Source: Elusimicrobiota bacterium (lineage in GTDB: Bacteria; Elusimicrobiota; Elusimicrobia; UBA1565; UBA9628). From it: a stretch of 64,000 nt of DNA. The stretch covers positions 3,704 through 67,703 of the forward strand of contig JACPOW010000043.1 in assembly GCA_016191335.1 (NCBI GenBank). The letters are read 5' to 3'. A program made the translations under genes and the position numbers. Shown here in pieces: positions 1 to 64,000 of this stretch (within the stretch, counting starts at the first letter, position 1; each line of letters begins with the position of its first letter). The notes under the pieces are model-generated. The model saw nothing but the letters and a program-made list of their open reading frames with translations, did not search any database and was not told the DNA's origin.

Positions 1-1583
1 AGATGCCGCCGCCACAGCTCGGCGAGGGCCTCGTCGGACAGCCCCTTCTGCAGGGCCTCCGCCTTCTCCCCGGCCTTCGCCCCGCCGAGGCTCTGCGCGA
101 GGCGCCACGCGAGCCAGGCGGACTCGGCGTCGCCGACGGCCTGATGAGCGGCACCGAGATGGTCCCAGAGGGACTCGTCGTCGGCGATGGCGCGCGCCGA
201 CGCCTGGAGCTCGACGACGGCCTCGGTGCTGCGCCCCTGCTTGAACAGGGCCCAGCCGAGCGAATCGCGGTACGCGGCGTTGCCGGGCTCGAGGGCGAGG
301 GCGCCGCGGATGAGGCCCTCGGCCTCCGTGAGCTTCAGGCCGCGGTCGGCCAGCGCGTAGCCGAGGTAGTTCAGCGCCGGCGCGTCGTCGGGCTTGCTCG
401 CGATGAGCGCGCGGAACTCCGGCTCGGCCTCGGCCATCTTGTCCATCTTCTCGAGGATGGTCGCCAGCTGCCAGCGGGCGTCGCGGTCGTCGGGCTTGAG
501 CGCGAGGACCTCGCGCAGCAGCGCCGCCGCCTCGGCGCGCTCGCCGAGGTCGTCGTGGCCCAGGGCCAGGTAGTAGGCGATGCGGTCGTCCTTCGGCCAG
601 CGCTTCCGCGCCTCCTTCAGGGTGCGCATCGCCTCCCTCACGCCGCCGGACTGGAGCTGATAGTAGCCGAGGCGGAGGTGCAAGGTCGGGTCGTCCTTGA
701 GCGCCGAGCTGTCCTTCAGGTAGCCCGCGGCCTTCGCGAAGTCGCCGGCGCGCTCCGCGTCGGAGGCGAGCCAGGCGGCGGCCGAGGCGTCGTCCGGGCG
801 CTTCTCCTTCAGACTCAGGAACTCGGCGCGCGCGGCGGCGGCGTCCCCCCGCGCGGCCTCGAGCTCGGCGACGTGCGCCCAGAGCTCGTAGTCGTCCGGG
901 ATCGAGGTCATCACCTTGCGGTACTCGGCGACGGCCGCGGCGGTGTCGTGGGAGATCTCGAACACCTGACCGAGGGTCAGGCGCACCGGGTCGGACTCCC
1001 CCTCGTCGAGGGAGATCGCGCGGCGCAGCTTCTCGACGGCGGCGGCGTAGCGGGACTCCTGCGCGTCGAGCTTGGCGAGCTCGTGGAGCACCTTCGCGGC
1101 GTGCTCCGGGTTGGCGGCGAGGAAGCGCTCGAGCATCGCGCGGGCGCGCTTGGGGTCCTTCGGCGCGATGAGCTCGGTCAGCGCCATGATCGCGTCGATG
1201 GAGGCGGCGTCGAGCTTCAGCGCCGCCTCGAACTCCTTGACCGCCTCGTCCTCCTGGCCGCGCGACCAGAACACGCGGGCCAGGATCATCGCGGACTTCC
1301 CGTCGGTGGGGGCCAGCTCGAGCCGGCGCCGGGCCCATCTCTCGGCGCGGGACCAGTCCTCGAGCTCGAGGGCCAGGTCCGCCGCCTCGCCGGCGAGGAA
1401 CGCCGAGCCGGGATCGAGCGCGAGCGCCTTCTCGTAGGCCTCGAGGGCCTCGGCGTACGCGCCGCGCCGCTCGAGCAAGGTCCCGCGCAGGTACTCCTGC
1501 TGCGCGCCCGCCGAGGCTCCGGAGCCCGACGACGAGGAGGCCGCGGCCGGGACGGCGAGGAGGAGCGCCAGGAGCAGGTTCAT
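1..1583 (-). CDS. TPR-repeat protein with N-terminal signal peptide (3' end runs off the window)
   Basis: Not in the ORF track because no stop lies in the window. My reverse translation from ATG 1583 gives MNLLLALLLAVPAAASSSSGSGA, then TPR-like helices (YAEALEAYEKALALDP, EAVKEFEAALKLD, GLIRGALALEPGNAAYRDSLGWALFKQG), and stays open to nt 1. ATGA overlap with the rimI stop. Listed + ORF 3..1625 is its antisense shadow. Confidence 0.8.
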   Translation of the reverse strand, partial: MNLLLALLLAVPAAASSSSGSGASAGAQQEYLRGTLLERRGAYAEALEAYEKALALDPGSAFLAGEAADLALELEDWSRAERWARRRLELAPTDGKSAMILARVFWSRGQEDEAVKEFEAALKLDAASIDAIMALTELIAPKDPKRARAMLERFLAANPEHAAKVLHELAKLDAQESRYAAAVEKLRRAISLDEGESDPVRLTLGQVFEISHDTAAAVAEYRKVMTSIPDDYELWAHVAELEAARGDAAAARAEFLSLKEKRPDDASAAAWLASDAERAGDFAKAAGYLKDSSALKDDPTLHLRLGYYQLQSGGVREAMRTLKEARKRWPKDDRIAYYLALGHDDLGERAEAAALLREVLALKPDDRDARWQLATILEKMDKMAEAEPEFRALIASKPDDAPALNYLGYALADRGLKLTEAEGLIRGALALEPGNAAYRDSLGWALFKQGRSTEAVVELQASARAIADDESLWDHLGAAHQAVGDAESAWLAWRLAQSLGGAKAGEKAEALQKGLSDEALAELWRRH

Positions 1584-2005
1584 GGGATGTCGAGGTCCAT
1601 CAGCACGGCGTCCGAGCCATCATAGTAGAACTTCGGCCTGCGTCCGACAACCCTCGCGCCGGCCTTTTCGTAGAAGGCGAGGGCGCGCGCGTTCGCGGCC
1701 GAGGCCTCGAAGGAGACCTTCGCGCAGCCGCGCGCCTTCGCGGCGAGGAGCAGGGCGGACATCAGCGCGCGGCCGACGCCGCCGCCGTCCGAGGCCGCCG
1801 CCAGGTCGAGGAGCCGGCAGTCGTCGCCGACGACGCGCGCCAGCGCGTAGCCGCGCTCCGGAGCGACGAGGAAGATCGAGTCGTCCCGGCCGAGCTCGTC
1901 GGCGAGCGCCGCGCGGCTCCAGCCGGCGGCGAAGGGACGCGCGCCGATCGCGGCCGCGGCGTCGATGTCCCCCGCGGCGGCCGGCCTAACCGCGAGGCCG
2001 CTCAT
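1580..2005 (-). CDS. rimI: ribosomal-protein-alanine N-acetyltransferase (GNAT)
   Basis: 141 aa GNAT. Acetyl-CoA loop SDGGGVGRALMSALLLAAKARG. Follows tsaE-tsaB as in canonical operons. Overlaps tsaB by 20 nt. Confidence 0.85.
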   Translation of the reverse strand: MSGLAVRPAAAGDIDAAAAIGARPFAAGWSRAALADELGRDDSIFLVAPERGYALARVVGDDCRLLDLAAASDGGGVGRALMSALLLAAKARGCAKVSFEASAANARALAFYEKAGARVVGRRPKFYYDGSDAVLMDLDIP

Positions 2006-2558
2006 AGCTCGCGGGCTTCAGGTAAAAGGGCTCGAACGGCGGGATCTTCTCGGCGGCGAGCGCGGCGCGGGCGACGGGCAGGAGGTCGGCGGCGGTCGTC
2101 TCGCCGTAGGAGACGGTCAGGCCGCGCTTCTCCGCCGCGGCGCGCACCCCGGGCCAATCCTTCGGCGGCGTGAACGCCGCGGCGCCGACGGGCTTCCCCT
2201 CCTTATGCTCCTGGGTGTACACCTCGTCCTTCCAGCCCGGGAGCGCGCCGAGGACCCGGTCCGCCTTCGACCGCCCCGCGGCGGCCGCCAGGCGGCTGAT
2301 CGCGAGGGCGGGAATGCCCAATTGGAACCCGGCCGCGGCGGCGAAGGACATTCCGATGCGGATGCCGGTGAACCGCCCGGGGCCGGACGCCGCGGCGATC
2401 GCGTCGAGGTCCTCCCAGCGGAGCCTGGCCTTCTTCAATAGACGCTCGACGAGAGGCAGCAGGGCTTCGTCGTGCTTCTTCGCCGCGCTCTTCAGCTCGA
2501 GGGAGCCGAGGGCGACGGTCAGGACTTCGCCCGTCGCGTCGACGGCAAGTATATTCAT
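1986..2558 (-). CDS. tsaB: tRNA t6A37 biosynthesis protein TsaB (YeaZ)
   Basis: Listed ORF 1986..2690 trimmed to ATG 2558 (MNILAVDATGEVLTVAL). ATGA overlap with the tsaE stop. Motif ASGPGRFTGIRIG. Confidence 0.85.
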   Translation of the reverse strand: MNILAVDATGEVLTVALGSLELKSAAKKHDEALLPLVERLLKKARLRWEDLDAIAAASGPGRFTGIRIGMSFAAAAGFQLGIPALAISRLAAAAGRSKADRVLGALPGWKDEVYTQEHKEGKPVGAAAFTPPKDWPGVRAAAEKRGLTVSYGETTAADLLPVARAALAAEKIPPFEPFYLKPASYERPRG

Positions 2559-3004
2559 CGGAACGATTCTAGGATTTTTCGGGAGGCGGGGCCCGCGGCC
2601 TTCATCGCCAGGCGGCGTCCGCCGGGGGCGTGGGACAAGGTCGCCTCGAGGCGGTCCTTGGGCCAGACCCCGCCGACGGCGTCGGGCCACTCCACGATCA
2701 CCGCCCCGCGCGGGTCGGCCAGCAGCTCGTCTAGGCCGAGCTCGGAGTCCTCGCCGCGCGCCACGCGGTAGAGGTCGAGGTGATGCACGGTCAGGCGCTT
2801 GCCGCGATAGACGTGGGCCAAGGCGAAGGTCGGGCTCGACACGCGTCCTTTGTACCCCGCGCCGCGGGCGAGGCCGCGCACGAGCGTGGTCTTCCCCGCG
2901 CCGAGCTCGCCGCGCAGGAGCACCAGCGCCCCGGGCTTGAGCCTGCGGCCGATGCGCTCGCCGAGCGCGATCGTCTGCTCCTCGCTCGTCAGCCTCAATC
3001 GCAC
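2555..3004 (-). CDS. tsaE: tRNA t6A37 biosynthesis ATPase TsaE (YjeE)
   Basis: C-terminal 149 aa of listed ORF 2555..3340. GTG 3004 (alternative TTG 2998) overlaps the nnrD stop. Walker A GELGAGKTT and HHLDLYRV motif. Confidence 0.85.
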   Translation of the reverse strand: MRLRLTSEEQTIALGERIGRRLKPGALVLLRGELGAGKTTLVRGLARGAGYKGRVSSPTFALAHVYRGKRLTVHHLDLYRVARGEDSELGLDELLADPRGAVIVEWPDAVGGVWPKDRLEATLSHAPGGRRLAMKAAGPASRKILESFR

Positions 3005-3915
3005 AGGGCTTTGAACGCGCGCGGCAGGTAGTCCACGAGGTCGGCCGAGGTCACGGCCCACGGCGTGAGCTCCTTCTCGGCGGCGTCGCCCGCCGCGCCG
3101 TGGAGCCAGGCGCCGAGGGCGGCGGCCTTGAAGGGCAGGTCTCCCGTGACGCGCCCGGAGGCGATCATCTGCGCCCACAGCCCGGCGACGAGGCCGGTCA
3201 GCACGTCCCCCGTGCCGCCCTTGCCGAGCCCGGGCCCGCCGGTGGCGTTGGCGACGGTCCGCGCGCCCGACGAGACCAAGGTCTTGTGCCCCTTGAGCAG
3301 GACGACGCCGCCGAGGCCGCGCGCGAGCTTCTCCGCGCACTTCTGGCGCTGGGCCTCGACCTCGCTCTTCTTCATCCCGAGCAGGCGAGCGGCCTCCGCG
3401 GGGTGCGGCGTGTAGACGCAGGGCTGCTTGCGCGCCCGGAGCATCTGCTCCACGCCGCCGCGGTCCTGCTGGGCCAAGGTGTTCAGCGCGTCGGCGTCCA
3501 CGACGGCCGCGGCCGGCACGCCGGACAGCGCCAGCAGCACGAAGCGCGCCGCGTCGGCGTGGGTCGTGATCCCGGGGCCGATGGCCACGGTCGTCACGCG
3601 TCGGGCCTTCGCGTATTCCTTCAGGAGGTCGACGCCCTCCGGGCGGAACGCTCCGGCCGAGTTCTCGGGAAGGGCCAAGGTCATCGCCGAGGGCGCCGCG
3701 CCCGCGACGGTCCCGGCGACGCCCGACGGGACCGCGACCGTCACGAGGCCCGCGCCGGAGCGCAGGGCGCCGCGCGCCGCCAGGATCGCCGCGCCGGCCA
3801 TGCCGCGGGAGCCGGCGACGACGAGGACGTGGCCGAAGATCCCCTTATGGTCCCCGGGCTCGCGCGCGACAAGGCCTTCCCTCAGCTCCGCCTTCCCGAG
3901 CGCTTTGACGCTCAC
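2995..3915 (-). CDS. nnrD: ADP-dependent NAD(P)H-hydrate dehydratase (YjeF C-terminal type)
   Basis: C-terminal 306 aa of listed ORF 2995..4620. GTG 3915 in GTGA overlap with the HNH stop. Motifs HVLVVAGSRGMAGAAILAARGALRSGAGLV and GGTGDVLTG. Confidence 0.85.
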   Translation of the reverse strand: MSVKALGKAELREGLVAREPGDHKGIFGHVLVVAGSRGMAGAAILAARGALRSGAGLVTVAVPSGVAGTVAGAAPSAMTLALPENSAGAFRPEGVDLLKEYAKARRVTTVAIGPGITTHADAARFVLLALSGVPAAAVVDADALNTLAQQDRGGVEQMLRARKQPCVYTPHPAEAARLLGMKKSEVEAQRQKCAEKLARGLGGVVLLKGHKTLVSSGARTVANATGGPGLGKGGTGDVLTGLVAGLWAQMIASGRVTGDLPFKAAALGAWLHGAAGDAAEKELTPWAVTSADLVDYLPRAFKALCD

Positions 3916-4490
3916 GCGTTCTCTTGGGACAGGAGCTTCTTCCAGCTCTCCGGGATGTGCGCGCGGGGATGCGGCACGAGGCTCCCCATCAAGGTCCAGC
4001 GCGGCCGCTCCGGCTTGCGCTTGAGCGGCATGCCCGCCTCGTCCGGCAGGCGGTCGGCCTTCTTCAGGTTGCAGGGGCGGCAGGAGGTCACGATGTTCGT
4101 CCACTCGTTGGACCCGTCGCGCGAGCGCGGGATCACGTGGTCGAGGTCGAGCTCCTCGCTCGACTTGCGCTTGCCGCAATAGGCGCACTTGTAGCGGTCG
4201 CGGGCGAAGACGTTGTGGCGCGTGAAAGCCACCTCGCGGTGCGGGATGCGGTCGTAGCGGACGAGCCGGATCACCTCGGGCACGGCGAAGCGCAGGTTCG
4301 TCGAGCTCACGAAGCCCGACGGGATCTCCACCCAGTTGGACGAGGCGGCGACCCAGGCCTCGAAATCGTAGGGGGTCAGGTCCTCGTCGAGCGCCTCCGC
4401 CAGGCCCATGTAGACGAGCGTGATCGCCCGCCGCCAATCGGCGACGGCGACGGCCCGGAAGCTCCTGTTCAGGACGAGTGTGCGGCTCAT
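3912..4490 (-). CDS. HNH endonuclease family protein
   Basis: 192 aa with YKCAYCGKRKSSEELDLDHVIPRSRDGSNEWTNIVTSCRPCNLKK (Cys4 zinc plus His-Asn-Asn HNH core). First gene of the tsa/rimI operon. Confidence 0.8.
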   Translation of the reverse strand: MSRTLVLNRSFRAVAVADWRRAITLVYMGLAEALDEDLTPYDFEAWVAASSNWVEIPSGFVSSTNLRFAVPEVIRLVRYDRIPHREVAFTRHNVFARDRYKCAYCGKRKSSEELDLDHVIPRSRDGSNEWTNIVTSCRPCNLKKADRLPDEAGMPLKRKPERPRWTLMGSLVPHPRAHIPESWKKLLSQENA

Positions 4491-4498
4491 GTCCCAAT

Positions 4499-4507
4499 AG
4501 ATTAACA
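4499..4507 (-). promoter_or_regulatory. extended -10 box TGTTAATCT, 8 nt upstream of HNH ATG (leaderless-type promoter)
   Basis: Read directly from the sequence. Part of the recurrent pattern described in findings. Confidence 0.45.
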
Positions 4508-4571
4508 GGCCAATCAGGGGAAATCAACGCCCGGATGGCGAAACTCTTTGTTTCTCGGTACAATCCGTGCC

Positions 4572-5099
4572 ATGAACGACCAAATCCGAGCCGTCCCCAC
4601 GACCGTCGCCGCGGGCGCATGCCTCTCCCTGCTCGCGATCATCTTCGGCTTCGTCATCGGCGGCGCGTTCGGAGCCGCCGAGGACGCGATCAAGAAGCGG
4701 CTCGATGTCTCCGGAACCGCCGTCCTGGAGACGGTCTATAAGGGAGACGCGGCGGCGAAGGACGCCGTCGTCAAGAAGTCGTGGTCGTACCTGATCCGGG
4801 CCCACCTCCACGGCGGGGCGATCGGGACGGCGGCGCTGGCGTCGATCGCGACCATGATCCTGCTGTGCCCGCTGGGCCCGGTCGCGCAGGGCAGCGCCTT
4901 GGCCTTCGGCGCGGGAGCGCTGATCTACGCGTCGTTCTGGATGATCGCGGGCTTCATGGCGCCGGGCATGGGCAGCACGGGAGCGGCCAAGGAACACCTG
5001 TCCTTCATCGCGATCCCGGGCGCGGGCCTGTGCCTCCTCGGCGCGTGCGGGACGCTCTTCTCCGTCGCGAAGGCCTGCTTACTTCGCCCGCGCGCCTGA
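4572..5099 (+). CDS. hypothetical polytopic membrane protein
   Basis: Track starts at TTG 4548. ATG 4572 is preferred because TACAAT 4559-4564 lies 7 nt upstream. Hydrophobic helices LSLLAIIFGFVIGGAFG, AIGTAALASIATMILL, ALIYASFWMIAGF, IPGAGLCLLGACGTLF. No family recognised. Confidence 0.6.
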   Translation: MNDQIRAVPTTVAAGACLSLLAIIFGFVIGGAFGAAEDAIKKRLDVSGTAVLETVYKGDAAAKDAVVKKSWSYLIRAHLHGGAIGTAALASIATMILLCPLGPVAQGSALAFGAGALIYASFWMIAGFMAPGMGSTGAAKEHLSFIAIPGAGLCLLGACGTLFSVAKACLLRPRA

Positions 5100-5378
5100 G
5101 GCGAGCGGGCGGGAGGCGCCCGCGTTCCAGCGCTCGAGCTTGTGCAGGTTCCGGACCAGGAGCCGCGCGACGAACAGGGGGTAGCCCTGGTCGCGGAGCT
5201 TCGCGGCGCTGAGGATCTTCATCTGGTCGACCGTCATGTCCGGGTGGGTGAAGCGCCCGTCGGCGTAGCAGTAGCTGCAGTAGGAATGGCTCTTCGCCCC
5301 GTCGGAGTAGGTGCCGCCGCCCTTGGGATCGTTCTTGAGCGGCATGCCGCAGCTCTGGCAATCGTTCTGGGTCGTCAT
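5079..5378 (-). CDS. putative zinc-ribbon domain protein
   Basis: Trimmed to ATG 5378, with GGAGG 7 nt upstream. MTTQNDCQSCGMPL...SHSYCSYCYADGRF gives two CxxC pairs. 21-nt convergent overlap with the preceding membrane gene. Confidence 0.65.
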   Translation of the reverse strand: MTTQNDCQSCGMPLKNDPKGGGTYSDGAKSHSYCSYCYADGRFTHPDMTVDQMKILSAAKLRDQGYPLFVARLLVRNLHKLERWNAGASRPLASGARAK

Positions 5379-5503
5379 ACGCATACCTCCGACGGCGGGG
5401 AACCGTCCTTGTGCTTCGACGCAACGCTCTGGCCTGTAACGCCCGGGGCGCGGCGCGCACCCACTTGAGTACAATCTGGGACGTTCCCACGGAGGCTCAC
5501 CCC

Positions 5504-6550
5504 ATGCCCGTCGACATCGAAACCGGAGTCCGCGACTACTACGGAAAGACCCTGAAGAGCGGAGCCGACCTGAAGACCGACGCCTGCTGCTCGCCGTCCG
5601 CCCTGCCGCGGCCGGTGCGCGAGGCCCTGACGAAGGTCCACGACGAGGTCACCGCCCGCTACTACGGCTGCGGCCTGACCATCCCGGGCGAGCTGAGCGG
5701 CCTGAGCGTGCTCGACCTGGGCTCGGGCTCGGGGCGGGACTGCTACATCCTGTCCCAGCTCGTCGGCGCGAAGGGTCGCGTGACGGGCGTGGACATGACC
5801 GACGAGCCGCTCGAGGTCGCCGAGCGCCACCGCGCCCATCACGCCGAGGCCTTCGGCTACGGCAACGTCGAGTTCCTCAAGGGCGACATCTCGCGCCTCG
5901 ACGCGCTCGGCCTCGCGGACGCGTCGTACGACCTGATCGTGTCCAACTGCGTCATCAACCTCGCCCGGGACAAGGCGTCCGTCCTGCGCGAGGCCCGCCG
6001 GGTGCTGAAGGAAGGCGGCGAGCTGTACTTCTCCGACGTCTACGCCGACCGGCGCGTGCCCGAGGAGCTGAGGAACGACCCGGTGCTTTACGGGGAGTGC
6101 CTGGGCGGCGCGCTGTACTGGAACGACTTCCTGGCCCTGGCCCGGCGCGCGGGCTTCGCCGACCCGCGGCTCGTCGAGTCGCGACCGCTGGCGCTCGACG
6201 CGGGGCCGATCCGGGAACGCGCCGGCCACATCGGCTTCTACTCGGCGACCTACCGCCTGTTCAAGCTCGAGGGCCTGGAGCCGGCGTGCGAGGACTACGG
6301 CCAGGCCGTGAGGTACAAGGGAACGATCGCCGACGCGCCCCGGGAGTTCCGCCTCGACGGGCATCACCGCTTCGAGGCCGGGCGGATTATGACGGTGTGC
6401 GGCAACACGTCGCTGATGCTCGAGAGGAGCCGCTTTTCGCGGCACTTCGACTTCCTCGGGGACAGGACGACGCACTTCGGCATCTTTCCCGGCTGCGGGA
6501 CGAGCCTGCCGTTCGCGGCGGAGCCGAGGAACGACGGTGCCTGCTGCTAA
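5504..6550 (+). CDS. arsM: arsenite S-adenosylmethionine methyltransferase
   Basis: Trimmed to ATG 5504 (GGAGG 5491-5495). SAM motif VLDLGSGSGRDCY. ArsM-type cysteines present (KTDACCSPS, VSNCVINL, YGECLGGALY). Confidence 0.8.
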   Translation: MPVDIETGVRDYYGKTLKSGADLKTDACCSPSALPRPVREALTKVHDEVTARYYGCGLTIPGELSGLSVLDLGSGSGRDCYILSQLVGAKGRVTGVDMTDEPLEVAERHRAHHAEAFGYGNVEFLKGDISRLDALGLADASYDLIVSNCVINLARDKASVLREARRVLKEGGELYFSDVYADRRVPEELRNDPVLYGECLGGALYWNDFLALARRAGFADPRLVESRPLALDAGPIRERAGHIGFYSATYRLFKLEGLEPACEDYGQAVRYKGTIADAPREFRLDGHHRFEAGRIMTVCGNTSLMLERSRFSRHFDFLGDRTTHFGIFPGCGTSLPFAAEPRNDGACC

Positions 6551-7427
6551 GTGGGCCGCGGCGGGGACCACCGCCCAGGGGAAGCCCCGGGCGAGGGTCG
6601 AGCCCGCTTCGCTGACGACGGTGTGGCTCAACACCGGCACGCTCTGCAACATCGAGTGCGCGCATTGCTACATCGAGTCCTCCCCGCGGAACGACCGGCT
6701 GGAATACCTGCGCCTCGCCGACATACGGCCCTTCCTCGACGAGGCCCGCGACGCGGGCGCGCGCGAGATCGGCTTCACCGGCGGGGAGCCGTTCATGAAC
6801 CCGGACCTGATCGCCATGGCGGGCGAGTGCCTCGACCGCGGCTTCGAGGCCCTCATCCTGACCAACGCGATGGCGCCGATGATGAACCGCAGGCGCGAGC
6901 TTCTCGACCTGCTCGTTCGCCGGGGCCGGGGCCTGCGCCTGCGCGTCTCCCTCGACCACCACGCCGCGGCCGCGCACGACGCCGAGCGCGGCGCGGGCGC
7001 CTTCGAGAAGACCTTGGCCGGGCTGCGCTGGCTGCTCGACGCGGGCTTCGACGCCTCCGTCGCCGGACGATCCTTCGTCGAGGAGAGCGAGGAGGCGGCG
7101 CGAGAGGGCTACCGCCGCGCGATCGGGCGCGAGGTGGAGCTGACGGTGTTCCCCGAGATGGCCGCGCCGGGCGATCTGCCCGAGATCACGACCGAGTGCT
7201 GGGGCCTCCTCGGCAAGTCGCCGGAGTCGGTGATGTGCGCCTCCTCGCGCATGGTCGTCAAGCGCCGCGGGGAGGAGCGCCCCGCCGTCGTCGCCTGCAC
7301 CTTGATCCCGCACGACCCGCGCTTCGAGCTCGGCCGGACCTTGGCCGATTCATGGCGGCCGGTCGCCCTCCAGCACCCGCACTGCGCGTCGTTCTGCGTG
7401 CTCGGCGGCGGGTCCTGCTCGCCATGA
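6537..7427 (+). CDS. arsS: radical SAM / Cys-rich domain protein, ArsS-like (arsenosugar biosynthesis type)
   Basis: GTG 6537 overlaps arsM by 14 nt. CNIECAHC matches CxxxCxxC. The Cys-rich tail HPHCASFCVLGGGSCSP resembles the rSAM/Cys-rich (DUF3641) family usually adjacent to arsM. This assignment is from memory and no HMM was run. Confidence 0.6.
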   Translation: MPAAKWAAAGTTAQGKPRARVEPASLTTVWLNTGTLCNIECAHCYIESSPRNDRLEYLRLADIRPFLDEARDAGAREIGFTGGEPFMNPDLIAMAGECLDRGFEALILTNAMAPMMNRRRELLDLLVRRGRGLRLRVSLDHHAAAAHDAERGAGAFEKTLAGLRWLLDAGFDASVAGRSFVEESEEAAREGYRRAIGREVELTVFPEMAAPGDLPEITTECWGLLGKSPESVMCASSRMVVKRRGEERPAVVACTLIPHDPRFELGRTLADSWRPVALQHPHCASFCVLGGGSCSP

Positions 7428-8092
7428 GCGTCTCCGTCGTCGTGCCCGTCCACGCGGGCGGCGCCGACTGGCTGCCGCGCATACTCGCGCGTCTCGCCGA
7501 GGTGCCCGGGCTCGAGGTGATCTGCGCGGGAGACGCCCCGCCGCCGGAGGGCTCCGGCGCGCGCTTCGTGCGCGTGGACGCCTCCTCGCGCGGCGCGCGC
7601 CTGCGGGCCGGCATCGACGCCGCATCGCATCCGACCCTCCTGCTCCATCACCCGCGCTCCCTCGTCCCGGCCGAGGGCCTGCGCTGGCTCGCGTCGCGCG
7701 CGGGCCGGGCCGGCTGGGGCGGGTTCACCCACGCCTTCGACTGGGACCACCCCCTGCTGCGCTTCACGAGTTGGTACTCGAACCGGGTGCGCGCCTCGCG
7801 CCGGGGCATCGTCTACCTGGACCACTGCGTGTTCTTCGAGAAGGCCCTGCTGACCCGGCCCATCCCGCCGGTCGAGATCTTCGAGGACACCGAGCTGTCC
7901 TTGATCCTGCGGGAGAGCGGGCTCCCGGCGCTCGCGCCCTTCGCCGTCGAGACCTCGGCGGTGCGCTTCCGCGCCAACGGCCCGTGGCGCCAGGCCCTGC
8001 TCAACCAGCGCCTGAAGCTCTCCTACCTCCTCGGCGCCTCCCACCGGCGGATGAACGCGCGCTACGAGCGCGGCCTGGGCCTGAACAGCTAA
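7424..8092 (+). CDS. glycosyltransferase family 2-like protein (rSAM-associated transferase type)
   Basis: C-terminal 222 aa of listed ORF 6551..8092. ATG 7424 in ATGA overlap with the arsS stop. VSVVVPVHAGG..., RGARLRAGIDAA, LLLHHPRSLVP, YLDHCVFFEK, FEDTELSLILRESG, ETSAVRFRANGPWRQALLNQ follow the pattern I recall for rSAM/selenodomain-associated transferase 2. Confidence 0.55.
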   Translation: MSVSVVVPVHAGGADWLPRILARLAEVPGLEVICAGDAPPPEGSGARFVRVDASSRGARLRAGIDAASHPTLLLHHPRSLVPAEGLRWLASRAGRAGWGGFTHAFDWDHPLLRFTSWYSNRVRASRRGIVYLDHCVFFEKALLTRPIPPVEIFEDTELSLILRESGLPALAPFAVETSAVRFRANGPWRQALLNQRLKLSYLLGASHRRMNARYERGLGLNS

Positions 8093-8101
8093 ACTGTCGG
8101 G

Positions 8102-10513
<2,412 letters not shown>

Positions 10514-10562
10514 CCGTCCGGCGCTGGCGTCTCCCCGGTTTTACGCTTACACTTCCGCAGGC

Positions 10563-11858
10563 ATGAGAACCCGGGACCTCCGCGCCGGAACGCTCGCGAC
10601 GGCCGTCGCCGCGCTCGCCCTCGCCCTCCCCGCGTCGGCCGCCCCGCAGCCGAGGCACATGATCATGTGCTCGGAGGTCAACGGCCCGCCCGTGCCCGGC
10701 ATCACGGGCGGCGAAGTCACCCTCGGCGGGAGCTTCGGCGACCCGGGGCTGGCGGGACGGCTCTGGGATTCGTACGCCGCGGACTTCGACGGCAAGGACT
10801 GGGACAACCTCACCCCCGGTTCGCACCACGAGAAGGTCGTCCTCGAGTCCGGGGACAGGAAGCTGGTCCTCAGGTCCCGCCACCGCACCGTCGAGCGGGA
10901 CCCGCGGAACGTCGTCACCTCGCGCGGCGTCGAATCCGCCGTGGGCAAGGACAAGGCGGCGATCCTGGCGGTGGACGACCCCGCCTATGTGCGCCGCCGG
11001 GAGGCGTTCGACGCGATCATCGCCGAGTGCCTCGCCGAGGGCGCGCGGAATCAGGCGAAGTCCCGGGCGGAGGCGCCGGCCCCGCGGGTCCGGGCCGAGG
11101 ATTACAGGCCCGCATCCGAGGTCAAGGTGGCGACGCAGGCCGTCGTCTTCGCCGTCTACTTCGCCGGCCTCCTGGCCCTCCTCTCGCTCCCGTGGTACGG
11201 GTCTTTGGCCCTGACCTTGTCGCTCGCCGAGAAGAACGCCCGGTCGCGGCTCGGCTGGCTGGCGGCGGCGCTGGTCCTGTCCCCGCTCGGCTGGGCCTCG
11301 ATCGACCTGCGGAACGTGCGGTTCTGGATGATCCCGCTGTCCGTCCTGGCGCCGCTCCTGTGCGCTCTCCTGCTGAAAGCTCTGCCCCGGGGAGAGGACG
11401 AAGCCCCGCGGACGAAGGCGTGGACCTGGGGGCCGAGGGCGGTGATCCTGGCCTACGCGATGCTGAGCGCGCAGGGCGCCGTCCAGTACACGGCCTACGG
11501 GATGACCGCCGGCAGCAGCGAGAAGGCCAACCTCGGGAACCTGGGAGCGGTCCGCTCCGCCTTGAGCATCTATTACGGGGACACCGAGGGCGCCTACCCG
11601 CGGGACCTGACGGCGCTGATGCCGAAGTACATGACGGAGCTGCCGGAGCTGAAAGCGCTCAGCCGCGGCAACATCATCCACCTCCCTTCGAGGAAAGTGA
11701 AGAACTTCCCGGGGTTGCAGCCCGACGACGCCGGAGGCTGGGGCTACGTCAACGAGCGCTTGACGCCCGGCGGGTCGCCCAATCCTGATTACGGGAACGT
11801 GTTCATCAACTGCACGCACGAGGACCTGAGCCAACGGAAGCGCATCGCCGACTACTGA
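10563..11858 (+). CDS. membrane protein: signal peptide + periplasmic domain + TM bundle + C-terminal pilin-like globular domain
   Basis: Signal peptide AVAALALALPASAAP. Hydrophobic stretches VVFAVYFAGLLALLSLPWYG, LGWLAAALVLSPLGW, FWMIPLSVLAPLLCALLL, VILAYAMLSAQ. The C-terminus GNLGAVRSALSIYYGDTEGAYPRDLTALMPKYMTELP is typical of pseudopilin/pilin heads. Confidence 0.6.
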   Translation: MRTRDLRAGTLATAVAALALALPASAAPQPRHMIMCSEVNGPPVPGITGGEVTLGGSFGDPGLAGRLWDSYAADFDGKDWDNLTPGSHHEKVVLESGDRKLVLRSRHRTVERDPRNVVTSRGVESAVGKDKAAILAVDDPAYVRRREAFDAIIAECLAEGARNQAKSRAEAPAPRVRAEDYRPASEVKVATQAVVFAVYFAGLLALLSLPWYGSLALTLSLAEKNARSRLGWLAAALVLSPLGWASIDLRNVRFWMIPLSVLAPLLCALLLKALPRGEDEAPRTKAWTWGPRAVILAYAMLSAQGAVQYTAYGMTAGSSEKANLGNLGAVRSALSIYYGDTEGAYPRDLTALMPKYMTELPELKALSRGNIIHLPSRKVKNFPGLQPDDAGGWGYVNERLTPGGSPNPDYGNVFINCTHEDLSQRKRIADY

Positions 11859-11859
11859 G

Positions 11860-11903
11860 GACTCGCACCGGTGCGAGTCGCGGGACTGTTTCCGGAAACA
11901 GTC
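11860..11903. repeat. palindromic element copy 1: module A GACTCGCACCGGTGCGAGTC + module B GACTGTTTCCGGAAACAGTC
   Basis: Two perfect 20-nt palindromes (11860-11879 and 11884-11903) starting 2 nt after a stop codon. Confidence 0.9.
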
Positions 11904-11910
11904 AGGGCCG

Positions 11911-11960
11911 AAAACTACTGATAATCACTAGTCCCGGGGATAGTGATTATCAATAGTTTT
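11911..11960. terminator. AT-rich long hairpin, candidate bidirectional intrinsic terminator
   Basis: AAAACTACTGATAATCACTA-gtcccgggga-TAGTGATTATCAATAGTTTT gives a 20-bp stem with one mismatch and T-runs on both strands. Overlaps the stop of the convergent AstE-like gene. Confidence 0.55.
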
Positions 11961-12801
11961 CCGGGAGCGCGGCCGGGACCGCGAGGTAGTACCACTCCTC
12001 GCCGACGGCCGCGGCCTCATAGGGCATGACGACGAACGCATCCTCCGGAGCGCGCATCTCTTCGCCGTCGGCGCAGCGCGCGAGGACGTCCCCCTTCTTC
12101 ACGGGATCGAAGTTGCTCCAAGGGCGAGCGAAGGCCCCCTCCCGCTCGCGCCGGACCATCCCGGTCAGGCGCACGGCCTTCGGCCTGGGGCGGCGCGGCG
12201 TGCCGATGATCAGGCCGAAGTGGGCGATGGCCCGCCGGGCCGCGTCGAAGGCGAACTCCGCCGCCGCGGGATCGTCGTTGCGGCCCGCCTCCACCGTCAG
12301 CGCGCGCTTGCCCAGGGTCTGGGCGTAGCCGGTCGTCGTGAGCGCGTCCGAGCCGGCGTACAGCGCGGGCCAGCCCATGACCAGGAAGTCGGCGCCGAGC
12401 GCCTCGGCCCAGCCGCGCACGGGCACGGACTCGTCGTCTAGGAAGACGAACGGGACCGTCGGCGCCGGTGTCCCGTGCAGGTCGAGGACGGCGTCGTGCG
12501 CGGCGATCAGCGCGGCCAGCTCGGCGGCGAGCCCCTGCTCGCGGTTGGCGGGGGCGTCGTGAGGCCGCACGATGCGGTTGAGGTTCTCATCGACGAAGTG
12601 CAGCCCGCGTTCGACGGCCTCGGCGTTGGCCCGGGGCACGATGGTCAGCTGGCCGCGCGCGAGGGACAGGCCGCCGGACTCGAACTCCGCGGCGAGCCGC
12701 TCCAGGGCGACGACGCCGGGCTTCTCGTCGCCGTGCACGCCGCCGAGCAGGAGGACGCGCGGCCCGGGGCCGCGGCTGAAGAAGCGGAGGGCGTCGATCA
12801 A
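11950..12801 (-). CDS. succinylglutamate desuccinylase/aspartoacylase (AstE/AspA, M14-like) family protein
   Basis: C-terminal 283 aa of listed ORF 11950..13008. TTG 12801 in TTGA overlap with the acpS stop. Zinc-site motifs LLLGGVHGDEKPG and AVLDLHGTP. Confidence 0.7.
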   Translation of the reverse strand: MIDALRFFSRGPGPRVLLLGGVHGDEKPGVVALERLAAEFESGGLSLARGQLTIVPRANAEAVERGLHFVDENLNRIVRPHDAPANREQGLAAELAALIAAHDAVLDLHGTPAPTVPFVFLDDESVPVRGWAEALGADFLVMGWPALYAGSDALTTTGYAQTLGKRALTVEAGRNDDPAAAEFAFDAARRAIAHFGLIIGTPRRPRPKAVRLTGMVRREREGAFARPWSNFDPVKKGDVLARCADGEEMRAPEDAFVVMPYEAAAVGEEWYYLAVPAALPENY

Positions 12802-13133
12802 CGCGAGAGCACGGCGAAGGCGACGGCGTGGTCGCGGCCGTGGGAGAGCGAGAGCTTGAGACCGCGCACCGGCTTGCCGTGGATCTTCACCGACGGGCGG
12901 CCGTCCGCGCCGCGCTTGACCGAGATCGCGGTCAGCGGCACCTCGGCCTTGCCCAGCGCCTTGTACACGGCCTCCTTCGCGGCGAAGCGCACGGCGAAGT
13001 GCGGCCACGGGTTCTTCTTGCTCTTGCAGTAGGCGATCTCGTGGGCGGAGAAGACGCGGGGCAGGAACTTGGGGTTGCGCCGGGCGAGCGACTTGATCCG
13101 CCCGATCTCGACGAGGTCGACCCCGAGCTCCAT
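12798..13133 (-). CDS. acpS: holo-[acyl-carrier-protein] synthase
   Basis: 111 aa. MELGVDLVEIGRI...FAAKEAVYKAL is the classic AcpS pattern. Confidence 0.9.
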   Translation of the reverse strand: MELGVDLVEIGRIKSLARRNPKFLPRVFSAHEIAYCKSKKNPWPHFAVRFAAKEAVYKALGKAEVPLTAISVKRGADGRPSVKIHGKPVRGLKLSLSHGRDHAVAFAVLSR

Positions 13134-13134
13134 C

Positions 13135-15003
<1,869 letters not shown>

Positions 15004-15012
15004 GACGGGGCC

Positions 15013-15738
15013 TTAGTCGATCGCCCGGCGCATCTCGGACACGGCGGTCTTCAGGCCCACGAACACGGAGCGGGCGACGATGGAGAAGCCGATGTTGAGC
15101 GCGGACATGTGCGGGATGCGGGCGACGGGGGCCACGTTGTGGTAGTCGAGGCCGTGCCCGGCGTGGACGACGATGCCCATCTCCCAGGCCATGTACGCGG
15201 CGAGCTCGAGGCGCTCGAGCTCGAGCTTCTGCTTGGGCTTGCTGTGGGTCTTGGCGTAGTCGCTCGTGTCGAGCTCGACGATGTCGGCGCCGATGTTGCG
15301 GGCGGCGCGCACGGCCGGGGCCTCGGGCGCGACGAAGAGGCTGACCTCGACGCCGGCCTTCTTGAGCTTGGCGATCGTCTTGGCGAGGCTCTTGCCGTTG
15401 CGGGCGAGGTCGAGGCCCCCCTCGGTCGAGACCTCGCCGGGGCGCTCGGGCACGAGGCACACCGAGGTGGGGCGGGCCTTGAGCACGGCGGCGATGATCT
15501 TGGGATCGTCGGACAGCTCGACGTGCGTCTCGCCCTTGAGGCGGCAGAGCTTGACGATGTCCGCGTCCTGCATGTGGCGGCGGTCGCGGCGGAGGTGGCA
15601 GACGATGATGTCGGCGCCGGACTGGCGGGCGACCTGCGCGGCCTGCACGGGATCGGGATCGATGTCGAGCCGCGCCTGGCGCAGCGTCGCGACATGATCG
15701 ATGTTCACGCCCAACTTCAGCTTCTGCTCGGTCTTCAT
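15013..15738 (-). CDS. pdxJ: pyridoxine 5'-phosphate synthase
   Basis: 241 aa with LGVNIDHVATLRQAR. ATGA overlap with the glmM stop. Confidence 0.95.
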   Translation of the reverse strand: MKTEQKLKLGVNIDHVATLRQARLDIDPDPVQAAQVARQSGADIIVCHLRRDRRHMQDADIVKLCRLKGETHVELSDDPKIIAAVLKARPTSVCLVPERPGEVSTEGGLDLARNGKSLAKTIAKLKKAGVEVSLFVAPEAPAVRAARNIGADIVELDTSDYAKTHSKPKQKLELERLELAAYMAWEMGIVVHAGHGLDYHNVAPVARIPHMSALNIGFSIVARSVFVGLKTAVSEMRRAID

Positions 15739-17111
15739 CCGTGTTTCTCCTCTCTTGCGCCCGTCTCCGTCAGATAGATCTTGGCGATGCCGTCGGCGAG
15801 CCTGCGGTTCTCCGCGGACCCGGGGCCCTCGACGAGCACGCGCAGCACCGGCTCGGTCCCCGAGTAGCGGACGAACACGCGGCCGCGGCCCGCGAGCGCC
15901 TTCGTCGCCGCGGCGATCGCGGCGGACGTGCGGCCGAGCGCGGCGATCGCCGGCTTCTCCTTCACGCGGACGGCGCGCAGCACCTGCGGCGTCGCCTTGT
16001 ACAGCCGCCCAAGGGCGCTCATCGGCTTGCCCGACTCGCGCCAGGCGGCGAAGGTCTGCAGGCCGGTCAGCATCCCGTCGCCCGTCGGGGCGAAGTCGCG
16101 GAACACGATATGCCCGGAGTTCTCGCCGCCCAGGCTCAGCCCCTCGCGCTCGATGGCCTCGGTCACGTAGCGGTCGCCGACGGGGGTGGTGACCGCGTCG
16201 ACGCCGAGGCCGCTCAGGTAGGACAGCAGGCCGAAGTTCGACATCACGGTCACGGCGACCTTGCCGCCCTTGAGCGCGCCGCGCCGCAGCAGGCGCGCGG
16301 CCGCGGCCGCGATCAGCGCGTCGCCGTCGAGGAGGTCGCCGTGCTCGTCGCAGATGAGGGCGCGGTCGGCGTCGCCGTCGAGGGCGAGGCCGGCGTGCGC
16401 GCGGCGGCGCTTGACCTCGCGGCGCATCGCCTCGGTCGCGGTGGCGCCGCAGCCGTCGTTGATGTTCCGGCCGTTCGGCCTGACGCCGATCGGGACCACC
16501 TCGGCGCCGAGGCCCGCGAGCAGCCTCGGCGCGAACGCCGCGGCCGCGCCGTGCGCGCAGTCCACGACGATGCGCGCGCCGTCGAGGTCGAGCGTCGCCG
16601 GGAAGGCGCTCTTGAGGAAATCCAGGTAGATGCCGGCCCGGTCCTCCGCCGCGAAGGGCGCGCGCGCGATCGCGGGCGGCGCGGGGCGCTTCATGCGTCC
16701 CTCGACCTCGTACTCGAGCGCGGGCGCCATCTTGAAGCCCGCGCCGTCGAAGAACTTGATGCCGTTGTACTCCGCGGGGTTATGGCTCGCCGAGATCACG
16801 GCGCCGGCGAAGCACCCCAGCCGCGGCGCCAGGTAGGAGACGGCGGGCGTCGGGATGACGCCGAGGTCGAGGACGCGGACGCCGGCGGCGGAGAAGCCGG
16901 AGAGCATCGAGCGCAGCAGGGCAGGTCCGGAGCCGCGCGTGTCCCGGCCGACCGCGATGAGCGGGGCGACGCCGTTGATCTTGACGCCTTGACGCTCGAG
17001 CAGAACCTTCGCCGCGTGATAGGCGAGCGAGCGGACGGATTCCGGCTTGAGCGGGCCCTCGCCGGGGATGCCGCGCACGCCGTCGGTGCCGAACAGGGAC
17101 GGGGCGCTCAC
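15735..17111 (-). CDS. glmM: phosphoglucosamine mutase
   Basis: C-terminal 458 aa of listed ORF 15735..17471. GTG 17111 in GTGA overlap with the folP stop. FGTDGVRG and the phosphoserine loop SASHNPAEYNGIKF. Confidence 0.92.
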   Translation of the reverse strand: MSAPSLFGTDGVRGIPGEGPLKPESVRSLAYHAAKVLLERQGVKINGVAPLIAVGRDTRGSGPALLRSMLSGFSAAGVRVLDLGVIPTPAVSYLAPRLGCFAGAVISASHNPAEYNGIKFFDGAGFKMAPALEYEVEGRMKRPAPPAIARAPFAAEDRAGIYLDFLKSAFPATLDLDGARIVVDCAHGAAAAFAPRLLAGLGAEVVPIGVRPNGRNINDGCGATATEAMRREVKRRRAHAGLALDGDADRALICDEHGDLLDGDALIAAAAARLLRRGALKGGKVAVTVMSNFGLLSYLSGLGVDAVTTPVGDRYVTEAIEREGLSLGGENSGHIVFRDFAPTGDGMLTGLQTFAAWRESGKPMSALGRLYKATPQVLRAVRVKEKPAIAALGRTSAAIAAATKALAGRGRVFVRYSGTEPVLRVLVEGPGSAENRRLADGIAKIYLTETGAREEKHG

Positions 17112-17947
17112 CCGGCCTCCGAAACGGCGCGAAGGGTCTCGACGACGCGGCGGGTCTCGAGGACGTCGTGCACACGCAAGATTGATACGTTGTTGAGGCA
17201 CGCGTAGGCCGCCACGGACAAGGACGCCGCGAGACGGTCCTCCGATCCGTTGTCGTTCAATATCTTTCCGAACATCGATTTGCGGGAGACGCCCAGAAGA
17301 ACGGGGGCGATCGCCGAGAGCTCGCCGGCGCGGCGGATGAGGGTGAGGTTGTGATCGAGCGTCTTTCCGAAGCCTATTCCCGGATCCACGACGACCCGGT
17401 CCGCGCGGCCTCCGGCCGCGACGAACGACTGGAGGCGACCTTGCAGGAACCGGGAGACCTCGTCGAAACAATCCTTGTAGGTCGGGTTGGCCTGCATCGT
17501 CTTGGGCGAATCGCCCAGCATGTGCATCAAGATCACTCGCTCCGCCTTGAGCGCGGCCTGCGCCATGGCTTTATCGCCGCGCAAGGCCGTGACATCGTTT
17601 ATGATCGTAGCGCCAACGTCTAAAGCTTCGGCCGCTATCGCGGCCTTCGTGGTGTCGATCGAGATCTGGACCTTGACCTGACGGGCCAAGGCCTTGATCA
17701 CGGGAATGACCCTGACGCGCTCGACCTCCAACGGCACCGCGTCCGAACCCGGACGGGTCGATTCCCCGCCGATGTCCAGGATGTCCGCGCCCTCTTCCAC
17801 CATCTTCAGGGCGCGTTCGACCGCGAATTCGCTCGTGGTCGCGCGGCTTCCCGCGTGGAACGAGTCCGGGGTGCAGTTGACGACGCCCATGATCGCCGGC
17901 TTGACGAATCGCTTCGCGATTCCGTCGGCGGATCGTGCGTCGGTCAT
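17108..17947 (-). CDS. folP: dihydropteroate synthase
   Basis: Trimmed to ATG 17947 (alternative GTG 17959). IMGVVNCTPDSF pterin-binding motif. GC is visibly lower (about 53-63% per line) than in flanking ftsH and glmM. Confidence 0.9.
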   Translation of the reverse strand: MTDARSADGIAKRFVKPAIMGVVNCTPDSFHAGSRATTSEFAVERALKMVEEGADILDIGGESTRPGSDAVPLEVERVRVIPVIKALARQVKVQISIDTTKAAIAAEALDVGATIINDVTALRGDKAMAQAALKAERVILMHMLGDSPKTMQANPTYKDCFDEVSRFLQGRLQSFVAAGGRADRVVVDPGIGFGKTLDHNLTLIRRAGELSAIAPVLLGVSRKSMFGKILNDNGSEDRLAASLSVAAYACLNNVSILRVHDVLETRRVVETLRAVSEAG

Positions 17948-17963
17948 CGTCGGGGTCACGATA

Positions 17964-19769
<1,806 letters not shown>

Positions 19770-20315
19770 CTAGATCTTCAACACTCCCACGCACGGCAGT
19801 TGGCGGTAGCGCTCGTCGTAGTCGAGGCCGAAGCCCACGACGAACTCGTTCGGGATCTTGAATCCCACGTATTTAGGCGTGAACGGGACCTTCCGGCACT
19901 CGGTCTTGTCGAGCAAGGTGCAGACCTCGAGCGAGCTCGGATGATGCGCGCGCAAAGTCTCGGTCAAAGAGGTCAAGGTCAGGCCGGTGTCCACGATGTC
20001 CTCGATGAGCAGCAGATGCTTGCCCTCGGGGCTCTGGCGCAGGTCGAGCAAGGTCCGGATGGCGCCGGTCGAGGCCGTGCCCGCGTAGGAGGAGACCGCG
20101 ACGAAGTCCGTCTCGACGTCCACCGCGGGGCCGATCGCCCGCAGGAGGTCGGCGAGGAAGATGACGCTTCCTTTGAGCACGCCCACCACCACCAGGCGCT
20201 TGCCCGCGTAATCGCGCGTGATCTGGGCGCCCAGCTCCTTGATCCGGGCGCGGAGGGTCTCTTCATCGAACAAAACCCGGTTCAAAGCGGGATGGACGGC
20301 GGTTTGGGGGGTCAT
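19770..20315 (-). CDS. hpt: hypoxanthine phosphoribosyltransferase
   Basis: 181 aa with PRPP loop LLLIEDIVDTGLTL. Directly abuts the ftsH start, the conserved hpt-ftsH pairing. Confidence 0.92.
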   Translation of the reverse strand: MTPQTAVHPALNRVLFDEETLRARIKELGAQITRDYAGKRLVVVGVLKGSVIFLADLLRAIGPAVDVETDFVAVSSYAGTASTGAIRTLLDLRQSPEGKHLLLIEDIVDTGLTLTSLTETLRAHHPSSLEVCTLLDKTECRKVPFTPKYVGFKIPNEFVVGFGLDYDERYRQLPCVGVLKI

Positions 20316-20323
20316 GAACGCGC

Positions 20324-20329
20324 ATTTTA
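20324..20329 (-). promoter_or_regulatory. -10 box TAAAAT, 8 nt upstream of hpt ATG
   Basis: AT-rich hexamer in a GC-rich spacer, heading the hpt-ftsH... operon. Confidence 0.4.
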
Positions 20330-20395
20330 CCTTTTAGGTCCGCTCCTTATCAAGGAAGCGCGCGGCGGCGGCGTTACGGGGCCGAGTCCTGAGGG

Positions 20396-20424
20396 TGGAC
20401 GGCATGGGATTGGTCTGCTACAAT
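20396..20424 (+). promoter_or_regulatory. promoter TGGACG-17-TGc-TACAAT, 7 nt upstream of ATG 20432
   Basis: -35-like hexamer, 17-nt spacer and TGn-extended -10, all read from the sequence. Confidence 0.5.
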
Positions 20425-20431
20425 GCCGCCG

Positions 20432-21970
20432 ATGCCCGCCCCCACCGTACTCGCCTTCTCCGTCCTCGTCGTCGACGACGAGCCGGACGCCCGCACGCTC
20501 CTGCGCGGCGAGCTCGAGAAGGTCCCCGGCGTGACCCTCAAGGTCGGGACCGCCGGCACCGGCGACGAGGCGCTCAACAAGCTCAAGGACACCCCTTTCG
20601 ACCTCGTCTTCCTCGACTACCGCCTCCCCCCGACCAACGGCCTCGACATATTGGAGAAGATCCGTCAGCACCACCCGAAGACCGCCGTCGTGATGACCAC
20701 GGCCGCGGGCAACGAGCAGGTGGCCGTGGCCGCCATGAAGAAGGGCGCGATGGACTACATCACGCAACGGGACCTGCGCCAGACCGACCTGGGCCAGCTC
20801 CTGCGCCGCGTCATCGAGATCCGCGACCTGGTCAACCAGAACATGGAGCTGCGCCAGGTCAACCAGATGAAGAACGAGTTCATCGCGAACGTCTCCCATG
20901 AGCTGCGCACCCCCCTGACGGTCGTCATCGGCTACGCCAACACGATGAAGGACGGCAGCATGGGCCCCCTCAACGAGGCCCAGCAGAAGGCGCTCGGCTC
21001 GATGATCGAGCGCGCCGAGGGCCTGATGGCCACCCTCAACAACATCCTGCGCATCCGCGAGGTCCACGAGGGCCGCAAGCAGCTCCTGCTCAAGCCCGTC
21101 GAGCTCAACCGCCTCGTCGCCGCCGCGCTCGAGCGCGCCGGACGCGAGATCCGCCGCCGCAAGCTCAAGCTCGCGGCCGAGCAGCCCGCCTCCGAGATCT
21201 GGGTGATGGCCGACGAGGAGAAGCTCGGCGACGTCATCGACAACCTGCTCTCCAACGCCTGCAAGTTCAGCCCCGTCGAGGGCGCGCTGCGCGTGACCGT
21301 CGTGACCGAGAAGGGCCACGCCCGCCTGTCCGTCATCGACGCCGGCCCCGGCGTGCCGCCCGAGGTCCTGCCGCACATCTTCGACACCTTCTCCGCCGCC
21401 AACCAGGGCCCGACGCGCGAATACCCCGGCCTCGGCCTCGGCCTGCCGCTCTCCAAGCAGATCGTCGAGGCCCTCGGCGGCCGCATCTGGATCGAGAGCG
21501 AGGGCTCCGGGCGCGGCACGACGGCCCGCCTCGAGCTCCCGGTCTCGGCGAAGGACGCGCCTCCGACCGTCGTCGACGGCTCCGAGGCCGTGCGCAAGAA
21601 GCGCGTCCTCATCGTCGAGGACAACCCCGACCTCGTCGAGGTGCTGATGCTGTTCCTCGCGAGCGTCAGCCGGAACCTGGCGATCTCCACCGCGCACTCC
21701 GGCTTCGAGGCGCTCGAGCGCATCGAAGAGGAGCTGCCCAGCCTCGTCATCCTCGACGTGATGATGCCCGGCATGGACGGCTTCGAGGTCCTGTCCCGCC
21801 TCAAGCGCCTGCCGGGCGACAAGCGCCCCCCGGTGATGGTGCTGACCGGCTACTCCGACGCCCTGTCCCGCGCCAAGGACGCCGGCGCCGACGAGGTCAT
21901 GCTCAAGCCGTTCGAGAAGAACGCCTTCGTCAAGAAGGTCCTCCAGCTCCTCGGCGCCCCGACCGTCTGA
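20432..21970 (+). CDS. hybrid histidine kinase (REC-HisKA-HATPase_c-REC), no sensor or TM domain
   Basis: VLVVDDEPD...FLDYRLP receiver, H-box VSHELRTPLT, G2 box GLGLGLPLSKQIVEALGG, and a second receiver VLIVEDNPD...ILDVMMPGMDG. Track start ATG 20423 lies inside the putative -10 box, so I prefer ATG 20432. Confidence 0.85.
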   Translation: MPAPTVLAFSVLVVDDEPDARTLLRGELEKVPGVTLKVGTAGTGDEALNKLKDTPFDLVFLDYRLPPTNGLDILEKIRQHHPKTAVVMTTAAGNEQVAVAAMKKGAMDYITQRDLRQTDLGQLLRRVIEIRDLVNQNMELRQVNQMKNEFIANVSHELRTPLTVVIGYANTMKDGSMGPLNEAQQKALGSMIERAEGLMATLNNILRIREVHEGRKQLLLKPVELNRLVAAALERAGREIRRRKLKLAAEQPASEIWVMADEEKLGDVIDNLLSNACKFSPVEGALRVTVVTEKGHARLSVIDAGPGVPPEVLPHIFDTFSAANQGPTREYPGLGLGLPLSKQIVEALGGRIWIESEGSGRGTTARLELPVSAKDAPPTVVDGSEAVRKKRVLIVEDNPDLVEVLMLFLASVSRNLAISTAHSGFEALERIEEELPSLVILDVMMPGMDGFEVLSRLKRLPGDKRPPVMVLTGYSDALSRAKDAGADEVMLKPFEKNAFVKKVLQLLGAPTV

Positions 21971-21971
21971 C

Positions 21972-22880
21972 GTGGCCGCCGAGGTCTTCCTCTATTTCCT
22001 GAGGCTCGGCGCGACGGTGTTCGGCGGCGTCGGCCCCCAGCTCCTCGCGATGCGCCGCGACCTCGTCGACTCGCGCCGCTGGGTCACCCCCGCCGAGTTC
22101 GACCGCGGCGTGGCGCTCGCCTACCTCTGCCCCGGGCCGGTCGGGACGCAGGCGGGCGTGTACATGGGATGGCGCCGCGCCGGCGCCCTCGGCTCCTTCG
22201 CCGCGCTGACCGGGTTCCTCCTCGTTCCCTTCCTTCTCGTCGTCGCCCTCGCCGCCGCGCACGCGCGCTACGGCTCCGGCGGCTGGTTCGGCAGCCTCGT
22301 CCTCGGGATGCGCGCCGCCGTCGTGCCGGTGATCGCGCTGTCCGCCGTGAGGCTGTTCCGGACCGCGCTGACGGGCCGGCTCGAGAAGGCCGTCTCGATC
22401 GCGGCCCTGGCCTGGTGCGTCGTCCGCCCGGAGGACGCGACCGCCGCCGTGCTCGCGGCCGGGGCGCTGCTCGCCTTCCAGGCGTCGCGCGGGGCCAAGG
22501 AGCGCGGCGCCGCCTCCGCGGGCCTCCTCGCCCTGTTCCTCGTCGGCCTGCAGGCGGGCGCGCTCGTCTACGGCACCGGCCAGGCCATCCTCCCCATCGT
22601 GCGCGAGGCCGCCGTCGTGCGCCGGAGCTGGCTCACCGACGCCCAGTTCGCCGACGCGGTCTCCGCCGGGCTCGTCACGCCGGGCCCCATCGTGATGGCG
22701 ATCGCCTACGTCGGCTTCGTCGCCGCCGGCTTCGGGGGCGCGCTCGCGGCCGCGTCCGGCGCCTTCCTCCCGGGCTGGGTCCTCGTCCTGGTCGTCGGGC
22801 CGTGGATGGAGAAGCTCGAGCGCGACCCGCGCCTGAAGGCCTTCGCGCGCGGCGCGACCGCCGCCGCGCTCTTTTTATAA
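21972..22880 (+). CDS. chrA: chromate transporter (CHR family), two-domain, second domain apparently C-terminally short
   Basis: GTG start 2 nt after the kinase stop. Two CHR repeats (FGGVGPQLLAMRRDLVDSRRWVTPAEFD...CPGPV and YGTGQAILPIVREAAVVRRSWLTDAQFAD...TPGPI). The second repeat stops about 45 aa earlier than the first. Confidence 0.75.
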   Translation: MAAEVFLYFLRLGATVFGGVGPQLLAMRRDLVDSRRWVTPAEFDRGVALAYLCPGPVGTQAGVYMGWRRAGALGSFAALTGFLLVPFLLVVALAAAHARYGSGGWFGSLVLGMRAAVVPVIALSAVRLFRTALTGRLEKAVSIAALAWCVVRPEDATAAVLAAGALLAFQASRGAKERGAASAGLLALFLVGLQAGALVYGTGQAILPIVREAAVVRRSWLTDAQFADAVSAGLVTPGPIVMAIAYVGFVAAGFGGALAAASGAFLPGWVLVLVVGPWMEKLERDPRLKAFARGATAAALFL

Positions 22881-22883
22881 GGC

Positions 22884-22889
22884 TATAAT
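22884..22889 (+). promoter_or_regulatory. -10 box TATAAT, 6 nt upstream of receiver ATG 22896
   Basis: Consensus hexamer inside the AT-rich patch CTCTTTTTATAAGGCTATAATT at the chrA 3' end. Confidence 0.45.
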
Positions 22890-22895
22890 TCCCCC

Positions 22896-23270
22896 ATGGC
22901 GCGCGTGCTGATAGTCGACGACGAGGAGTACATCCGGGACCTCATCAAGGAAGTGCTCCTGGCCCAGGGCCACGAGTTCGAGCTCGCCGCGGGCGGGACC
23001 GAGGCCCTCGAGGTCCTGCGCCGGAAGGCGATCGACCTCGCCATCATCGACCGGAACATGCCCGGCATGAGCGGCATCGAGGTCGTGCAGCTCATCCGGC
23101 AGAACCCGAAGACCAAGGGCCTGAAGGTCCTCATGTGCACCGGGTCGAGCGTCACGAAGGAGATCGACGAGGCCTTCGCCGCCGGCGCCGACGACTATCT
23201 GCTCAAGCCCTTGAACTTCTCGGCCCTGCTCGGCAAGGTCGCCAAGGCCCTGGCCTCCCCCTCCAAATGA
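22896..23270 (+). CDS. single-domain response regulator (CheY-like receiver)
   Basis: 124 aa. VLIVDDEEYIRD, DLAIIDRNMPGMSG, DDYLLKP. Confidence 0.9.
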   Translation: MARVLIVDDEEYIRDLIKEVLLAQGHEFELAAGGTEALEVLRRKAIDLAIIDRNMPGMSGIEVVQLIRQNPKTKGLKVLMCTGSSVTKEIDEAFAAGADDYLLKPLNFSALLGKVAKALASPSK

Positions 23271-24361
23271 AGCGCGCGACCGTGGTCGTCTTGTGCGGCG
23301 GGAGATCGGCCGAAAGGCTGGTCTCCCTCGTCTCGGCGCAGTGCGTCGTCGCCAACCTCGACGCGAAACGATTCAAAGTCAGACTGATCCACATCGGGAC
23401 GGACAACGGATGGTTGGAGATCTCATCCGGGCGCCTTCTGGCCGAGACGCCGGGCTCGCTGCATGGCGGAGGAGCTTCGGTGCTTCGCCTTCGGCGGAAC
23501 GGCATCAAGGTCGACCCTTGGAGGCTGCTGACCTCGCTGGGACCTCGCGATTGTGTGTTTCCCGTATTGCATGGCCCCATGGGCGAGGACGGCACGATGC
23601 AGGGCCTGCTCGAGCTGGCCGGCGTCGCCTACGTCGGCTGCGGCGTCCTGGGTTCGGCGGCGGGGATGGACAAGGAGGCGACCAAGCGCGTCGCCCAGTC
23701 GGCCGGACTGCCCCAGGTCCCGTGGGCCGTCGCCCGCACCCCGCGCGAGGCGTCCGCCGCCGCGCGCCGCTTCGGCTTCCCCGTCTTCATCAAGCCCGCG
23801 CGCATGGGCTCCTCGGTCGGCGTCGTGAAGGTCAAGGGGCCTTCCGGCGTCGCCGCGGCGCTGCGCGAGGCGCTGCGCTACGACGACAAGGCCCTCGTCG
23901 AGAAGGGCATCCCCGCCCGCGAGGTCGAGACCGCCGTGCTCGGCGACCCCTGGGCCCCGAAGGGCGACCGCTTCGAGCTCAAGGCCTCGCTGTGCGCCGA
24001 GATCCTGCCGAACGCCGAGTTCTACGACTACAAGGCGAAGTACCTCGACCCGGACGGCGCGAGCTTCGCCATCCCCGCGCCGATCCCGGCCAAGGTCTCC
24101 GCGCGTGTTCGCGCGGTGGCTCTCGCCGCGTTCCGCGCCCTGGACCTGTACGGCCTGGCCCGCGTGGACTTCTTCGTGCACACGAAGACCGGCGCCGTGT
24201 ACTTCAACGAACCGAACACCTTGCCCGGCTTCACCCCCGCCAGCATGTACCCCCGCCTGTGGCGCGAGACCGGGCTCCCCACGAAGAAGCTCGTCGAGAC
24301 CTTGGTCGCTCTGGCCCTGCGCCGCGCCGCCTCCCGGCGGCGCATCAGCACTAAGCATTGA
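23267..24361 (+). CDS. ddl: D-alanine--D-alanine ligase
   Basis: C-terminal 364 aa of listed ORF 23135..24361. ATG 23267 in ATGA overlap with the receiver stop. VLHGPMGEDGTMQGLLELAGVAYVG and an ATP-grasp core. Confidence 0.9.
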   Translation: MKRATVVVLCGGRSAERLVSLVSAQCVVANLDAKRFKVRLIHIGTDNGWLEISSGRLLAETPGSLHGGGASVLRLRRNGIKVDPWRLLTSLGPRDCVFPVLHGPMGEDGTMQGLLELAGVAYVGCGVLGSAAGMDKEATKRVAQSAGLPQVPWAVARTPREASAAARRFGFPVFIKPARMGSSVGVVKVKGPSGVAAALREALRYDDKALVEKGIPAREVETAVLGDPWAPKGDRFELKASLCAEILPNAEFYDYKAKYLDPDGASFAIPAPIPAKVSARVRAVALAAFRALDLYGLARVDFFVHTKTGAVYFNEPNTLPGFTPASMYPRLWRETGLPTKKLVETLVALALRRAASRRRISTKH

Positions 24362-24370
24362 ATGCCCGCG

Positions 24371-24427
24371 GACTGTTTCCGGAAACAGTTCTCGTCGATA
24401 GTTGAGGGACTCGCACCGGTGCGCGTC
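24371..24427. repeat. palindromic element copy 2: module B (19/20), 18-nt spacer, module A (19/20)
   Basis: 24371-24390 and 24408-24427, between the ddl stop and the SSS start. Confidence 0.9.
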
Positions 24428-24438
24428 GCCGTGAAGCC

Positions 24439-25794
24439 ATGATCGACGCGCTGATCGTCGCGGGCTTCCTTCTCGCGTGCCTGTACCTCGGCGCGCGCGC
24501 GCGGCGGAGCGAGGACCTCGAGGGCTGGATCCTCGCCGGCCGGACCTTGACCTTGCCGGTGTTCGTCGCCACCCTCGTGCCCACCTTCTACGGCGGCGTC
24601 CTCGGCATCGGCGAGTTCACCTGGAGCGCCGGCCTGTCGAACTGGACGGTGATGGCCCTGCCTTACTACGTGTTCGCCGGCCTCTACGCCGTGTTCCTCG
24701 CCGGGCGCGTGCGCGCGGCCGCCGGGATGACCATCCCCGACCATCTCGAGTCGGCCTACGGGCGCCCGACCGCGCTGATGGGCGCCCTGCTCGTGTTCCT
24801 CCTCGCCAGCCCCGCCGACGAGCTCCTGATGGCCGGCTCCTTGCTCGGCCACATGACGGGACTGCCCGTCGCGGCCGCGTCGGCGGTCGCGGCCGCCGTC
24901 GCGCTCGCCTTGATCTGGCGCGGCGGCCTGCGCTCCGACGCGGCCGCCAACCGCCTGCAGTTCGTCGTCATGTTCGCGGGCTTTTTCCTGATCATCCCCT
25001 TCGCCTGGCATGCCCTCGGCAGCCCCTCGACCATGGCCGCGAAGCTGCCTGCGGGCCACATGAGCCTCACCGGCGGTATGGGGCTGCCCAAGCTCGTCGG
25101 GTGGTGGCTGATCGCGGTGTGGACCATCGTCGACCCATCCTTCCATCAGCGCTGCGCCGCGGCGGAGAGCCCGGCGGTGGCGCGCAAGGGCATCCTGATC
25201 TCGATCGCGTGCTGGGCCGTGTTCGACCTGATGACGACGACGGCGGGGCTGTACGCGCGCGCCGCGCTGCCCGTCATGGGTAACCCGGCCCTCGCCTTCC
25301 CCCTGCTCGCCGACGCGGTGATGCCCCCGGTCGCCCGCGGCCTGTTCATCGCCGGCGTCTCCGCCTCGCTGTTCGCCGCGCTCCAGGGCACGGCGATGCT
25401 CGCCGCCGCGTGCCTGGGCAAGTCCCGCCTGCGCGCGGGCCTCGTCGCGACGATGATCCTCTCCTACGCGCTCTCCCGGCTCGTGCCGTCCATCGTCGGC
25501 CTGTGGTACGCGGTGGGAAGCGCCGCGATCCCGGGGCTGCTCTTGCCGATGCTCGGCGTCTACCTCCCGGCGCTGCGCGTGCCCGGGAGCTGGGCGGCCG
25601 CCTCGTCGGCGGCGGGCTGGCTGGCCTCGCTGTCCTGGGTCGTCGCCGCGCAGAGGAACGGGGCGCCGCCGCTCGGCGTCGAGCCGATGTTCCCGGGACT
25701 GCTCGTGTCCGGCGCGCTGTGGGCGGCGGGCTACTTCTCGTCGACGCGCACGGCCACGCCGGCCCCGAGCAGCACGCCCCAAGCTCCGCAGTAA
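24439..25794 (+). CDS. sodium:solute symporter (SSS) family transporter
   Basis: 451 aa, polytopic. The N-terminus ...WILAGRTLTLPVFVATLVPTFYGGVLGIGEF is typical of the SSF family. Confidence 0.75.
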   Translation: MIDALIVAGFLLACLYLGARARRSEDLEGWILAGRTLTLPVFVATLVPTFYGGVLGIGEFTWSAGLSNWTVMALPYYVFAGLYAVFLAGRVRAAAGMTIPDHLESAYGRPTALMGALLVFLLASPADELLMAGSLLGHMTGLPVAAASAVAAAVALALIWRGGLRSDAAANRLQFVVMFAGFFLIIPFAWHALGSPSTMAAKLPAGHMSLTGGMGLPKLVGWWLIAVWTIVDPSFHQRCAAAESPAVARKGILISIACWAVFDLMTTTAGLYARAALPVMGNPALAFPLLADAVMPPVARGLFIAGVSASLFAALQGTAMLAAACLGKSRLRAGLVATMILSYALSRLVPSIVGLWYAVGSAAIPGLLLPMLGVYLPALRVPGSWAAASSAAGWLASLSWVVAAQRNGAPPLGVEPMFPGLLVSGALWAAGYFSSTRTATPAPSSTPQAPQ

Positions 25795-26537
25795 GCCCAG
25801 ATCAGGATCGCGAGCACGGAGCTCAGCGCGCCGTTGAACAGGCTGACGTGCCACACCTTGGGCAGCAGGTAGGAGAACAGCAAGGACACCCCCGACCAGG
25901 TCGCCGCGGCCACCGCGGCCCCGGCGGCGGCGGCGCGCCACGACGGGCCCTTCTGCGGGACGAAGACGTAGGTCGAGGCGAAGGCCGCGAACAGCATCAC
26001 GAAGGCGGTCGGGTAGCGGATGACGGAGCCGAACGCCCGCGGGAGGAGGCCCCCGCCGCCGAAGCGCGCGAGCTCGCCCTGCGCGAGCGGCAGCATCACG
26101 AAGCCGACGGCCGCCGCGCCGATCGCGATCGCCCAGATGGCCAGCACGCCGAAGGCCTTCCCGCGCCGGCGCCAGCCGCCGAGGTTGGGGCGCTCGGGGT
26201 CCGAGAACAGGAAGTGCACCGCGCGCGTCATCTCGTTGAGGCCGCTCGACGCGGTCCACACCGCGAGCACCGTGCTCGCCGCGGCCAGGCCGTGCGAGCC
26301 CTGCTGGATCGACGCGGCGAGCGCGTCGGGGCGGAACTTGCTCTCCGGCGGCAGGACGTCGCGCAGGAAGCTCAACAGCTCCGGCGTGAGGTTCGCCGAG
26401 AACACCGCCGCCACGCCCCGCGACACGACGATCAGGAAGGGCACGAGCGAGACGAGGAAGTAGAACGCCATGGCGGCCGCGAAGCTGGGGAGCATGTTGA
26501 GCTTGCCTTGAAGACGGCGGCCGAGTAGCCAGAGCAC
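25731..26537 (-). CDS. YihY/BrkB family membrane protein
   Basis: 268 aa. LPSFAAAMAFYFLVSLVPFLIV and SVLAILIWAYCGAWGVLLGA are YihY-type signatures. 64-nt convergent overlap with the SSS gene. Confidence 0.75.
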   Translation of the reverse strand: MLWLLGRRLQGKLNMLPSFAAAMAFYFLVSLVPFLIVVSRGVAAVFSANLTPELLSFLRDVLPPESKFRPDALAASIQQGSHGLAAASTVLAVWTASSGLNEMTRAVHFLFSDPERPNLGGWRRRGKAFGVLAIWAIAIGAAAVGFVMLPLAQGELARFGGGGLLPRAFGSVIRYPTAFVMLFAAFASTYVFVPQKGPSWRAAAAGAAVAAATWSGVSLLFSYLLPKVWHVSLFNGALSSVLAILIWAYCGAWGVLLGAGVAVRVDEK

Positions 26538-26569
26538 GGGTACAGCTTAGGAAATCTCCCCCGGCGCGG

Positions 26570-28981
26570 CTACGGCGCGGCTTCCTCGCCGGCCTTGATG
26601 GACTCGAGTTTGAGGATCACGCGCTCGAAGGTGTCCTTGAAGCCGCCGGAGAACGGCTCGTCGATGACGCGCAGGGTGCCGAGGCGGTCGACGCGGTCCG
26701 CCGGGATCAGGCCCCGGCCCGGGGCCTCCGCGCGCAGGCGCTCGAGCTGGTCCGACGGGAGGACCTCCCCGGCGGCGAGCTTCGCGGCGAACTTCTTCTC
26801 CACGAGCCGCGCGGCCTCGGCCGCGTCCTTGCCCACGAGAAGGAACTCCTTGCCGCCCGCGCGCACGGGCTCCTCCACCGAGTAGCCGAGCTTGCGCAGG
26901 CGGTTGACCTCGACGCGCATGATCACGCCGAGGCGCTTGAGGTACCGGTCGCCCGCGTCGTGGCCGAGCACGTCGTTGACGGCCTTGAAGTTGCGCGCCG
27001 AGATCATCGCCGCCGCGCCCTTGCCGTCGTAGTCCGCCTCCCACTGCGGCCGCGCCATGTCGATCCACTCCGCGGTCCGCGTCAGCGTCAGCGGGTCCTT
27101 GAACACGGCCTCCAGGAACACCGCGTACTCCTTCTGCGTGAGCTTCTCCTTGAGCGCGCGGATCTCCGACACGCGGTCGGGCCGCGGCGCGGCCGGCGCG
27201 GCGTCCCGGGGCGCGACGCCCTGCGCCAGCGCGGAGAGCTCGCGCAGGCGCGTGAAGGTCAAGGTCCCGGGGACCTCGACGACCGCCTCCCCGCGCAGGC
27301 CCTCGGCCTTCGCTTTATTGAGAACCCCGTCGGCGGCCTTGAGCGCGCTCTCGAAGCCCCGCCCCTTCTCGGCCGCGATGCCGTAGGTGAAGTCTCCGAC
27401 CGGGCCGGTGCGGTTCATGCGGGCCATCGCCGCGTCGATCGCCTGCCTCTCCGGCGCGCCCGTCTCGCTGAGGACCTTCTCCGGCGGGAACGCCTCGCGC
27501 ATGCGGCGCGCGAACTCGATGATGTCGTTCATCGAGCCGAAGGCGACGATCTCCTCTCCTCCGAGGCGCGCCGCGCGCACGCCGGTCGCCTTGGCGAGGG
27601 CGTCGATCCTCGGCCCCGCGGAGGCGAGCATGCGATCCCCCATCTCCTTGCCCGCCACGGGCCCGTGCACGTCGGCCAGGCCCGCGTTGACCGCGCCGAA
27701 GTTGTTCATGTCGAGCATGGCCACCGTCGGCTCCGGCACGCCCGCCAGCAGCTCCTCCGCCTTCTCCATGATGAAGGCGCGGTTGGGCAGGCCCATCAGG
27801 CCGTCGGTGTAGAATATCTCCTCGGCCTTCTTGAACAGCGCCTCCTCGCCGCGGGATATCAGCGAGATCTCCATCTGCCGCAGCGGCGAGCGCTTGTCGG
27901 AGACGTTGCGGGAGGGCCCGTTCGTGGGGCTCTGGTCGAAGAAGCCGTCGGCGACGCCGCGGATGCGGATCGGGCGGTTGCGGATGTGGTCGAAGACGTC
28001 GACGGGCGTCCCCAGGATGGCCCCGGCATGAACCGAGAGCGCCCGGGCGTTCTTGATGGTCGGCCTCCAGCGCGGGTCGAGCCCGACCCTCGAATAAGTG
28101 CCGCTGTTGAAGTCGAGCCGCGGCCGTCCAGTGGCCGGGTCCACCAGGACCTCGCCGGCGAACAGCACCGGCCGCCCTCCGCCGAGCGCCGCGTGCTTGA
28201 CGCCCATCTCCCTGTCGTTGCCGGGCACGACGCGCCCGACCGTCATGCCGATCGTGCCGTCGGGGTTCTCGAAGATCACGTAGTTGTGCTTGACCCCGGG
28301 CTTCATCCGTTTCCAAGAGGCCGCGTCGGCCTCGAAGACGAGGCCGTGCTCCCGCGCGACCTGCATGATCTCGGGCGTGTAGATCGTGCCGGGCAGCAAT
28401 CCGGGGTCGAGCTTGACGCCCGCGCCGCGCCGCTCGAAGCCCGCCGGCCGGGCGACGGGGCCCGAGACCCCGGCCTCTCGGGCCGCGCTTTGGTCGAAGA
28501 GGGCCCGACCGGCGTCGCCTCCCGCCTCGGGCGAATCGTCCGACTTCGACGGGGCGGTCAGGACATGCCCGCCGATGACGCGGGGCTTGACCGGCGTTAA
28601 GGCGGAGCCCGGCAACGACGGGACCGCCGCCGCCGGCGTCCCCGGACGCGCGGCCTGCGGCCGGGCCTTGAGCGGCAAGGTCGAGGTCGGGCGTATGCCC
28701 GTCGCCGGGACGGCTCCCGGCCGGGCGACGGCGGCGTCGACGGCCGCGGGCTGGACGAGGTTCGGCGCCGGCGCCAGGACGTTCGCCAACGTCGGCGCGC
28801 CGGAGGCCGACAACGACGGCACCGTCAGCTGGACCGGGGCGGGAGCGCCGAGGGAGGACCCGATCGCGCCCGTCTGCGTACCGGGCGCGGCCTGGCCGGA
28901 TACGGGGCCTTCGATCTGTCCGGCGCGGACGGCGCAGGACAGGCCCAAAATCAGCAGGGCTCGGAGGGAGAGGGGCCTCAC
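26570..28981 (-). CDS. exported/anchored protein: signal peptide + Pro/Ala-rich leader + unknown domain + two GGDEF-like domains
   Basis: Start set to GTG 28981 (VRPLSLRALLILGLSCAVRAGQ), supported by TGTTATATT 6 nt upstream. First GGDEF-like domain: DGLMGLPNRAF...ARLGGEEIVAFG. Second, degenerate: ISARNFKAVNDVLGHDAGDRYL...RAGGKEFLLVG. Confidence 0.7.
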   Translation of the reverse strand: MRPLSLRALLILGLSCAVRAGQIEGPVSGQAAPGTQTGAIGSSLGAPAPVQLTVPSLSASGAPTLANVLAPAPNLVQPAAVDAAVARPGAVPATGIRPTSTLPLKARPQAARPGTPAAAVPSLPGSALTPVKPRVIGGHVLTAPSKSDDSPEAGGDAGRALFDQSAAREAGVSGPVARPAGFERRGAGVKLDPGLLPGTIYTPEIMQVAREHGLVFEADAASWKRMKPGVKHNYVIFENPDGTIGMTVGRVVPGNDREMGVKHAALGGGRPVLFAGEVLVDPATGRPRLDFNSGTYSRVGLDPRWRPTIKNARALSVHAGAILGTPVDVFDHIRNRPIRIRGVADGFFDQSPTNGPSRNVSDKRSPLRQMEISLISRGEEALFKKAEEIFYTDGLMGLPNRAFIMEKAEELLAGVPEPTVAMLDMNNFGAVNAGLADVHGPVAGKEMGDRMLASAGPRIDALAKATGVRAARLGGEEIVAFGSMNDIIEFARRMREAFPPEKVLSETGAPERQAIDAAMARMNRTGPVGDFTYGIAAEKGRGFESALKAADGVLNKAKAEGLRGEAVVEVPGTLTFTRLRELSALAQGVAPRDAAPAAPRPDRVSEIRALKEKLTQKEYAVFLEAVFKDPLTLTRTAEWIDMARPQWEADYDGKGAAAMISARNFKAVNDVLGHDAGDRYLKRLGVIMRVEVNRLRKLGYSVEEPVRAGGKEFLLVGKDAAEAARLVEKKFAAKLAAGEVLPSDQLERLRAEAPGRGLIPADRVDRLGTLRVIDEPFSGGFKDTFERVILKLESIKAGEEAAP

Positions 28982-28987
28982 ACCCCC

Positions 28988-29016
28988 AATATAACAGCCC
29001 CGCCGGGGTCCTGCCA
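28988..29016 (-). promoter_or_regulatory. promoter TGGCAG-17-TGt-TATATT, 6 nt upstream of GTG 28981
   Basis: Supports the GTG 28981 start of the GGDEF protein. Confidence 0.45.
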
Positions 29017-29041
29017 GGTGATTTATGTAAGGAGAAGCGCC

Positions 29042-29070
29042 TTGACCCTCCGGGCCGATTTGACGACAAT
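29042..29070 (+). promoter_or_regulatory. promoter TTGACC-17-GACAAT, 5 nt upstream of TauE ATG 29076
   Basis: Read from the sequence. Divergent from the GGDEF promoter. Confidence 0.45.
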
Positions 29071-29075
29071 GGCTC

Positions 29076-29843
29076 ATGGACCTGAGCGCCGGCGCGACGA
29101 TCTTCCTGGGCGCCTGCGTCTTCTTCGCCGGGGTCGTGGACGCGCTGGCCGGCGGCGGCGGCCTCATCACCTTGCCCGCCTACCTCGCCGTCGGCCTCAA
29201 CCCGGCCCTGGTGCTCGGCACCAACAAGCTCAGCTCCTCCGTCGGCACCGTCGTCTCCACCTGGCGCTACCACAACGCGCTCAAGTTCTCCATCAAGGAC
29301 TTCCTCCCCGTCATCGCGGCCTCCATGGCCGGCTCCTGGCTCGGAGCGCGCGCCGCCATCCTCGTCGACCCGTCCTGGATCCGGCCGATGCTCCTCATGG
29401 CGCTGCCCGTCGTCGCTTGGCTGGTCTGGTCGAAAAAAGACTTCGGCTCCGTCGACGACAGCCACCATCTCTCCGCCGCCGAGCGCCGGCGCCGCGGCGT
29501 CCTGGTCGCCGCCCCCATCGGCGCCTACGACGGCTTCTTCGGCCCGGGCACCGGCACCTTCTTCGCCATCGCCTTCGCCCGCTGGGGCCGCCACGACCTA
29601 TTGGGCGCGACGGCGCGCGCGAAGATCCTCAACCTCGTCTCCAACCTCGGCGCTCTGGGCGCCTTCATCTGGGCCGGCCGCCTCGACTGGAAGATCGGCC
29701 TCTCGATGAGCCTCCTCTCCGTCGCCGGCCACTGGGTCGGCTCCCACCTCGGCGTCAAGAAAGGCGCCTCCGTGATCCGGCCCGTCGTGGCCCTCGTCTG
29801 CGCCGGCCTGTTCGCCAAGGTGCTCTTCGACGCCGTTCGTTGA
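29076..29843 (+). CDS. TauE/SafE (TSUP) family sulfite/organosulfonate exporter-like membrane protein
   Basis: 255 aa. VVDALAGGGGLITLPAYL and a repeated 4-TM architecture. Confidence 0.8.
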   Translation: MDLSAGATIFLGACVFFAGVVDALAGGGGLITLPAYLAVGLNPALVLGTNKLSSSVGTVVSTWRYHNALKFSIKDFLPVIAASMAGSWLGARAAILVDPSWIRPMLLMALPVVAWLVWSKKDFGSVDDSHHLSAAERRRRGVLVAAPIGAYDGFFGPGTGTFFAIAFARWGRHDLLGATARAKILNLVSNLGALGAFIWAGRLDWKIGLSMSLLSVAGHWVGSHLGVKKGASVIRPVVALVCAGLFAKVLFDAVR

Positions 29844-29855
29844 TATGATGTCCCC

Positions 29856-30944
29856 GTGAGCGAACGCCTGATCGCCGTCTACGAAGTCCCGGGTCCCGCG
29901 GCCGAGGCCGAGAAGACCGCGCGCGCGATCGCTTTTGAAGAAACCGTCGAGGTCCCTTTCGAGTTCCCCCTTCCCTCCCGTATCCGCGAAGGAATCGTCG
30001 GCCAGACGGGGACCCTCGCCCCCGTCGAGAACGGGCGCTTCCGCGTCGAGATCTCCTTCCCCGCCTCGCTCGCGGGCGGGCGCATCGGGGCGCTCCTCAA
30101 CCTCGTCTTCGGGAACGCCTCGATCTGGCCGGGCGTGCGCCTCGTCGACATCCGTTTTCCAGAATCTTTTCTCTCGGCGTTCTCCGGCCCGAACTACGGC
30201 GCGGCCGGGCTCCGGGCCCTCCTCGGGGTCCAGGGCCGTCCATTGCTCGCCACGGCGCTCAAGCCGATGGGCTCGACCGAGGCCGAGCTCGCCGAGTCCG
30301 CCGCCGCCTTCGCGCGCGGCGGCGGGGACATCGTCAAGGACGACCAGAACATCGTCGACGCGACCTTCGCCGCGTTCCGCTCCCGCGTCTCGCGCATCGC
30401 CTCAGCCGTGTCCGGGACGAAGTGCCTGTACTTCCCCCACCTGTCGGGGCCTCAGGAAGAGCTCGAGGAGCGCCTGCGCTTCGTCCTCGGCCTCGGACTC
30501 AAGGGCGTCCTCATCTGCCCCGCCATCGTCGGCCTCGACGCGATGCGCGCCCTGGCCGACCGGCGCAAGGCCGTGTTTATGGCCCACCCCGCCTACTCCG
30601 GAGCCTTCTACGCCGAGCGCTCCCACGGCATCGAGCACTCGTTGTATCTGGGGACTTTGATGCGCCTGGCCGGGGCCGACATCACCGTCTTCCCCAACGC
30701 CGGGGGCCGCTTCGCCTTCACGCCCGCCGAGTGCCGCGCCATCGCCGAGCGGGGCCGCGCGCCGCTGGGCGGCCTGGCGCCGATCTTCCCGGCTCCGGGC
30801 GGCGGGATGAACCTGGACAACACCGCCGCGATGGCGGCCGATTTCGGGACCGACGCGATCTGGCTCGTCGGCGGACGCCTGCTGATGCATCCCGGCGGGC
30901 CGGAAGCCGGGGCGCGCGCCTTCCGCGAGAAGATGCCCTCCTAG
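29856..30944 (+). CDS. RuBisCO large-subunit-like protein (form IV RLP), short and divergent
   Basis: 362 aa. NLVFGN, ATALKPMGS (K175 equivalent kept, K177 position is Met), GGGDIVKDDQN (carbamyl-Lys and Asp kept, Glu204 position is Gln), PAPGGGM, GGRLLMHP. Confidence 0.75.
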   Translation: MSERLIAVYEVPGPAAEAEKTARAIAFEETVEVPFEFPLPSRIREGIVGQTGTLAPVENGRFRVEISFPASLAGGRIGALLNLVFGNASIWPGVRLVDIRFPESFLSAFSGPNYGAAGLRALLGVQGRPLLATALKPMGSTEAELAESAAAFARGGGDIVKDDQNIVDATFAAFRSRVSRIASAVSGTKCLYFPHLSGPQEELEERLRFVLGLGLKGVLICPAIVGLDAMRALADRRKAVFMAHPAYSGAFYAERSHGIEHSLYLGTLMRLAGADITVFPNAGGRFAFTPAECRAIAERGRAPLGGLAPIFPAPGGGMNLDNTAAMAADFGTDAIWLVGGRLLMHPGGPEAGARAFREKMPS

Positions 30945-30952
30945 GGCAGACC

Positions 30953-31228
30953 ATGCGAAGACCGACAAGTGCTCTTGTTCTCGGGGCCTTATTCGCGAGC
31001 GGATGTTCAACGGTGAACACGAAGACTCACGGAGGATGGGGGCACAAGTATTCGGGAACTAAATGCGCTACCGAGAATTTTAGACTCATAGGCTCTTCCG
31101 CAACGCCACTTGCGCCCCTATTCATCCCCGATATCGTCATATCGGCGGTCGCCGATACGCTCATTGCACCTTTTGAGATGTTCGCATCAACTCGAACCGC
31201 GAGCATGAACTGTGGGAACAGTTTTTAG
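30953..31228 (+). CDS. small lipoprotein (YceK/YidQ, DUF1375-like)
   Basis: C-terminal 91 aa of listed ORF 30422..31228. MRRPTSALVLGALFASGCS lipobox. The PLFIPDIVISAVADTLIAPFE tail resembles DUF1375. GC is markedly low. Confidence 0.6.
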   Translation: MRRPTSALVLGALFASGCSTVNTKTHGGWGHKYSGTKCATENFRLIGSSATPLAPLFIPDIVISAVADTLIAPFEMFASTRTASMNCGNSF

Positions 31229-31314
31229 ACGGCAGCCGCCTATCCGAGCGTTATCCACACGATTCACAGCGCACACTTTCGCCGAAAGTAAACGCGCTAT
31301 GAAGGAGACCCGCC

Positions 31315-31692
31315 GTGGGTGATCTGCTCACCGTCTACCTCTGGGTGCTGCTGCTGTCGAGCCTGCTGGCGACGGGCTTCCTCGCCACCAAGGTGACCGA
31401 AGCGGATTTCAAGATCCGGCTGGCGTCCTATTTCGCGCTGTACAACATCGCCTGCATCCTTCTGCGCATGGTGATGCCGACGCGGGAGATGGCGCTGACG
31501 CTCAACTGGATGAACCCGCTGCTGGGCCTGACCTTCGCTTTGATACAGCCCGTCGACCGCGCCTTCCATGTCGCCGACCCCGCCCTACGCGTCGCGATCC
31601 GGGCCACGGCGACCTTGGTCGGCTCGACGGGGATCTGGGTCGCGCTGGGCTGGGTGCTCGGCGCGATGCTCGACGACCGGGTGGAGAAATAG
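31315..31692 (+). CDS. hypothetical membrane protein
   Basis: 125 aa. GTG start with AAGGAG upstream. 3-4 hydrophobic helices. No family recognised. Confidence 0.5.
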   Translation: MGDLLTVYLWVLLLSSLLATGFLATKVTEADFKIRLASYFALYNIACILLRMVMPTREMALTLNWMNPLLGLTFALIQPVDRAFHVADPALRVAIRATATLVGSTGIWVALGWVLGAMLDDRVEK

Positions 31693-31695
31693 CCC

Positions 31696-32127
31696 ATGTA
31701 CGACATCGACAGCCGCGACCGCGTCGCCGTGCTCGACCTCGCGCCGCCCCCGGATTCGGGCGATCCCCTGCCCATCGTCCTGGCCAAGGACGGCGCCGTG
31801 ATCCTGTCCTACGTGGCGGGAAGGGAGCTGACCGTCGTGGCGACCTTCCCCGTCTGCGCCGCGACGCTCTTCGGGGAGCCGCGGGCCAAGTCGCTCGGCA
31901 AGCACCCGCTCGCGGAGCGCGGGCTCAAGCCGCACGGCGCCTTCGAGGTGAAGGACTCCTCCTGGGCGCGCGCGCTCGAGGCGCGCGACGGCACGGGGCG
32001 CAAGAAGCACTTCATCTTCACCTTCCGCGACTCCGTCTTCGAGTGCGTCGCCAACGACATCGGCGTGGAACTCATCAGGGAAGACGACGACACCATCAAG
32101 CTGATGTCCAAGCGCCTGTATAAGTAG
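31696..32127 (+). CDS. hypothetical protein
   Basis: 143 aa. Starts 4 nt after the previous stop. The conserved-looking core FGEPRAKSLGKHPLAERGLKPHGAFEVKDSSW...HFIFTFRDSVFECVA recalls immunity-like proteins, but I cannot name the family. Confidence 0.5.
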   Translation: MYDIDSRDRVAVLDLAPPPDSGDPLPIVLAKDGAVILSYVAGRELTVVATFPVCAATLFGEPRAKSLGKHPLAERGLKPHGAFEVKDSSWARALEARDGTGRKKHFIFTFRDSVFECVANDIGVELIREDDDTIKLMSKRLYK

Positions 32128-32179
32128 GGCCCGCCAGGGAACTTTTTCGCCCCCTCGATCGTATGAGAGGTGATGACCC

Positions 32180-32225
32180 TTGACGAAATCCCTTACTTAT
32201 GGTACGCTACACCATAACCTATGGT
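32180..32225 (+). promoter_or_regulatory. toxin-antitoxin promoter TTGACG-17-TGg-TACGCT with three operator half-sites TATGGT / ACCATA / TATGGT
   Basis: TTATGGT 32197-32203 and ACCATAA 32211-32217 are inverted. ACCATA-acc-TATGGT 32211-32225 spans the toxin ATG. Confidence 0.5.
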
Positions 32226-32505
32226 TCAACCCATCCATAGGTACAAGCACACGTACCCCGACGGCAGCATCGTGCAGATCGTGATCTGGGAGATACCCCG
32301 TTCGCACGACCGCCCCGACGGGATCCGTTATCGACTGGCGTTCGTCCCCGCTTTGGCCGCGAGCCCGGCGGTCCCCTACGATAACCATCACCCGAAAGGC
32401 CATCACAAGCACATCCGGGGCGTGGAATACGCCTACGAATTCAGCGATTGGAACAAACTGATTGAAGATTTCTACAAGGACAAAGAAGCGCATGCGAATC
32501 TTTGA
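32221..32505 (+). CDS. TumE/DUF6516-like toxin component
   Basis: 94 aa. IVIWEIP...YRLAF...PYDNHHPKGHHKHIRGVEYAYEF matches my recollection of the DUF6516 (TumE) signature YDN..HH....HHKH. Confidence 0.6.
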   Translation: MVQPIHRYKHTYPDGSIVQIVIWEIPRSHDRPDGIRYRLAFVPALAASPAVPYDNHHPKGHHKHIRGVEYAYEFSDWNKLIEDFYKDKEAHANL

Positions 32506-32515
32506 GGTCAAATTC

Positions 32516-32854
32516 ATGACCGAAGAGGAGGCCAAAGCCAAGTTCCTGGCTTCGGTCAAGCTCGCCCATACCGGCCAGAAATATCCCGGCGACGAGGGAG
32601 TCTTCTTCACCGGCTGGGAAGCGGCGCTCAACGCGTTCACCGACAAGCGCCTGGAGCTGCTGCGGCTCATCAAGAAGCACTCCCCCCGCTCGATCAACCA
32701 GCTCTCCAAGATCGCCGGCCGCGATTTCAAGAATGTCTATACGGACGTTATGCTTTTCAAGCATCTCGGCATCGTCCGCGTCCCCGGCGGGCGGAGGCCC
32801 GCGGAGCCCCTGAAGGTGCTCTACGACGCGATCGACATCCACACGCTCATCTGA
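32516..32854 (+). CDS. winged-helix DNA-binding protein, putative cognate antitoxin/regulator
   Basis: ATG 32516 with GAGG 8 nt upstream (alternative ATG 32492 overlaps the toxin). RLELLRLIKKHSPRSINQLSKIAGRDFKNVYTDVMLFKHLGIVRV is a wHTH. Confidence 0.6.
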   Translation: MTEEEAKAKFLASVKLAHTGQKYPGDEGVFFTGWEAALNAFTDKRLELLRLIKKHSPRSINQLSKIAGRDFKNVYTDVMLFKHLGIVRVPGGRRPAEPLKVLYDAIDIHTLI

Positions 32855-32862
32855 TTCTCCGA

Positions 32863-32892
32863 TTGACGCCCCCGTCGGGGAATTGCTACGAT
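32863..32892 (+). promoter_or_regulatory. infC operon promoter TTGACG-18-TGc-TACGAT
   Basis: Lies upstream of AGGAG 32917 and the ATT 32933 start. Confidence 0.5.
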
Positions 32893-32932
32893 TACCCCTC
32901 GCCTCATCCAGCCCTTAGGAGTATCAAGCCTC

Positions 32933-33475
32933 ATTAATAATTACAACAGGAATTTTAAGGATAGCCGGGACACGACCCGGATAAACGGAATGATCCGGGC
33001 CTCCATGGTCCGGCTCATCGACGCAGACGGGACGCAGGTGGGAGTCAAGCCGATCGCCGAGGCGCTGGCCTTGGCCCGGACGCGCGGATTGGACCTCGTG
33101 GAGGTCGCCGCGACGGCGCAGCCCCCGGTTTGCAAGGTTTTACCGTACTCGAAGTACAAGTACGAGCAGGACAAGAAGGAAAGGGAGTCCCGGAAGAAGC
33201 AGAAGGCCGGCCTCCTGAAGGAACTGAGGTTTCGGCCGAACATCGGCCTGCATGACTTAGAAGTGAAGGTCCGGCAGATCGAGGAGTTCATCGACGCGCA
33301 CGACAAGGTGCGCATCACGGTGGTCTTCCGCGGGCGCGAGATGCAGCACCGGGACCTCGGGTTCAAGCTTTTGATGTCGATCCAGGAAAAGCTGGTCGAC
33401 AAGGCGGCCGTCGAGCAGGCTCCGATGCCTGACCGAAACCGCCTCGTGATGACGCTGATTCCGAAGCCGCACTGA
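32933..33475 (+). CDS. infC: translation initiation factor IF-3, probable AUU start
   Basis: Track ORF begins at ATG 32990, which removes the conserved RINGxIR motif. The frame is open upstream with no ATG/GTG/TTG. ATT 32933 lies 11 nt after AGGAG 32917-32921 and gives 180 aa (..RDTTRINGMIRASMVRLIDADG..). Confidence 0.8.
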   Translation: MNNYNRNFKDSRDTTRINGMIRASMVRLIDADGTQVGVKPIAEALALARTRGLDLVEVAATAQPPVCKVLPYSKYKYEQDKKERESRKKQKAGLLKELRFRPNIGLHDLEVKVRQIEEFIDAHDKVRITVVFRGREMQHRDLGFKLLMSIQEKLVDKAAVEQAPMPDRNRLVMTLIPKPH

Positions 33476-33510
33476 CTTACCAAGCCGCTCAAATAAAAGT
33501 AGAGGTTCGT

Positions 33511-33708
33511 ATGCCCAAGTTGAAGTCTCATTCCGGCGCGAAGAAGCGCTTCCGCACCAACGCCTCGGGGAAGTTCAAGCACGAGCATCCCGGACAGCGT
33601 CACCTGATGGCCCCCCTCGGCGGCAAGCGCCGCCGCTTCCTGCAGGGGTCTTCCACCCTTAACTCGACCGACGCGAAGACGATGCGCCGGTTCCTCCCGT
33701 ACGGCTGA
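33511..33708 (+). CDS. rpmI: 50S ribosomal protein L35
   Basis: 65 aa. MPKLKSHSGAKKRF. Confidence 0.95.
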   Translation: MPKLKSHSGAKKRFRTNASGKFKHEHPGQRHLMAPLGGKRRRFLQGSSTLNSTDAKTMRRFLPYG

Positions 33709-33721
33709 GGCATAGACCACC

Positions 33722-34069
33722 ATGAGAATCAAATCCGGCGTCACCACCCGCGCCCACAAGAAGAAGTATTTCAAGCTCGCCAAAGGCAACTACTCCGCCA
33801 AGCGCTCGCGCTGGCGGATGGTCAAGCAGCAGGTCGAGGCGTCCCTCGCCGAGTCGTACATCGGCCGCAAGGACAAGAAGGGCGACTTCCGCTCCCTCTG
33901 GATCGAGCGCATCAACGCCGCCTGCCGCCAGCACGACACGACCTACAGCCGCTTCATCAGCGGACTGAAGAAGGCCGGCATCACGCTCAACCGCAAGATG
34001 CTCTCCGAAATGGCCATCCGCGACGGCGCGTCGTTCGGCAAGATCATCGCCCTCACCAAGGGCGCGTAA
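33722..34069 (+). CDS. rplT: 50S ribosomal protein L20
   Basis: 115 aa. MRIKSGVTTRAHKKKYFKLAKG. Confidence 0.95.
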   Translation: MRIKSGVTTRAHKKKYFKLAKGNYSAKRSRWRMVKQQVEASLAESYIGRKDKKGDFRSLWIERINAACRQHDTTYSRFISGLKKAGITLNRKMLSEMAIRDGASFGKIIALTKGA

Positions 34070-34079
34070 AACTCCGGCC

Positions 34080-35132
34080 ATGACTCGCGCCGACTGGGAG
34101 AAATCCTACGTCTCAGCCGAGTCGGCCTTGCGTGACGCCGGAGTCGAGAACGCGGACCTCCTGAAGCTCGAGGAGGTCCGCGTTCGATTTATGGGGAGGA
34201 AGGGCGCGCTCACCGAGCTGCTCAAATCCCTGAAGGACCTGTCCATCGAGGACAAGCGCGAGCTCGGCCCGAAGGCGCAGGGCCTGAAGGCGAGCTTCGA
34301 CGCCCTGATCGACGCGCGCAAGGCCGCCCTGGAGGACGCCGGCGACGCCGCCGCCCTCGAGAAGGACGCCATCGACCTCACCTTGCCGGCCATCCGCCCG
34401 CCGAAGGGGCGCCTGCATCCGCTCACGACGACCTTGCACGAGATCGCGCGCACTTTCCAACTCATGGGTTATTCCTGGGCAGAAGGCCCCTTCGTTGAGG
34501 ACGAGAGGCACAATTTCTCGGCGCTCAATATCCCCGAAGGCCATCCCGCGCGCGACAGCCACGACACTTTCTATCTCCAGGGCTTGCCCCTGCTGCTGCG
34601 CACACACACTTCGACCGTGCAAATCCACACGATGGAGTCGATACGGCCGCCTCTGCGCGTGGTGTGCCCGGGCCGAGCATTCCGACACGAACAGATCGAC
34701 GCGACTCATTCGGCCATCTTCCACCAGGTGGAAGGCCTCGTCGTCGACGAGAACATCGGCTTGGCCGACCTAAAAGGGCACCTTCAGACACTGCTCCAAA
34801 AGCTGCTCGGCGCGTCGACAAAGACTCGCTTCCGACCGTCTTATTTCCCATTTACCGAGCCTTCGACCGAGGTCGACGTCAAGTGTTTCTTCTGCCCGGG
34901 AACCGGCTGCGCAGCCTGCAAGCACACTGGCTGGATCGAGATCCTCGGCGCTGGCGTCGTGAATCCAGCCGTTTTTAAAGCCGCGGGTTACGATGAACAG
35001 AAATGGTCCGGCTTCGCCTTCGGCGTCGGAGTCGAACGCGTTGCGATGCTACTCCACGGCGTCCCGGATATCCGGGCGTTCTACACCAACGATCTGAAAT
35101 TCTTAAAACAGTTTGATGAAAATCTCTTATAA
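34080..35132 (+). CDS. pheS: phenylalanine--tRNA ligase alpha subunit
   Basis: 350 aa. FRPSYFPFTEPS and GFAFGVGVERVAMLLHG class II motifs. Confidence 0.95.
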   Translation: MTRADWEKSYVSAESALRDAGVENADLLKLEEVRVRFMGRKGALTELLKSLKDLSIEDKRELGPKAQGLKASFDALIDARKAALEDAGDAAALEKDAIDLTLPAIRPPKGRLHPLTTTLHEIARTFQLMGYSWAEGPFVEDERHNFSALNIPEGHPARDSHDTFYLQGLPLLLRTHTSTVQIHTMESIRPPLRVVCPGRAFRHEQIDATHSAIFHQVEGLVVDENIGLADLKGHLQTLLQKLLGASTKTRFRPSYFPFTEPSTEVDVKCFFCPGTGCAACKHTGWIEILGAGVVNPAVFKAAGYDEQKWSGFAFGVGVERVAMLLHGVPDIRAFYTNDLKFLKQFDENLL

Positions 35133-37515
35133 CTGGCTAAAGGAGCACCTCCCCCTCGAGCTCTCCGCGACGGAGCTCGCCGGGCATCTGCTCAAGATCG
35201 GCTTCGAGGTCGCGGGCCACGAGCGCCTGGGACCGACCTTCACCGGCGTCGTGGTGGGCAAGGTCGTCTCGAAAGAAAAACACCCGAATGCGGACAAGCT
35301 CTCCGTGTGCGTCGTCGACGACGGCGCGACGAAGCGGACCGTGGTGTGCGGCGCTCCCAACGTGGACGCGGGGCAGACCGTGGCCTACGCGCGCCCCGGC
35401 GCCGTCCTGCCTGGCGGCTTCAAGATCGAGGGCCGCAAGCTGCGCGGCGTCGAGAGCCAGGGCATGATCTGCTCCCGCTCCGAGCTGGGCCTGCCCAAGG
35501 ACGTGGACGGGATCTGGGTCATGGGCGAGGGGCCGGCGCTCGGCGCCGACGTGGGCGCCTTGCTGGGCCCGGCGGACGACATCCTGGAGGTCGAGGTCAC
35601 GACGAACCGGCCCGACTGCCTGTCGCATCGCGGCCTGGCGCGCGAGCTGGCCGCCTACTTCCACAAGGAATTGAAGCCGCTGGGCGGGGGCATGGTCGAG
35701 AGCGCGAAGCTCTCGTTCCCCGTCACCGTCGAGGATGGGGAAGCGTGCCCGTTCTACGGCGGACGGCTGATCGAGGGCGTCACAGTCGGGGAATCCCCCG
35801 CGTGGCTCAAGACGAAGCTCGAGGCGATCGGCCTGCGGCCGATCAATAGCGTCGTGGACATAACGAATTTTGTTTTGCACGACATCGGCCAGCCGCTCCA
35901 TGCGTTCGACGCGGACAAGCTGGCGGGCGGGAAGATCATCATCAGGCGCTCGAAGAAGGGCGAGAACCTCCTGGCCCTCGATCACAAGACCTACGACCTC
36001 CCGGAAGGGCTGCTCGTGATCGCCGACGGAGAGAAGCCGGTCGCGCTGGCGGGGGTGATGGGCGGGGAGGACTCCGCGGTCACCACGGCAACCAAGCGAA
36101 TCATTCTCGAGGGCGCTTTCTTCAATCCAGCCGAGGCGCGGAAGTCATCGCAGAAGACCAGATTGCGCTCCGACTCGTCTTATCGTTTTGAGCGAGGGAC
36201 GGACCCAGAGGCGCCTCGGGCGGCGGCGGACCGGGCGGCGGGGCTGATCCTGCAGATCGCGGGCGGGGCGGCGGCAAAGCCGGTTGAGGTGTCCTCGCCC
36301 TTTGTCACTGGAACTCGAATTCACACTTCGGCCGACAAGCTGAATACCATCCTGGGTGCATCATTCTCAAGCGACGAAATCGTTTCAGTTCTGAAATCCA
36401 TCGCAAAGGACCTGTCAGGCAATGCTTCCGATCTTGGCTTCATGCCACCGGCTTGGCGCCACGATCTAAAGACGGCGAATGATTTAGCTGAAGAGGTTGG
36501 TCGGTTTCTCGGATACGACAACATACCGTACCGGATGGCCCCTATGGTCACCCGCACGGCGCGGCTCACGCCAGTCGAGACAAAATCGCGCCGTGTGCGA
36601 ACGAGATTAGCAGCCCTCGGGCTTTGGGAAGCGTACAACTACGACCTTGTGTCCGAAAAAACTTTGGCGGCGTGCCGCCTTACGGCGGATGGTCAACCGC
36701 GTGTCGCGCAGCCCTTGTCCGAAGATTGGGCTGTGATGCGTTCTTCTCTTCTTCCCGGACTGCTCAAGAACGCCCAATACAATGTCAGCCGCGGGGCGGA
36801 CACGGTGCGCTTTTTCGAAATCGGCAAAACCTACGCGATCCGAGATAAAGAGGTCGACGAGACATGGCGCGTCGCGGGGATATCGCTGGGGCCGGTGCTT
36901 GACGCGCGTTGGCAGACGGCGCGGGCGCCCCGCGCGTCTTTTTACGACGGAAAGGCGATCGTCGAGGATCTCTTGGAGGGCGCCGGGCCCATTGCGTGGG
37001 CCAAGCTTTCCGAACCCGCTGCCGGCAAAACCCCTTCCGACCCGCTCTTTCACCCGACCAATTCCCTGCGGGCCGTCATCAACGGGACCCCGGTCGCGAC
37101 GGTCGGCTGGCTGCACCCGCGCGTGGCCCGCGCCTTCGACCTCGAGCGCGAGGGCGCGATCGTCTTCGACGCGAACCTCGACTGGCTCGCCGGCCGGGAG
37201 ATCCCGCCGGCCCGCTACGAGGACTTCTCCGCGCTGCCCGTCTCGCGCCGGGACCTAGCGCTCGTCCTCGACAAGGCCACGCCGTATGCCCGCCTCGAGG
37301 CGGTCATCCGGGACTGCCTCGTCCCCGACCTGCAGAGCGTGCTGCTCTTCGACGTCTATGAAGGGAAGAACCTTCCCGAAGGGAAGGTCAGCCTCGCGAT
37401 CCGTCTGACCTTCGGGCGCTTCGACCGGACCCTGACCGACCCCGAGGTCGCCAAGGCCGTCGAGACGATCGTCGCCGCGCTCGCCAAGGAGCTCGGCGCG
37501 AGCCTGCGAGGCTGA
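35116..37515 (+). CDS. pheT: phenylalanine--tRNA ligase beta subunit
   Basis: ATG 35116 (MKISYNWLKEHL) overlaps pheS by 17 nt. tRNA-binding, B3/4, B5 and FDX-ACB order. The central part, about 36.1-36.9 kb, has much lower GC. Confidence 0.95.
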   Translation: MKISYNWLKEHLPLELSATELAGHLLKIGFEVAGHERLGPTFTGVVVGKVVSKEKHPNADKLSVCVVDDGATKRTVVCGAPNVDAGQTVAYARPGAVLPGGFKIEGRKLRGVESQGMICSRSELGLPKDVDGIWVMGEGPALGADVGALLGPADDILEVEVTTNRPDCLSHRGLARELAAYFHKELKPLGGGMVESAKLSFPVTVEDGEACPFYGGRLIEGVTVGESPAWLKTKLEAIGLRPINSVVDITNFVLHDIGQPLHAFDADKLAGGKIIIRRSKKGENLLALDHKTYDLPEGLLVIADGEKPVALAGVMGGEDSAVTTATKRIILEGAFFNPAEARKSSQKTRLRSDSSYRFERGTDPEAPRAAADRAAGLILQIAGGAAAKPVEVSSPFVTGTRIHTSADKLNTILGASFSSDEIVSVLKSIAKDLSGNASDLGFMPPAWRHDLKTANDLAEEVGRFLGYDNIPYRMAPMVTRTARLTPVETKSRRVRTRLAALGLWEAYNYDLVSEKTLAACRLTADGQPRVAQPLSEDWAVMRSSLLPGLLKNAQYNVSRGADTVRFFEIGKTYAIRDKEVDETWRVAGISLGPVLDARWQTARAPRASFYDGKAIVEDLLEGAGPIAWAKLSEPAAGKTPSDPLFHPTNSLRAVINGTPVATVGWLHPRVARAFDLEREGAIVFDANLDWLAGREIPPARYEDFSALPVSRRDLALVLDKATPYARLEAVIRDCLVPDLQSVLLFDVYEGKNLPEGKVSLAIRLTFGRFDRTLTDPEVAKAVETIVAALAKELGASLRG

Positions 37516-37517
37516 CC

Positions 37518-37754
37518 GTGCAGGGGCCTCTGCAGAGTCTCAAGCAGCTCGAGGTCCTGGTCAAGCAGGCCTCCGAGTCCCTCCAGAAGCTCGGCTCCGA
37601 GAACCGCCAGTTCAAGGACGTCCTCCGGCGCCTGGAGACGGAGAACAAGTCCCTCAATGACGAGCTGCGCGAGGCGCGACTGACCTTGGCCCGCCACGAG
37701 CGCCTGAAGGTCCGCCTGACGCGGCTGACGGACAAGCTCGCGAGGATCGGATGA
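37518..37754 (+). CDS. small coiled-coil protein (ZapB-like)
   Basis: 78 aa. Heptad-rich LKQLEVLVKQASESLQKLGSENRQFKDVLRRLETENKSLNDEL. 4-nt overlap with zapA. Confidence 0.55.
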   Translation: MQGPLQSLKQLEVLVKQASESLQKLGSENRQFKDVLRRLETENKSLNDELREARLTLARHERLKVRLTRLTDKLARIG

Positions 37755-38059
37755 ACGAGAAAGTCGAGGTCCAGATCGGCACGCGCCGGCTCGTCGTCGA
37801 GATGGAGGGCTGGACGCCCATCGAGATCAACGCGCTGGCGCAGAAGGTCTCCGAGCGCGTGGTCCTGATGCAGAGCCAGAACAGCAACGTGGCGGACACC
37901 TCGAAGATCGCGCTGCTCGTGGCGCTCTCGTTCGCCGCCGAGCTCGACAAGGAGCGCCAGGCGCACGACCTGACGCGCCGGCTGCTCGAGAACAAGGCCG
38001 AGTCCCTGTCGCAGTCGCTGCGCGAGTCGCTCCAGGCCGGCTCCGACACGAACGGATGA
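37751..38059 (+). CDS. zapA: cell division protein ZapA
   Basis: 102 aa. VEVQIGTRRLVVEMEGWTPIEINALAQKV followed by a coiled coil. pheT-zapA neighbourhood. Confidence 0.7.
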   Translation: MNEKVEVQIGTRRLVVEMEGWTPIEINALAQKVSERVVLMQSQNSNVADTSKIALLVALSFAAELDKERQAHDLTRRLLENKAESLSQSLRESLQAGSDTNG

Positions 38060-39345
38060 GCGAGCTCTTCGCCGCGGGCGCCGGGTCCCTGCCGCTGGCG
38101 GCGAGGATGGCGCCGCGGAGCCTCGACGAGTTCGCGGGTCAGAACGCGCTCCTCGGGCCGGGCAAACTGCTCCGGCGCCTCGTGGAGAGCAAGCGCTTCA
38201 CCTCGGCCATCTTCTTCGGGCCGCCCGGCTGCGGCAAGACCGCCTTGGCGAGGTACATCGCGGGGCAGTCGAACGCGGAGGTCGTGGAGCTCAACGCGGT
38301 CACGGCCGGGGTGGCGGACATCAGGAAGGCCGTGGAGCAGGCCAAGTATTCGGCGACGCTCGGGCGGAAGACCTTGCTGCTCGTCGACGAGATCCACCAC
38401 TTCAACAAGACGCAGCAGGACGCGCTGCTGCCGTCGGTCGAACGCGGGGATGTCCTCCTCATAGGCATGACGACGGAGAACCCGGGGTTCTACGTCAACG
38501 CGGCGCTGCGGTCGCGTGTGACGGCCTTTGAGTTCTTGCCGGTGCCGGAGTCCGAGTTGGAAAAGATCCTCGACAACGCCTTGAACGACAACGACAGGGG
38601 GGTCTCGTCATTACGGGTCATTATGACGCCCGAGGCTAAGACTCACCTGGTACGGCAGTCTGGCGGGGACGCGCGGCGGCTATTGAACGCACTGGAGATC
38701 GCCGCGCTGACGACGGGGACGGATACGAACGGAGAACGGCGGGTCACTCTCGCGGTCGCCGAGGAATCGATCCAGAAACGGCAGATACGGTACGACAAGA
38801 AATCCGACGATCATTATGATCACATCTCCGCGTTCATCAAGTCCATCCGCGGCACCGACCCCGACGCCGCCTTATACTGGATGGCGAAGATGCTCGAAGC
38901 GGGGGAAGAGCCCCGGTTCATCGCGCGGAGGATACTGATCGCCGCGTCGGAGGACGTCGGGAACGCCGACTTCCGCGCGTTATTGGTGGCGGAGGCGGCG
39001 TTTCGGGCCGTCGAAGTCTTAGGCATGCCTGAGGCGAGGATAACGCTCGCTCAAGCGGTGACCTTCGTCGCGTCCGCGCCCAAGTCGAATGCCGCCTATC
39101 TCGCGATCGACAAGGCCTCCGCCGAGGTCCGCGAAGGTCCTTCCCGTGAGGTCCCCCTCCCCCTGCGCGACGCCAACATGGACGCCAAGGAGCGCGGCCA
39201 CGGTCAGGGCTACAAATATCCCCACGATTTCCCCGGCCACTGGACGGCCCAGGAGTACATGCCGAACCCCGTGCGCTTCTACGAGCCGACCGACCAGGGC
39301 GACGAGAAGCGCATCGCCGAGCGCCTGAAAGCCCTGCGCGGCTGA
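38056..39345 (+). CDS. rarA: replication-associated recombination protein A (AAA+ ATPase)
   Basis: 429 aa. GPPGCGKTALAR, VDEIHHFNKTQQDALLP, and a MgsA C-terminal domain. Confidence 0.93.
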   Translation: MSELFAAGAGSLPLAARMAPRSLDEFAGQNALLGPGKLLRRLVESKRFTSAIFFGPPGCGKTALARYIAGQSNAEVVELNAVTAGVADIRKAVEQAKYSATLGRKTLLLVDEIHHFNKTQQDALLPSVERGDVLLIGMTTENPGFYVNAALRSRVTAFEFLPVPESELEKILDNALNDNDRGVSSLRVIMTPEAKTHLVRQSGGDARRLLNALEIAALTTGTDTNGERRVTLAVAEESIQKRQIRYDKKSDDHYDHISAFIKSIRGTDPDAALYWMAKMLEAGEEPRFIARRILIAASEDVGNADFRALLVAEAAFRAVEVLGMPEARITLAQAVTFVASAPKSNAAYLAIDKASAEVREGPSREVPLPLRDANMDAKERGHGQGYKYPHDFPGHWTAQEYMPNPVRFYEPTDQGDEKRIAERLKALRG

Positions 39346-39352
39346 CGCCGCC

Positions 39353-39393
39353 GGCTGTTTCCGGAAACAGTCCGACTCGCACCGGTGCGAGTT
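39353..39393. repeat. palindromic element copy 3: module B (19/20) + module A (19/20)
   Basis: 39353-39372 and 39374-39393, 8 nt after the rarA stop. Confidence 0.9.
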
Positions 39394-39399
39394 CATCCC

Positions 39400-39428
39400 T
39401 GGACGAAAGGCTTTTCCGGGGCTATCCT
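39400..39428 (+). promoter_or_regulatory. promoter TGGACG-17-TATCCT, 6 nt upstream of ATG 39435
   Basis: Same -35-like TGGACG as at 20396. Confidence 0.45.
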
Positions 39429-39434
39429 AGGCGC

Positions 39435-40181
39435 ATGAGGCGCCTCCTCCTTCTGCCCCTCGCCCTCGCCCTCGCGCTCGCCGCGTCCGCCCGCGCGGCC
39501 GACACCATCCTCGTCGTCGGGGATTCCCACACGGCCGGGGCCTTCGGCGGGGCGCTCGACGACGCGCTGCGCGCCGCGCCCGGCAACCGCGTCGCGACCT
39601 ACGGGGTCTGCTCGGCGCGCCCTCAATCCTATTTCGACGAGACGGAGCACGGCTGCGGCCGGCGGTTCCAGGACTTCACGAAGAAGGCGCCCGCGAAATG
39701 GCTCGGCGGGCGCGTCTACCGCAAGACCCGTCCCGACGGGAAGGGCGGCACGCGCGAGGTCGAGTTCGTGAAGACGCCCGCGCTGGCGCAGCTCCTCGAC
39801 GACCACGCCCCCACCGTGACGGTCGTGGCGCTCGGCTCGAACGTCCCCACCTCGGGCGCGAGCGTGCGCCGGACGCTCAAGCTCATCCACGACGCCGGCA
39901 GCGCCTGCGTCTGGATCGGGCCCCCGAACATGCGCAATCCCTCTCAGAAGGAGATGGACGCCGTCTACGGGACGCTGGCCGAGAACGGGGTCACGCCAGC
40001 GGCGACCTTCGAGGCGTCGCGCACGGACTCCTGCCGCCTCATCGACAGCCGCGGCTTCCCCGGCCTGCGCTATCCCGCGACGGGAGGCGACGGCACGCAT
40101 TACGGCGGGGCGCTCGCCCCCATCGGCATCCAGTGGGGCAAGGACGCCGCCGCGGCCGTGCTGGCCGCGTTCAAGCCCTAG
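39435..40181 (+). CDS. secreted SGNH/GDSL-type hydrolase
   Basis: 248 aa. Signal peptide LLLLPLALALALAASARA. Block I ILVVGDSHTAG. The stop shares a CTAG with the convergent gene stop. Confidence 0.7.
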   Translation: MRRLLLLPLALALALAASARAADTILVVGDSHTAGAFGGALDDALRAAPGNRVATYGVCSARPQSYFDETEHGCGRRFQDFTKKAPAKWLGGRVYRKTRPDGKGGTREVEFVKTPALAQLLDDHAPTVTVVALGSNVPTSGASVRRTLKLIHDAGSACVWIGPPNMRNPSQKEMDAVYGTLAENGVTPAATFEASRTDSCRLIDSRGFPGLRYPATGGDGTHYGGALAPIGIQWGKDAAAAVLAAFKP

Positions 40182-43018
40182 CGCAGGGCTTCGTTGAGGA
40201 CGCGCGCCGCGTCCCAGTCCACCGCTCGGCCGGGCGCGAGGAACAGCTCCAGGCCGCCGGGGGTCCGTCCCGTGTTCTGGTCGGCGTTCGAGACCAGCCC
40301 GCGCTGGGACGGGTCGGGGTGCGAGGAGTCGCCGAGTATGCGGAGCGTGTCGTTGGCCGCCTCGCGCAGGCGGTCCCAGGCGTTGTATAAGCGGCGCACC
40401 GTCTCGGGGCTAAGCTCCCCGTTCGCGGGCACCGCCGCGGCCTCGGCCGCGAAGACGAGCTTGGCGACCTGGAGCCGGTCGATCAAGGAGCGGATCGGGC
40501 GCACGTTGCCCGCGGTGTAGGCGCTCACGGGGCCGGGGTTCTCGGTCCACCTCGCCCACTCCGCGTTCTTGGCGTCGAACGCGGCGCCGGAGGACGCCAA
40601 CCAGTTGCGGGCCCCGTCGGCGAACAGGCGCGCGCTCTGCGACGGCGTCGGCGGCGCGGGGGGCGTCTCCGGCGGCAGGCCGCGGCGGTCGAAGGCGCCG
40701 AGCAGCGGCTCGAAGGCGTTGACCAGCCGGTTGATCTCGGGCTCCTGATAGCGGCGGGCTTTGGCGCGGGGCACGACCGAGTCGAGGACGGCAAGCATGG
40801 CCTCGAGCTGGCGCTTCGTCTCCGGCTCGAGCTTCGCGCCGGGCCGCTCGAGGGACTCGACGCCGTCGTAATACGCGGTCGAGAGGGCATAGGCGGCCTC
40901 GCGCCGGGGCTTGGGGGCCGAGAGGTACGCGCGCACGAGGGCCATGGCGCGCTCCCGCAGGACGGCGTCCTTCTCCCCCTTCAGATGCTCGGCGGCGAAC
41001 GCCTCGAGCTCCGCGTCCGGCTTCGGGGCGGCGGGCAGGAAGCCCGCGAGGATCTCCTCGGCCGTGTCCACGACGGTGAACAGGGCCTCGGGCGCCTCCT
41101 TCAGCAGGCCGTCGGCGAACAGGCGCTGGTACTGCTGGGAGATGCCGCCGAAGAAATCCCGGCCGACGAGGATGATGCGCTTGAGCGGGGCCTTGCCGCG
41201 GTAGGCGTTCATGGCCACGAGGATCGCGGCCTCCTGGATGCTGCCGGCGCTGCCGGGGAAGATCAGGAAATTGTCGGAGACCTTCGCGAACGCCTCCACG
41301 CGCCGGGGCTCGGAGTCGGCGATGCCGATGGCCCGCGCGTCGGAGAGGTTCTCGTCGCCCCACCCCGGACGGACGGCGAGGACCAGGTTCTCGCCGCGAC
41401 GGGGCGCGGCGTTGGCGTTCTCGGCGGCGGCGGCGTACGCGGCGCCCATGACCCCGGCGTTGCCGGCCCCGGTGAGGACGTTGTAGCCGTGACGGATCAG
41501 CGCCCCGGACACCTCGCCCGACAGGGCGACCTGCTCCTTGATGGGGTCGACCGACTTCGAGCTGCCGAGGATGGTGACGGTGCGCGCGCGGCTCTCCGGC
41601 CCGGTGTAGCGCTCGTCGAACTCCGGGATCTCGGCGAAGGACGCGGGGCCGCGGAGCGCCGCGAAATCGAGCGTCACGATCACGGGGAAATGGTCGGAGG
41701 GGTTGCGCGAGCGCTCCGCGTAGGTCGCGGGGATGGCGCGCACGCTGCCGTCCTCGTTCTTGTAGCGGTACGCCTCCGCCTTGCGGACCGCGCCGCGCAG
41801 GGCCTTGGAGACGAGGACCGCGTCCATCTGTCCGAAGTGCGCGGGCGCGCCCTGGGGGTGGAAGGTGTGCGTGATGCGGTCCTTCTCCGACGGCGGGTTC
41901 GGCGACGCGTCGAAGCTGTCGACGAGGCCCGCGGCCTCGAACAGCGGGCGGAACTCCGCGTCCTTGCCCACCTCGCCGTTGAAGTCGCCCGCGAGCATGA
42001 TCGGGGTGTCGGCGCCGAACTCGGCGCGGTAGCGCGCGATGATCTCGGCCGAGCGCTGAACCTGCGCGCCGCGCAGGATGCTGGAGCCGGGGTCGCCGCC
42101 GTCGCGGTCGCGCTTGGACTTGTAGTGCGTGCCGAACAGGACGAACAGCGGCTGGGCCTTGCCCGGGACGCGCACGACGAGCGAGGTCAGGTCCCGGGAG
42201 AACAAGGTCCGCGGCCCGCCGCCGAGCACGGGGTCGACCCAGGTCTCGTCCTTGTGGGAGCGGTGCTCGACGAGGAACGGCAGGTCCTTCTTCACAAGGA
42301 AGGCCACGTCGATGCCGCGTTCGTCGTTGCCCTCGATGAGGTGGACCGAGTATTTCCCGTCGAGGAAGCGCTCGTTGAAGTCGCGCAGGGCGGCGATGTT
42401 CTCGACCTCCTCGAGGGTCACGATGTCGAGGTCGTTCTCGAGGATGACCTGGCCCTGCTCGCGCAGGGACCGGTCCTCCTTGGGACGGGCGTCGGAGATC
42501 TTCTTGAGCTTGCCCGGGTTCTCCGGGTCCGGCACGTGCTTGCCGACGTTCTCGAAGAGGTTGAGGACGTTGTAGGAGCCCATCTTGAGTTCCTTGATGG
42601 ACTCGAGCGAGCGGACGGGGGACGCGGCCGAGGCGGCGGGACCCACGGGCTCGCCGACGGCGGCGGCGCCGTCGAAGAGCCCGGTCAGCGCGGCCGGGAT
42701 CGCGCGCAGGCCCTCGCCGAAGGTCTTCACCGCGGAGCGCAGAGGCTCCATCGCCCTCGCGCCCCGGACGGGGGCGGGCGCCGGCCGGACGGCGACGGGG
42801 ACGGCGGGCGCGGCGAGGACGGGGACCAAAGACGGCGCGAGCGAAGGCGCCAGCCCCGGCGCGAGAGCGGGGGCCGAGAGGCCGGCGGAGAGCGCCGGCG
42901 CCGAGAAGGACACGACTCCGGGGGCGCCCGTGAGCGTGGGAACCGAGGTCTTGAGCGAGACGACCTGGGCGTTCAGCGGGGACGCGAGGACCAGGGCCGC
43001 CAGCATGGCTCGAAGCAT
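40178..43018 (-). CDS. exported fusion protein: endonuclease/exonuclease/phosphatase (EEP) domain + LOG/TIGR00730-like domain + unknown helical C-terminal domain
   Basis: 946 aa. Signal MLRAMLAALVLASPLNAQ. APSL-repeat leader. EEP blocks (MGSYNVLNLF, DIVTLEEV, MLAGDFN, NPSDHFPV). LOG-like blocks (TILGSSKS, VLTGAGNAGVMGA, LIFPGSAGSIQE). Confidence 0.8.
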   Translation of the reverse strand: MLRAMLAALVLASPLNAQVVSLKTSVPTLTGAPGVVSFSAPALSAGLSAPALAPGLAPSLAPSLVPVLAAPAVPVAVRPAPAPVRGARAMEPLRSAVKTFGEGLRAIPAALTGLFDGAAAVGEPVGPAASAASPVRSLESIKELKMGSYNVLNLFENVGKHVPDPENPGKLKKISDARPKEDRSLREQGQVILENDLDIVTLEEVENIAALRDFNERFLDGKYSVHLIEGNDERGIDVAFLVKKDLPFLVEHRSHKDETWVDPVLGGGPRTLFSRDLTSLVVRVPGKAQPLFVLFGTHYKSKRDRDGGDPGSSILRGAQVQRSAEIIARYRAEFGADTPIMLAGDFNGEVGKDAEFRPLFEAAGLVDSFDASPNPPSEKDRITHTFHPQGAPAHFGQMDAVLVSKALRGAVRKAEAYRYKNEDGSVRAIPATYAERSRNPSDHFPVIVTLDFAALRGPASFAEIPEFDERYTGPESRARTVTILGSSKSVDPIKEQVALSGEVSGALIRHGYNVLTGAGNAGVMGAAYAAAAENANAAPRRGENLVLAVRPGWGDENLSDARAIGIADSEPRRVEAFAKVSDNFLIFPGSAGSIQEAAILVAMNAYRGKAPLKRIILVGRDFFGGISQQYQRLFADGLLKEAPEALFTVVDTAEEILAGFLPAAPKPDAELEAFAAEHLKGEKDAVLRERAMALVRAYLSAPKPRREAAYALSTAYYDGVESLERPGAKLEPETKRQLEAMLAVLDSVVPRAKARRYQEPEINRLVNAFEPLLGAFDRRGLPPETPPAPPTPSQSARLFADGARNWLASSGAAFDAKNAEWARWTENPGPVSAYTAGNVRPIRSLIDRLQVAKLVFAAEAAAVPANGELSPETVRRLYNAWDRLREAANDTLRILGDSSHPDPSQRGLVSNADQNTGRTPGGLELFLAPGRAVDWDAARVLNEALR

Positions 43019-43024
43019 GACCCT

Positions 43025-43053
43025 ATTATAAGGAGGCCGCCCGATCCCTCCAA
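43025..43053 (-). promoter_or_regulatory. promoter TTGGAG-17-TATAAT, 6 nt upstream of EEP-LOG ATG 43018
   Basis: Read from the sequence. Confidence 0.5.
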
Positions 43054-43114
43054 GGGGCTTAAGACCTTGTCATTTTAGGTCTTTCAGCCCTAGGTTCTCG
43101 ACGGAGGTTAAGCT

Positions 43115-43120
43115 TAAAAT
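43115..43120 (+). promoter_or_regulatory. -10 box TAAAAT, 8 nt upstream of Aas-like ATG 43129
   Basis: Read from the sequence. An inverted repeat AAGACCT-9-AGGTCTT (43061-43083) lies just upstream. Confidence 0.4.
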
Positions 43121-43128
43121 AGGCCTCC

Positions 43129-45780
43129 ATGATTTATCGAATCCTCCTTTTAATAGCCGTTCCGGTTACCAGCGTCGCGGGCGTCGTGCGCATGCCCGCC
43201 CTCCAAAGCGGCCCCTCGCTGACGGCGCCCGCGGCGGCCCCCTCGCTGAGCGTTCCCTCGCTCGCCGCGCCTGTCCTGACCGTCCCCTCGCTGACCGCCT
43301 CGCCCCTGGCCGCCGCTCCGTCTATCGCGCCCGCGCCCGTCTCGGCTATCGCGACCGTCCGGGCCGCCGCCGCCGCCCTCCCGGATGCCCGGGTCCCCGC
43401 CGCCTCGGCCAAGGCCGCCGTCGGCGCGTCGTTCGACGCCTCCGTCGTCCGCAAGCCCGAGGCCGAGGCCGTCGCCGGCTCCTTCTCCGTCTCTCCCGCG
43501 CTGTCCGCCCCCTCCGCCGGCGAGACGCCCGGCCCGTCGTTCGTCCCCTCAGCGTCCGAGCCCGCCGACCGCCCGCTGTTCTTCCGCCGCTACGGGCTCC
43601 TGCGCCTCGCCGTGCGGCCGTTCGTGCGCCTGTTCTACAGGACCGCGATCTCCGGCCTCGAGAACCTTCCGAACGGCCCGGCCGTGATCGTGCCCAACCA
43701 CATCTCCTACGTCGACGCGATCCTGATCTCCTTCGCCGCGGACCGGCCGATGCGCTTCATGATGAAGCGCCAGATCTTCGAGAAGATGCCTCGTTTGATG
43801 GGCGCGCTCGGGGCGATCCCGGTCTCCTCCCAGGACTCGCCGAAGGACATCGAGGCCTCCCTCGAGGCCGCGCGCCAGGCGATCCGCGCGGGGCAGAGCG
43901 TCGTGATCTTCCCCGAGGGCCAGCTGACGCTGACGGGCAACATGACCGGCTTCCGGCGCGGCTTCGAGCGCATCGTGGCCGGCGCGCCCGCGCCCGTGAT
44001 CCCGGCCTACCTCGACGGCCTGTGGGGCTCCGCGTTCTCGATGCAGAAGGGCCCGTCGCTGTGGAGCCGCCTCAAGGAGCTGCCGCGCCCGGTGTCGGTG
44101 CGCTTCGGCCCGGCGCTCGCCGAGCCGACCGCGCAGGCCGCGCGCCTGGCCGTCACCGAGCTCGGCGCGGCCTCGATGGAGGCGCGCGTGCGCTCCCGCC
44201 GCAAGCCGCTGGCGCGCGAGTTCTTCGCGAGCGCGATGAACTCCTTCGGCAAGCCCGCGATCGCCGACTCGATGGGGGCGGACCTCACCTACGGCAAGGC
44301 GCTCACCGGAGCGCTCCTGCTCGGCCGCGCGCTCGACGCGAGGCTCGACGGCGGGGCCAACGCCGCCGTGCTGCTGCCCCCGTCGGCCGGCGGAGCGCTC
44401 GCCAACCTGGCGCTGGCCTCCGTCGGCCGCGTGCCGGTGAACCTGAACTACACCGCGAGCCGCGAGGCGGTGGACCACGCCCTCAAGAGCGCGGACATCG
44501 GAAGCGTCGTGACCTCGAAGAAGTTCGTCGAGGCCCTGAAGACCGAGAAGGGCTTCGAGCTGCCGGCCGGGAAGAACATCATCTACTTAGAGGACGTCGC
44601 CCCGACCATCCCTCAGTGGAAGAAGACCGCGACCTTCCTCCTGCTCAAGGTCCTGCCCGCGTCCTGGTCGGAGCGTGTGTTCCTCTCCTTGGCGTCCAAG
44701 GACCTCGACGACACCGCGACCATCCTGTTCACCAGCGGCTCGAGCGCTTTGCCCAAGGGCGTCGTGCTGACCCACCTGAACGTCCTGGCCAACGTCGAGA
44801 TGGTGCGCGAGCTCCTGCCCTGGGCGAAGAGCGACGCGATGCTGGGGGTGCTGCCCTTCTTCCACTCCTTCGGCTTCACCGTGACTTTGTGGATGCCTCT
44901 CGTGTCCGGCATGTCGGCGGCCTACCACGTCCACCCGATGCAGGCCGAGCAGATCGGCAAGCTCGCGGCGAGGTTCAAGTCCACCTTGCTGCTGGCCACG
45001 CCCGCCTTCCTGCAGCGCTACTCTCAGAAGATCCCGGCCGAGGCCTTCAAGCACCTGCGCCTCGTGATCGCCGGCGCCGAGAAGCTGCGCGACTCGGTGG
45101 CCGACGAGTTCGCGGCGAAGTTCGGCGTGCGCCCTTACGAGGGCTACGGCGCGACCGAGCTGTCCCCGGTCGCCTCCGCCGGCACCCCGGACGCGGGCAA
45201 ACAGAAAGGCTCCAAGCCCGGGTCCGTCGGCCGCGCCCTGCCGGGCACGGCGGTCAAGGCCGTGGACCTCAAGACCGGCAAGCCCGTCCCCGACGGCGAG
45301 GTCGGCATGCTCATGGTCAAGGGGCCGCACGTCATGAAGGGCTACCTCGGCCAGCCCGAGAAGACGGCCGAGGTGCTCCAGGACGGCTGGTATGTCACCG
45401 GCGACCTCGGGACCATCGACCGCGACGGGTTCATCTCCATCACCGGCCGCCTGTCGCGCTTCTCGAAGCTCGCGGGCGAGATGGTCTCCCACACCGCCGT
45501 CGAGGAGAAGCTGCAGCAGGCCGCGGGCCTGGCCGACATGACCTTCGTGGTCACCGGCGTCAAGGACGAGAAGCGCGGCGAGAGGCTCGTCGTCCTGTAC
45601 GCGGGCTGGGACGGCGACATCGACGCCCTGCTCGGGAAGATGCGCGCCCTGGGCGTGCCGAACCTGTGGCTGCCGGCGAAGTCGTCCTTCCACAAGGTCG
45701 ACTCGATCCCGCTGCTCGGCACCGGCAAGCTCGACCTCAAGGCGGTCAACGAGCTCGCCGCGAAGCTCGCGGGCGCCTAG
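43129..45780 (+). CDS. aas: bifunctional lysophospholipid acyltransferase / acyl-[ACP] synthetase (Aas-like) with N-terminal signal + Pro/Ala/Ser-rich leader
   Basis: 883 aa. PlsC motifs VPNHISYVDA and VIFPEGQLT. AMP-binding FTSGSSALPKGVVLTH. About 150-aa leader containing VLTVPSLTAS. Confidence 0.8.
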   Translation: MIYRILLLIAVPVTSVAGVVRMPALQSGPSLTAPAAAPSLSVPSLAAPVLTVPSLTASPLAAAPSIAPAPVSAIATVRAAAAALPDARVPAASAKAAVGASFDASVVRKPEAEAVAGSFSVSPALSAPSAGETPGPSFVPSASEPADRPLFFRRYGLLRLAVRPFVRLFYRTAISGLENLPNGPAVIVPNHISYVDAILISFAADRPMRFMMKRQIFEKMPRLMGALGAIPVSSQDSPKDIEASLEAARQAIRAGQSVVIFPEGQLTLTGNMTGFRRGFERIVAGAPAPVIPAYLDGLWGSAFSMQKGPSLWSRLKELPRPVSVRFGPALAEPTAQAARLAVTELGAASMEARVRSRRKPLAREFFASAMNSFGKPAIADSMGADLTYGKALTGALLLGRALDARLDGGANAAVLLPPSAGGALANLALASVGRVPVNLNYTASREAVDHALKSADIGSVVTSKKFVEALKTEKGFELPAGKNIIYLEDVAPTIPQWKKTATFLLLKVLPASWSERVFLSLASKDLDDTATILFTSGSSALPKGVVLTHLNVLANVEMVRELLPWAKSDAMLGVLPFFHSFGFTVTLWMPLVSGMSAAYHVHPMQAEQIGKLAARFKSTLLLATPAFLQRYSQKIPAEAFKHLRLVIAGAEKLRDSVADEFAAKFGVRPYEGYGATELSPVASAGTPDAGKQKGSKPGSVGRALPGTAVKAVDLKTGKPVPDGEVGMLMVKGPHVMKGYLGQPEKTAEVLQDGWYVTGDLGTIDRDGFISITGRLSRFSKLAGEMVSHTAVEEKLQQAAGLADMTFVVTGVKDEKRGERLVVLYAGWDGDIDALLGKMRALGVPNLWLPAKSSFHKVDSIPLLGTGKLDLKAVNELAAKLAGA

Positions 45781-45783
45781 CCG

Positions 45784-46761
45784 CTACTTCGCGCCGCCGA
45801 GCTTCGACGTCACGCCAGCGAGGGCCGCGGCGGCCTGGGGGTTCGAGGCCAGCGCGGCCGCCCCGCGAGGGTCCATCACCAGGCCGAGCGCCTTCGGGTT
45901 GGCCATCGCGATGCTGACGATGGCGCTCGAGTCGTTGCCGACCTGCTTCAGGGACGGGCAATCGCTGAGGCGCTTGACCATCTCGGTGCCGGCGAGCGCC
46001 GACACCAAGGACGAGGCGTTGTCGGGCCGGGACAGGGCCTTCTCGATGACCGGGAAGACCTTGGTCATGCCGCCGCTCTTCGGATCGGAGAGATAATCCT
46101 TGAGCGCGCCGCCGTTCTGGCAGTTCTCCCGGACGCGGGCGCGGCTCATGAAGGCGTCCACGACCATCTTGTTGTTGAAGACCGCCGCCAGGACCTTCGG
46201 ATGGTCGAGCATCTTCGCGGCCAACGACGAGAGCATGCCCTCCTTCGCGCCGAGGTTCTGCAGGCCTCGCGCGTCGGTGGGGATCCCCGCGGAGGCGAGG
46301 TCCTTGGCCTCGTCCGCCGGCGAGACGGGAGGAGCCGCGGGGGCGGGCGCGGGGGCCGCGGCCGGGGCCGGGCCCGCCGCGGGAGCGGGCGCGGGGGCCA
46401 CGGACGCGTCCGACGGGGCGGTCGGCCGGTAGAGGCTCGAGGTCACGCCGGCGGGGCCGTCGCCGATCTTGGCGCTGACCATCTCGAGGCTCGTCTTGGG
46501 CCGCGATTCGAACGGGCGGCCGGGCGCTCCGGCGGGCGCGCTCCCGACGGCGCCCATGTTGAAGCCGCGCGAGGAGGCCGTCTCCTCGCTCGGGCTGGCG
46601 AACATCATCCACGCCACGACGGCCGCGACGCAGCCGAAGCCGATCAGCGCCTTCAGCTTGATCCCGTCCCAATCCCAGGGGGCGGATTCCGCCCTCTCCT
46701 CACGCCATTCGCTCATGTCGTCATAAGTGTAGCTTTCGGGCGGCATTTCGCAAGGGGTCAT
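45784..46761 (-). CDS. hypothetical membrane-anchored protein with Pro/Ala-rich linker
   Basis: 325 aa. One TM (ALIGFGCVAAVVAWMMF). APAPAPAAGPAPAAAPAPAPAAPP linker. C-terminal domain of unknown family. Confidence 0.55.
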   Translation of the reverse strand: MTPCEMPPESYTYDDMSEWREERAESAPWDWDGIKLKALIGFGCVAAVVAWMMFASPSEETASSRGFNMGAVGSAPAGAPGRPFESRPKTSLEMVSAKIGDGPAGVTSSLYRPTAPSDASVAPAPAPAAGPAPAAAPAPAPAAPPVSPADEAKDLASAGIPTDARGLQNLGAKEGMLSSLAAKMLDHPKVLAAVFNNKMVVDAFMSRARVRENCQNGGALKDYLSDPKSGGMTKVFPVIEKALSRPDNASSLVSALAGTEMVKRLSDCPSLKQVGNDSSAIVSIAMANPKALGLVMDPRGAAALASNPQAAAALAGVTSKLGGAK

Positions 46762-46775
46762 CCGTTTCCGCGAAG

Positions 46776-46784
46776 TGTTATAAT
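46776..46784 (+). promoter_or_regulatory. extended -10 TGTTATAAT, 6 nt upstream of ATG 46791
   Basis: Heads the small-membrane-protein/xseA/xseB operon. Confidence 0.5.
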
Positions 46785-46790
46785 CGCCGC

Positions 46791-47081
46791 ATGAAGCGCG
46801 CGCTCGTCGGGACCTTGATCGCCGGGTTCACCCTCGCGGTGTTCTCCGACCGCAGCACCCCCGCGTGCCTTCTCGCCGGCGCCCTGGCGACCTTCCTCCT
46901 GCTCCAGCTCGGCACCCGCTCCATCGTGGAGAAGGTCGCGGCCCTCATGACGGCCGCGGCGATCGCCTGGCTGGGCGGACCGGCCGCCCCCCTCCCGAAG
47001 CAGAGCCTGATCGCCTACTTCGCCGGCTGGGTCATCGCCTCGACGGCGCTCGCCGTGTACCTGCACCCGCGCGCGGAGTAG
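46791..47081 (+). CDS. small membrane protein
   Basis: 96 aa with 3 hydrophobic helices. TGTTATAAT 6 nt upstream of the ATG. xseA starts 2 nt after its stop. Confidence 0.55.
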   Translation: MKRALVGTLIAGFTLAVFSDRSTPACLLAGALATFLLLQLGTRSIVEKVAALMTAAAIAWLGGPAAPLPKQSLIAYFAGWVIASTALAVYLHPRAE

Positions 47082-47083
47082 CG

Positions 47084-48274
47084 GTGGAGCCCACCCGCCG
47101 CGTCTTCACGGTCTCCGAGCTCAACGCCCAGGTCCACCAGCTCCTCGAGGCGTCCTTCCCCGAGCTGTGGGTCGAGGGCGAGATCTCCAACTGCAAGGCC
47201 TACCCCTCCGGCCACACCTACCTGAGCCTCAAGGACGACAAGGCGCAGATCAAGGCCGTGCTGTTCAAGGGCTCGTCCTTCGGCGTGAGGTTCAAGTTCA
47301 CCGACGGCCTCAAGATATTGGCCCGCGGACGGGTCACCTCCTACGAGCCCCGCGGCGACCTGCAGTTCATCATCTCCGCCGCCGAGCCCCGGGAGAAGGG
47401 CGCCCTGCAGCTCGCGCTCGAGCAGCTCAAGGCCAAGCTCCAGGCCGAGGGCCTCTTCGACGAGGCCCGAAAGAAGCCGTTGCCCCCCTTTCCGAAGAGC
47501 GTCGGCGTCGTGACCTCGGGACAGGGCGCGGCCGTGCGCGACATCATCCACGTCCTGAGCCGCCGCTGGCCCGGCCTCGACATCCGCGTCTGGCCGGTGA
47601 AGGTGCAGGGCCCCGGCGCCGCGGCCGAGATCGCGGACGCGATCCGCGGCTTCAACGAGCTCGCCCCCGACACCGGCGTCCTGCTCGTCGGCCGCGGCGG
47701 CGGCTCCATCGAGGACCTGTGGGCGTTCAACGAGGAGCCCGTCGCGCGCGCCATCGCGGCGTCGTCCATCCCCGTCATCTCCTGCGTCGGCCACGAGACC
47801 GACACGACCATCGCCGATTTCGTCGCGGACCTGCGCGCGCCGACCCCGTCGGCCGCCGCCGAGATGGCCGTCCCCGAGAAGGCCGCGGTCCTGGACCGCG
47901 TGGCGGAACTCGTCGACGCGATGTCCCAGGACCTGCGCGACACGCTGGAGTCGCTCTCCCGGCGCCTGCAGTACGCGGCCGCGCACCCGTTCCTGAAGGA
48001 CCCGCGCCGTCTCTGGGAGCAGCGCGTGCAGCGCGTCGACGACCTGTCCATGCGCCTGCCGGAGGCGCTGCGCCGCCGCCTGGAGACGCTCGGGCTGAGG
48101 CTCGGCGCGGCCGCGGGGCGCCTCGACGCGATCAGCCCGCTGGCCGTGCTCGCGCGCGGCTACGCGATCGCGACGAGCAAGGGGAAGGTTTTGACGAGCC
48201 CGAAGCAGGTGAGGAAGGGCGATCCGGTGACCGTGCGCCTGTCCGAAGGCGAGATCGATTGCGAGGTGTCCTAG
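47084..48274 (+). CDS. xseA: exodeoxyribonuclease VII large subunit
   Basis: C-terminal 396 aa of listed ORF 46865..48274, from GTG 47084. VSELNAQVHQLLEASFPELWVEGEISN. Confidence 0.92.
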   Translation: MEPTRRVFTVSELNAQVHQLLEASFPELWVEGEISNCKAYPSGHTYLSLKDDKAQIKAVLFKGSSFGVRFKFTDGLKILARGRVTSYEPRGDLQFIISAAEPREKGALQLALEQLKAKLQAEGLFDEARKKPLPPFPKSVGVVTSGQGAAVRDIIHVLSRRWPGLDIRVWPVKVQGPGAAAEIADAIRGFNELAPDTGVLLVGRGGGSIEDLWAFNEEPVARAIAASSIPVISCVGHETDTTIADFVADLRAPTPSAAAEMAVPEKAAVLDRVAELVDAMSQDLRDTLESLSRRLQYAAAHPFLKDPRRLWEQRVQRVDDLSMRLPEALRRRLETLGLRLGAAAGRLDAISPLAVLARGYAIATSKGKVLTSPKQVRKGDPVTVRLSEGEIDCEVS

Positions 48275-48510
48275 TGGCGAAAGAACCAAAGACGGAGACG
48301 TTCGAGAAGTCGCTGGAGTCGCTCGAGGAGCTCGTGCGCGAGCTCGAGGCCGGCGACAAGGGGCTCGACGAGTCCCTCGCGCTGTTCGAGAAGGGCGTCG
48401 TCCTCGCCAAGGACCTGTCCAAGCGCCTCGAGGACGCCAAGACGAAGGTCGAGGCGCTGTCCAAGGAAGGCGGGAAACTCGTCAAGAAACCCTTCGCCGC
48501 CGAAGATTAG
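48274..48510 (+). CDS. xseB: exodeoxyribonuclease VII small subunit
   Basis: GTG 48274 overlaps the xseA TAG by 1 nt. 78 aa. FEKSLESLEELVRELEAGDKGLDESLALFEKGV. Confidence 0.9.
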   Translation: MAKEPKTETFEKSLESLEELVRELEAGDKGLDESLALFEKGVVLAKDLSKRLEDAKTKVEALSKEGGKLVKKPFAAED

Positions 48511-48513
48511 AGA

Positions 48514-48605
48514 ACTGAAGCCGTTTCCGGATTACCGCGGAATTCCACCGGTGGAATTCCGCGGATAACTCTGGACCCGCGACCGACTATCCTCGAGGAT
48601 AGTCG
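48514..48605. repeat. palindromic element, variant locus: decayed module B, 30-nt palindrome CCGCGGAATTCCACCGGTGGAATTCCGCGG, 22-nt palindrome CGACTATCCTCGAGGATAGTCG
   Basis: 48535-48564 and 48584-48605 are perfect palindromes. The core CACCGGTG is shared with module A. Lies between the convergent xseB and RND gene ends. Confidence 0.85.
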
Positions 48606-48637
48606 ACCGAACGTGGGCGAACCGAAGGCGGGAAGCC

Positions 48638-51600
48638 TCAGGACGCCGGAAGCCCGCCGACGCGGCGCGCGTGGCGCAGCGACCACACGCGGAAGCGCTC
48701 GATGAAGGCGTAGGCCGCGGGCACGACGAACAAGGTCAGCAAGGTCGAGCTGATGATGCCGCCGATCGCGGTGATGCCCATGCCCGTGCGCTGGGCCGAG
48801 GCCTCGTTGAGGCCGACCGCCACCGGGATCATGCCCGCGACGAGCGCGAACGAGGTCATCAGGATCGGCCGCAGGCGGTCGCGCCCCGCCTGGATGGTCG
48901 CGTCGGCCTCGCTCATGCCGCGCGCGGTCAGCTGCTTGGTGCGGTCCACGAGCAGGATCGAGTTCTTCGTCGCGATGCCGAGCAGTAGGATCATGCCGAT
49001 CATCGAGAAGATCTCGAGCGAGCCGCCCGTCAGCCACAGCGCGAAGAAGCCGCCGCTCGCCGCCAGGGGCAGGACGAGCATGATGGTCAGCGGCGTCACG
49101 AACGACTGGTACAGGCTCGCGAGCACGAGGTAGATGAAGAAAGCGCCGAGCAGGGCCGCGAGCGCCATGTTCACGACGAGCTCCTCGAAGCTCTCGGCCA
49201 TGCCCTCGAAGCGGTAGGCGACCCCGGGGGGCGGCGCGAGCTCCCCGCCGAGCAGCTTCCTGAAATCGGCCATGGCCCCGCCGAGGCCGGGGCCGTGGGG
49301 CGCCACGTCGGCGCCGAGGCGCACCGAGCGCGCGCGGTCGGAGCGGTTGATCGCGGCCGGAGAGCGGCCGGCGACCGCGCTCGCCGCGTCGGCGAGGCGC
49401 ACGAGGCGCCCGTTGAGGTTGGGGACGCGGATCTCGCCGAAATCGGCCTGCAGGTCGCGCTGCTCGTCCTTCAGGCGCACGCGCACGTCGTACTCGCGTC
49501 CGCTCTTGCGGTAGACGACCGGCGTCTCGCCCTCGATCTGGGCGCGCAGCTCGCGGCCGACCATGGTCGTGGACAGGCCCAGGCGCTTGGCCTTCTCGGC
49601 GTCGAGGACGGCGCGGACCTCGGGCTTGCCCGGCTTCTCGCTGAGCTCCGGCTCGAGCAGCGCGGGATGGCTCCGGAAATGCGGATAGACCTTGGCCGCG
49701 TAGGCCCGCAGCTGCTCGGCGTCCTGGCCGAGGAAGACGACGTTGAACGGGCGCTCGCCGTTGCTCATCTCGTCGTAGTCCTTCACGGCGGTCTTCCAGC
49801 TCTCGTAGGGCTTGAGCTCCCCGCGCAGCAGGGTCTTGAAGGCGGTGGTGTTCATGCTCCGCTCGCGGCGCGGCACCATCTCGACGTAGAAGTCGGCCTT
49901 GTGCGACTCGTTGTCGGCGTTGCCGACCGTGAGCTTGGTGAGCTTGACCTCCTTGTGGGCCCGGATGAGCCCGTCGATCGTCGCGGCGGCCTTCGCCGTC
50001 GCCTCCAGGCTGGCGCCCGGGTCGAGTTCGAAGGTGACAGAGAAGATGCCGTTGTCCTGGGGCGGCAGGAAGGTCTTCGGCACCATGGCCGCGAAGCCGA
50101 GGCTCAGGACGAACAGCCCGGTCGCGCCGGACAGGACGAGGCCGGGGCGGGCGTGCGAGCGGCGCAGGGCCTCGCCGTACCAGTCCTCGAGGCGGCCCTG
50201 GGCGCGGTCGAGCGCCTTGAGCAGCCGGGAGAGCGGCCCCGTGCCCTCGCCGCCGTGGCCGCCGCCCTTGGCCGCGAAGTAGGCGGACAGCATGGGGGCG
50301 ATCGTCAGCGCGTCGAACAGCGAGATGGCCATCGCGAAGACGACCGTCAGGCCGAACTGCTTGAAGAACTGCCCGACGATGCCCTTGAGGAAGGCGATGG
50401 GCAGGAACACCGCGATGACGGTCGCCGTGGTCGCGACGACGGCCAGCGCCACCTCGCGCGCGCCGTTGACGGCGGCCTGCTCCGACGGCTCGCCCGTCTC
50501 CTGGCGCTTGAAGATGTTCTCCCGCACGACGATGGCGTCGTCGATGAGCAGGCCGACGGCCAGGCTCATCGCGAGCAAGGACATGATGTTGATCGTGAAG
50601 CCGAAGGCGTACATCAGGATGAAGGCGCCGAGCAAGGAGGTCGGGATCGCGAGGCCCGTGATCAAGGTCGAGCGCAGGCTGCCGAGGAACAGGAACACGA
50701 CGACGAAGGTCAGCAGGATGCCGAGGAAGATGGTGTCCTTGACGTCGTTGACGTTGTCGCGGATCTCGGTCGAATGGTCCATCACGACCTCGAGCTTCGG
50801 GGCTCCCGGGTGCCGCGAGATGTCCTCCTGAAGGCGCTTGAGGCGCTCGCGCACGGCGCCGACGACGGCCAAGGTGTTGGAGCCGGACTGGCGGTACACC
50901 TGAAGGTACACCGCGGGCTTGCCGTTCCAGAAGGCCCGGGTCTTCTCGTCGGCCAGCCCCTCGCCGACGGTCCCCAGGTCGCGCACTCGGATAGGCGTTT
51001 CGTTGCCGCGGAAGGCGACGACGACCTTGCCGATCTCCTCGGGGTCGGAGAACTCGCCCACGGTGCGGAACAGGCGGTCGCCCGCCCCGCGCGTCACGCG
51101 CCCGGCGGGGACGTTGACGCCGGCGATGCGCAGGGCGTCCGACACCGCGCCCGCCGACAGATCCCGCCGCGCCAGCTCCGCGCGGTCGAGCGCCACGCGG
51201 ATCTCGCGCTTGCGGCCGCCGACGACCTCGACGAGGCCGACCTGGGCGACCTGCTGCAGCGCGGGACGGATCACGTCGTCGGCGAGGTCGAACAGGTCGC
51301 CGGGGGACAGGTCCGCCGACACGGCGATGGCGAGCTGGGGCATGTCGCTCGGGTCGAAGCGGCGGATCACGGGCTCCTTGGCGTCGTCGGGGAGCTTGCG
51401 CTTGGCCAGGGCCACGCGGTCGCGGACCTGCTGCTCGGCGTGCTTCGCGTCGGTCTCGAGAGTGAACTCGGCGACGATGGTGCCCACGCCCTCCTTGGCG
51501 GTCGCGCGCAGCTTCTTGAGGCCGGCGATGGTCGCGACCTCGTCCTCCATGGGCTTGAGGATCTGGGTCTCGACCTCGTCGGGGCCCGCGCCGGGGTAGA

Positions 51601-51748
51601 CCACCGTCGCGCTGATGACGGGGAAGGTCACGTCCGGGTACAGGTCCACGCCCATGCGCGTCATCAGCAGGCCGCCGGCGGTGAGCATGAGGATGACGGC
51701 GCTGGTCACGAAGACGGGCTGCTTGATCGACAGTTCGGGGAGATCCAT
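48638..51748 (-). CDS. RND efflux transporter permease (AcrB/AcrD/AcrF family)
   Basis: 1036 aa. MDLPELSIKQPVFVTSAVILM...YPDVTFPVISATVVYPGAGPDEVE. 12-TM RND layout. Confidence 0.93.
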   Translation of the reverse strand: MDLPELSIKQPVFVTSAVILMLTAGGLLMTRMGVDLYPDVTFPVISATVVYPGAGPDEVETQILKPMEDEVATIAGLKKLRATAKEGVGTIVAEFTLETDAKHAEQQVRDRVALAKRKLPDDAKEPVIRRFDPSDMPQLAIAVSADLSPGDLFDLADDVIRPALQQVAQVGLVEVVGGRKREIRVALDRAELARRDLSAGAVSDALRIAGVNVPAGRVTRGAGDRLFRTVGEFSDPEEIGKVVVAFRGNETPIRVRDLGTVGEGLADEKTRAFWNGKPAVYLQVYRQSGSNTLAVVGAVRERLKRLQEDISRHPGAPKLEVVMDHSTEIRDNVNDVKDTIFLGILLTFVVVFLFLGSLRSTLITGLAIPTSLLGAFILMYAFGFTINIMSLLAMSLAVGLLIDDAIVVRENIFKRQETGEPSEQAAVNGAREVALAVVATTATVIAVFLPIAFLKGIVGQFFKQFGLTVVFAMAISLFDALTIAPMLSAYFAAKGGGHGGEGTGPLSRLLKALDRAQGRLEDWYGEALRRSHARPGLVLSGATGLFVLSLGFAAMVPKTFLPPQDNGIFSVTFELDPGASLEATAKAAATIDGLIRAHKEVKLTKLTVGNADNESHKADFYVEMVPRRERSMNTTAFKTLLRGELKPYESWKTAVKDYDEMSNGERPFNVVFLGQDAEQLRAYAAKVYPHFRSHPALLEPELSEKPGKPEVRAVLDAEKAKRLGLSTTMVGRELRAQIEGETPVVYRKSGREYDVRVRLKDEQRDLQADFGEIRVPNLNGRLVRLADAASAVAGRSPAAINRSDRARSVRLGADVAPHGPGLGGAMADFRKLLGGELAPPPGVAYRFEGMAESFEELVVNMALAALLGAFFIYLVLASLYQSFVTPLTIMLVLPLAASGGFFALWLTGGSLEIFSMIGMILLLGIATKNSILLVDRTKQLTARGMSEADATIQAGRDRLRPILMTSFALVAGMIPVAVGLNEASAQRTGMGITAIGGIISSTLLTLFVVPAAYAFIERFRVWSLRHARRVGGLPAS

Positions 51749-51751
51749 GGG

Positions 51752-53149
51752 TTATTCCTGGGCGTACGGCTTCATCCGCGCCGTGGCGAGGCGCACCTGC
51801 AGCTCCTCGCCGACGACGGCGCGGCGCGCGGCCGCCCAGTCCTGCTCCGCCTGGAGCACGAAGAAGGTGGTGGTCCGGCCCTCGCCGTGACGCCGGCGCT
51901 CGGTCTCGACGCGCTCGAGCTGGGCCTTCTCGATCTCGCGGGAGAGCGCCGCGCGGCGGCGGGCGTCCTCGAGGCGGTCCGCGAGGTCCCTCCAGTTCGC
52001 GGCCGACTCGTAGGCCGCGCGCTGGACGCGCGCGCCGGCCGCCTCGGCCTCGGCCCGGTGCCCGCCGCCGATGGAGCGCAGCAAGGACAGATCGAGCGGG
52101 ACGGACACGCGGGCGCCCGCGGCCCAGCGCGGACCGTCGGGGCCCACGGAGTCCGACACCGCGTCGCTCGCCCCCGCGCGCCGGCCGCTCAGCGCGCCGG
52201 CCGCGTACGCCTCGACCTTGGGCCGCGCGGCCTCCGCCCCGGCCATCGCGGACCCGATCGCCGCCCGGGCCTCGTGCGTCGCCGCGAGGACCTCGTCGGG
52301 ACGCTGCGCGCGGACGGGCGCGGCGCCGTCGTCGTCGAGGGCGGAGAGCTCCTCGGGGGCGGCCCCGGCTCCGCCGCGCTCCGCGTCGAAGACGCGCTCG
52401 GCGGCCCTGCGCTCGTCCGAGGCCGCGCGCAGCTCGAGAGCCCGCAGGCGCGCCGCCGACTCCGCTTCGAGCAGCTCGGACCGGTCGGCGAGCGAGCTCG
52501 ACACCCGCCGCGCCGCCCAGTCGCGGAGCTTCTCGGCCCGCGCCAGGCTCTGCGCGGCGATCTCCTCGACGCGCCGCGCGGCGGCGAGGCTCCAGTAGGC
52601 CTGCTCCGCCTCCGAAAAAATCCGGCGGCGGCCGATGCGCTCTCCCACCGCCCGCGCCAGCGCGCCCTCGCGCGCGGCGGCGATGCCCGCCCGGACCTCG
52701 CGGCCGAAGGCGTTGCGCCACAGGTCCACGCTCACCTCGGCCGTCGGGCTGGCCTGATAATAGGAAGGCGGCCTCACGAAGTTCGGATTGGCCCCGTTCA
52801 GGTCGGTGCGCGAGAACGCGTAGTAGACCTTGCCCGTCGCGCCGAAGGCCGTCGCCTTCGAGACGCCGGCCTTCACCCAGCCGCGCTCGACGCGCTGGCC
52901 TTCCGCGGCCGGGAAGTTCTTCGGGGAGGCGTCGAGGGACTTCTCGCCCTCCACGAACAAGGTGGGAGCCAGCGGAAGCCCCCCCTCTTCCGCCCGGCCC
53001 CGGGCGCCTTCCTCGGCGCGGACCGCGGCCTTCACGCCGTCATGGCGCGCGGCGACCTGGGAGAGATACTCGGTCACGGTCAAGGGCGCGGCGGAGGCCG
53101 AAGCGAGGAAGATATGACCGCCGGTCACGACGAATCGAAAAAAAATCAT
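51752..53149 (-). CDS. TolC-family outer membrane efflux protein
   Basis: Trimmed to ATG 53149 (GGAGA upstream). 465 aa with a signal peptide. Two-repeat helical pattern typical of OMF proteins. Confidence 0.8.
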   Translation of the reverse strand: MIFFRFVVTGGHIFLASASAAPLTVTEYLSQVAARHDGVKAAVRAEEGARGRAEEGGLPLAPTLFVEGEKSLDASPKNFPAAEGQRVERGWVKAGVSKATAFGATGKVYYAFSRTDLNGANPNFVRPPSYYQASPTAEVSVDLWRNAFGREVRAGIAAAREGALARAVGERIGRRRIFSEAEQAYWSLAAARRVEEIAAQSLARAEKLRDWAARRVSSSLADRSELLEAESAARLRALELRAASDERRAAERVFDAERGGAGAAPEELSALDDDGAAPVRAQRPDEVLAATHEARAAIGSAMAGAEAARPKVEAYAAGALSGRRAGASDAVSDSVGPDGPRWAAGARVSVPLDLSLLRSIGGGHRAEAEAAGARVQRAAYESAANWRDLADRLEDARRRAALSREIEKAQLERVETERRRHGEGRTTTFFVLQAEQDWAAARRAVVGEELQVRLATARMKPYAQE

Positions 53150-53159
53150 GCTGTCTCCA

Positions 53160-53780
53160 TCACCGTTTCGATATCCCGCGCAGCGTGAAATCACGCACGA
53201 TCCGGAACGCCTCCTCCGGAGGCAGGCCCTTGGCGGCGCACTGGTTGCCGGACACCTCGAGCAGGCCGATCATCGCCGCGTGCAGCGCGAAATGGATGGC
53301 CTCGACCGGGCGCGGCTCCAAGGTCCCGTCCGCCAGGCCGCGTCGCACCAGCGGATCGAGGACCGACATGAACCGCTCGTCCAGGGCGTCGAGCTCCGCG
53401 CCCATCTTGTCGCCGACCTGATGGCGGAAGTCCTCCCGACGGCAATAGCTCTCCAGGCGGCGGTAATCGGGCCGCCCCTGGAAGCTGTCCCAGAAGATCC
53501 GCATCACGGCGGCCAGGACCTCGAGCACGGGCCCCGTGGCGTCGACCGCCTTCATCTTCTCGAGCATGTCCCCGAAGAACTCGGTGACGAGGCGGGCGTA
53601 GATCTCGTCCTTGCTCGCGAAGTGCTTGTAGATCGTGCCCTTGCCGATCTCGGCCTTGGCCGCGATCTGGTCGATCGTGACCGCCTGCCAGTCGTCCCGC
53701 GTGAACAGGGACAGGGCGGCGGCGAGGATGTCCTCCTCGCGCCGCTTGAACTCCCTTTCCTTCCGTTCGAGTATTGTCAT
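53160..53780 (-). CDS. TetR/AcrR family transcriptional regulator
   Basis: 206 aa. HTH TIDQIAAKAEIGKGTIYKHF. Confidence 0.9.
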   Translation of the reverse strand: MTILERKEREFKRREEDILAAALSLFTRDDWQAVTIDQIAAKAEIGKGTIYKHFASKDEIYARLVTEFFGDMLEKMKAVDATGPVLEVLAAVMRIFWDSFQGRPDYRRLESYCRREDFRHQVGDKMGAELDALDERFMSVLDPLVRRGLADGTLEPRPVEAIHFALHAAMIGLLEVSGNQCAAKGLPPEEAFRIVRDFTLRGISKR

Positions 53781-53787
53781 GACTATT

Positions 53788-53837
53788 GGTCACTCCATGA
53801 CCGCCAGTATTATACAGGCAAGGGGCGATGTTGTCAA
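53788..53837 (-). promoter_or_regulatory. consensus sigma70 promoter TTGACA-17-TATAAT plus inverted repeat GGTCA-5-TGACC (candidate TetR operator)
   Basis: -35 at 53832-53837, -10 at 53809-53814, inverted repeat at 53788-53802 between the -10 and the tetR ATG 53780. Confidence 0.6.
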
Positions 53838-53844
53838 GCCCGCC

Positions 53845-54024
53845 CTAAAAGAGCGTGTAGATGAAGGGCGCGGCGGCGGGGTGGGCCGCCAAGGCGACGA
53901 TGAAGCCGACGACGAGGACGGCCAGGAAGATCGGGATCATCCACCACAGGCGGTTGCGCCACAGGAAGGCGAACAGGCCGTTCACCACGCCGACGCGTCG
54001 GGCGGCGTCCTTGACGATCCCCAT
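53845..54024 (-). CDS. DUF5989-like small membrane protein (59 aa, absent from ORF track)
   Basis: My translation is MGIVKDAARRVGVVNGLFAFLWRNRLWWMIPIFLAVLVVGFIVALAAHPAAAPFIYTLF. AAGGAGG lies 6 nt upstream of ATG 54024. One TM, and the APFIYTLF tail I recall for DUF5989 next to carbamoyltransferases. Confidence 0.7.
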   Translation of the reverse strand: MGIVKDAARRVGVVNGLFAFLWRNRLWWMIPIFLAVLVVGFIVALAAHPAAAPFIYTLF

Positions 54025-55772
54025 GTCTGCCTCCTTGGCTGCGGATTCTCCGGCCGTCCCGTGGTCAGGAAAGGCCCCAGGGCGAGGGCGTCCATGCCGC
54101 TCGCCAGGAAAGTGGACACGGCGTCGGCGGGCGTCTCGACGATGGGCTCCCCCTTCAGATTAAAGGAAGTATTGAGCGTCGCGGGCACGCCGGTGACGCG
54201 GCCCATGCTCTCGGCGAGGCGGTGGAACAGCGGGCTCTGGGCGGGATCGATGGCCTGAACGCGCGAGCTGCCGTCCACGTGCGTGACCGCGGCCAGGCGC
54301 TCGCGCCGGTCCGGGCGCGTCTGCGCGGTCGCGAGCATGAAGCGGTACGGGTCCGGCGCGGGGCCCGGAGGCAGGTCGAACCACTCGGCCGCGGCCGCGG
54401 CGCAGACCGACGGCGCGAACGGGCGGTACAGCTCGCGGAACTTGATCTTCGCGTTGACGGTGTCCTTCATCGCCGCGGGACGCGGGTCGGCGAGGATGGA
54501 GCGCTGGCCGAGCGCGCGCGGCCCCCACTCCGAGCGGCCCTGATGCCAGCCCACGACCTTGCCGCCGGCGAGCAGGCCCGAGACGCGCTCGCACAGGTCG
54601 TCCTCACCGCGCGTCTCGACGAAGGGAAGGCCCGCGGCTTTCAGGGCCCCGGCCGCTTCGGCGGCCGCGTGCTCCGGTCCCAGCGCCGCGGTCCGCATCT
54701 CGTAGCGCGCGGGGCTTTTCTCGAGGGCGTGAGCGGCGTACAGCGCCGCGCCGAGCGCGCCGCCCGCGTCGCCCCCGGCGGGCTGGATCCAGACCGAGCC
54801 GAACCCCGCCTCGCGCAGGAGCCGCGCGTTCGACACCGCGTTGAGGGCGACGCCTCCCGCGAGACACAGGTTCGGCGAGCCCGTGCGGCGGCGCGCCTCG
54901 CGCGCCAGGCCCAGCATCAGCTCCTCGCAGACGAGCTGGACGCTGGCGGCGACGTCGCACAGGCGCTTGTCGCCGGCGGGGTCGCCCGACCCGGGGGCGC
55001 GCGCGGGGCCGAAGGCGTCCTCGAACTTCCTGGAGAAGGACCGCGCGGGGTCGCGGTGGAATTCGAACCAGTCGAGGTCGAGGCGGAAGGAGCCGTCGGA
55101 GAACGGACGGATCATGCCGCGGACGGCGTCCGCGTAGCGGGGCGTCCCGTACGGGGCCAGGCCCATGACCTTGTATTCCCCCTCGTTGACCTCGAAGCCG
55201 AGGTAGGCGGTGAACGCGGAGTAGAGCAGTCCGAGGGAATGCGGATAGCGCATCTCGACGTCCAGCGAGAGCCGGAACGGCGCCCGGCTCCCGCGGCCGA
55301 TCGCCGCGGTCGCCCACTCGCCGACGCCGTCGACGGTCAAGGTCGCCGCGGCCTCGTACGGCGAGCAGAGGAAGGCGCTGGCCGCGTGGGACAGGTGGTG
55401 CTCGCAGTAGAGGATCTTCTCCGGCGCCACGCCGAGGGCGGCCTCGATCCGGGGCCCCACCCACAGGCGCTCGTCGATCCAGGCCCCCATCGCCCGGCGG
55501 AACAGCGCGCCCGAGGACGGGAAGGTGGAGACGGCGCCGGCGAGTATGCGCGACAGCTTCCGGAAGGGCTTCTCGTAGAAGACGACCGCGTCGAGGTCGC
55601 CGGCCGTCAGGCCGGCCCGCCCCAGGCAGAACTCGACGGAGCGCGCGGGCAGGCGGCGGTCGTGCTTGAGGCGGGAGAACCGCTCCTCCGGCGCCGCGGC
55701 GACGGGGACGCCGTCGACGACGAGCGCGGCGGCCGCGTCGTGGTAGTCGAAGCTGAGGCCGAGTATGTTCAA
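53982..55772 (-). CDS. carbamoyltransferase (NodU/CmcH family)
   Basis: 596 aa. MNILGLSFDYHDAAAALVVDG, with N-terminal ASKHA-like and C-terminal YrdC-like parts. 43-nt overlap with the small downstream gene. Confidence 0.88.
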   Translation of the reverse strand: MNILGLSFDYHDAAAALVVDGVPVAAAPEERFSRLKHDRRLPARSVEFCLGRAGLTAGDLDAVVFYEKPFRKLSRILAGAVSTFPSSGALFRRAMGAWIDERLWVGPRIEAALGVAPEKILYCEHHLSHAASAFLCSPYEAAATLTVDGVGEWATAAIGRGSRAPFRLSLDVEMRYPHSLGLLYSAFTAYLGFEVNEGEYKVMGLAPYGTPRYADAVRGMIRPFSDGSFRLDLDWFEFHRDPARSFSRKFEDAFGPARAPGSGDPAGDKRLCDVAASVQLVCEELMLGLAREARRRTGSPNLCLAGGVALNAVSNARLLREAGFGSVWIQPAGGDAGGALGAALYAAHALEKSPARYEMRTAALGPEHAAAEAAGALKAAGLPFVETRGEDDLCERVSGLLAGGKVVGWHQGRSEWGPRALGQRSILADPRPAAMKDTVNAKIKFRELYRPFAPSVCAAAAAEWFDLPPGPAPDPYRFMLATAQTRPDRRERLAAVTHVDGSSRVQAIDPAQSPLFHRLAESMGRVTGVPATLNTSFNLKGEPIVETPADAVSTFLASGMDALALGPFLTTGRPENPQPRRQTWGSSRTPPDASAW

Positions 55773-56002
55773 CCGGCCCCCTCGAGGCGCGGCTTCGGGT
55801 CGGGGTTCTCGACCGGGGTCCAGGCCGTCGAGGGCTTCCCGCGGACGCCGAGCAGATCCACGCCGAGGACGCGGAGCGTCAGCGCGACGGGGCCGAGGAC
55901 GAGCCAGTAGACGACGGCGAGCAGGACCGCGCCGAGGGCCGCCGCGACGCGGACCGCGCCCGCGAGGAGGCGCCGGCGCGCGTCAGCGAGGATCGCGCGC
56001 AA
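55769..56002 (-). CDS. small membrane protein (possibly SxtJ-like)
   Basis: 77 aa, TTG start. AALGAVLLAVVYWLVLGPVALTLRVLGVDLLGVRGKPSTAW resembles the C-terminal part of SxtJ-type proteins. 4-nt overlap with the carbamoyltransferase start. Confidence 0.4.
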   Translation of the reverse strand: MRAILADARRRLLAGAVRVAAALGAVLLAVVYWLVLGPVALTLRVLGVDLLGVRGKPSTAWTPVENPDPKPRLEGAG

Positions 56003-56007
56003 GGCGC

Positions 56008-57318
56008 CTAGACGGGCTCGCCGACAAGATCGTACTCCTCGGCGCCCGTGATCTTGACGTCGGCGAAGTCCCCGACGCGCAGGAAGTGCTTGTCGGCGGG
56101 TATGAGCACCTCGTTGTCCACCTCGGGCGAGTCCTGCTCGGTGCGCCCGACGAAGTGCTTTCCTTCCTTGCGGTCGACGAGGACCTTCACGACCTTGCCG
56201 ATGCGCGAGGCGTTGATGGCCAGCGAGATCGGCTGCTGCACGGCCATGATCGCCTCGGCGCGGCGCTTCTTCTCGCTCGCGGGAAGGTCGTCGGAGAGGG
56301 AGTAGGCGTGCGTGTTCTCCTCATGGGAGTACTGGAAGACGCCGAGGCGGTCGAACTTCGTCTTCTGGACCCAGACCAAGGTCTCTTCGTGATCGTCGAT
56401 CGTCTCGCCCGGATAGCCCGCGATCAAGGTCGTGCGCAAGGCGATGCCGGGCACTTTTTCCCGGATCGTCGCCACCAGCTCCTCGGTCTTGGCCTTGGTG
56501 GTCCCGCGGCGCATCGAGGTCAGCATCTTGTCGGTGATGTGCTGCAAAGGCATGTCGAGATATTTACAGATGTTCGGCCGTTCCCGCATCACGTCCAAGA
56601 CGTCCATCGGGAACCCCGCCGGGAAGGCGTAATGCAACCGGATCCAGCCTATGCCGGGGACGTCGGAAAGGGCTCGCAAGAGGTCCGCCAGACGCCGTTT
56701 GCCGTAAAGATCCAGACCGTAATACGTTGAGTCCTGAGCGATGAGCAAAAGCTCTCTCGTGCCCGCGGTCGCGAGCCGCTTTGCCTCGTTTACCAGCTCT
56801 TCTATCGGCGTCGAGACGTGCTTCCCGCGCATCAGCGGTATGGCGCAGAACGAGCAAGGCCGGTCGCAGCCCTCGGAGATCTTGAAGTACGCGTAGTGGC
56901 GGGGCGTCGTGATCATCCGCTCGCCGACGAGCTCGTGCTTGTAGTCGGCGTTGAGCGCCTTCAGCAGACGCGGCAGGTCCCGCGTCCCGAAGTACGCGTC
57001 CACCTCCGGGATGTCCTTCTCCAGGTCCTCTTTATAGCGCTCGGACAGGCAGCCCGTGACGAAGAGCTTGTCGAGCTTCCCCATCTTCTTGGCGGCGGCG
57101 TAGTCGAGGATGGTGTCGATGGACTCCTGCTTGGCGTTGTCGATGAAGCCGCAGGTGTTGATCACGACGATCGAGGCGTCGTCGCAGTCGGTCTCGTGCT
57201 CGACCTCGAACTTGCTCGCGCGCAGCTGGCCCATCAGCACCTCGGAATCGTAGAGGTTCTTCGAGCAGCCGAGCGTGACGACGTGGACCTTGTTCTTCTT
57301 GAGGGTTTTCGTGCGCAT
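56008..57318 (-). CDS. rimO: ribosomal protein S12 methylthiotransferase
   Basis: Trimmed to ATG 57318. VTLGCSKNLYDSE, radical SAM CDRPCSFCAIP, and a TRAM domain at the C-terminus. Confidence 0.92.
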   Translation of the reverse strand: MRTKTLKKNKVHVVTLGCSKNLYDSEVLMGQLRASKFEVEHETDCDDASIVVINTCGFIDNAKQESIDTILDYAAAKKMGKLDKLFVTGCLSERYKEDLEKDIPEVDAYFGTRDLPRLLKALNADYKHELVGERMITTPRHYAYFKISEGCDRPCSFCAIPLMRGKHVSTPIEELVNEAKRLATAGTRELLLIAQDSTYYGLDLYGKRRLADLLRALSDVPGIGWIRLHYAFPAGFPMDVLDVMRERPNICKYLDMPLQHITDKMLTSMRRGTTKAKTEELVATIREKVPGIALRTTLIAGYPGETIDDHEETLVWVQKTKFDRLGVFQYSHEENTHAYSLSDDLPASEKKRRAEAIMAVQQPISLAINASRIGKVVKVLVDRKEGKHFVGRTEQDSPEVDNEVLIPADKHFLRVGDFADVKITGAEEYDLVGEPV

Positions 57319-57347
57319 GGGCGAGGGCGAGGGGTTCCTCGACGGAG

Positions 57348-57356
57348 ATTGTACCA
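57348..57356 (-). promoter_or_regulatory. extended -10 TGGTACAAT upstream of rimO (29-nt gap to ATG; about 22-nt leader if transcription starts about 7 nt past the box)
   Basis: Read from the sequence. Confidence 0.4.
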
Positions 57357-57400
57357 CTTCGCCGCCGTGACCCGCCCCGCATTTACCGGGAACCGAATTT

Positions 57401-57406
57401 TATACT
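57401..57406 (+). promoter_or_regulatory. -10 box TATACT, 8 nt upstream of ATG 57415
   Basis: Read from the sequence. Confidence 0.4.
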
Positions 57407-57414
57407 ATCAGCTC

Positions 57415-58539
57415 ATGAAATCGAGACGATCGGCGTTGGCATTCCTCTGCGCCTTCTCCTTGGGCATTCCCGGACCCGTCCAAGCGGGCCCCTCCGAGAT
57501 CTCCGATAAATTGGAGAAGCTGGCGCAAAGCCTCGTCTCGGGATATCAAAAGACGGGGACAGGAGGCCGGGAATCCCTCGCAGTATTCCGATTCAACACC
57601 AATGACAGACTGGCGAAAGAGCGCACGGGCTTCGCCGTCGCGGAACTCCTGACTCATCAACTCGTGACGGCTCCCGCCTTCACCGTCGTCGAAAGGACCG
57701 AGCTCGAACGCATCCTGACCGAACAGCGGCTGCAGGCGGCAGCGGCGATCGACCCCGACAGCGCGGTCAAAGTCGGCAAGCTCCTCGGCGCGCGCCTCCT
57801 CGTCCTGGGAAGCGTCGAAAAAGTGGGCGGGAAGTACTCCGTGAACGCCCGCATCGTTGAAACCGAAACGGGCCGGGTCCTGAGCACCGGCTATGAGGAG
57901 CTCCCCGCGAGACTCTTCGAAGAGGAAGCCAAGCCGTATCTGGCCCTGGTCCCCGAACGCCAGGCGATCGGGTTCTACCTCCTTTACAACTATCGGCGCA
58001 ACGCGAACCGCCTCCCCAGCCAGTCGCACCAGCAATCGGTCGGCTGCGTGACGCCCGGCGCCTGTCCGGTTTCGATCGCGCCGCAGGCATTCTCGATGGG
58101 CATGATCGGCGGAGGTGTTCGCTACAGTCCTACTTCACGTTGGCTCATCGACGCGAGCGTCTCGGCGCTCGCCGGCGGCGCGAGATTCGCTTCGACCAGC
58201 AACGCCGCCGCGTTCTCCGGAGAACTCCAGAGCGGCGATGTCATCCAGATTCGAGCGACGATCAACCGCGTCCTTCCCATCCGCGGCGCCGTCCGGGGCA
58301 TGGTCGGAGCGGGCCTCAGCAGCTATCAGATCTCGTCGAACAACCTCGAGTTCAAGGCCGCCGTGGTCCCCTCGATCCGAGGCGGCATCGAGTACAAGCC
58401 GCAGCCGCGGCTCGGCCTCGGCTTGTTCGTGAATTATGACTTTCTCAATACGAAGGGGATCGACCGGACGCTCCCGGGGTCCGGCGTCCTCGAATTGAAC
58501 CGGCTGTCGTTCGAGCCGACGGTCGCGGTCTATTTCTAG
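57415..58539 (+). CDS. outer-membrane protein: CsgG/LpoB-like periplasmic domain fused to a C-terminal beta-barrel
   Basis: C-terminal 374 aa of listed ORF 56818..58539. Signal LAFLCAFSLGIPGPVQA. LAVFRFNTND...VVERTELERILTEQRLQ...GKLLGARLLVLGSVEKVGGKYSVNARIVETETGRVL. Alternating-strand C-terminus ending VAVYF. Confidence 0.65.
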   Translation: MKSRRSALAFLCAFSLGIPGPVQAGPSEISDKLEKLAQSLVSGYQKTGTGGRESLAVFRFNTNDRLAKERTGFAVAELLTHQLVTAPAFTVVERTELERILTEQRLQAAAAIDPDSAVKVGKLLGARLLVLGSVEKVGGKYSVNARIVETETGRVLSTGYEELPARLFEEEAKPYLALVPERQAIGFYLLYNYRRNANRLPSQSHQQSVGCVTPGACPVSIAPQAFSMGMIGGGVRYSPTSRWLIDASVSALAGGARFASTSNAAAFSGELQSGDVIQIRATINRVLPIRGAVRGMVGAGLSSYQISSNNLEFKAAVVPSIRGGIEYKPQPRLGLGLFVNYDFLNTKGIDRTLPGSGVLELNRLSFEPTVAVYF

Positions 58540-58540
58540 C

Positions 58541-59119
58541 ATGCCGAAACGAATCTTCCTCGCCGCCGCCGTTCTCGCGATGACCGCCTGTCACGCGTCG
58601 AAGGTCCCCGAGAAACCCCTCCTCAAGCGCGATGCCTTCCCCGGCGGGAAGATCGAGGTTTCGACCATCGAGGCCCCCGAGCGGCATCAATCCCCCATCG
58701 TCCTCAGCATCCTTCCGCTCCAGCACAACGGCTCGGATAAGGCCCTGGATTCGAGGGGCGTCGCCCTCGCGGATGTGATCGCGGCGAGATTGGCCCCCGA
58801 CCGGCACTTCAAGCTGGTCGAACGCCAACGGATCGAGGACATATTCAAGGAGCTTCAATTGGGCGACGTAGGCCCGGTGGACCAGAAGACCGCCGTCAGG
58901 ATCGGCGGAATGCTGGGCGCCAACGTGATCGCCCTCGGGAGCTTCTCGGTCCTGGGCGGCTCGCCCATCGTCGCCATGCGCCTGGTCAAGGTGGAAACGG
59001 GCGAAGTCGTGGGCGGCGTCACGGAGCGAGGAGACGATGCCGCTCAACTCGACCGCCTCGCCGAGAAAGCGGCGACGCGTTTGGGCGACGCCCTGTCGCA
59101 TCCCAAACCTCAGCCGTAG
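58541..59119 (+). CDS. lipoprotein with CsgG/LpoB-like domain (paralog of the preceding N-domain)
   Basis: 192 aa. Lipobox LAMTAC. LSILPLQHNG...LVERQRIEDIFKELQLG...GGMLGANVIALGSFSVLGGSPIVAMRLVKVETGEVV. Confidence 0.65.
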   Translation: MPKRIFLAAAVLAMTACHASKVPEKPLLKRDAFPGGKIEVSTIEAPERHQSPIVLSILPLQHNGSDKALDSRGVALADVIAARLAPDRHFKLVERQRIEDIFKELQLGDVGPVDQKTAVRIGGMLGANVIALGSFSVLGGSPIVAMRLVKVETGEVVGGVTERGDDAAQLDRLAEKAATRLGDALSHPKPQP

Positions 59120-59134
59120 GATCCCCGAGGCCGA

Positions 59135-59392
59135 TCACCGGCGGCGAAAGGGCCCGGCGGGGTTGCGCACCGGCATCTCGGAGACGGCGCGCCGGTAGTA
59201 GACGCCGAAGGCGATCATCCAGAGCACGACGATCGCGGCCGCGATTCCCCGCCCGATCCAGGGGTTGAACTCCGTGGGCGGCGGCAAGGTCAGGCTCTCG
59301 AGCTTCTTCTTGAACTTGGCGAAGATGACCCCGCAGGCGGGGCAGTCCGTCGCGCCGGCCGCCGCCTCGACGCCGCAGTTCGGGCATTTCAT
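59135..59392 (-). CDS. zinc-ribbon protein with one TM helix
   Basis: 85 aa. MKCPNCG...DCPACGVIFAKF, then IAAAIVVLWMIAFGVYY. TATACT 7 nt upstream of the ATG. Confidence 0.65.
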   Translation of the reverse strand: MKCPNCGVEAAAGATDCPACGVIFAKFKKKLESLTLPPPTEFNPWIGRGIAAAIVVLWMIAFGVYYRRAVSEMPVRNPAGPFRRR

Positions 59393-59399
59393 CCCGGCC

Positions 59400-59405
59400 A
59401 GTATA
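59400..59405 (-). promoter_or_regulatory. -10 box TATACT, 7 nt upstream of ATG 59392
   Basis: Read from the sequence. Confidence 0.45.
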
Positions 59406-59439
59406 CAAAAAGCGCATATGGAGCATACGCTTTCTCGCC

Positions 59440-59468
59440 TTGTCGGGCCCCCGGTCAGGTGTTATACT
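59440..59468 (+). promoter_or_regulatory. promoter TTGTCG-17-TGt-TATACT, 9 nt upstream of ATG 59478
   Basis: Read from the sequence. Confidence 0.5.
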
Positions 59469-59477
59469 GGGAGTCAC

Positions 59478-60431
59478 ATGCCCGACGCGACCACCCCGGC
59501 CCCCGACTGGATCGAGGTTCCATTCCGCGCCCTCAAGGAGCACGAGGGCCTGCGCCTGGATACCTTCCTGGCCGCGCGCCTGGGCAAGAAATACTCGCGC
59601 GTCGCCGTGCAGAAGCTCATCGACGACGGCCTCGTCACCCGGGCGTCGCGCCCGGTCAAGGCGTCGGCCCGCGTGGGCGAGGGCGAGACCGTCCTCATCC
59701 GCTACCGGCGCGTGGCCGAGCCTCCGGTCCCGCACGAGACCATGCCGGTGCTCTTCCAGGACGACCGCATCGTCGTCATCTCCAAGCCCGGCGGCACCCT
59801 CAGCCACCCGACCGACAAGGTGCTCCACAACACCGTGACGCATCTCCTCGCCAAGCAGCTCGGCCGGAAGGTGTACCTCTCCCACCGCCTCGACCGCGAG
59901 ACCAGCGGCGCGATGGTCCTGGCCCTCGACGTGGACGCCGCTCGGAGCCTCTACGAGCAGTTCGTCGGACGCGGCGTGAAGAAGGAGTATCTCGCGGTCG
60001 TGTTCGGCGCGGTCGAGTGGGACCACAAGACCGTCGACGCGCCCCTCGGCGAGGAGGGCAAGGCGATCCGGGTACGCCGAGCCGTGGGCGGGGCCAACGG
60101 GCAGAGCGCGGTCACCGAGTTTCGACGGATCAAAACGGATGGGCGGCTCTCGCTCGTCTCGGCCCTGCCGCGCACCGGACGCCTCCATCAGATCCGCGCG
60201 CATCTGGCCCACATCGATCATCCGCTCGTCGGCGACAAGCTGTACTGCGGCGACGGCGAGGTGTACATGAAGGCGGTGCGCAAGGAGGTCTCCCGCGCCG
60301 ACCTCGACGCGCTCGGCGCCGACCGCCAGCTCCTGCACGCCTGGCGCCTGTCGTTCGAGCATCCCGGCGACGGCCGCCCGCTCTCCTTCGAGGCGCCCGT
60401 CCCCGCCGACTTCCCCCTGAGGCCCTCATGA
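59478..60431 (+). CDS. RluA-family 23S rRNA/tRNA pseudouridine synthase (S4 domain + catalytic domain)
   Basis: Trimmed to ATG 59478. HRLDRETSGAMVLA catalytic Asp motif and LHQIRAHLAHIDHPLVGD. Confidence 0.9.
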   Translation: MPDATTPAPDWIEVPFRALKEHEGLRLDTFLAARLGKKYSRVAVQKLIDDGLVTRASRPVKASARVGEGETVLIRYRRVAEPPVPHETMPVLFQDDRIVVISKPGGTLSHPTDKVLHNTVTHLLAKQLGRKVYLSHRLDRETSGAMVLALDVDAARSLYEQFVGRGVKKEYLAVVFGAVEWDHKTVDAPLGEEGKAIRVRRAVGGANGQSAVTEFRRIKTDGRLSLVSALPRTGRLHQIRAHLAHIDHPLVGDKLYCGDGEVYMKAVRKEVSRADLDALGADRQLLHAWRLSFEHPGDGRPLSFEAPVPADFPLRPS

Positions 60432-61549
60432 AAGCCGCCCACAAAGGCTACAACCCCGTGATCAAGGACGGCGTCGCCTACGTCCAGTTCGCCTACGACG
60501 TGGGGCTTTCCATCGGCCTCGACGCCGCGGAGAAGAGCGTCACCGCCTCGACGGAGCGCGCGCCCATCCGCCACCAGCGCCGCGCCCCGAAGTACTTCGA
60601 GTTCCAGCCCTACCCTCTGCGCGTGACGCAGACGACCGGGATCCAGGAGATCGGCGAGTGGCGGACCCTGCCGGCCGTCGAGACCGTGGTCTTCGACTTC
60701 GGCGCCGTCAGCGTGACCTACCAGATCCCCCTCTCCGGGCCCTTCTCCGACCTGGCCCGCCTCTCCGAGCTGCTCTACGACAACGAGCCGCTCCTCAAGG
60801 ACAGCCGGCGCCTCGTCGAGGAGCTGATCAAGACCATCCACCCCTCCGTGAACCGGCCGCAGATCTCCGCGTTCTACGAGGACTACGTCGTCTTCCAGAT
60901 CCGCGCCTTCGACGACCACGGCGCGCACGCGCGCCTGCTCGCGGAGGCCCCGACCTCGGTCGCGCAGGTCCTGCGCGCCGACGTCGACCTGCGCTCCGAG
61001 CAGGAGGTGGTCGACGCCCTCTCCGTCCAGGTCTCCTACGGCTCCGAGGACCTGACCCTCGTGGACTGGGTCGCGGCGATCGTCTTCGCCACCACGGCCG
61101 ACGACACGCGCGCGGTGCTGGAGTTCGCGACGGTGCAGCTCCTCGAGCTGCGCCACCTCGACCACCAGCTCGACACCGCGCTCGAGAGCTACTACGACGC
61201 GCTGACCCACAGCCCGAAGGGGCCCTTCAGCCTGTTCACCAAGGCGGACGACAAGCTGCGCGAGATCGGCCAGCTCCAGGTGGAGAGCGCCGTCCTCTTC
61301 GAGAACATCAACAACGCCATCAAGCTCCTCGGCGACCAGTACCTCGCGCGCCTGTACCAGCAGGCCGCCCGCCGCTACCACCTCAACGCCTGGGACAAGA
61401 GCATCCAGCGCAAGCTCAAGACCCTGGAGAGCATCTACGACAAGATGGAGTCCGCGCTCTCCTCGGCGCGACTCGAGTTCCTCGAGTGGATCGTCATCAT
61501 CCTCATCGGCATCGAGGTCGTCATGCCCTTCATCAAAGGGAAGCACTGA
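60428..61549 (+). CDS. RMD1/DUF155-like protein with C-terminal TM helix
   Basis: C-terminal 373 aa of listed ORF 59459..61549. ATGA overlap with the preceding stop. The tail ...SARLEFLEWIVIILIGIEVVMPF and VVFDFGAVSVTY recall DUF155. Confidence 0.5.
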   Translation: MKAAHKGYNPVIKDGVAYVQFAYDVGLSIGLDAAEKSVTASTERAPIRHQRRAPKYFEFQPYPLRVTQTTGIQEIGEWRTLPAVETVVFDFGAVSVTYQIPLSGPFSDLARLSELLYDNEPLLKDSRRLVEELIKTIHPSVNRPQISAFYEDYVVFQIRAFDDHGAHARLLAEAPTSVAQVLRADVDLRSEQEVVDALSVQVSYGSEDLTLVDWVAAIVFATTADDTRAVLEFATVQLLELRHLDHQLDTALESYYDALTHSPKGPFSLFTKADDKLREIGQLQVESAVLFENINNAIKLLGDQYLARLYQQAARRYHLNAWDKSIQRKLKTLESIYDKMESALSSARLEFLEWIVIILIGIEVVMPFIKGKH

Positions 61550-61560
61550 GCGCGAAGCGC

Positions 61561-61566
61561 TATAAT
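61561..61566 (+). promoter_or_regulatory. -10 box TATAAT, 9 nt upstream of HAD ATG 61576
   Basis: Read from the sequence. Confidence 0.4.
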
Positions 61567-61575
61567 CTCGGACCC

Positions 61576-62175
61576 ATGGCGATCAAGGCCGTCTTCTTCG
61601 ATATCGGCAACGTGCTGCTGCGCTTCTCCAACAAGCGCATCCTGCGCAAGTTCGCCTGGGCCGTCGGCCGCCACCCGGTCAAGGTCGCCCGCCTCGTCTG
61701 GAAGGGCCGCATCGTCGACCGCATCGAGCGAGGCGAGGTCACCGGCGAGGAGATCCACGCCCTGTTCGTCAGCGAGCTCGGCTACAAGGGCGACTATGCC
61801 CGGTTCAAGACCCTGTGGTGCGACCACTTCACGCTCGACCGCGGCTCCTTCGCGGTGCTCAAGAGCCTGTCCGGGAAGCTGCCGACCTACCTGCTCTCCA
61901 ACACCAACGCCCTGCACATCGAGCACATCCGCGCGCGCTACGCGTTCCCGGCGATCGTCAAAGGGGCCATCCTCTCGCACGAGCTCAAGCTGCGCAAGCC
62001 GCAGCTCGAGATCTACGAGGCCGCGCTCAAGCTCTCCGGCACCGCGCCGGAGGAGACCGTCTTCATCGACGACCTCGAGGAGAACTGCGCGGGCGCGCGC
62101 AAGGCCGGCCTGCACGCCATCCGCTACCGCGGGGCCAAGGACCTGAAGAAACGACTGGGGGCATTGGGACTATGA
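61576..62175 (+). CDS. HAD-IA family hydrolase
   Basis: C-terminal 199 aa of listed ORF 60658..62175. AVFFDIGNVLL motif I, LLSNTN motif II, FIDDLEEN motif IV. Confidence 0.8.
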   Translation: MAIKAVFFDIGNVLLRFSNKRILRKFAWAVGRHPVKVARLVWKGRIVDRIERGEVTGEEIHALFVSELGYKGDYARFKTLWCDHFTLDRGSFAVLKSLSGKLPTYLLSNTNALHIEHIRARYAFPAIVKGAILSHELKLRKPQLEIYEAALKLSGTAPEETVFIDDLEENCAGARKAGLHAIRYRGAKDLKKRLGALGL

Positions 62176-62627
62176 AACGGATCGCTCTGATCGCCGCGCT
62201 CGCGCTCGCCGCGTGCGGGAACGCCGGGGGCAAGGGCGGCTACGACGCCTCCCGCGACGCCGCCGCCGACGTCAAGAACGCCCTCGCGCAGGCCCGGGCC
62301 GGGCACAAGCGCGTGCTCATCGAGGCCGGCGGGAACTGGTGCTCGTGGTGCAAGATCATGGACCGGTTCTTCGACGACCACGCCGAGCTCGCCGCGCTGC
62401 GCGACAAGAACTTCGTCACGGTCAAGGTCAGCGTGGAGTCCGGCGGGCCGGTGCCCGCCGCCCTCGCGTCCTACCCCGCCCCCGCCGGGTTCCCCCACCT
62501 GTACGTCCTCGACGAGAACGGGACCTTGATCCAGTCCCAGAACACGGCCGAGCTCGAATCCGGCCAGAGCTACGACCTCGAGAAGTTCACCTTCTTCCTG
62601 AACGCCTTCGGGCCGCCGAAGAAGTAG
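62172..62627 (+). CDS. thioredoxin-fold lipoprotein
   Basis: C-terminal 151 aa of listed ORF 61815..62627. ATGA overlap with the preceding stop. Lipobox LALAACG. Redox motif GGNWCSWCK. Confidence 0.75.
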   Translation: MKRIALIAALALAACGNAGGKGGYDASRDAAADVKNALAQARAGHKRVLIEAGGNWCSWCKIMDRFFDDHAELAALRDKNFVTVKVSVESGGPVPAALASYPAPAGFPHLYVLDENGTLIQSQNTAELESGQSYDLEKFTFFLNAFGPPKK

Positions 62628-62631
62628 CGGG

Positions 62632-62676
62632 AACTGTTTCCGGAAACAGTCCGCCGGACTCGCACCGGTGCGAGTT
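62632..62676. repeat. palindromic element copy 4: module B (19/20) + module A (19/20)
   Basis: 62632-62651 and 62657-62676, between the convergent thioredoxin-like and EamA gene ends. Module A touches the EamA stop. Confidence 0.9.
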
Positions 62677-63557
62677 CAGGTCGGCAGGATCTCCTTCTTC
62701 CGGCCCTTGAGCAGGTCGAGCTTGGAGAGCTCCCCGGCCATCATCGCCGCGACGATGAGGCCGCCGCCGGCCGCGCGCGCGGGGACGAAGGCCTCGCCGC
62801 CGAGCGTCCAGGCGAAGGCGGCGCCGAACACGGGCTCGAGCGAGAAGATCAGGCTCACCTTGATGGGCACGGTGACCTTCTGCGCCCACATCTGGATGAA
62901 GAAGGCCGACAGGGTCGGCACGACGGCGAGGAAGGCGATGGTGCCGGCGGCGCTGTCGCCGCGCACCGCGAGGGAACGGCCCGAGACGAGGCAATACGCG
63001 AGGGCCATCAGGCCCGTCATCCAGAACTGATGGAAGGCGAGGACGACCGCGTCGGCGTCGGCGCGGACGTATTTATCGGTCGCGAGGAGGTGGCCGGCGT
63101 AGGTGGCCGCGGCGACCAACGTAATAACATCACCGAAATTAACGGAAGAGATGCCCCCGGTCAGCATCCACAACCCCAACAGAGCGAGAACGGATGACAC
63201 CCATTGAACGATGGTCGGGGACTTGCGGAAGAACATCAACAGGAATAACGGGACGAAGATGACGAATAGACCCGTGATGAACCCCGAATTCGACGCAGAC
63301 GTGAAGCCGAGGCCTATGGTCTGCGTCGTATACAGCAAAAACAACAAAACGGCGAGGATCAGGGACTCTTTCAGATGACGGCCTCGTCCGGGGCGGACGA
63401 GCGCCCACGGCGCCAGAAGAAGCGCTGACAGCAGAAAACGATGGCATACCATGGCCACGGGATCGACGCCCTGAAGGGCGTCCTTGACCATATAGAACGT
63501 CGCGCCCCATACCGCGGCGCAGTAGACGAGACCGAGGTCAGCCCAGAGAGGGGACAC
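62676..63557 (-). CDS. DMT superfamily (EamA-like) transporter
   Basis: 293 aa, 10 TM, two EamA repeats. The 5' half (about 63.1-63.4 kb) is only about 52% GC. Confidence 0.8.
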   Translation of the reverse strand: MSPLWADLGLVYCAAVWGATFYMVKDALQGVDPVAMVCHRFLLSALLLAPWALVRPGRGRHLKESLILAVLLFLLYTTQTIGLGFTSASNSGFITGLFVIFVPLFLLMFFRKSPTIVQWVSSVLALLGLWMLTGGISSVNFGDVITLVAAATYAGHLLATDKYVRADADAVVLAFHQFWMTGLMALAYCLVSGRSLAVRGDSAAGTIAFLAVVPTLSAFFIQMWAQKVTVPIKVSLIFSLEPVFGAAFAWTLGGEAFVPARAAGGGLIVAAMMAGELSKLDLLKGRKKEILPT

Positions 63558-64000
63558 GGGAGCCGCGCGCCGGGGTGTTCTTGGCGCAGTAGACGAGGTT
63601 GACGAAGGTCATCGCGCGGGTCATCGCGCCGATGCGGTTGTCGGGGGCGGTGAGGAAGGAGGCGACGCCGTCGAGCGCCTTCGCGTCGACGTTGCCCTGG
63701 TAGGAGACGTCGACGACGGCGGCGCCCTTCTTGACCCACGACGGGTCGAGCTTGAAGGACGGGTCCGGCACGGCGGTGACGAGGATGTCGGCGCGGCGCA
63801 CCTGCTCCTCGAGCAGGGCGCGCGGGGTCTTGTCGTAGCACTTCACCACGGTGGCCCCCAGGTTCTCGAGCATCAGGCCGAGCGGCTTGCCCACGCGCAT
63901 GGAGTTGTTGACCACGACGGCGAAGGCGCCCTCGACCGGGATCTCGGGGTAGGCCAGGAGGATCTTCACGACGGCCTTGGCGGTCGCGGGCACCACGCAC
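63538..64000 (-). CDS. folD: FolD-like methylenetetrahydrofolate dehydrogenase/cyclohydrolase, C-terminal NAD(P)-binding part (5' end beyond window)
   Basis: VPATAKAVVKILLAY...VVVNNSMRVGKPLGLML...ADILVTAV...GAAVVDV aligns by eye to the FolD Rossmann half. Divergent near the C-terminus. Confidence 0.6.
   Translation of the reverse strand, partial: CVVPATAKAVVKILLAYPEIPVEGAFAVVVNNSMRVGKPLGLMLENLGATVVKCYDKTPRALLEEQVRRADILVTAVPDPSFKLDPSWVKKGAAVVDVSYQGNVDAKALDGVASFLTAPDNRIGAMTRAMTFVNLVYCAKNTPARGSRVPSLG

Follow-up and report, generated by a model that had tools for sequence, protein, structure and literature searches.

The closest described counterpart of the locus reported here is the cyanobacterial starter pathway, which consists of ArsM and ArsS and in which ArsS adenosylates dimethylarsenite to yield DDMAA (PMC13598754). 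In the arsinothricin system, ArsM is instead paired with ArsL, a radical SAM enzyme whose C-terminal tail has been shown to hold thiol-bound As(III) (10.1101/2024.02.01.577332). For the steps that follow ArsS on the way to arsenosugars and arsenolipids, we found no experimental proof in the searchable literature, which covers ArsM, ArsS, and ArsL only. By comparative genomics, NCBIfam has named two families, TIGR04283 and TIGR04282 (DUF2064), as arsenosugar biosynthesis transferases; the former bears the title "arsenosugar biosynthesis glycosyltransferase", which replaced "rSAM/selenodomain-associated transferase 2". A comparable order of steps is found in hopanoid side chain synthesis, in which HpnH is an adenosyl-hopene transferase, HpnG a nucleoside phosphorylase, and HpnI a GT2 enzyme.

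Here, we describe a cassette from an uncultured Elusimicrobiota bacterium in which an arsM gene is followed by a radical SAM gene and a gene for a GT-A-fold protein. We lean toward the hypothesis that this operon makes a complex organoarsenical, that is, that it represents an arsenosugar-type variant of the ArsM/ArsS/transferase scheme whose radical SAM enzyme and transferase were drawn from divergent sister families.

Operon architecture and the arsM gene

The cassette consists of three plus-strand genes within the window, by which we mean the whole 64,000-nucleotide stretch of DNA that was analyzed, and these genes are chained by a 14-nt and then an ATGA overlap. The first, arsM (5504..6550, +), extends from an ATG at 5504 to a TAA at 6550 and encodes 348 amino acids ending in a Cys-Cys pair; a Shine-Dalgarno-like GGAGG (5491..5495, +) can be read in the sequence 8 nt before the ATG. 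The radical SAM gene (6537..7427, +; GTG 6537 to TGA 7427, 296 amino acids) overlaps arsM by 14 nt, and a ribosome-binding site GAGGA (6526..6530, +), likewise read from the sequence, lies within the 3' end of arsM, 6 nt before the GTG. Support for this start comes from homologs that begin M-P-x-x-(A)-K-W/F, in which residues 5-19 are conserved. The GT-A-fold gene (7424..8092, +; ATG 7424 to TAA 8092, 222 amino acids) shares an ATGA with the radical SAM gene, and its start position is the same in homologs.

The cassette frames have a coding-type GC3 of about 0.9, and comparison with four relatives places the dN/dS of each of the three genes within 0.10-0.30. An identical gene order is found in the relatives L036, L039, and G182, where the trio lies in different genomic contexts. 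The initial annotation had already placed the three reading frames and their overlaps at these positions, and its claim of a coupled unit is borne out both by the overlaps and by the movement of the trio between contexts: The cassette is a three-gene, translationally coupled operon. Its neighbors are TPR, GNAT, HNH, and Zn-ribbon genes, hrpB, and glmS; a conserved linkage to hrpB was considered and rejected, as it was seen in the close relative L036 only. No ars resistance genes adjoin the cassette, in agreement with the initial annotation, and an arsR-acr3 pair is present in the same genome on a separate contig (C133). An Rfam scan of positions 4900-8400 returned no known RNA or riboswitch.

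Several lines of evidence support the identity originally given to arsM. The protein scores 362 bits against the ArsM of Chlamydomonas reinhardtii (5evj) over residues 7-345, the C-terminal domain included, 299 bits against CmArsM (4fr0), and 119 bits against Pfam Methyltransf_31. It retains a glycine-rich SAM-binding motif (VLDLGSGSGRD), and Cys28/29, 56, 149, and 199 align with conserved cysteines of the solved 5evj structure, which, from established knowledge of CmArsM, we take to bind arsenic. The arsenite methyltransferase subfamily model NF008823, whose 272 positions span only the N-terminal two thirds of the protein, gives 181 bits against a cut-off of 263; the assignment was made via the structural homologs 4FR0 and 5EVJ and not via membership in NF008823. 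Judged by this homology, arsM encodes a genuine As(III) S-adenosylmethionine methyltransferase, and it is the sole copy in the genome. In contrast to the arsenosugar-type ArsM (NF038099, 81.7 bits vs. a cut-off of 400), it is an ordinary long ArsM.

The radical SAM protein and its relation to ArsS

The radical SAM protein matches Pfam Radical_SAM (PF04055) at 64 bits and carries the cluster motif CNIECAHCY, with C37, C41, and C44 forming a CxxxCxxC. Three more cysteines (C221, C234, and C254) are invariant, and the tail HPHCASFCVLGGGSC holds a further three, C283, C287, and C294. As in the ArsM and ArsS system, arsM lies beside a CxxxCxxC radical SAM enzyme with a three-Cys tail of the same span, and the cores of the two radical SAM families are homologous (hhalign probability 99%, N-terminal 180 columns only). 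The protein is also the top match of its genome to both the ArsS model and the Rv1681 family model NF049973.

The initial annotation had read this gene as a candidate arsS, an identity that we reject. The score to TIGR04167 (ArsS) is 66.8 bits against a cut-off of 300 and covers only model positions 3-151, whereas true ArsS members of the same phylum score 361-432 bits, and a Pfam search gave no match to DUF3641 (PF12345), the Cys/Sec-rich C-terminal domain of ArsS. In a tree built with a small outgroup sample and with Rv1681 members left out, the radical SAM family and ArsS form separate clades joined at 84/90 support, with an ArsS stem of 2.2 substitutions per site; the protein falls outside the ArsS clade, and the strict ArsS reading fails on the refuting condition that the initial annotation itself had set. 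Based on these comparisons, the radical SAM protein is, within the sampled sequences, the nearest relative of ArsS, a distant sister and not ArsS itself. Its best curated match is NF049973, but the 104 bits fall well short of the 380 required, and the alignment spans the core only. The AlphaFold2 model (pLDDT 88) has BlsE, SkfB, SuiB, and MoaA as its nearest solved folds, and a search by sequence found no ArsS structure among solved structures.

The two families share no significant profile similarity in their C-terminal halves (hhalign probability 0.4%), and homology of these domains was dropped as an explanation. Since the halves are dissimilar, the likeness of the tails (HCx3Cx6C in the radical SAM family vs. 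HCx2Cx7C in ArsS, with an equal 11-residue span and a G-x-S-C ending) is kept as that of a short motif only, one that has no statistical support. TIGR04167 has its Sec site at the position of the last tail Cys (PMC13188914).

The cassette likewise resembles the arsinothricin pair in that ArsM is combined with a radical SAM protein bearing a C-terminal Cys tail, which in ArsL binds As(III). An ArsL identity was nevertheless rejected: the ArsL model, NF040542, does not hit the gene at E <= 0.01, and the tail is CASFCVLGGGSC, not the RCCLKC of ArsL. The arsQ permease gene is also missing from the cassette, and the partner genes of its relatives suggest adenosyl or ribosyl processing, not an amino-acid product.

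Distribution and partner genes of the radical SAM family

Members of the radical SAM family, which no curated model covers, occur in at least 591 species. Among sampled Alphaproteobacteria the family was found in 62 of 201, about a third of the species. At 80 loci the commonest neighbors were a TIGR04283-type GT (13-17 loci), DUF2064 (11), DedA with Pyr_redox (9-10), and ArsM (8); about 50 of the 80 had no functional partner alongside, and de novo clustering of neighbors found no universal partner. Two loci are linked to MTA phosphorylase, and a CofC-like nucleotidyltransferase is also linked. In Rhodobacterales, zwf, pgl, and pgi adjoin the radical SAM gene, an arrangement that we set aside as plain synteny.

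True ArsS is flanked by, or fused to, the same set (DedA with Pyr_redox, DUF2064, GT, and ArsM), such that TIGR04283, TIGR04282, DedA with a disulfide oxidoreductase, and sometimes ArsM are accessory partners common to both radical SAM families. Both transferases are encoded by 60 of the 62 alphaproteobacterial carriers, and TIGR04283 by 27 of the 139 non-carriers, counts that are not corrected for kinship; of the 87 alphaproteobacterial genomes in which a TIGR04283-like gene is present, 83 encode TIGR04282 too. All three alphaproteobacterial genomes with a true ArsS encode both transferases and lack the radical SAM family, and ArsS and the family were never found together in one of the genomes sampled. 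Both transferases, but neither radical SAM family, are encoded by 24 alphaproteobacterial genomes. A very common radical SAM family without a curated model appears to stand in for ArsS. The proposal that the second and third genes are linked to arsenosugars survives in the sense that both are relatives of enzymes associated with that pathway, although not in the sense that ArsS itself is present.

Within 201 Elusimicrobiota genomes, the radical SAM and GT-like genes occur in the identical three genomes and are adjacent in each, with arsM adjoining the pair in two of them. The third, G072, has the pair without ArsM, and in the Elusimicrobiota genome G406 arsM and the radical SAM gene are present but the GT-like gene is not; therefore, the three steps are not obligately linked.

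The absence of ArsM from G072 is consistent with a different view, which we judge unlikely but the most serious of the alternatives, namely that the radical SAM and GT-A pair is a general module with a non-arsenic native substrate and that arsM was recruited or co-regulated in a few lineages. A soft nucleophile or alkene would then accept the 5'-deoxyadenosyl radical and undergo ribosyl processing, following the logic of HpnH and HpnG. The likeness to the hopanoid enzymes, which extends from radical SAM adenosyl addition through adenine removal to a GT2 step, is one of analogy; the families and the substrate differ, and HpnH matches only weakly (Sphingomonas homolog, E 6e-9). A non-arsenic native substrate is possible because most carriers of the family lack ArsM. 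Of the 62 alphaproteobacterial carriers among 201 species, six encode a long ArsM and none an NF038099-type ArsM, leaving 56 with neither. Sphingomonas humi and Ponticaulis profundi are examples of cultivable carriers in which an ArsM is present. We considered whether divergent NF038099-type proteins exist in the ArsM-less carriers and rejected this candidate, with 0 of 80 alphaproteobacterial genomes over the cut-off. Furthermore, most radical SAM loci have no arsenic gene nearby.

Even the three alphaproteobacterial genomes with a true ArsS are without ArsM, a fact that we also count on the side of the general module. On the other hand, several features of the family point to arsenic. These are the 14-nt overlap of arsM with the radical SAM gene here; the adjacency of ArsM in four or more independent lineages (Elusimicrobiota, the Novosphingobium locus L082, the locus L095, and the Ponticaulis locus L104); the presence of the family in six of the six genomes with a long ArsM (p about 7e-4, not corrected for kinship); a partner set that is the same as that around the experimentally characterized ArsS; and a terminal Cys triad that would suit thiol-bound As(III), as in the tail of ArsL (10.1101/2024.02.01.577332).

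Less probable still, in our estimation, is that the radical SAM enzyme forms an As-C bond other than that made by ArsS, giving a new organoarsenical that is neither adenosine- nor ribose-based, with the GT-A protein modifying the product or a carrier. The distance of the family from ArsS, as measured by the long stem, its different C-terminal domain, and a best curated match to the uncharacterized Rv1681 family would fit such a chemistry, and ArsL, also a CxxxCxxC enzyme, cleaves SAM differently (10.1101/2024.02.01.577332). However, the protein has neither the model match nor the tail of ArsL, and the linked MTA phosphorylase, CofC-like nucleotidyltransferase, and GT-A transferase are in keeping with an adenosyl or ribosyl adduct that is processed further.

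The third gene and a proposed pathway

The GT-like protein has no match to a Pfam domain and scores 85 bits against the TIGR04283 cut-off of 182, whereas a Sphingomonas GT encoded beside a radical SAM gene of the same family scores 230 bits. Nonetheless, hhalign aligns the family to which it belongs, here called LLHHPRS, with true TIGR04283 over the full length (218 columns, 99.95% probability, E 1.8e-37), the AlphaFold2 model (pLDDT 93.4) has GT2 enzymes as its top Foldseek matches, and R56, D133, E154-D155, S178, and G186 are shared with TIGR04283. As in that family, the gene lies directly downstream of a radical SAM gene. We conclude from these profile and model comparisons that the GT-like protein is a member of a full-length sister family of TIGR04283. 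Of the earlier proposal that the cassette contains an undefined third step, the novelty of the divergent third gene holds, but transferases of arsenosugar biosynthesis had already been named by NCBIfam.

The differences from TIGR04283 lie in the active site. The initial annotation had placed the DxD at CAGDAP or YLDH; the true equivalent is LHHPRS (residues 74-79), in which H-A-D-T has become H-P-R-S and Arg78, invariant in the LLHHPRS family, occupies the position of the metal-binding Asp. The invariant L-H-x-D-T and D-G-G of TIGR04283 are not kept, and AGDAPPP replaces the N-terminal DGGSxD, such that the nucleotide-binding motif is lost in this subclade. In addition, TIGR04282 had no match in any of the three Elusimicrobiota carriers (G000, G072, and G182). 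Given the Arg in place of the DxD Asp, the missing nucleotide-binding motif, and the lack of a genomic DUF2064, metal-dependent use of an NDP-sugar by the protein is unlikely. That it is instead a non-catalytic partner, serving the radical SAM enzyme as a scaffold or as a carrier of substrate or product, seems to us improbable: The loss of both motifs, the lack of a Pfam match, and the retention of arsM and the radical SAM gene without it in G406 would agree with such a role, but purifying selection on the gene equals that on its neighbors in strength (dN/dS 0.20-0.30), and the 69 family members share 34 invariant columns, including Arg78 and, at positions conserved in TIGR04283, D133, H134, E154, and D155, a pattern more in keeping with an active site that has changed than with one that is dead.

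Returning to the arsenosugar-type variant that we favor, the product is most likely an adenosyl- or ribosyl-type organoarsenical reached by an ArsS-like route, a chemistry that we infer as follows. First, ArsM would convert As(III) to methyl- and dimethylarsenite, as suggested by its strong homology to characterized and structurally solved ArsMs. Second, by analogy with ArsS, the radical SAM enzyme would cleave SAM at its CxxxCxxC cluster and the 5'-deoxyadenosyl radical would be added to trivalent arsenic held on the Cys triad C283, C287, and C294; the distant homology, the common partner genes, and the tail motif point to 5'-deoxy-5'-arsinoyl-adenosine as the putative product. Third, and most speculatively, the GT-A-fold protein, in which the acidic residues of the acceptor side (D133, E154, and D155) are retained, may work on the ribosyl part. 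Our best guess is a metal-independent 5-deoxy-5-arsinoyl-ribosyl transfer, either from a ribose-1-phosphate generated by MTA phosphorylase, a homolog of which is present in the genome, or straight from the nucleoside.

The cassette is the smallest version that we found, and its three coupled genes and lack of DUF2064 make it convenient for heterologous tests and thus a compact test system for the bacterial assembly of complex organic arsenic compounds. If the radical SAM family does make As-C bonds, the number of bacteria capable of complex organoarsenical synthesis would rise sharply, and those bacteria would be overlooked in surveys limited to arsM and TIGR04167. We put forward only tentatively, and with more doubt than confidence, that bacteria make adenosyl- or ribosyl-type organo-metalloids mainly by way of this family, acting with either TIGR04283 and TIGR04282 or the LLHHPRS protein. 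Were this so, heterotrophs would be a large unrecognized source of arsenosugar-like compounds, or the native substrate would be other than arsenic, and the LLHHPRS protein would be a new metal-independent GT-A enzyme with a non-nucleotide ribosyl donor.

The genome also contains a second TIGR04283-like gene (C40, 147 bits), flanked by DUF1015 and dus, which we set aside as unrelated to the cassette.

Coupling and genomic setting of the cassette

By sequence comparison, the radical SAM enzyme of this cassette and its transferase both come from sister families that lack a curated model. The three genes lie on the forward strand and are translationally chained by overlaps: arsM (5504-6550; ATG start, TAA stop) shares 14 nt with the radical SAM gene (6537-7427; GTG start, TGA stop), which overlaps a GT-like gene (7424-8092; ATG start, TAA stop) by ATGA. 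On reading the sequence, GGAGG lies 8 nt upstream of the arsM start and GAGGA 6 nt upstream of the GTG, and the second and third starts are backed by N-terminal conservation among homologues. GC3 is about 0.9 in the cassette genes and genome GC is 72%; each of the three has a dN/dS of 0.10-0.30 when compared with four relatives, and the nearest homologues belong to named Elusimicrobiota.

The first gene encodes a genuine ArsM, as initially annotated from its cysteines and SAM motif. It matches the solved Chlamydomonas ArsM with 362 bits over residues 7-345 and CmArsM with 299 bits, the SAM motif is kept, and four Cys positions align with the solved protein. Its closest relatives outside Elusimicrobiota are ordinary gammaproteobacterial arsenite methyltransferases (62-66% identity), and its Cys-Cys C-terminus is also found in ArsM domains fused to true ArsS. 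The arsenosugar-type ArsM model NF038099 was rejected (81.7 vs cut-off 400 bits).

The source MAG is 3.66 Mb and 94% complete. The genes around the cassette (TPR, GNAT, HNH, Zn-ribbon, hrpB, and glmS) are unrelated to it, and the early remark that no arsR, arsB, or acr3 adjoins it holds: the arsR-acr3 pair sits on a separate contig and no ArsB match was found in the genome. At that resistance locus (G000:C133:1-10000), acr3 (448 bits vs TIGR00832), an unusually long open frame of 500 codons, comes after arsR (4658-4984, minus strand), and the genes adjoining the pair code for an MFS transporter and for a generic methyltransferase. Within 8093-10513, the ATP-dependent helicase gene hrpB starts at GTG 8102, only 9 nt past the stop of the GT-like gene, with no terminator found between them; this gene order is repeated in the close relative L036 and absent from loci L039, L120, and L121.

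The radical SAM family and ArsS

The second gene had been taken for arsS, which our comparisons contradict; it encodes a radical SAM enzyme of another family. Its score against TIGR04167 is 66.8 bits (cut-off 300) and covers the core region only, no DUF3641 domain was found in the protein, and in the tree its family and ArsS form separate clades, with a joining branch supported at 84/90 and a long ArsS stem (small outgroup sample). Among curated models, that of the uncharacterised Rv1681 family matches best (104 vs cut-off 380 bits); ArsL was rejected, its model giving no match. Comparing the family profile with that of six true ArsS proteins found in this phylum gave 99% probability over the N-terminal 180 columns only, at 23% identity, and the C-terminal parts alone gave no significant alignment. 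A less likely rival explanation is an As-C chemistry other than the ArsS type.

Across 58 sequences the family has 64 invariant columns, including C221, C234, C254, and the tail HPHCAxFCVLGGxSC. The tail spacing is Cx3Cx6C, whereas that of ArsS is Cx2Cx7C, both spanning 11 residues, and the last cysteine takes the position held in some TIGR04167 proteins by selenocysteine, within the motif GxxU (PMC13188914). An arsenic-binding role for this tail is plausible by analogy, because the terminal Cys motif of ArsL binds As(III) (10.1101/2024.02.01.577332).

The family occurs in at least 591 species genomes, mostly those of Alphaproteobacteria and to a smaller extent those of Gammaproteobacteria, Gemmatimonadota, Latescibacterota, and Elusimicrobiota. 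Among 80 loci surveyed, the functional neighbours that recur are TIGR04283-type glycosyltransferases (13-17), DUF2064/TIGR04282 (11), DedA/VTT with a pyridine-nucleotide-disulfide oxidoreductase (9-10), ArsM (8, namely four Elusimicrobiota loci and three proteobacterial lineages), an OlsE-like hydroxylase (7), and MTA phosphorylase (2); at about 50 loci no partner adjoins the radical SAM gene. True ArsS is flanked by or fused to the same DedA, oxidoreductase, DUF2064, glycosyltransferase, and ArsM genes.

The family is present in 62 of 201 alphaproteobacterial species, and 60 of these 62 carriers have both TIGR04283-like and TIGR04282-like genes, against 27 and 25, respectively, of the 139 non-carriers (Fisher 3e-27, not tree-corrected). 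True ArsS occurs in only three of the 201 genomes, all lacking the radical SAM family and all having both transferases. Given the shared neighbours and the co-occurrence with both transferases, the family looks like the counterpart of ArsS within one accessory system. That system is only loosely tied to the organism's own ArsM: all six genomes with a long ArsM carry the family (p ~7e-4, not tree-corrected), 56 of the 62 carriers lack ArsM, and NF038099-type ArsM was found in none of 80 alphaproteobacterial genomes examined. A rival explanation to be weighed here is that the native substrate is not arsenic. In the G206-G405 sample, 24 alphaproteobacterial genomes have a TIGR04283-like gene, mostly with a TIGR04282-like one, but lack both this radical SAM family and true ArsS; they are either incomplete or use another partner enzyme.

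The GT-like protein

Pfam gave no match for the third protein, and its score against TIGR04283 is 85 bits (cut-off 182). Its AlphaFold model (pLDDT 93.4) has a GT-A fold, with GT2 transferases as best solved matches, and hhalign of its family (69 sequences) against true TIGR04283 (99.95%, E 1.8e-37) identifies a full-length sister family. Both share R56, D133, E154-D155, S178, and G186. Where TIGR04283 has invariant L-H-A-D-T, this family has L-H-H-P-R-S, and therefore the metal-binding Asp is replaced by an invariant Arg. This is the equivalent site; CAGDAP and YLDH, initially proposed as DxD candidates, match other motifs. Proteobacterial members keep an N-terminal VDxxSTDGT and a PF00535 match; in the Elusimicrobiota subclade this N-terminal stretch reads AGDAPPP or is deleted. 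The rival explanation for this protein is that it is non-catalytic.

Among 201 Elusimicrobiota genomes, the protein occurs only in the three with the radical SAM family, adjacent in each, and DUF2064 is absent from all three. It is not obligatory to the set, since a near-complete relative has arsM and the radical SAM gene without it; another relative has the radical SAM and GT-like genes without arsM.

Putative pathway and related arrangements

Beyond the observed gene identities, coupling, and co-occurrence, we infer a chemistry in which ArsM would supply methylated trivalent arsenic, the radical SAM enzyme would form an As-C5' bond in the manner of ArsS (PMC13598754), and the GT-A protein would process the ribosyl moiety without NDP-sugar or metal, possibly with ribose-1-phosphate provided as donor by the MTA phosphorylase homologue that this genome encodes. 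On comparative-genomic grounds, NCBIfam already assigns ArsM, ArsS, TIGR04282, and TIGR04283 to a common arsenosugar set; in the literature searched, ArsM, ArsS, and ArsL are the only enzymes characterised. The initial assignment of the radical SAM and GT-like genes to an arsenosugar pathway survives in that both are relatives of this set, but the second gene is not arsS, and TIGR04283 and TIGR04282 had already been linked in NCBIfam.

The cluster is most complete in Sphingomonas glaciei and S. humi (L017, L043), where a DedA-oxidoreductase fusion lies upstream of msrB, msrA, the radical SAM gene, a true TIGR04283 gene, MTA phosphorylase, DUF1499, an OlsE-like fatty-acid hydroxylase, and TIGR04282. 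Homologues of its hydroxylase (54% identity, C65), DUF1499 (C60), and MTA phosphorylase (C88) lie elsewhere in the genome studied here.

Four Elusimicrobiota genomes (L116-L119; G112:C18, G200:C2, G130:C18, G078:C21) encode 840-870-aa fusions in which an N-terminal domain is joined to a radical SAM/SPASM-like part, scoring 64-79 bits vs TIGR04167 (under cut-off), and to an ArsM domain that closes the protein with CCxxxCC; these are a third radical SAM lineage linked to ArsM, and at L119 a DUF2064 gene directly follows. The MAG holding L039 has a second locus (L040) with a 335-aa ORF, P0064, matching ArsM over residues 1-161 and radical SAM over 75-295, which by sequence looks like a deletion-fused second cassette copy; no GT-like gene follows it. 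On a 3.1-Mb contig of an uncultured Elusimicrobia (L018/L038), a PHO4/PiT-type phosphate transporter, through which arsenate might enter the cell, lies upstream of arsM and the radical SAM gene; downstream of them, the place of the GT-like gene is taken by a TfoX_N gene.

Follow-up and report, generated by a model that had tools for sequence, protein, structure and literature searches.

The genome of an uncultured Elusimicrobiota bacterium encodes, in a single reading frame, a fusion protein that may degrade nucleic acids in two steps at the cell envelope. The gene, P0001, comprises 946 codons plus a stop and occupies positions 40178..43018 on the minus strand of the window, i.e. the whole 64,000-nucleotide stretch of DNA that was analysed. 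Its product has four parts: a leader with a Pro/Ala-rich linker, an endonuclease/exonuclease/phosphatase (EEP) domain, a divergent LOG domain, and an all-helical C-terminal domain (CT). We put the probability that P0001 is an accessory, envelope-targeted, two-step enzyme of nucleic-acid and nucleotide catabolism at roughly 40%. According to this reading, the Sec-type leader and the flexible Pro/Ala-rich tether would direct the protein to the envelope, and the Mg2+-dependent EEP domain, whose active site is intact, would cleave phosphodiester bonds of its presumed substrate to yield 5'-phosphorylated nucleotides. The LOG domain, probably dimeric like other LOGs, would then split the N-glycosidic bond of nucleoside 5'-monophosphates, releasing the base and (deoxy)ribose 5-phosphate, with CT serving as an optional accessory or binding module.

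Four parts of one protein

The 946-residue ORF announced by the original prediction is present, and each of the listed motifs lies where it had been placed: MGSYNVLNLF (146-155), LEEVE (202-206), AGDFN (343-347), SDHFP (441-445), TGAGNAGVMGA (516-526) and PGSAGSIQE (588-596). Profile, fold and conservation checks also bore out its three domain calls, namely an EEP domain, a LOG/TIGR00730-like domain with a variant motif, and a helical domain without a family name. Full-length homologues of 81-86% identity (P0002-P0004) show the same architecture on other contigs, so that neither misassembly nor a frameshift can have produced the fusion. A 697-aa ORF of the complementary strand (40985..43078, plus strand) is a high-GC shadow frame. 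No paralogue of EEP or CT was found elsewhere in the host genome, and the literature searched, a set without the SLOG-defining paper, described neither an EEP-LOG fusion nor Elusimicrobia nucleases.

The EEP domain (residues 141-457; 41648..42598, minus strand) is supported by PF03372, PF19580, Foldseek, and invariant residues. PF03372 passes narrowly (27.4 bits, GA 24.5) and is covered from position 2 to 225 of 225, and PF19580 scores 23 bits. The best NCBIfam match, ExeM/NucH (NF033681), reaches 31.2 bits against a cut-off of 300 and spans profile positions 234-545 alone; a Pfam search found neither an LTD nor an OB domain in P0001. The EEP part of the AF2 model has the four-layer alpha/beta sandwich fold, with 165 PDB matches at E<=1e-3 in Foldseek, including TDP2 (E 9e-11, TMt 0.72). 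N150, E206, H298, D345, N347, D399, D442, and H443 do not vary among 27 homologues; judging by motif position and general family knowledge, we take these to include the metal-binding and catalytic residues (Asn, Glu, Asp-x-Asn, Asp, Asp-His). The fold and the catalytic Asn/Glu/Asp/Asn/Asp-His set are common to P0001, ExeM/NucH, TDP2, nocturnin, CCR4/CNOT6L, and APE1, and ExeM/NucH shares a secretion-type N-terminus as well. However, P0001 is missing the accessory domains (LTD, OB-fold, and CARDB) of the ExeM-like P0035, and it has a basic loop of its own (THYKSKRDRD, 297-306).

The structural neighbours of EEP (TDP2, nocturnin, CNOT6L, APE1, LINE-1 EN, DNase1L3) act mostly on nucleic-acid or nucleotide phosphoesters. 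Since they are generic, no EEP subfamily can be named from structure, and such naming was dropped; identity to any characterised EEP or solved structure is 12-18%. The Foldseek list also holds human nSMase and S. aureus beta-toxin, and a profile comparison with PDB sequences touches the mannosyl-6-phosphatase 4c1r (E 0.003). A substrate cannot be read off the EEP fold, and the matches to 4c1r and the sphingomyelinases count against the two-step reading. They would suit an alternative that we consider unlikely, in which EEP is an envelope lipid or glycan phosphoesterase (similar to sphingomyelinase, phospholipase C, or sugar-phosphate phosphatase) working with the neighbouring Aas-like re-acylase and SGNH hydrolase, and in which LOG and CT are accessory. 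Such an enzyme would, however, give no reason for joining EEP to a nucleotide N-glycosidase domain.

Profile searches assign the middle domain to the LOG/SLOG group, as originally predicted. This divergent Rossmann domain of the SLOG superfamily (residues 470-660; 41039..41611, minus strand) is identified by PF03641, the solved LOG structure 9us2, and conserved R573 and E596. PF03641 again passes narrowly (29.6 bits, GA 27) and covers profile positions 44-129 only, TIGR00730 scores 33.8 bits against a cut-off of 96.35 over positions 2-173 of 178, and 9us2 aligns with residues 480-658 (phmmer, E 2.5e-8). R573 and E596 are kept in 17/17 LOG-bearing homologues and align to solved LOGs. This Arg573/Glu596 pair and the phosphate loop are conserved in LOG; roles have been described for Arg99, Thr119, and Glu122 of CgLOG (PMC4979012), and P0001 keeps equivalents of Arg99 and Glu122 and a side chain with an OH group at the Thr119 position. 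Compared with PGGxGTxxE, PGSAGSIQE (588-596) has Ser for the second Gly and Ser for Thr and retains the final Glu. The variant motif PGSAGSxxE is unchanged across 17 homologues, and the invariance of the variant LOG motifs therefore indicates purifying selection.

Type II LOG phosphoribohydrolases (TIGR00730; 9us2, CgLOG) share with P0001 the Rossmann fold, the Arg, the Glu, the GSS phosphate serine, and a P-G-x-x-G-(S/T)-x-x-E loop. Unlike them, the P0001 domain reaches 34 bits to TIGR00730, reads PGSAGSxxE, has TGAGNAGVMG as its first Gly-rich motif, and carries extras in the form of a WGDENL motif and a disordered insert (536-568). It falls in a small subfamily of its own and lies within a multidomain protein of 946 aa that starts with a leader; typical LOGs, by contrast, are cytosolic and ~200-300 aa long. 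The marginal scores (TIGR00730, 33.8 versus 96) and the altered PGGxGTxxE motif count against the two-step reading.

PF18306 (SLOG cluster 4) comes near its threshold, with 24.7 bits on P0001 and 25.9 on P0007, both below the GA of 26.3. This is what might be seen in a ligand-gated nuclease, in which the LOG/SLOG domain senses a nucleotide-derived signal and toggles EEP. A precedent is Thoeris ThsA (SIR2-SLOG), whose SLOG domains sense cADPR (PMC11204291) and which resembles P0001 in outline, in that both join an effector enzyme to a domain of the SLOG superfamily. We regard gating as very unlikely: the catalytic Arg and Glu are kept in all members, and EEP would be independent of LOG because orthologues with EEP alone and with EEP+CT exist. 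P0001 further differs from ThsA in being PADLOC-negative, in having a leader, catalytic LOG residues, and housekeeping neighbours, and in the absence of a ThsB/TIR partner.

CT spans ~280-290 aa and is modelled as all-helical by AF2 (pLDDT 86). It consists of CT1 (residues 665-780; 40679..41026, minus strand; helices at pLDDT 75-95) and CT2 (residues 792-946; 40181..40645, minus strand), and the latter holds all invariant residues of the tail, with the motif DSxxPDxSxRGLxxNxDQNTGRxPGG. P0005-P0007 lack CT1 but have CT2. No Pfam family exceeds its threshold on CT; DUF7185, the sub-threshold candidate (21 bits versus 27), was rejected, being missing from control genomes and not mentioned in the literature. 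Foldseek returned no significant fold relative (best E 1.6 in PDB and 0.09 in BFVD), and comparison of the CT profile with PDB sequences gave a weak SipB coiled-coil match alone (E 0.047). Among 1.84 billion representatives, CT2 has 13 relatives, including giant multi-module proteins of Omnitrophota; one library match, P0044, is a eukaryotic mucin and was discarded as a low-complexity artefact. CT defines a new helical domain family without a fold relative, common to Elusimicrobiota and the Omnitrophota giant proteins.

Leader, linker and membrane topology

The predicted Sec-type leader (residues 1-17; 42968..43018, minus strand), read from the sequence as MLR, AMLAALVLA, and SPLNA↓Q, has a positively charged n-region, a short h-region of 9-10 residues, and an AxA↓Q-type c-region. 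It is followed by a Pro/Ala/Ser/Leu-rich linker (residues 18-117; 42668..42967, minus strand) with pLDDT <50, which ends in LFDG (114-117). Export of P0001 behind this Sec-like leader is plausible because the n-h-c layout ends in LNA↓Q. An exported LOG has a precedent in BpLOG (BP1253) of Bordetella pertussis, for which export or a periplasmic location is predicted (PMC6864091). Both proteins are LOG-family members of predicted extracytoplasmic location; BpLOG, however, is a single-domain protein with canonical PGGxGTxxE and without EEP or CT, and we found no close sequence relation between the two.

The N-terminal module, consisting of a leader ending in AxA↓Q and a Pro/Ala/Ser/Leu tract of ~100 aa, recurs in ~50 ORFs of the host genome, and at least 20 of 50 carriers have (L/A/M/I)FDG 95-130 aa past the predicted cleavage site (background, 9%). 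The carriers include degradative exo-enzymes (Endonuclease I, PD-(D/E)XK, and peptidases S8, S41, and M28) and ATP/GTP-dependent proteins (MoxR, Clp-like AAA, GGDEF, and Aas enzymes). The module also heads MFS and ABC transporters with a first helix that begins on the cytoplasmic side (N-in), without an extra transmembrane helix. Export of P0001 is no more than plausible, because ATP/GTP enzymes and N-in transporters of the host genome bear the same module, and this counts against the two-step reading.

These carriers would fit a distinctly unlikely arrangement in which the same chemistry takes place on the cytoplasmic face, with the module as a membrane tether and P0001 serving intracellular turnover of nucleic acids or nucleotides at the membrane. 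Positive-inside counts in related EEP-MFS fusions, which put the EEP side in the cytoplasm, agree with this topology, as do the standalone members of the LOG subfamily, which have no leader; both observations count against the two-step reading. On the other hand, a short h-region, a charged n-region, and AxA↓Q are typical of a cleaved Sec signal and not of a reverse anchor, Endonuclease I, M28, S41, and S8 proteins are normally extracytoplasmic, and an unregulated intracellular nuclease would be a hazard.

The host genome contains a second leader-bearing LOG fusion, with a PD..ExK motif and a CdiA_C nuclease match below threshold in its middle domain, and another Elusimicrobiota MAG encodes leader, linker, and the same LOG subfamily without EEP. 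Together with the degradative leader-bearing set, these two proteins lend support to the two-step reading, as judged from sequence. The weak CdiA_C-like match, as well as leader-bearing enzymes whose substrates occur only inside a cell, would also be compatible with a delivered effector or toxin that is exported, acts in or on another cell, and degrades the nucleic acids and nucleotide pool of its target, variable CT modules reflecting an arms race. We give this possibility very little credence in view of the gene neighbourhood and the architectural history described below. At the far end of what we would entertain, P0001 may belong to a lineage-specific sorted proteome; if the module marked cargo for another cell or an unusual compartment, the protein could be an effector that destroys nucleic acids and nucleotide pools, and CT a new targeting or translocation module.

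Neighbourhood and architectural history

P0001 is flanked by a divergent gene for an Aas-like acyl-ACP--phospholipid O-acyltransferase/ligase with the same kind of leader (43129..45780, plus strand; NF006386, 870 bits, positions 414-1145) and by a convergent, leader-bearing SGNH/DUF459-like hydrolase gene (39435..40181, plus strand), which some relatives keep in synteny and G295 lacks. Relatives preserve the order Aas-like, EEP gene, DUF459/SGNH, with Aas-like synteny in L003 and L005. This conserved order and the 870-bit Aas match favour a lipid or glycan substrate; on the strength of synteny, the Aas-like neighbour is at most a putative functional partner. Yet the flanking genes, being divergent or convergent, are not co-transcribed with P0001, and G295 has the EEP gene without the SGNH gene. 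The EEP-MFS fusions also lie away from Aas, in unrelated neighbourhoods, and their MFS part is like NTP/NDP exchangers and not LplT. The idea that this part is the LplT partner of the Aas-like gene was rejected on both grounds, NCBIfam giving similarity to NTP/NDP exchangers only and the EEP-MFS genes not adjoining Aas.

The wider neighbours are housekeeping genes (pheST, zapA, rarA, xseAB), and the locus has no marked break in composition. Genes that could generate a signal, such as TIR or cyclase genes, are absent from the conserved neighbourhood. Within +/-8 kb in three genomes, we found neither secretion genes nor a small co-oriented gene downstream, and PADLOC had zero matches to P0001 and its neighbours. 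A defence-effector identity was rejected for want of a PADLOC match, and the proposal that P0001 destroys a nucleotide signal found nothing in its favour, with PADLOC empty and signalling neighbours absent. The same PADLOC result and purely housekeeping surroundings weigh against a ligand-gated nuclease. A delivered effector is at odds with the absence of an immunity-like or secretion-system gene alongside, the conserved housekeeping neighbourhood, and the unbroken composition.

The architecture proved to be rare and not a common annotated family: among 5.8 billion clusters we found 35 relatives, all from Elusimicrobiota or metagenomes and with no annotation beyond 'LOG family protein', and the full architecture is limited to P0001 and three metagenome proteins. 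The EEP subfamily occurs in 9/301 Elusimicrobiota genomes searched, all of a single order, and is patchy even within the genus (5/12 genomes). The same chromosomal slot holds EEP alone, EEP+CT, or EEP+LOG+CT in relatives. The EEP core probably works without LOG, because an EEP-only orthologue exists that is 91% identical over the EEP domain; as judged from such orthologues, the core is autonomous, and LOG and CT are add-ons. In a sister clade, EEP is joined to an MFS domain similar to TLC/NTP exchangers (PF03219, 29-36 bits versus GA 21), and the same core has thus entered two independent fusions with nucleotide-handling modules, LOG and the TLC-like MFS. Inside a shallow clade of the EEP tree, the C-terminal architecture changes at least 15 times. 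Such turnover, the patchiness, and the occurrence of CT in giant multi-module Omnitrophota proteins could be taken as signs of a delivered effector; against this, much of the variety has the look of in-frame deletions eroding the gene and not of diversification, as exemplified by P0042, the G176 remnant, and the EEP-only form.

A candidate envelope catabolic enzyme

For the two-step reading, nucleotide scavenging by P0001 is indirectly supported by the fusion partners, LOG and the sister-clade TLC-like transporter. The chemistry proposed for the second step is that of PpnN, an N-glycosidase of the LOG family whose substrates are ordinary NMPs; its profile (NF038390, cut-off 450) gives 16.5 bits on P0001. 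PpnN itself forms tetramers in the cytosol, is regulated by alarmones, and has flanking domains other than those of P0001. Freed bases could enter the cell and be salvaged via an NCS2 permease and APRT, which is possible because the genome encodes both (salvage genes apt and Xan_ur_permease). Purines are made de novo in this organism (purM is present), so that scavenging would not be a necessity, and purine auxotrophy was rejected as its motive.

If the two-step reading is true, P0001 would be a natural fusion of an EEP phosphodiesterase with a LOG N-glycosidase. LOG enzymes would then extend from cytosolic cytokinin and nucleotide housekeeping to nucleic-acid degradation in the envelope, and the divergent LOG subfamily marked by PG(S/G)xx(S/T)xxE would gain its first functional handle. 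The orthologous locus illustrates how in-frame deletions have removed domains in close relatives, and the topology of the N-terminal module bears on the sorting of ~50 large proteins in this lineage.

Domains and predicted active sites of P0001

The 946-residue protein P0001 is encoded by a minus-strand ORF at positions 40178..43018 of the window, a stretch with a G+C content of ~70% in which long shadow frames are present. It is homology, rather than length, that identifies this frame as the real gene; an antisense frame at 40985..43078 on the plus strand (697 aa, rich in Arg, Gly, Asp and Glu) was dismissed as a high-GC shadow ORF. All motifs quoted in the original prediction were found in P0001 where it had placed them, and the fusion that it described, of endonuclease/exonuclease/phosphatase (EEP), Lonely Guy (LOG)-like and helical parts, was confirmed by PF03372, PF03641 and the models of the EEP and helical regions. 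In Pfam, PF03372 (EEP) covers residues 148-443 (27.4 bits; gathering score 24.5) and PF03641 (LOG) residues 572-658 (29.6 bits; gathering score 27), with PF18306 (SLOG cluster 4) just under its threshold (24.7 bits against 26.3) and a sub-threshold match to DUF7185 at residues 835-880. Among NCBIfam models, the ExeM/NucH nuclease model is matched in its EEP part only, at 31 bits (cut-off 300). P0001 belongs to the EEP superfamily and falls outside the ExeM/NucH family.

An AlphaFold2 model built from a 27-sequence alignment (mean pLDDT 71) shows disorder at residues 1-93 and 116-131, a confident EEP sandwich at 141-457, Rossmann-type alternation of strands and helices at 480-657 with a disordered insert (536-568), and a well-predicted, all-helical C-terminus. 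The best Foldseek match of the EEP part in the PDB is TDP2 (E 9e-11, TMt 0.72), accompanied at 12-18% identity by nocturnin, Bacteroides EEP proteins, CNOT6L, APE1, LINE-1 endonuclease, DNase1L3, neutral sphingomyelinase and beta-toxin. Judged by this model, the EEP fold is certain; the subfamily is not. In an alignment of 27 homologues, N150, E206, H298, D345, N347, D399, D442 and H443 are invariant, as is the basic loop H298-K300-S301-K302-R303-R305.

The middle domain (residues 480-658) aligns over its full length with LOG enzymes of solved structure (phmmer against PDB sequences; best 9us2, E 2.5e-8). Catalysis in CgLOG has been proposed to depend on Arg99 and Glu122, with the phosphate held by Gly116-Thr119 and Ser19 (PMC4979012). 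P0001 has R573 at the corresponding place, within SEPRRV (SEAERI in most relatives), and E596 closing the motif P588-G-S-A-G-S-I-Q-E596; the GSS serines lie at 486-487, and the phosphate-binding Thr is replaced by Ser. These residues, including the Thr-to-Ser change, are invariant in 17/17 homologues bearing the domain, and the domain therefore gives, from its sequence, the impression of a functional N-glycosidase whose phosphate loop has changed rather than of a decayed remnant. In contrast to canonical LOG proteins, it has a non-canonical motif and falls below the TIGR00730 cut-off (33.8 bits over residues 480-658; cut-off 96). It belongs to the LOG/SLOG superfamily, retains the LOG catalytic pair and can best be described as a divergent LOG subfamily. 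A search with this domain alone returned only 11 relatives, some of them standalone proteins of 205-225 aa without leaders and one a 430-aa Elusimicrobiota protein consisting of leader, linker and this type of LOG without EEP. The relatives share the motifs ESRxxTVxxLGSSKS, TG(A/C)GxxG(I/V)MG, WGDE(N/D)L, SExxR(I/V)xxF and FPG(S/G)xx(S/T)xxE.

Our preferred explanation, to which we assign a probability of about 0.4, is that P0001 is a two-step degradative enzyme: phosphodiester cleavage would yield 5'-nucleotides, and N-glycosidic cleavage would then convert these to free base and ribose-5-phosphate, probably in the envelope. One competing view sees P0001 as a ligand-gated nuclease with a sensor like that of ThsA; given that P0001 has no PADLOC match and no signalling partner, this is a minority option and an improbable one. 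Delivery of P0001 as an effector is similarly doubtful. The lack of a PADLOC match also ruled out P0001 as a known defence effector.

The C-terminal domain and architectural change

The C-terminal domain is divided by a Pro-rich linker into two helical subdomains (CT1, residues 665-780; CT2, residues 792-946). All invariant positions lie within CT2, which in P0001 contains five Trp, four of them invariant, and the invariant loop DSxxPDxSxRGLxxNxDQNTGRxPGG. When the last 289 residues were modelled alone (pLDDT 86), no significant fold neighbour was found in the PDB (best E 1.6) or BFVD (best E 0.09). When 1.84 billion representatives were searched exhaustively with HMMER, 13 proteins were returned, one of which, P0044, was discarded as a spurious mucin match. 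The relatives comprise EEP fusions, standalone leader-bearing proteins of 296-391 aa, and pieces of giant multi-module proteins, including one of 6037 aa and several from Omnitrophota. In the giant Omnitrophota and metagenome proteins (P0040, P0041, P0045/P0046), modules are set apart by the recurring linkers GARMAD, RGDDEAML and RDMAMTLP, which are possibly processing sites; P0041 also carries zincin-like HExxH motifs. The domain constitutes one new family, and our guess is that it has an accessory part in binding or targeting.

Only 35 proteins in a 5.8-billion-cluster collection match P0001, and the named ones all come from Elusimicrobia MAGs. The EEP subfamily occurs in 9/301 sampled Elusimicrobiota species genomes, all 9 within two families of one order and 5 of them among the 12 genomes of the window's genus. 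Among the same 301 genomes, the C-terminal domain is confined to the window's genome and a 32-residue CT2 remnant in one congener (G176:C51:18597-18692, locus L054). The gene occupies a conserved slot, with a divergent Aas-like gene on one side and an SGNH/DUF459-like gene, rarA, zapA and pheTS on the other. This slot holds all three domains in the homologue P0003 (946 aa), EEP and the C-terminal domain without LOG in P0013 (754 aa), and leader plus EEP alone in congener G295 (464 aa, reckoned from an MLRALL start matching that of P0001; 91% EEP-domain identity). Further forms combine EEP with LOG, with LOG and CT2, with unrelated tails, or with a 12-helix MFS domain. In a tree inferred from the EEP domain by maximum likelihood, the clade with MFS or 220-aa tails stands apart from a 25-member clade in which LOG and C-terminal architectures are interspersed, requiring at least 15 changes. 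Some short forms lie on short contigs and may be truncated; those whose contigs span 46-396 kb are complete. The variety at the slot and in the tree thus marks LOG and the C-terminal domain as modules that an autonomous EEP core can do without, and in-frame deletion seems to account for much of the variety. P0042 (118 aa) is reduced to leader, FDG motif and fragments of CT2; this protein and the G176 remnant are heavily deleted derivatives, showing decay by in-frame deletion in close relatives.

The N-terminal module and topology

The leader of P0001 (MLR / AMLAALVLA / SPLNA|QV) resembles a cleavable Sec signal. Some 50 ORFs in the genome begin likewise, with a leader ending in AxA|Q followed by ~100 Pro/Ala/Ser/Leu-rich residues with (A/V)PSL repeats, and at least 20 of them carry an (L/A/M/I)FDG motif 95-130 residues past the predicted cleavage site; in P0001 this motif is LFDG at 114-117. 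Carriers within the window are P0001 itself (42668-43018), the Aas-like protein (43129-43480) and a GGDEF protein (26570-28981). Elsewhere the module precedes typical exo-enzymes (Endonuclease I and peptidases M28, S41+PDZ and S8), listed together with a PD-(D/E)XK nuclease and a fourfold PLD protein. It is also found on ATP- or GTP-dependent proteins, namely a MoxR ATPase, a Clp-like AAA+ protein, the GGDEF protein and the Aas-like neighbour, and on membrane proteins: five MFS transporters, a tandem ABC exporter and the TLC-like MFS protein of contig C133. The first helix of these membrane carriers normally starts in the cytoplasm, with no extra helix between it and the module, and positive-inside counts place the EEP side of the EEP-MFS fusions in the cytoplasm. 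The topology implied by this mix is contradictory, and the same two-step chemistry at the cytoplasmic face is a distinctly unlikely alternative. BpLOG provides a single precedent for a LOG with predicted export (PMC6864091). The interpretation in the original prediction was supported in part, for the EEP domain, the LOG/SLOG-superfamily middle domain and the helical tail; export of P0001 is the more likely reading, as a prediction.

Substrate and possible function

The EEP fold by itself cannot choose among nucleic acid, nucleotide, lipid and glycan phosphoesters. Its fusion partners point to nucleotides, because LOG binds nucleoside 5'-monophosphates and the MFS domain of the sister clade is TLC-like. 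This MFS domain scores 29-36 bits with the Pfam model for TLC ATP/ADP transporters, whose threshold is 21; the domain's sole NCBIfam match is the NTP/NDP exchanger superfamily model, far under cut-off. In the window's genome, a 588-aa TLC-like MFS protein (G000:C133, locus L039, 727..2493, minus strand) has the leader and Pro/Ala/Ser linker leading directly into MFS, so both halves of the EEP-MFS fusion exist here as separate leader-bearing genes. In another Elusimicrobia MAG, the EEP-MFS gene (locus L050, P0029 contig, 1574-16326) lies near genes for NUDIX, PLD, dual-specificity phosphatase and phosphate-selective porin O/P proteins, a loose phosphate- or nucleotide-metabolism cluster that is not conserved in locus L052.

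A function as a lipid or glycan phosphoesterase is an unlikely alternative. A role in envelope lipids draws some support from the conserved synteny and from the Aas-like neighbour (43129-45780, plus strand), a strong match (870 bits) to the LplT-Aas fusion model PRK08633 at its positions 414-1145 only, the C-terminal two thirds of such fusions. However, the EEP and neighbouring genes are not co-oriented, the SGNH gene is missing in G295, and EEP-MFS genes occur in unrelated neighbourhoods. The Aas-like protein has a hydrophobic N-terminus and a Pro/Ala-rich stretch in place of the MFS (LplT) part.

Returning to two-step degradation, the genome contains three PF03641 matches: P0001, an ordinary LOG on contig C129, read as cytosolic since the inferred protein starts without a leader, and a second leader-bearing fusion (G000:C106:21736-23688, locus L025/L037, minus strand; 651 aa from stop to stop, or 590 aa when counted from the listed TTG). 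In this fusion, leader, linker and FDG are followed by a ~250-aa region and a canonical type-II LOG (PF03641, 99 bits). The region contains a TPD...EMK (PD-(D/E)XK-like) motif and a weak, sub-threshold CdiA_C match (E 0.045), and its assignment as a nuclease is only a lead. Were it a nuclease, a second nuclease-like/LOG pairing behind the same leader would lend independent support to a nuclease-to-LOG pipeline. The presence of apt and an NCS2 permease makes base salvage possible; given purM, it would not be obligatory. No account of an EEP-LOG fusion was found in the literature that could be searched, which did not extend to the founding SLOG paper, where one may be mentioned. P0001 combines already known kinds of domain with a new C-terminal family.

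Follow-up and report, generated by a model that had tools for sequence, protein, structure and literature searches.

A putative three-part N-terminal leader on cysteine-depleted enzymes of Elusimicrobiota

Exported enzymes with nucleotide cofactors are known, for example the periplasmic ATP-dependent DNA ligase LigE and the NADP-containing glucose-fructose oxidoreductase of Zymomonas, in which the cofactor is pre-loaded or tightly bound. We know of no supply of ATP, ACP/CoA or NAD available in the bacterial periplasm. Two-partner secretion (with its TPS domain) and curli secretion (with the CsgA N22 segment for CsgG) combine a Sec signal, an N-terminal targeting segment and a Cys-free cargo that is unfolded in the periplasm. 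ZipA and microsomal P450 proteins have anchors of at least about 20 residues, flanked by a basic cluster on the side of the cytoplasm, and a Pro-rich tether; N-out anchors, ZipA among them, depend on basic residues clustered behind the helix. In the LplT-Aas system, an MFS flippase is fused to or partnered with an acyltransferase (PRK08633), and Aas acts on the cytoplasmic membrane surface (PMC11416262).

The window analysed here (64,000 nt of contig JACPOW010000043.1 from an Elusimicrobiota bacterium; all coordinates refer to this stretch) encodes three large leader-bearing proteins. We hypothesize, with a probability of roughly 0.5, that they represent a class of exported proteins, specific to one clade within Elusimicrobiota, that share a three-part N-terminal leader. 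The signal peptide (part 1) would engage Sec. A disordered uncharged spacer of about 50–100 residues, built of degenerate [AVLI]-P-x-[LS] units (part 2), would be threaded first, so that translocation could begin ahead of synthesis or folding of the large enzyme domain. Part 3 is an Ala-rich stretch closed by a short FD box; this box might be recognised or processed in a later step, such as sorting, anchoring or passage of the outer membrane. The Cys-free cargo could then cross without being trapped by wrong disulfides in the envelope. The features are as follows.

26570..28981, minus strand: tandem-GGDEF protein, 803 aa from GTG 28981 (PF00990 twice)
28922..28981, minus strand: GGDEF signal-peptide-like N-terminus, residues 1–20; core ALLILGLSCAV, 11 residues between R7 and R19
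28577..28921, minus strand: GGDEF Pro/Ala-rich spacer, residues 21–135; 57 uncharged residues between E24 and D82; contains QLTVPSLSAS
28481..28504, minus strand: GGDEF FD box ALFDQSAA, residues 160–167; kept as ILFDQGAA in orthologue P0126
40178..43018, minus strand: EEP + LOG/SLOG protein (EEP-LOG), 946 aa (PF03372, PF03641, PF18306)
42968..43018, minus strand: EEP-LOG signal-peptide-like N-terminus, residues 1–17, MLRAMLAALVLASPLNA followed by QVV; an Arg in the n-region, then a short hydrophobic core, a helix-breaking Pro and small residues at -3 and -1
42761..42967, minus strand: EEP-LOG uncharged P-x-L spacer, residues ~18–86; 54 charge-free residues between K23 and R78
42656..42682, minus strand: EEP-LOG FD box GLFDGAAAV, residues 113–121; the sole Asp of the 130-residue extension adjoins one of its three Phe
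43019..43128: 110-nt intergenic region from which the EEP-LOG and Aas-like genes diverge
43129..45780, plus strand: Aas-like protein, PlsC-type acyltransferase + AMP-binding (acyltransferase/acyl-ACP-synthetase type), 883 aa (PF01553 + PF00501)
43129..43179, plus strand: Aas signal-peptide-like N-terminus, residues 1–17, MIYRILLLIAVPVTSVA followed by GVV
43180..43359, plus strand: Aas uncharged P-x-L spacer, residues 18–77; decayed 15-nt tandem repeat inside, at 43239..43297
43360..43596, plus strand: Aas Ala-rich segment with FD box (ASFDASV, residues 100–106, 43426..43446) and linker to the catalytic domain

The three open reading frames and their domains had been described in the original prediction, and Pfam matches agree with it. 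The motifs quoted there lie where it placed them (QLTVPSLSAS at residues 51–60 of the GGDEF protein, VLTVPSLTAS at 49–58 of the Aas-like protein, TSVPTLTGAP at 24–33 of EEP-LOG), and two of the three genes do diverge from a single 110-nt region. Long spurious open frames are typical of high-GC genomes, and one database orthologue (P0029) is called from a downstream start, as would be expected if the leaders were untranslated artefacts upstream of the true starts. We regard this as very improbable. The GC3 of the leaders is 0.78–0.96 with GC1 exceeding GC2, they contain hardly any Arg, the residue that prevails in random high-GC translation, and orthologues agree in ATG position, signal peptide and motifs. 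The codon-position GC and the conserved orthologous leaders thus show the leaders to be translated. The GTG start of the GGDEF protein coincides with the ATG at which orthologues P0126 and P0121 begin. The gene call of P0029 is truncated, with a full leader in frame upstream, and it was rejected as a leaderless orthologue. DNA alignment found no similarity of the three leaders to each other, and a recent duplication or cassette was therefore rejected as their origin. Among the ORFs passing a coding-frame filter (GC3 and GC1 > GC2), only these three contain a 40-residue stretch that includes no more than one charged residue and seven or more Pro.

All three proteins have a positive n-region, with R or K within the first 2–8 residues; K/R precedes the hydrophobic run in 39 of 42 Aas orthologues. 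The hydrophobic cores span 8–16 residues (ALLILGLSCAV, 11; ILLLIAVPV.., 16, between R4 and R21; MLAALVLA), and the c-regions (SVA before G, LNA before Q, VRA before G) contain a Pro/Gly/Ser breaker and small residues at -3/-1. All 17 Aas orthologues inspected by eye end in [ASVL]-x-A, and the EEP-LOG N-terminus is conserved in its orthologue L081. The N-termini resemble those of clearly periplasmic neighbours, namely an alpha-2-macroglobulin, a trypsin-like protease and an SGNH hydrolase. Judged by these n-, h- and c-region features, the first part of the leader appears to be an ordinary Sec-type, signal-peptidase-I-type signal peptide. The GGDEF core, with 11 residues between two Arg, is too short to span the membrane, and none of the three proteins has a second hydrophobic segment, the N-terminal peak being the sole one. 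A Tat signal (S/T-R-R-x-F-L-K) and a lipoprotein signal (lipobox L-x-x-C) were rejected, as the orthologues contain neither a conserved RR motif nor a Cys ending the h-region; a microcompartment encapsulation peptide was rejected because the N-termini are hydrophobic and not amphipathic. The net charge of the first 18 mature residues (-3 to +3 by hand count) was indecisive and was dropped as a discriminator. An A[QG]V motif at the junction occurs in 18 of 42 Aas orthologues and 5 of 13 other leaders, against 0 of 22 plain signal peptides, which is no more than suggestive.

The signal peptide is followed by about 55 uncharged Pro/Ala/Ser/Leu residues in all three proteins. The original prediction had singled out a VPSL motif in this region. 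Pooled counts, compared with 5000 residue shuffles of each leader, were 4 versus 0.07 expected for VPSL, 11 versus 0.69 (~16-fold) for [AV]P[SAT]L and 17 versus 4.7 for P-x-L, all three patterns having been picked after seeing the data. The shared leader is thus real, conserved and beyond what composition would give, and VPSL is indeed enriched; however, it appears to be one variant of a degenerate repeat of about five residues within the P-x-L spacer, and not a discrete sorting motif. Spacer prolines P23, P38, P59 and P64 of Aas are at least 90% conserved across 42 orthologues with identity down to 43%, and the spacer evolves faster than the catalytic part. AlphaFold2, run with the 42-sequence alignment, predicts the catalytic body confidently and residues 10–138 with pLDDT < 50, including weak helices at 74–81 and 91–101; the spacer is thus predicted to be disordered. 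The leader architecture is kept from 54% to 71% GC, with Ser-rich units in a lower-GC orthologue.

A sharper and more discrete shared element, missed by the original prediction, is the FD box ([LSAF]-F-D-[GAQ]-small), located about 100–165 residues from the N-terminus and 20–50 residues before the first folded domain. FD[GAQ], a motif defined after seeing the data, is found in the N-terminal extension of seven of eight cargo families (product of chance probabilities 6e-11), at the same relative position in unrelated families, and Phe and Asp are very rare in these extensions. A metagenome scan for TTCGACGGSKCSGCSGCC (encoding FDG[SA]AA) returned at least 120 matches, and among the matches listed none lies behind a signal peptide or a P-x-L spacer. 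An FFAT-like or beta-clamp-binding motif was dropped as an explanation of the FD box, being a resemblance only.

The leader might also be an ordinary signal peptide with a functionally neutral linker, in which high GC and replication slippage produced the P-x-L units and the FD motif as by-products with no sorting role. This would agree with the decayed tandem repeat and faster evolution of the Aas spacer, with VPSLS-type arrays that also occur in unrelated proteins elsewhere, and with the failure of leader profiles to find a family beyond orthologues. Nevertheless, we consider such an origin improbable, since the architecture persists at 54% GC and with Ser-rich units at lower GC, the Pro positions are conserved across the orthologues, the FD box recurs in place despite the rarity of its residues, and plain-signal-peptide proteins of the same genomes are without any such linker. 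Pro conservation, P-x-L enrichment, FD-box recurrence and persistence at 54% GC together suggest that the leader is under constraint.

As the original prediction had supposed, the leader does not correspond to a described signal: nothing matching it was found in Pfam, NCBIfam or the literature searched. Literature on an Elusimicrobial leader, signal peptides or beta-oxidation yielded nothing relevant; signal peptides go unmentioned in the main Elusimicrobia genomics paper. The leader profile proposed as a search tool did not perform as hoped. An 11-leader alignment gave two weak matches among 5.8 billion proteins, and a 9-leader profile gave seven among 1.84 billion representatives, two of them GGDEF orthologues (P0126 and the 76-aa fragment P0121) and five unrelated repeat or low-complexity proteins. 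Its shortness and low complexity put the leader beyond HMM detection, so the leader-only searches gave no cargo census.

The cargo itself was surveyed over about 200 kb of sequence, in which the leader architecture spans at least eight families. In related genomes the same leader precedes an esterase, which lacks the FD box, and four proteins that have it: an acyl-CoA dehydrogenase (ACAD), a fused thiolase/hydratase/dehydrogenase, a GH13 amylase and an unknown protein. The unknown protein (761/809 aa) has no Pfam or PDB relative. In one operon (L207), leader-bearing ACAD, FadAB, unknown protein and Aas are joined with an SSF-family symporter, 447 nt downstream of fixC/fixX-like ETF-quinone oxidoreductase genes without a signal peptide. 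The fused FadA/FadB retains strong thiolase, hydratase and NAD-binding domain matches, and ACAD relatives at 48% identity lack a signal peptide.

The Aas-like protein is 100% identical to an Elusimicrobia MAG protein. It matches NCBIfam PRK08633 with E = 3e-261 and a score of 869.6, below the cut-off of 1221; the alignment starts at model position 414, the MFS part (1–413) is missing, and PF07690 gave no match. In Aas, the leader stands where homologues from other phyla have an N-terminal MFS (LplT) flippase domain, which it has replaced. A scan of the genome collection found 78 MFS-fused homologues from other phyla and only two Elusimicrobial loci. The leader was rejected as a remnant of the MFS domain, being of low complexity with a single hydrophobic segment. 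The acyltransferase and AMP-binding halves are homologous to those of LplT-Aas and all catalytic motifs are present. The HX4D acyltransferase motif, the ATP-binding/adenylation motifs (P-loop, YGxTE) and the catalytic Lys are invariant in leader-type orthologues (N190/H191/D196, T535–K543, E671–E677, D759, R774 and K867 in 42 sequences). The differences from LplT-Aas are the exchange of the MFS domain for the leader and a catalytic part without its cysteines.

This loss of cysteine extends to the whole leader-bearing set. With protein classes assigned by hand from N-termini, the 17 leader proteins (15,244 aa) contain 11 Cys (0.07%), compared to 1.19% in cytoplasmic proteins of the same loci (Fisher p = 9e-42) and 0.57% in plain-signal-peptide proteins (p = 2e-14). 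Seven of the 11 are probably thiolase catalytic cysteines, judging by their unaligned position in the domain. The Aas-like protein has no Cys, and the EEP-LOG and GGDEF proteins have none after the signal peptide. The 725 catalytic residues of Aas include 0–1 Cys in 42 leader-type orthologues versus 4–14 (mean 8.5) in 65 MFS-fused homologues; the count is 6 in an MFS-fused Aas from Elusimicrobia and 7–11 in stand-alone leaderless Aas proteins. Cys exclusion is documented for exported proteins, those with export signals being depleted relative to cytoplasmic proteins of the same organism (Daniels et al., PMC2823432). The depletion here, however, goes about 8-fold beyond ordinary signal-peptide proteins of the same loci and affects enzyme families that have 4–14 Cys elsewhere. 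As an export signature, it leads us to favour true export over a cytoplasm-facing tether.

Export is further backed by some of the cargo being of exoenzyme type, namely the ExeM/NucH-like EEP domain, the GH13 amylase and the esterase, as judged from domain matches. The original prediction had pointed to a localisation paradox, because the domains behind the leader use cytoplasmic nucleotides. This paradox is real and wider than it stated, as the acyl-CoA dehydrogenase and the thiolase/hydratase/dehydrogenase fusion also carry the leader. Among the three proteins of the window, Aas needs ATP and an acyl carrier; the EEP-LOG cargo is not clearly paradoxical, since its EEP domain most resembles, by a weak NCBIfam match, the extracellular ExeM/NucH endonucleases. 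Its LOG part has PGSAGSIQE and GAGNAGVMG in place of the PGGxGTxxE and GGGxGxMG of LOG/PpnN, with TIGR00730 at 33.8 (cut-off 96), PF03641 at 29.6, just above its cut-off of 27, and LOG matches in PDB. The GGDEF protein has only weak PDB matches, with E of about 1e-2 to 1e-5. In its domain 1 (LDMNNF...RLGGEEI) the metal Asp, the Asn and GGEE are retained, with Phe replaced by Ile. Domain 2 (ISARNF...AGGKEF) has lost the Asp and the acidic third residue and appears catalytically degenerate, so that the predicted need for GTP holds at most for domain 1.

The original prediction had offered a cytoplasm-facing tether as a way out of the paradox. In such an arrangement, the N-terminus would dip into or span the inner membrane without export, and the spacer would be a leash holding lipid and signalling enzymes near transporters and electron acceptors. 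Several observations count against export or agree with a tether. The cargo retains invariant catalytic motifs in Aas and strong domain matches in FadA/FadB, for chemistries that require ATP, ACP/CoA and NAD, and here the paradox stands. In other phyla the Aas module follows an MFS domain of 12 helices, and the cytoplasmic membrane surface is where Aas acts (PMC11416262). The L207 operon ties its leader proteins to a symporter and follows fixCX genes without signal peptides, leaderless ACAD relatives exist, and in several leaders the two flanks of the hydrophobic core carry about equal charge. We nevertheless find a tether rather unlikely. The short cores, basic n-regions and A-x-A-type ends are those of N-in cleavable signals and not of N-out anchors; at most one basic residue follows the core, and then about 55 uncharged ones; there is no second hydrophobic segment as a way back. 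Moreover, a tether gives no reason for the near-total Cys loss, which tracks leader presence exactly, and typical exoenzymes bear the same leader. Signal-peptide-length segments, the missing second segment and Cys exclusion in the cargo thus disfavour this escape route.

A bolder form of the export reading, possible but in our view doubtful, is that these uncultured Elusimicrobia carry out lysophospholipid re-acylation, beta-oxidation and GGDEF signalling beyond the cytoplasmic membrane, with enzymes that depend on ATP, CoA, NAD and GTP, the leader being an undescribed sorting signal for this relocated, cysteine-purged set. The periplasm would then have to be supplied with cofactors, e.g., from the host cytosol, or the enzymes would be delivered into another cell.

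Among the known systems, the leader resembles in layout Sec/SPase I proteins with disordered Pro/Ala-rich linkers (linkers behind the lipid anchor of lipoproteins, the Pro-rich region with which TonB spans the periplasm), which likewise have a basic n-region, a short core, an A-x-A-type end and a low-complexity segment before the folded domain. Here, however, the segment is charge-free, P-x-L-built and followed by a conserved FD box, and it sits on enzymes that are cytoplasmic elsewhere, with neither a lipobox Cys nor a twin-arginine motif. LigE and glucose-fructose oxidoreductase share the signal peptide on a nucleotide-cofactor enzyme, but Aas, the beta-oxidation enzymes and diguanylate cyclase need continuous turnover of ATP, CoA, NAD or GTP. 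ZipA and microsomal P450 share an N-terminal hydrophobic segment, a long Pro-rich flexible region and a globular domain using cytoplasmic partners; the segment here has signal-peptide length and a basic N-side, and the cargo is Cys-free. Two-partner secretion and curli follow the same logic of leader plus Cys-free cargo. However, the cargo here is a globular enzyme of 750–1600 aa, no transporter is linked to the leader genes, and Pfam/NCBIfam searches (E <= 0.01–0.1) found no TPS (haemagglutination activity) domain, curlin repeats or PF00805 A(D/N)LXX repeats on the three proteins. The window also encodes a CsgG-like lipoprotein.

If export is true, lipid and nucleotide enzymes that depend on energy have been relocated to the far side of the inner membrane in a free-living or host-associated bacterial clade. 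This would contradict the working rule of a periplasm without ATP, CoA or NAD. It would imply that cofactors come from a source not yet recognised, that the organisms lead an undescribed intracellular or predatory life, or that secretion follows a new route marked by a recognisable N-terminal signal. A tether, if true, would amount to a novel and simple design for membrane-bound metabolons, with a signal-peptide-like anchor replacing a 12-helix transporter domain, and signal-peptide predictors would mislocalise a whole protein class in MAG annotations. On either reading, a signal peptide, an uncharged P-x-L spacer, an FD box and a Cys-free cargo form a searchable signature.

The divergent pairing of the EEP and Aas genes is kept in L081 and in the contig of P0015. 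The 43019..43128 region between them contains one sigma-70-like match, on the minus strand.

Three enzymes encoded in the window (GC content ~70%) share an N-terminal leader consisting of a predicted signal peptide, an uncharged spacer with P-x-L units and an Ala-rich stretch. Their gene models were checked by translation and by Pfam/NCBIfam scans:

40178..43018, minus strand: EEP + LOG/SLOG protein (EEP-LOG), 946 aa
43129..45780, plus strand: Aas-like protein, PlsC-type acyltransferase + AMP-binding, 883 aa
26570..28981, minus strand: tandem GGDEF protein with two GGDEF domains, 803 aa

The divergent orientation of the EEP-LOG and Aas genes around a 110-nt spacer, noted in the original prediction, is borne out by the sequence, and the pairing is kept in relatives. 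A 74.5-kb contig of an Elusimicrobia MAG encodes an "AMP-binding protein" that matches the Aas-like protein with 100% identity.

The leaders read as coding (GC3 0.78–0.96, Arg nearly missing), and the start, signal peptide and motifs are kept in orthologues; mis-called starts are thus essentially excluded. Every VPSL-type motif quoted in the original prediction was found at the residues given, and the motif does exceed chance: residue shuffles yielded 0.69 expected occurrences of [AV]P[SAT]L against 11 observed, and 4.7 of P-x-L against 17, both patterns being picked post hoc. The units recur with a period of about five residues; a decayed 15-nt tandem repeat lies in the Aas spacer. No DNA similarity was detected among the three leaders, which therefore are not recent copies. 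Of the ORFs passing a coding-frame filter (GC3/GC1>GC2), none but these three has 40 residues in a row with seven or more Pro and no more than one charge. Pfam, NCBIfam and the literature searched yielded no match to the leader.

Profile matches to the leader included two unrelated database proteins with long perfect [VI]P[SAG]L[ST] pentapeptide arrays, P0128 (568 aa; presumably a phage tail-fibre or collar protein, by its look) and P0124 (214 aa; array located after a membrane segment). In other settings, then, the pentapeptide itself may serve a structural purpose.

The leader N-termini comprise a basic n-region, a hydrophobic core of 8–16 residues (11 in the GGDEF protein, between R7 and R19), a Pro/Ser breaker and small residues at −3/−1. 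Judged from sequence, they are built like a cleavable Sec signal peptide and unlike an N-out anchor, and neighbours in related loci that are clearly periplasmic (alpha-2-macroglobulin, trypsin-like protease, SGNH hydrolase) have matching N-termini. Each window protein has a single hydrophobic segment, located N-terminally and followed by 54–57 residues without charge; a spacer of this kind is absent from plain signal-peptide proteins of related loci. One serine/threonine kinase starts with a signal-like sequence and has another membrane helix ahead of the kinase domain, an ordinary topology.

The predicted cleavage site is often directly followed by [QG]-V-[VIT], then a basic residue and Pro (window 43129..43200 and related loci L086 and L210), as in A|GVVRMP, A|QVVSLK, A|QVVGAAR and A|QVIRLP. 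The frequency of A[QG]V is 18/42 among Aas orthologues, 5/13 among other leader proteins and 0/22 among plain signal peptides. By inspection of N-termini, 11 of the 14 genes in the 22.9-kb locus L086 have a signal-peptide-like start, an unusually dense cluster; the frequency in the window looks normal (roughly 9 of ~40 ORFs passing the coding-frame filter).

Other cargo proteins were collected from ~200 kb of related loci. Locus L086 (GC 71%) contains four consecutive genes with the same kind of leader:

gene 1: acyl-CoA dehydrogenase, 890 aa
gene 2: single-chain thiolase + enoyl-CoA hydratase + 3-hydroxyacyl-CoA dehydrogenase, 1442 aa
gene 3: unknown protein, 761 aa
gene 4: Aas

A second locus, L207 (GC 54%), has this same operon, which there also includes genes for an SSF symporter and a membrane protein of 65 aa; upstream of it lie fixC/fixX-like genes whose products lack signal peptides. 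Leaders are also present on an esterase (L084) and a GH13 amylase (L082), both adjoining Aas. Leader-only database searches and a metagenome motif scan returned no further leader cargo among the matches listed.

The leader-bearing FadAB fusion (L086:3295-7623, L207:12721-17493) places FadA before FadB in one polypeptide of 1442–1590 aa; such a single-chain trifunctional beta-oxidation enzyme is unusual. Close to their C-terminus, acyl-CoA dehydrogenases of the leader type contain an additional hydrophobic insertion, EFAMRFGLSALFLGLIGFI... (L086:626-3298, residues ~726–744), which by eye seems to be missing in the leaderless 48%-identical relatives P0134 and P0135. It may represent an added membrane-interacting hairpin.

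After the spacer, the Ala-rich stretch terminates in [LSAF]-F-D-[GAQ]-small, hereafter the FD box:

Aas: SFDAS
EEP: LFDGAAA / LFDGSAA
GGDEF: LFDQSAA
acyl-CoA dehydrogenase: FFDG / RFDG
FadAB fusion: SFDGT / EFDGI
unknown protein: IFDAR
amylase: AFDGAAA

FD[GAQ] lies within the N-terminal extension in 7/8 cargo families, though Phe and Asp are scarce there; the chance probabilities multiply to 6e-11, for a motif defined post hoc. That the spacer is a neutral linker seems improbable to us: the FD box speaks against this reading, as do the conservation of the leader at 54% GC and an orthologue of lower GC whose units are rich in Ser.

The EEP-LOG C-terminal tail (residues ~660–946, ~290 residues; 40178..41040, minus strand) has only a weak DUF7185 match and varies among orthologues: the protein has 754 aa in locus L081, and the contig of P0015 encodes an EEP-only version of 448 aa. 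At L002:8932-9348 (minus strand), the EEP gene upstream of Aas is seemingly reduced to a 139-aa ORF retaining the FD-box segment "LLGLFDGAAAAFDAKN", and may be a decayed or truncated copy.

Aas homologues of ~1140 aa from Acidobacteriota, Geobacter, Verrucomicrobiota and also one Elusimicrobial lineage carry an N-terminal MFS (LplT) domain. The leader stands in its place in 42 Elusimicrobial orthologues (identity down to 43%). Their alignment (n = 42) shows no variation in HX4D, the P-loop, YGxTE or the catalytic Lys, and conservation of several prolines of the leader reaches 90% or more. Divergence is quicker in the leader than in the catalytic part, but the leader's plan is retained. With this alignment, AlphaFold2 modelled the enzyme body confidently and residues 10–138 at pLDDT <50.

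After the signal peptide, the three window proteins contain no Cys (p = 7e-14; 2542 residues at the local cytoplasmic rate). Leader proteins of the Elusimicrobial loci contain 0.07% Cys (11 in 15,244 residues), and 7 of these 11 lie in the thiolase domain, where by position, rather than by alignment, they are probably the catalytic cysteines. With protein classes hand-assigned from N-termini, Cys elsewhere in the loci amounts to 1.19% in cytoplasmic, 0.56% in membrane and 0.57% in plain-signal-peptide proteins (Fisher p = 9e-42 for leader versus cytoplasmic proteins, 2e-14 versus plain-signal-peptide proteins). Within the 725 catalytic residues of Aas, 42 leader-type orthologues have 0–1 Cys versus 4–14 in 65 MFS-fused homologues; the Elusimicrobial MFS-fused protein has 6 and stand-alone leaderless ones 7–11. 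Exported proteins are known to exclude cysteine (PMC2823432).

The reading we prefer, with a probability of about 0.5, is that these proteins form a clade-specific class that is truly exported, because two independent sequence signatures point to export: signal-peptide anatomy without a return segment, and a cysteine purge tracking the leader. The spacer would then serve as an unfolded lead-in, with the FD box as a candidate recognition or processing site. One strong biochemical prior favours the cytoplasm, namely the conserved cofactor-dependent motifs, operon partners without signal peptides and the site of Aas, which acts at the cytoplasmic membrane surface (PMC11416262). A leader acting as a cytoplasm-facing tether would account for both the cofactors and the MFS replacement; we consider it less likely than export, as it leaves the cysteine loss and signal-peptide geometry unexplained. 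Under the export reading, the paradox of cytoplasmic nucleotides raised in the original prediction is softer for the GGDEF protein, since its domain 2 is degenerate and domain 1 divergent, and softest for EEP-LOG.

Between the leader and the first GGDEF domain of the tandem GGDEF protein lies a conserved region of ~180 residues (~200–385) with no match in Pfam, NCBIfam or PDB. Near its gene, a TauE/SafE-family membrane protein is directly followed by a RuBisCO-large-chain-like protein (362 aa, PF00016 partial; 29076..30944, plus strand), and this pair also adjoins the GGDEF gene in a relative. CsgG channels are exporters of unfolded, Cys-free substrates bearing an N-terminal signal; at 58499..59119 (plus strand), the window encodes a small lipoprotein with a match to the CsgG family (PF03783, E = 1e-8) and a weaker LpoB match.
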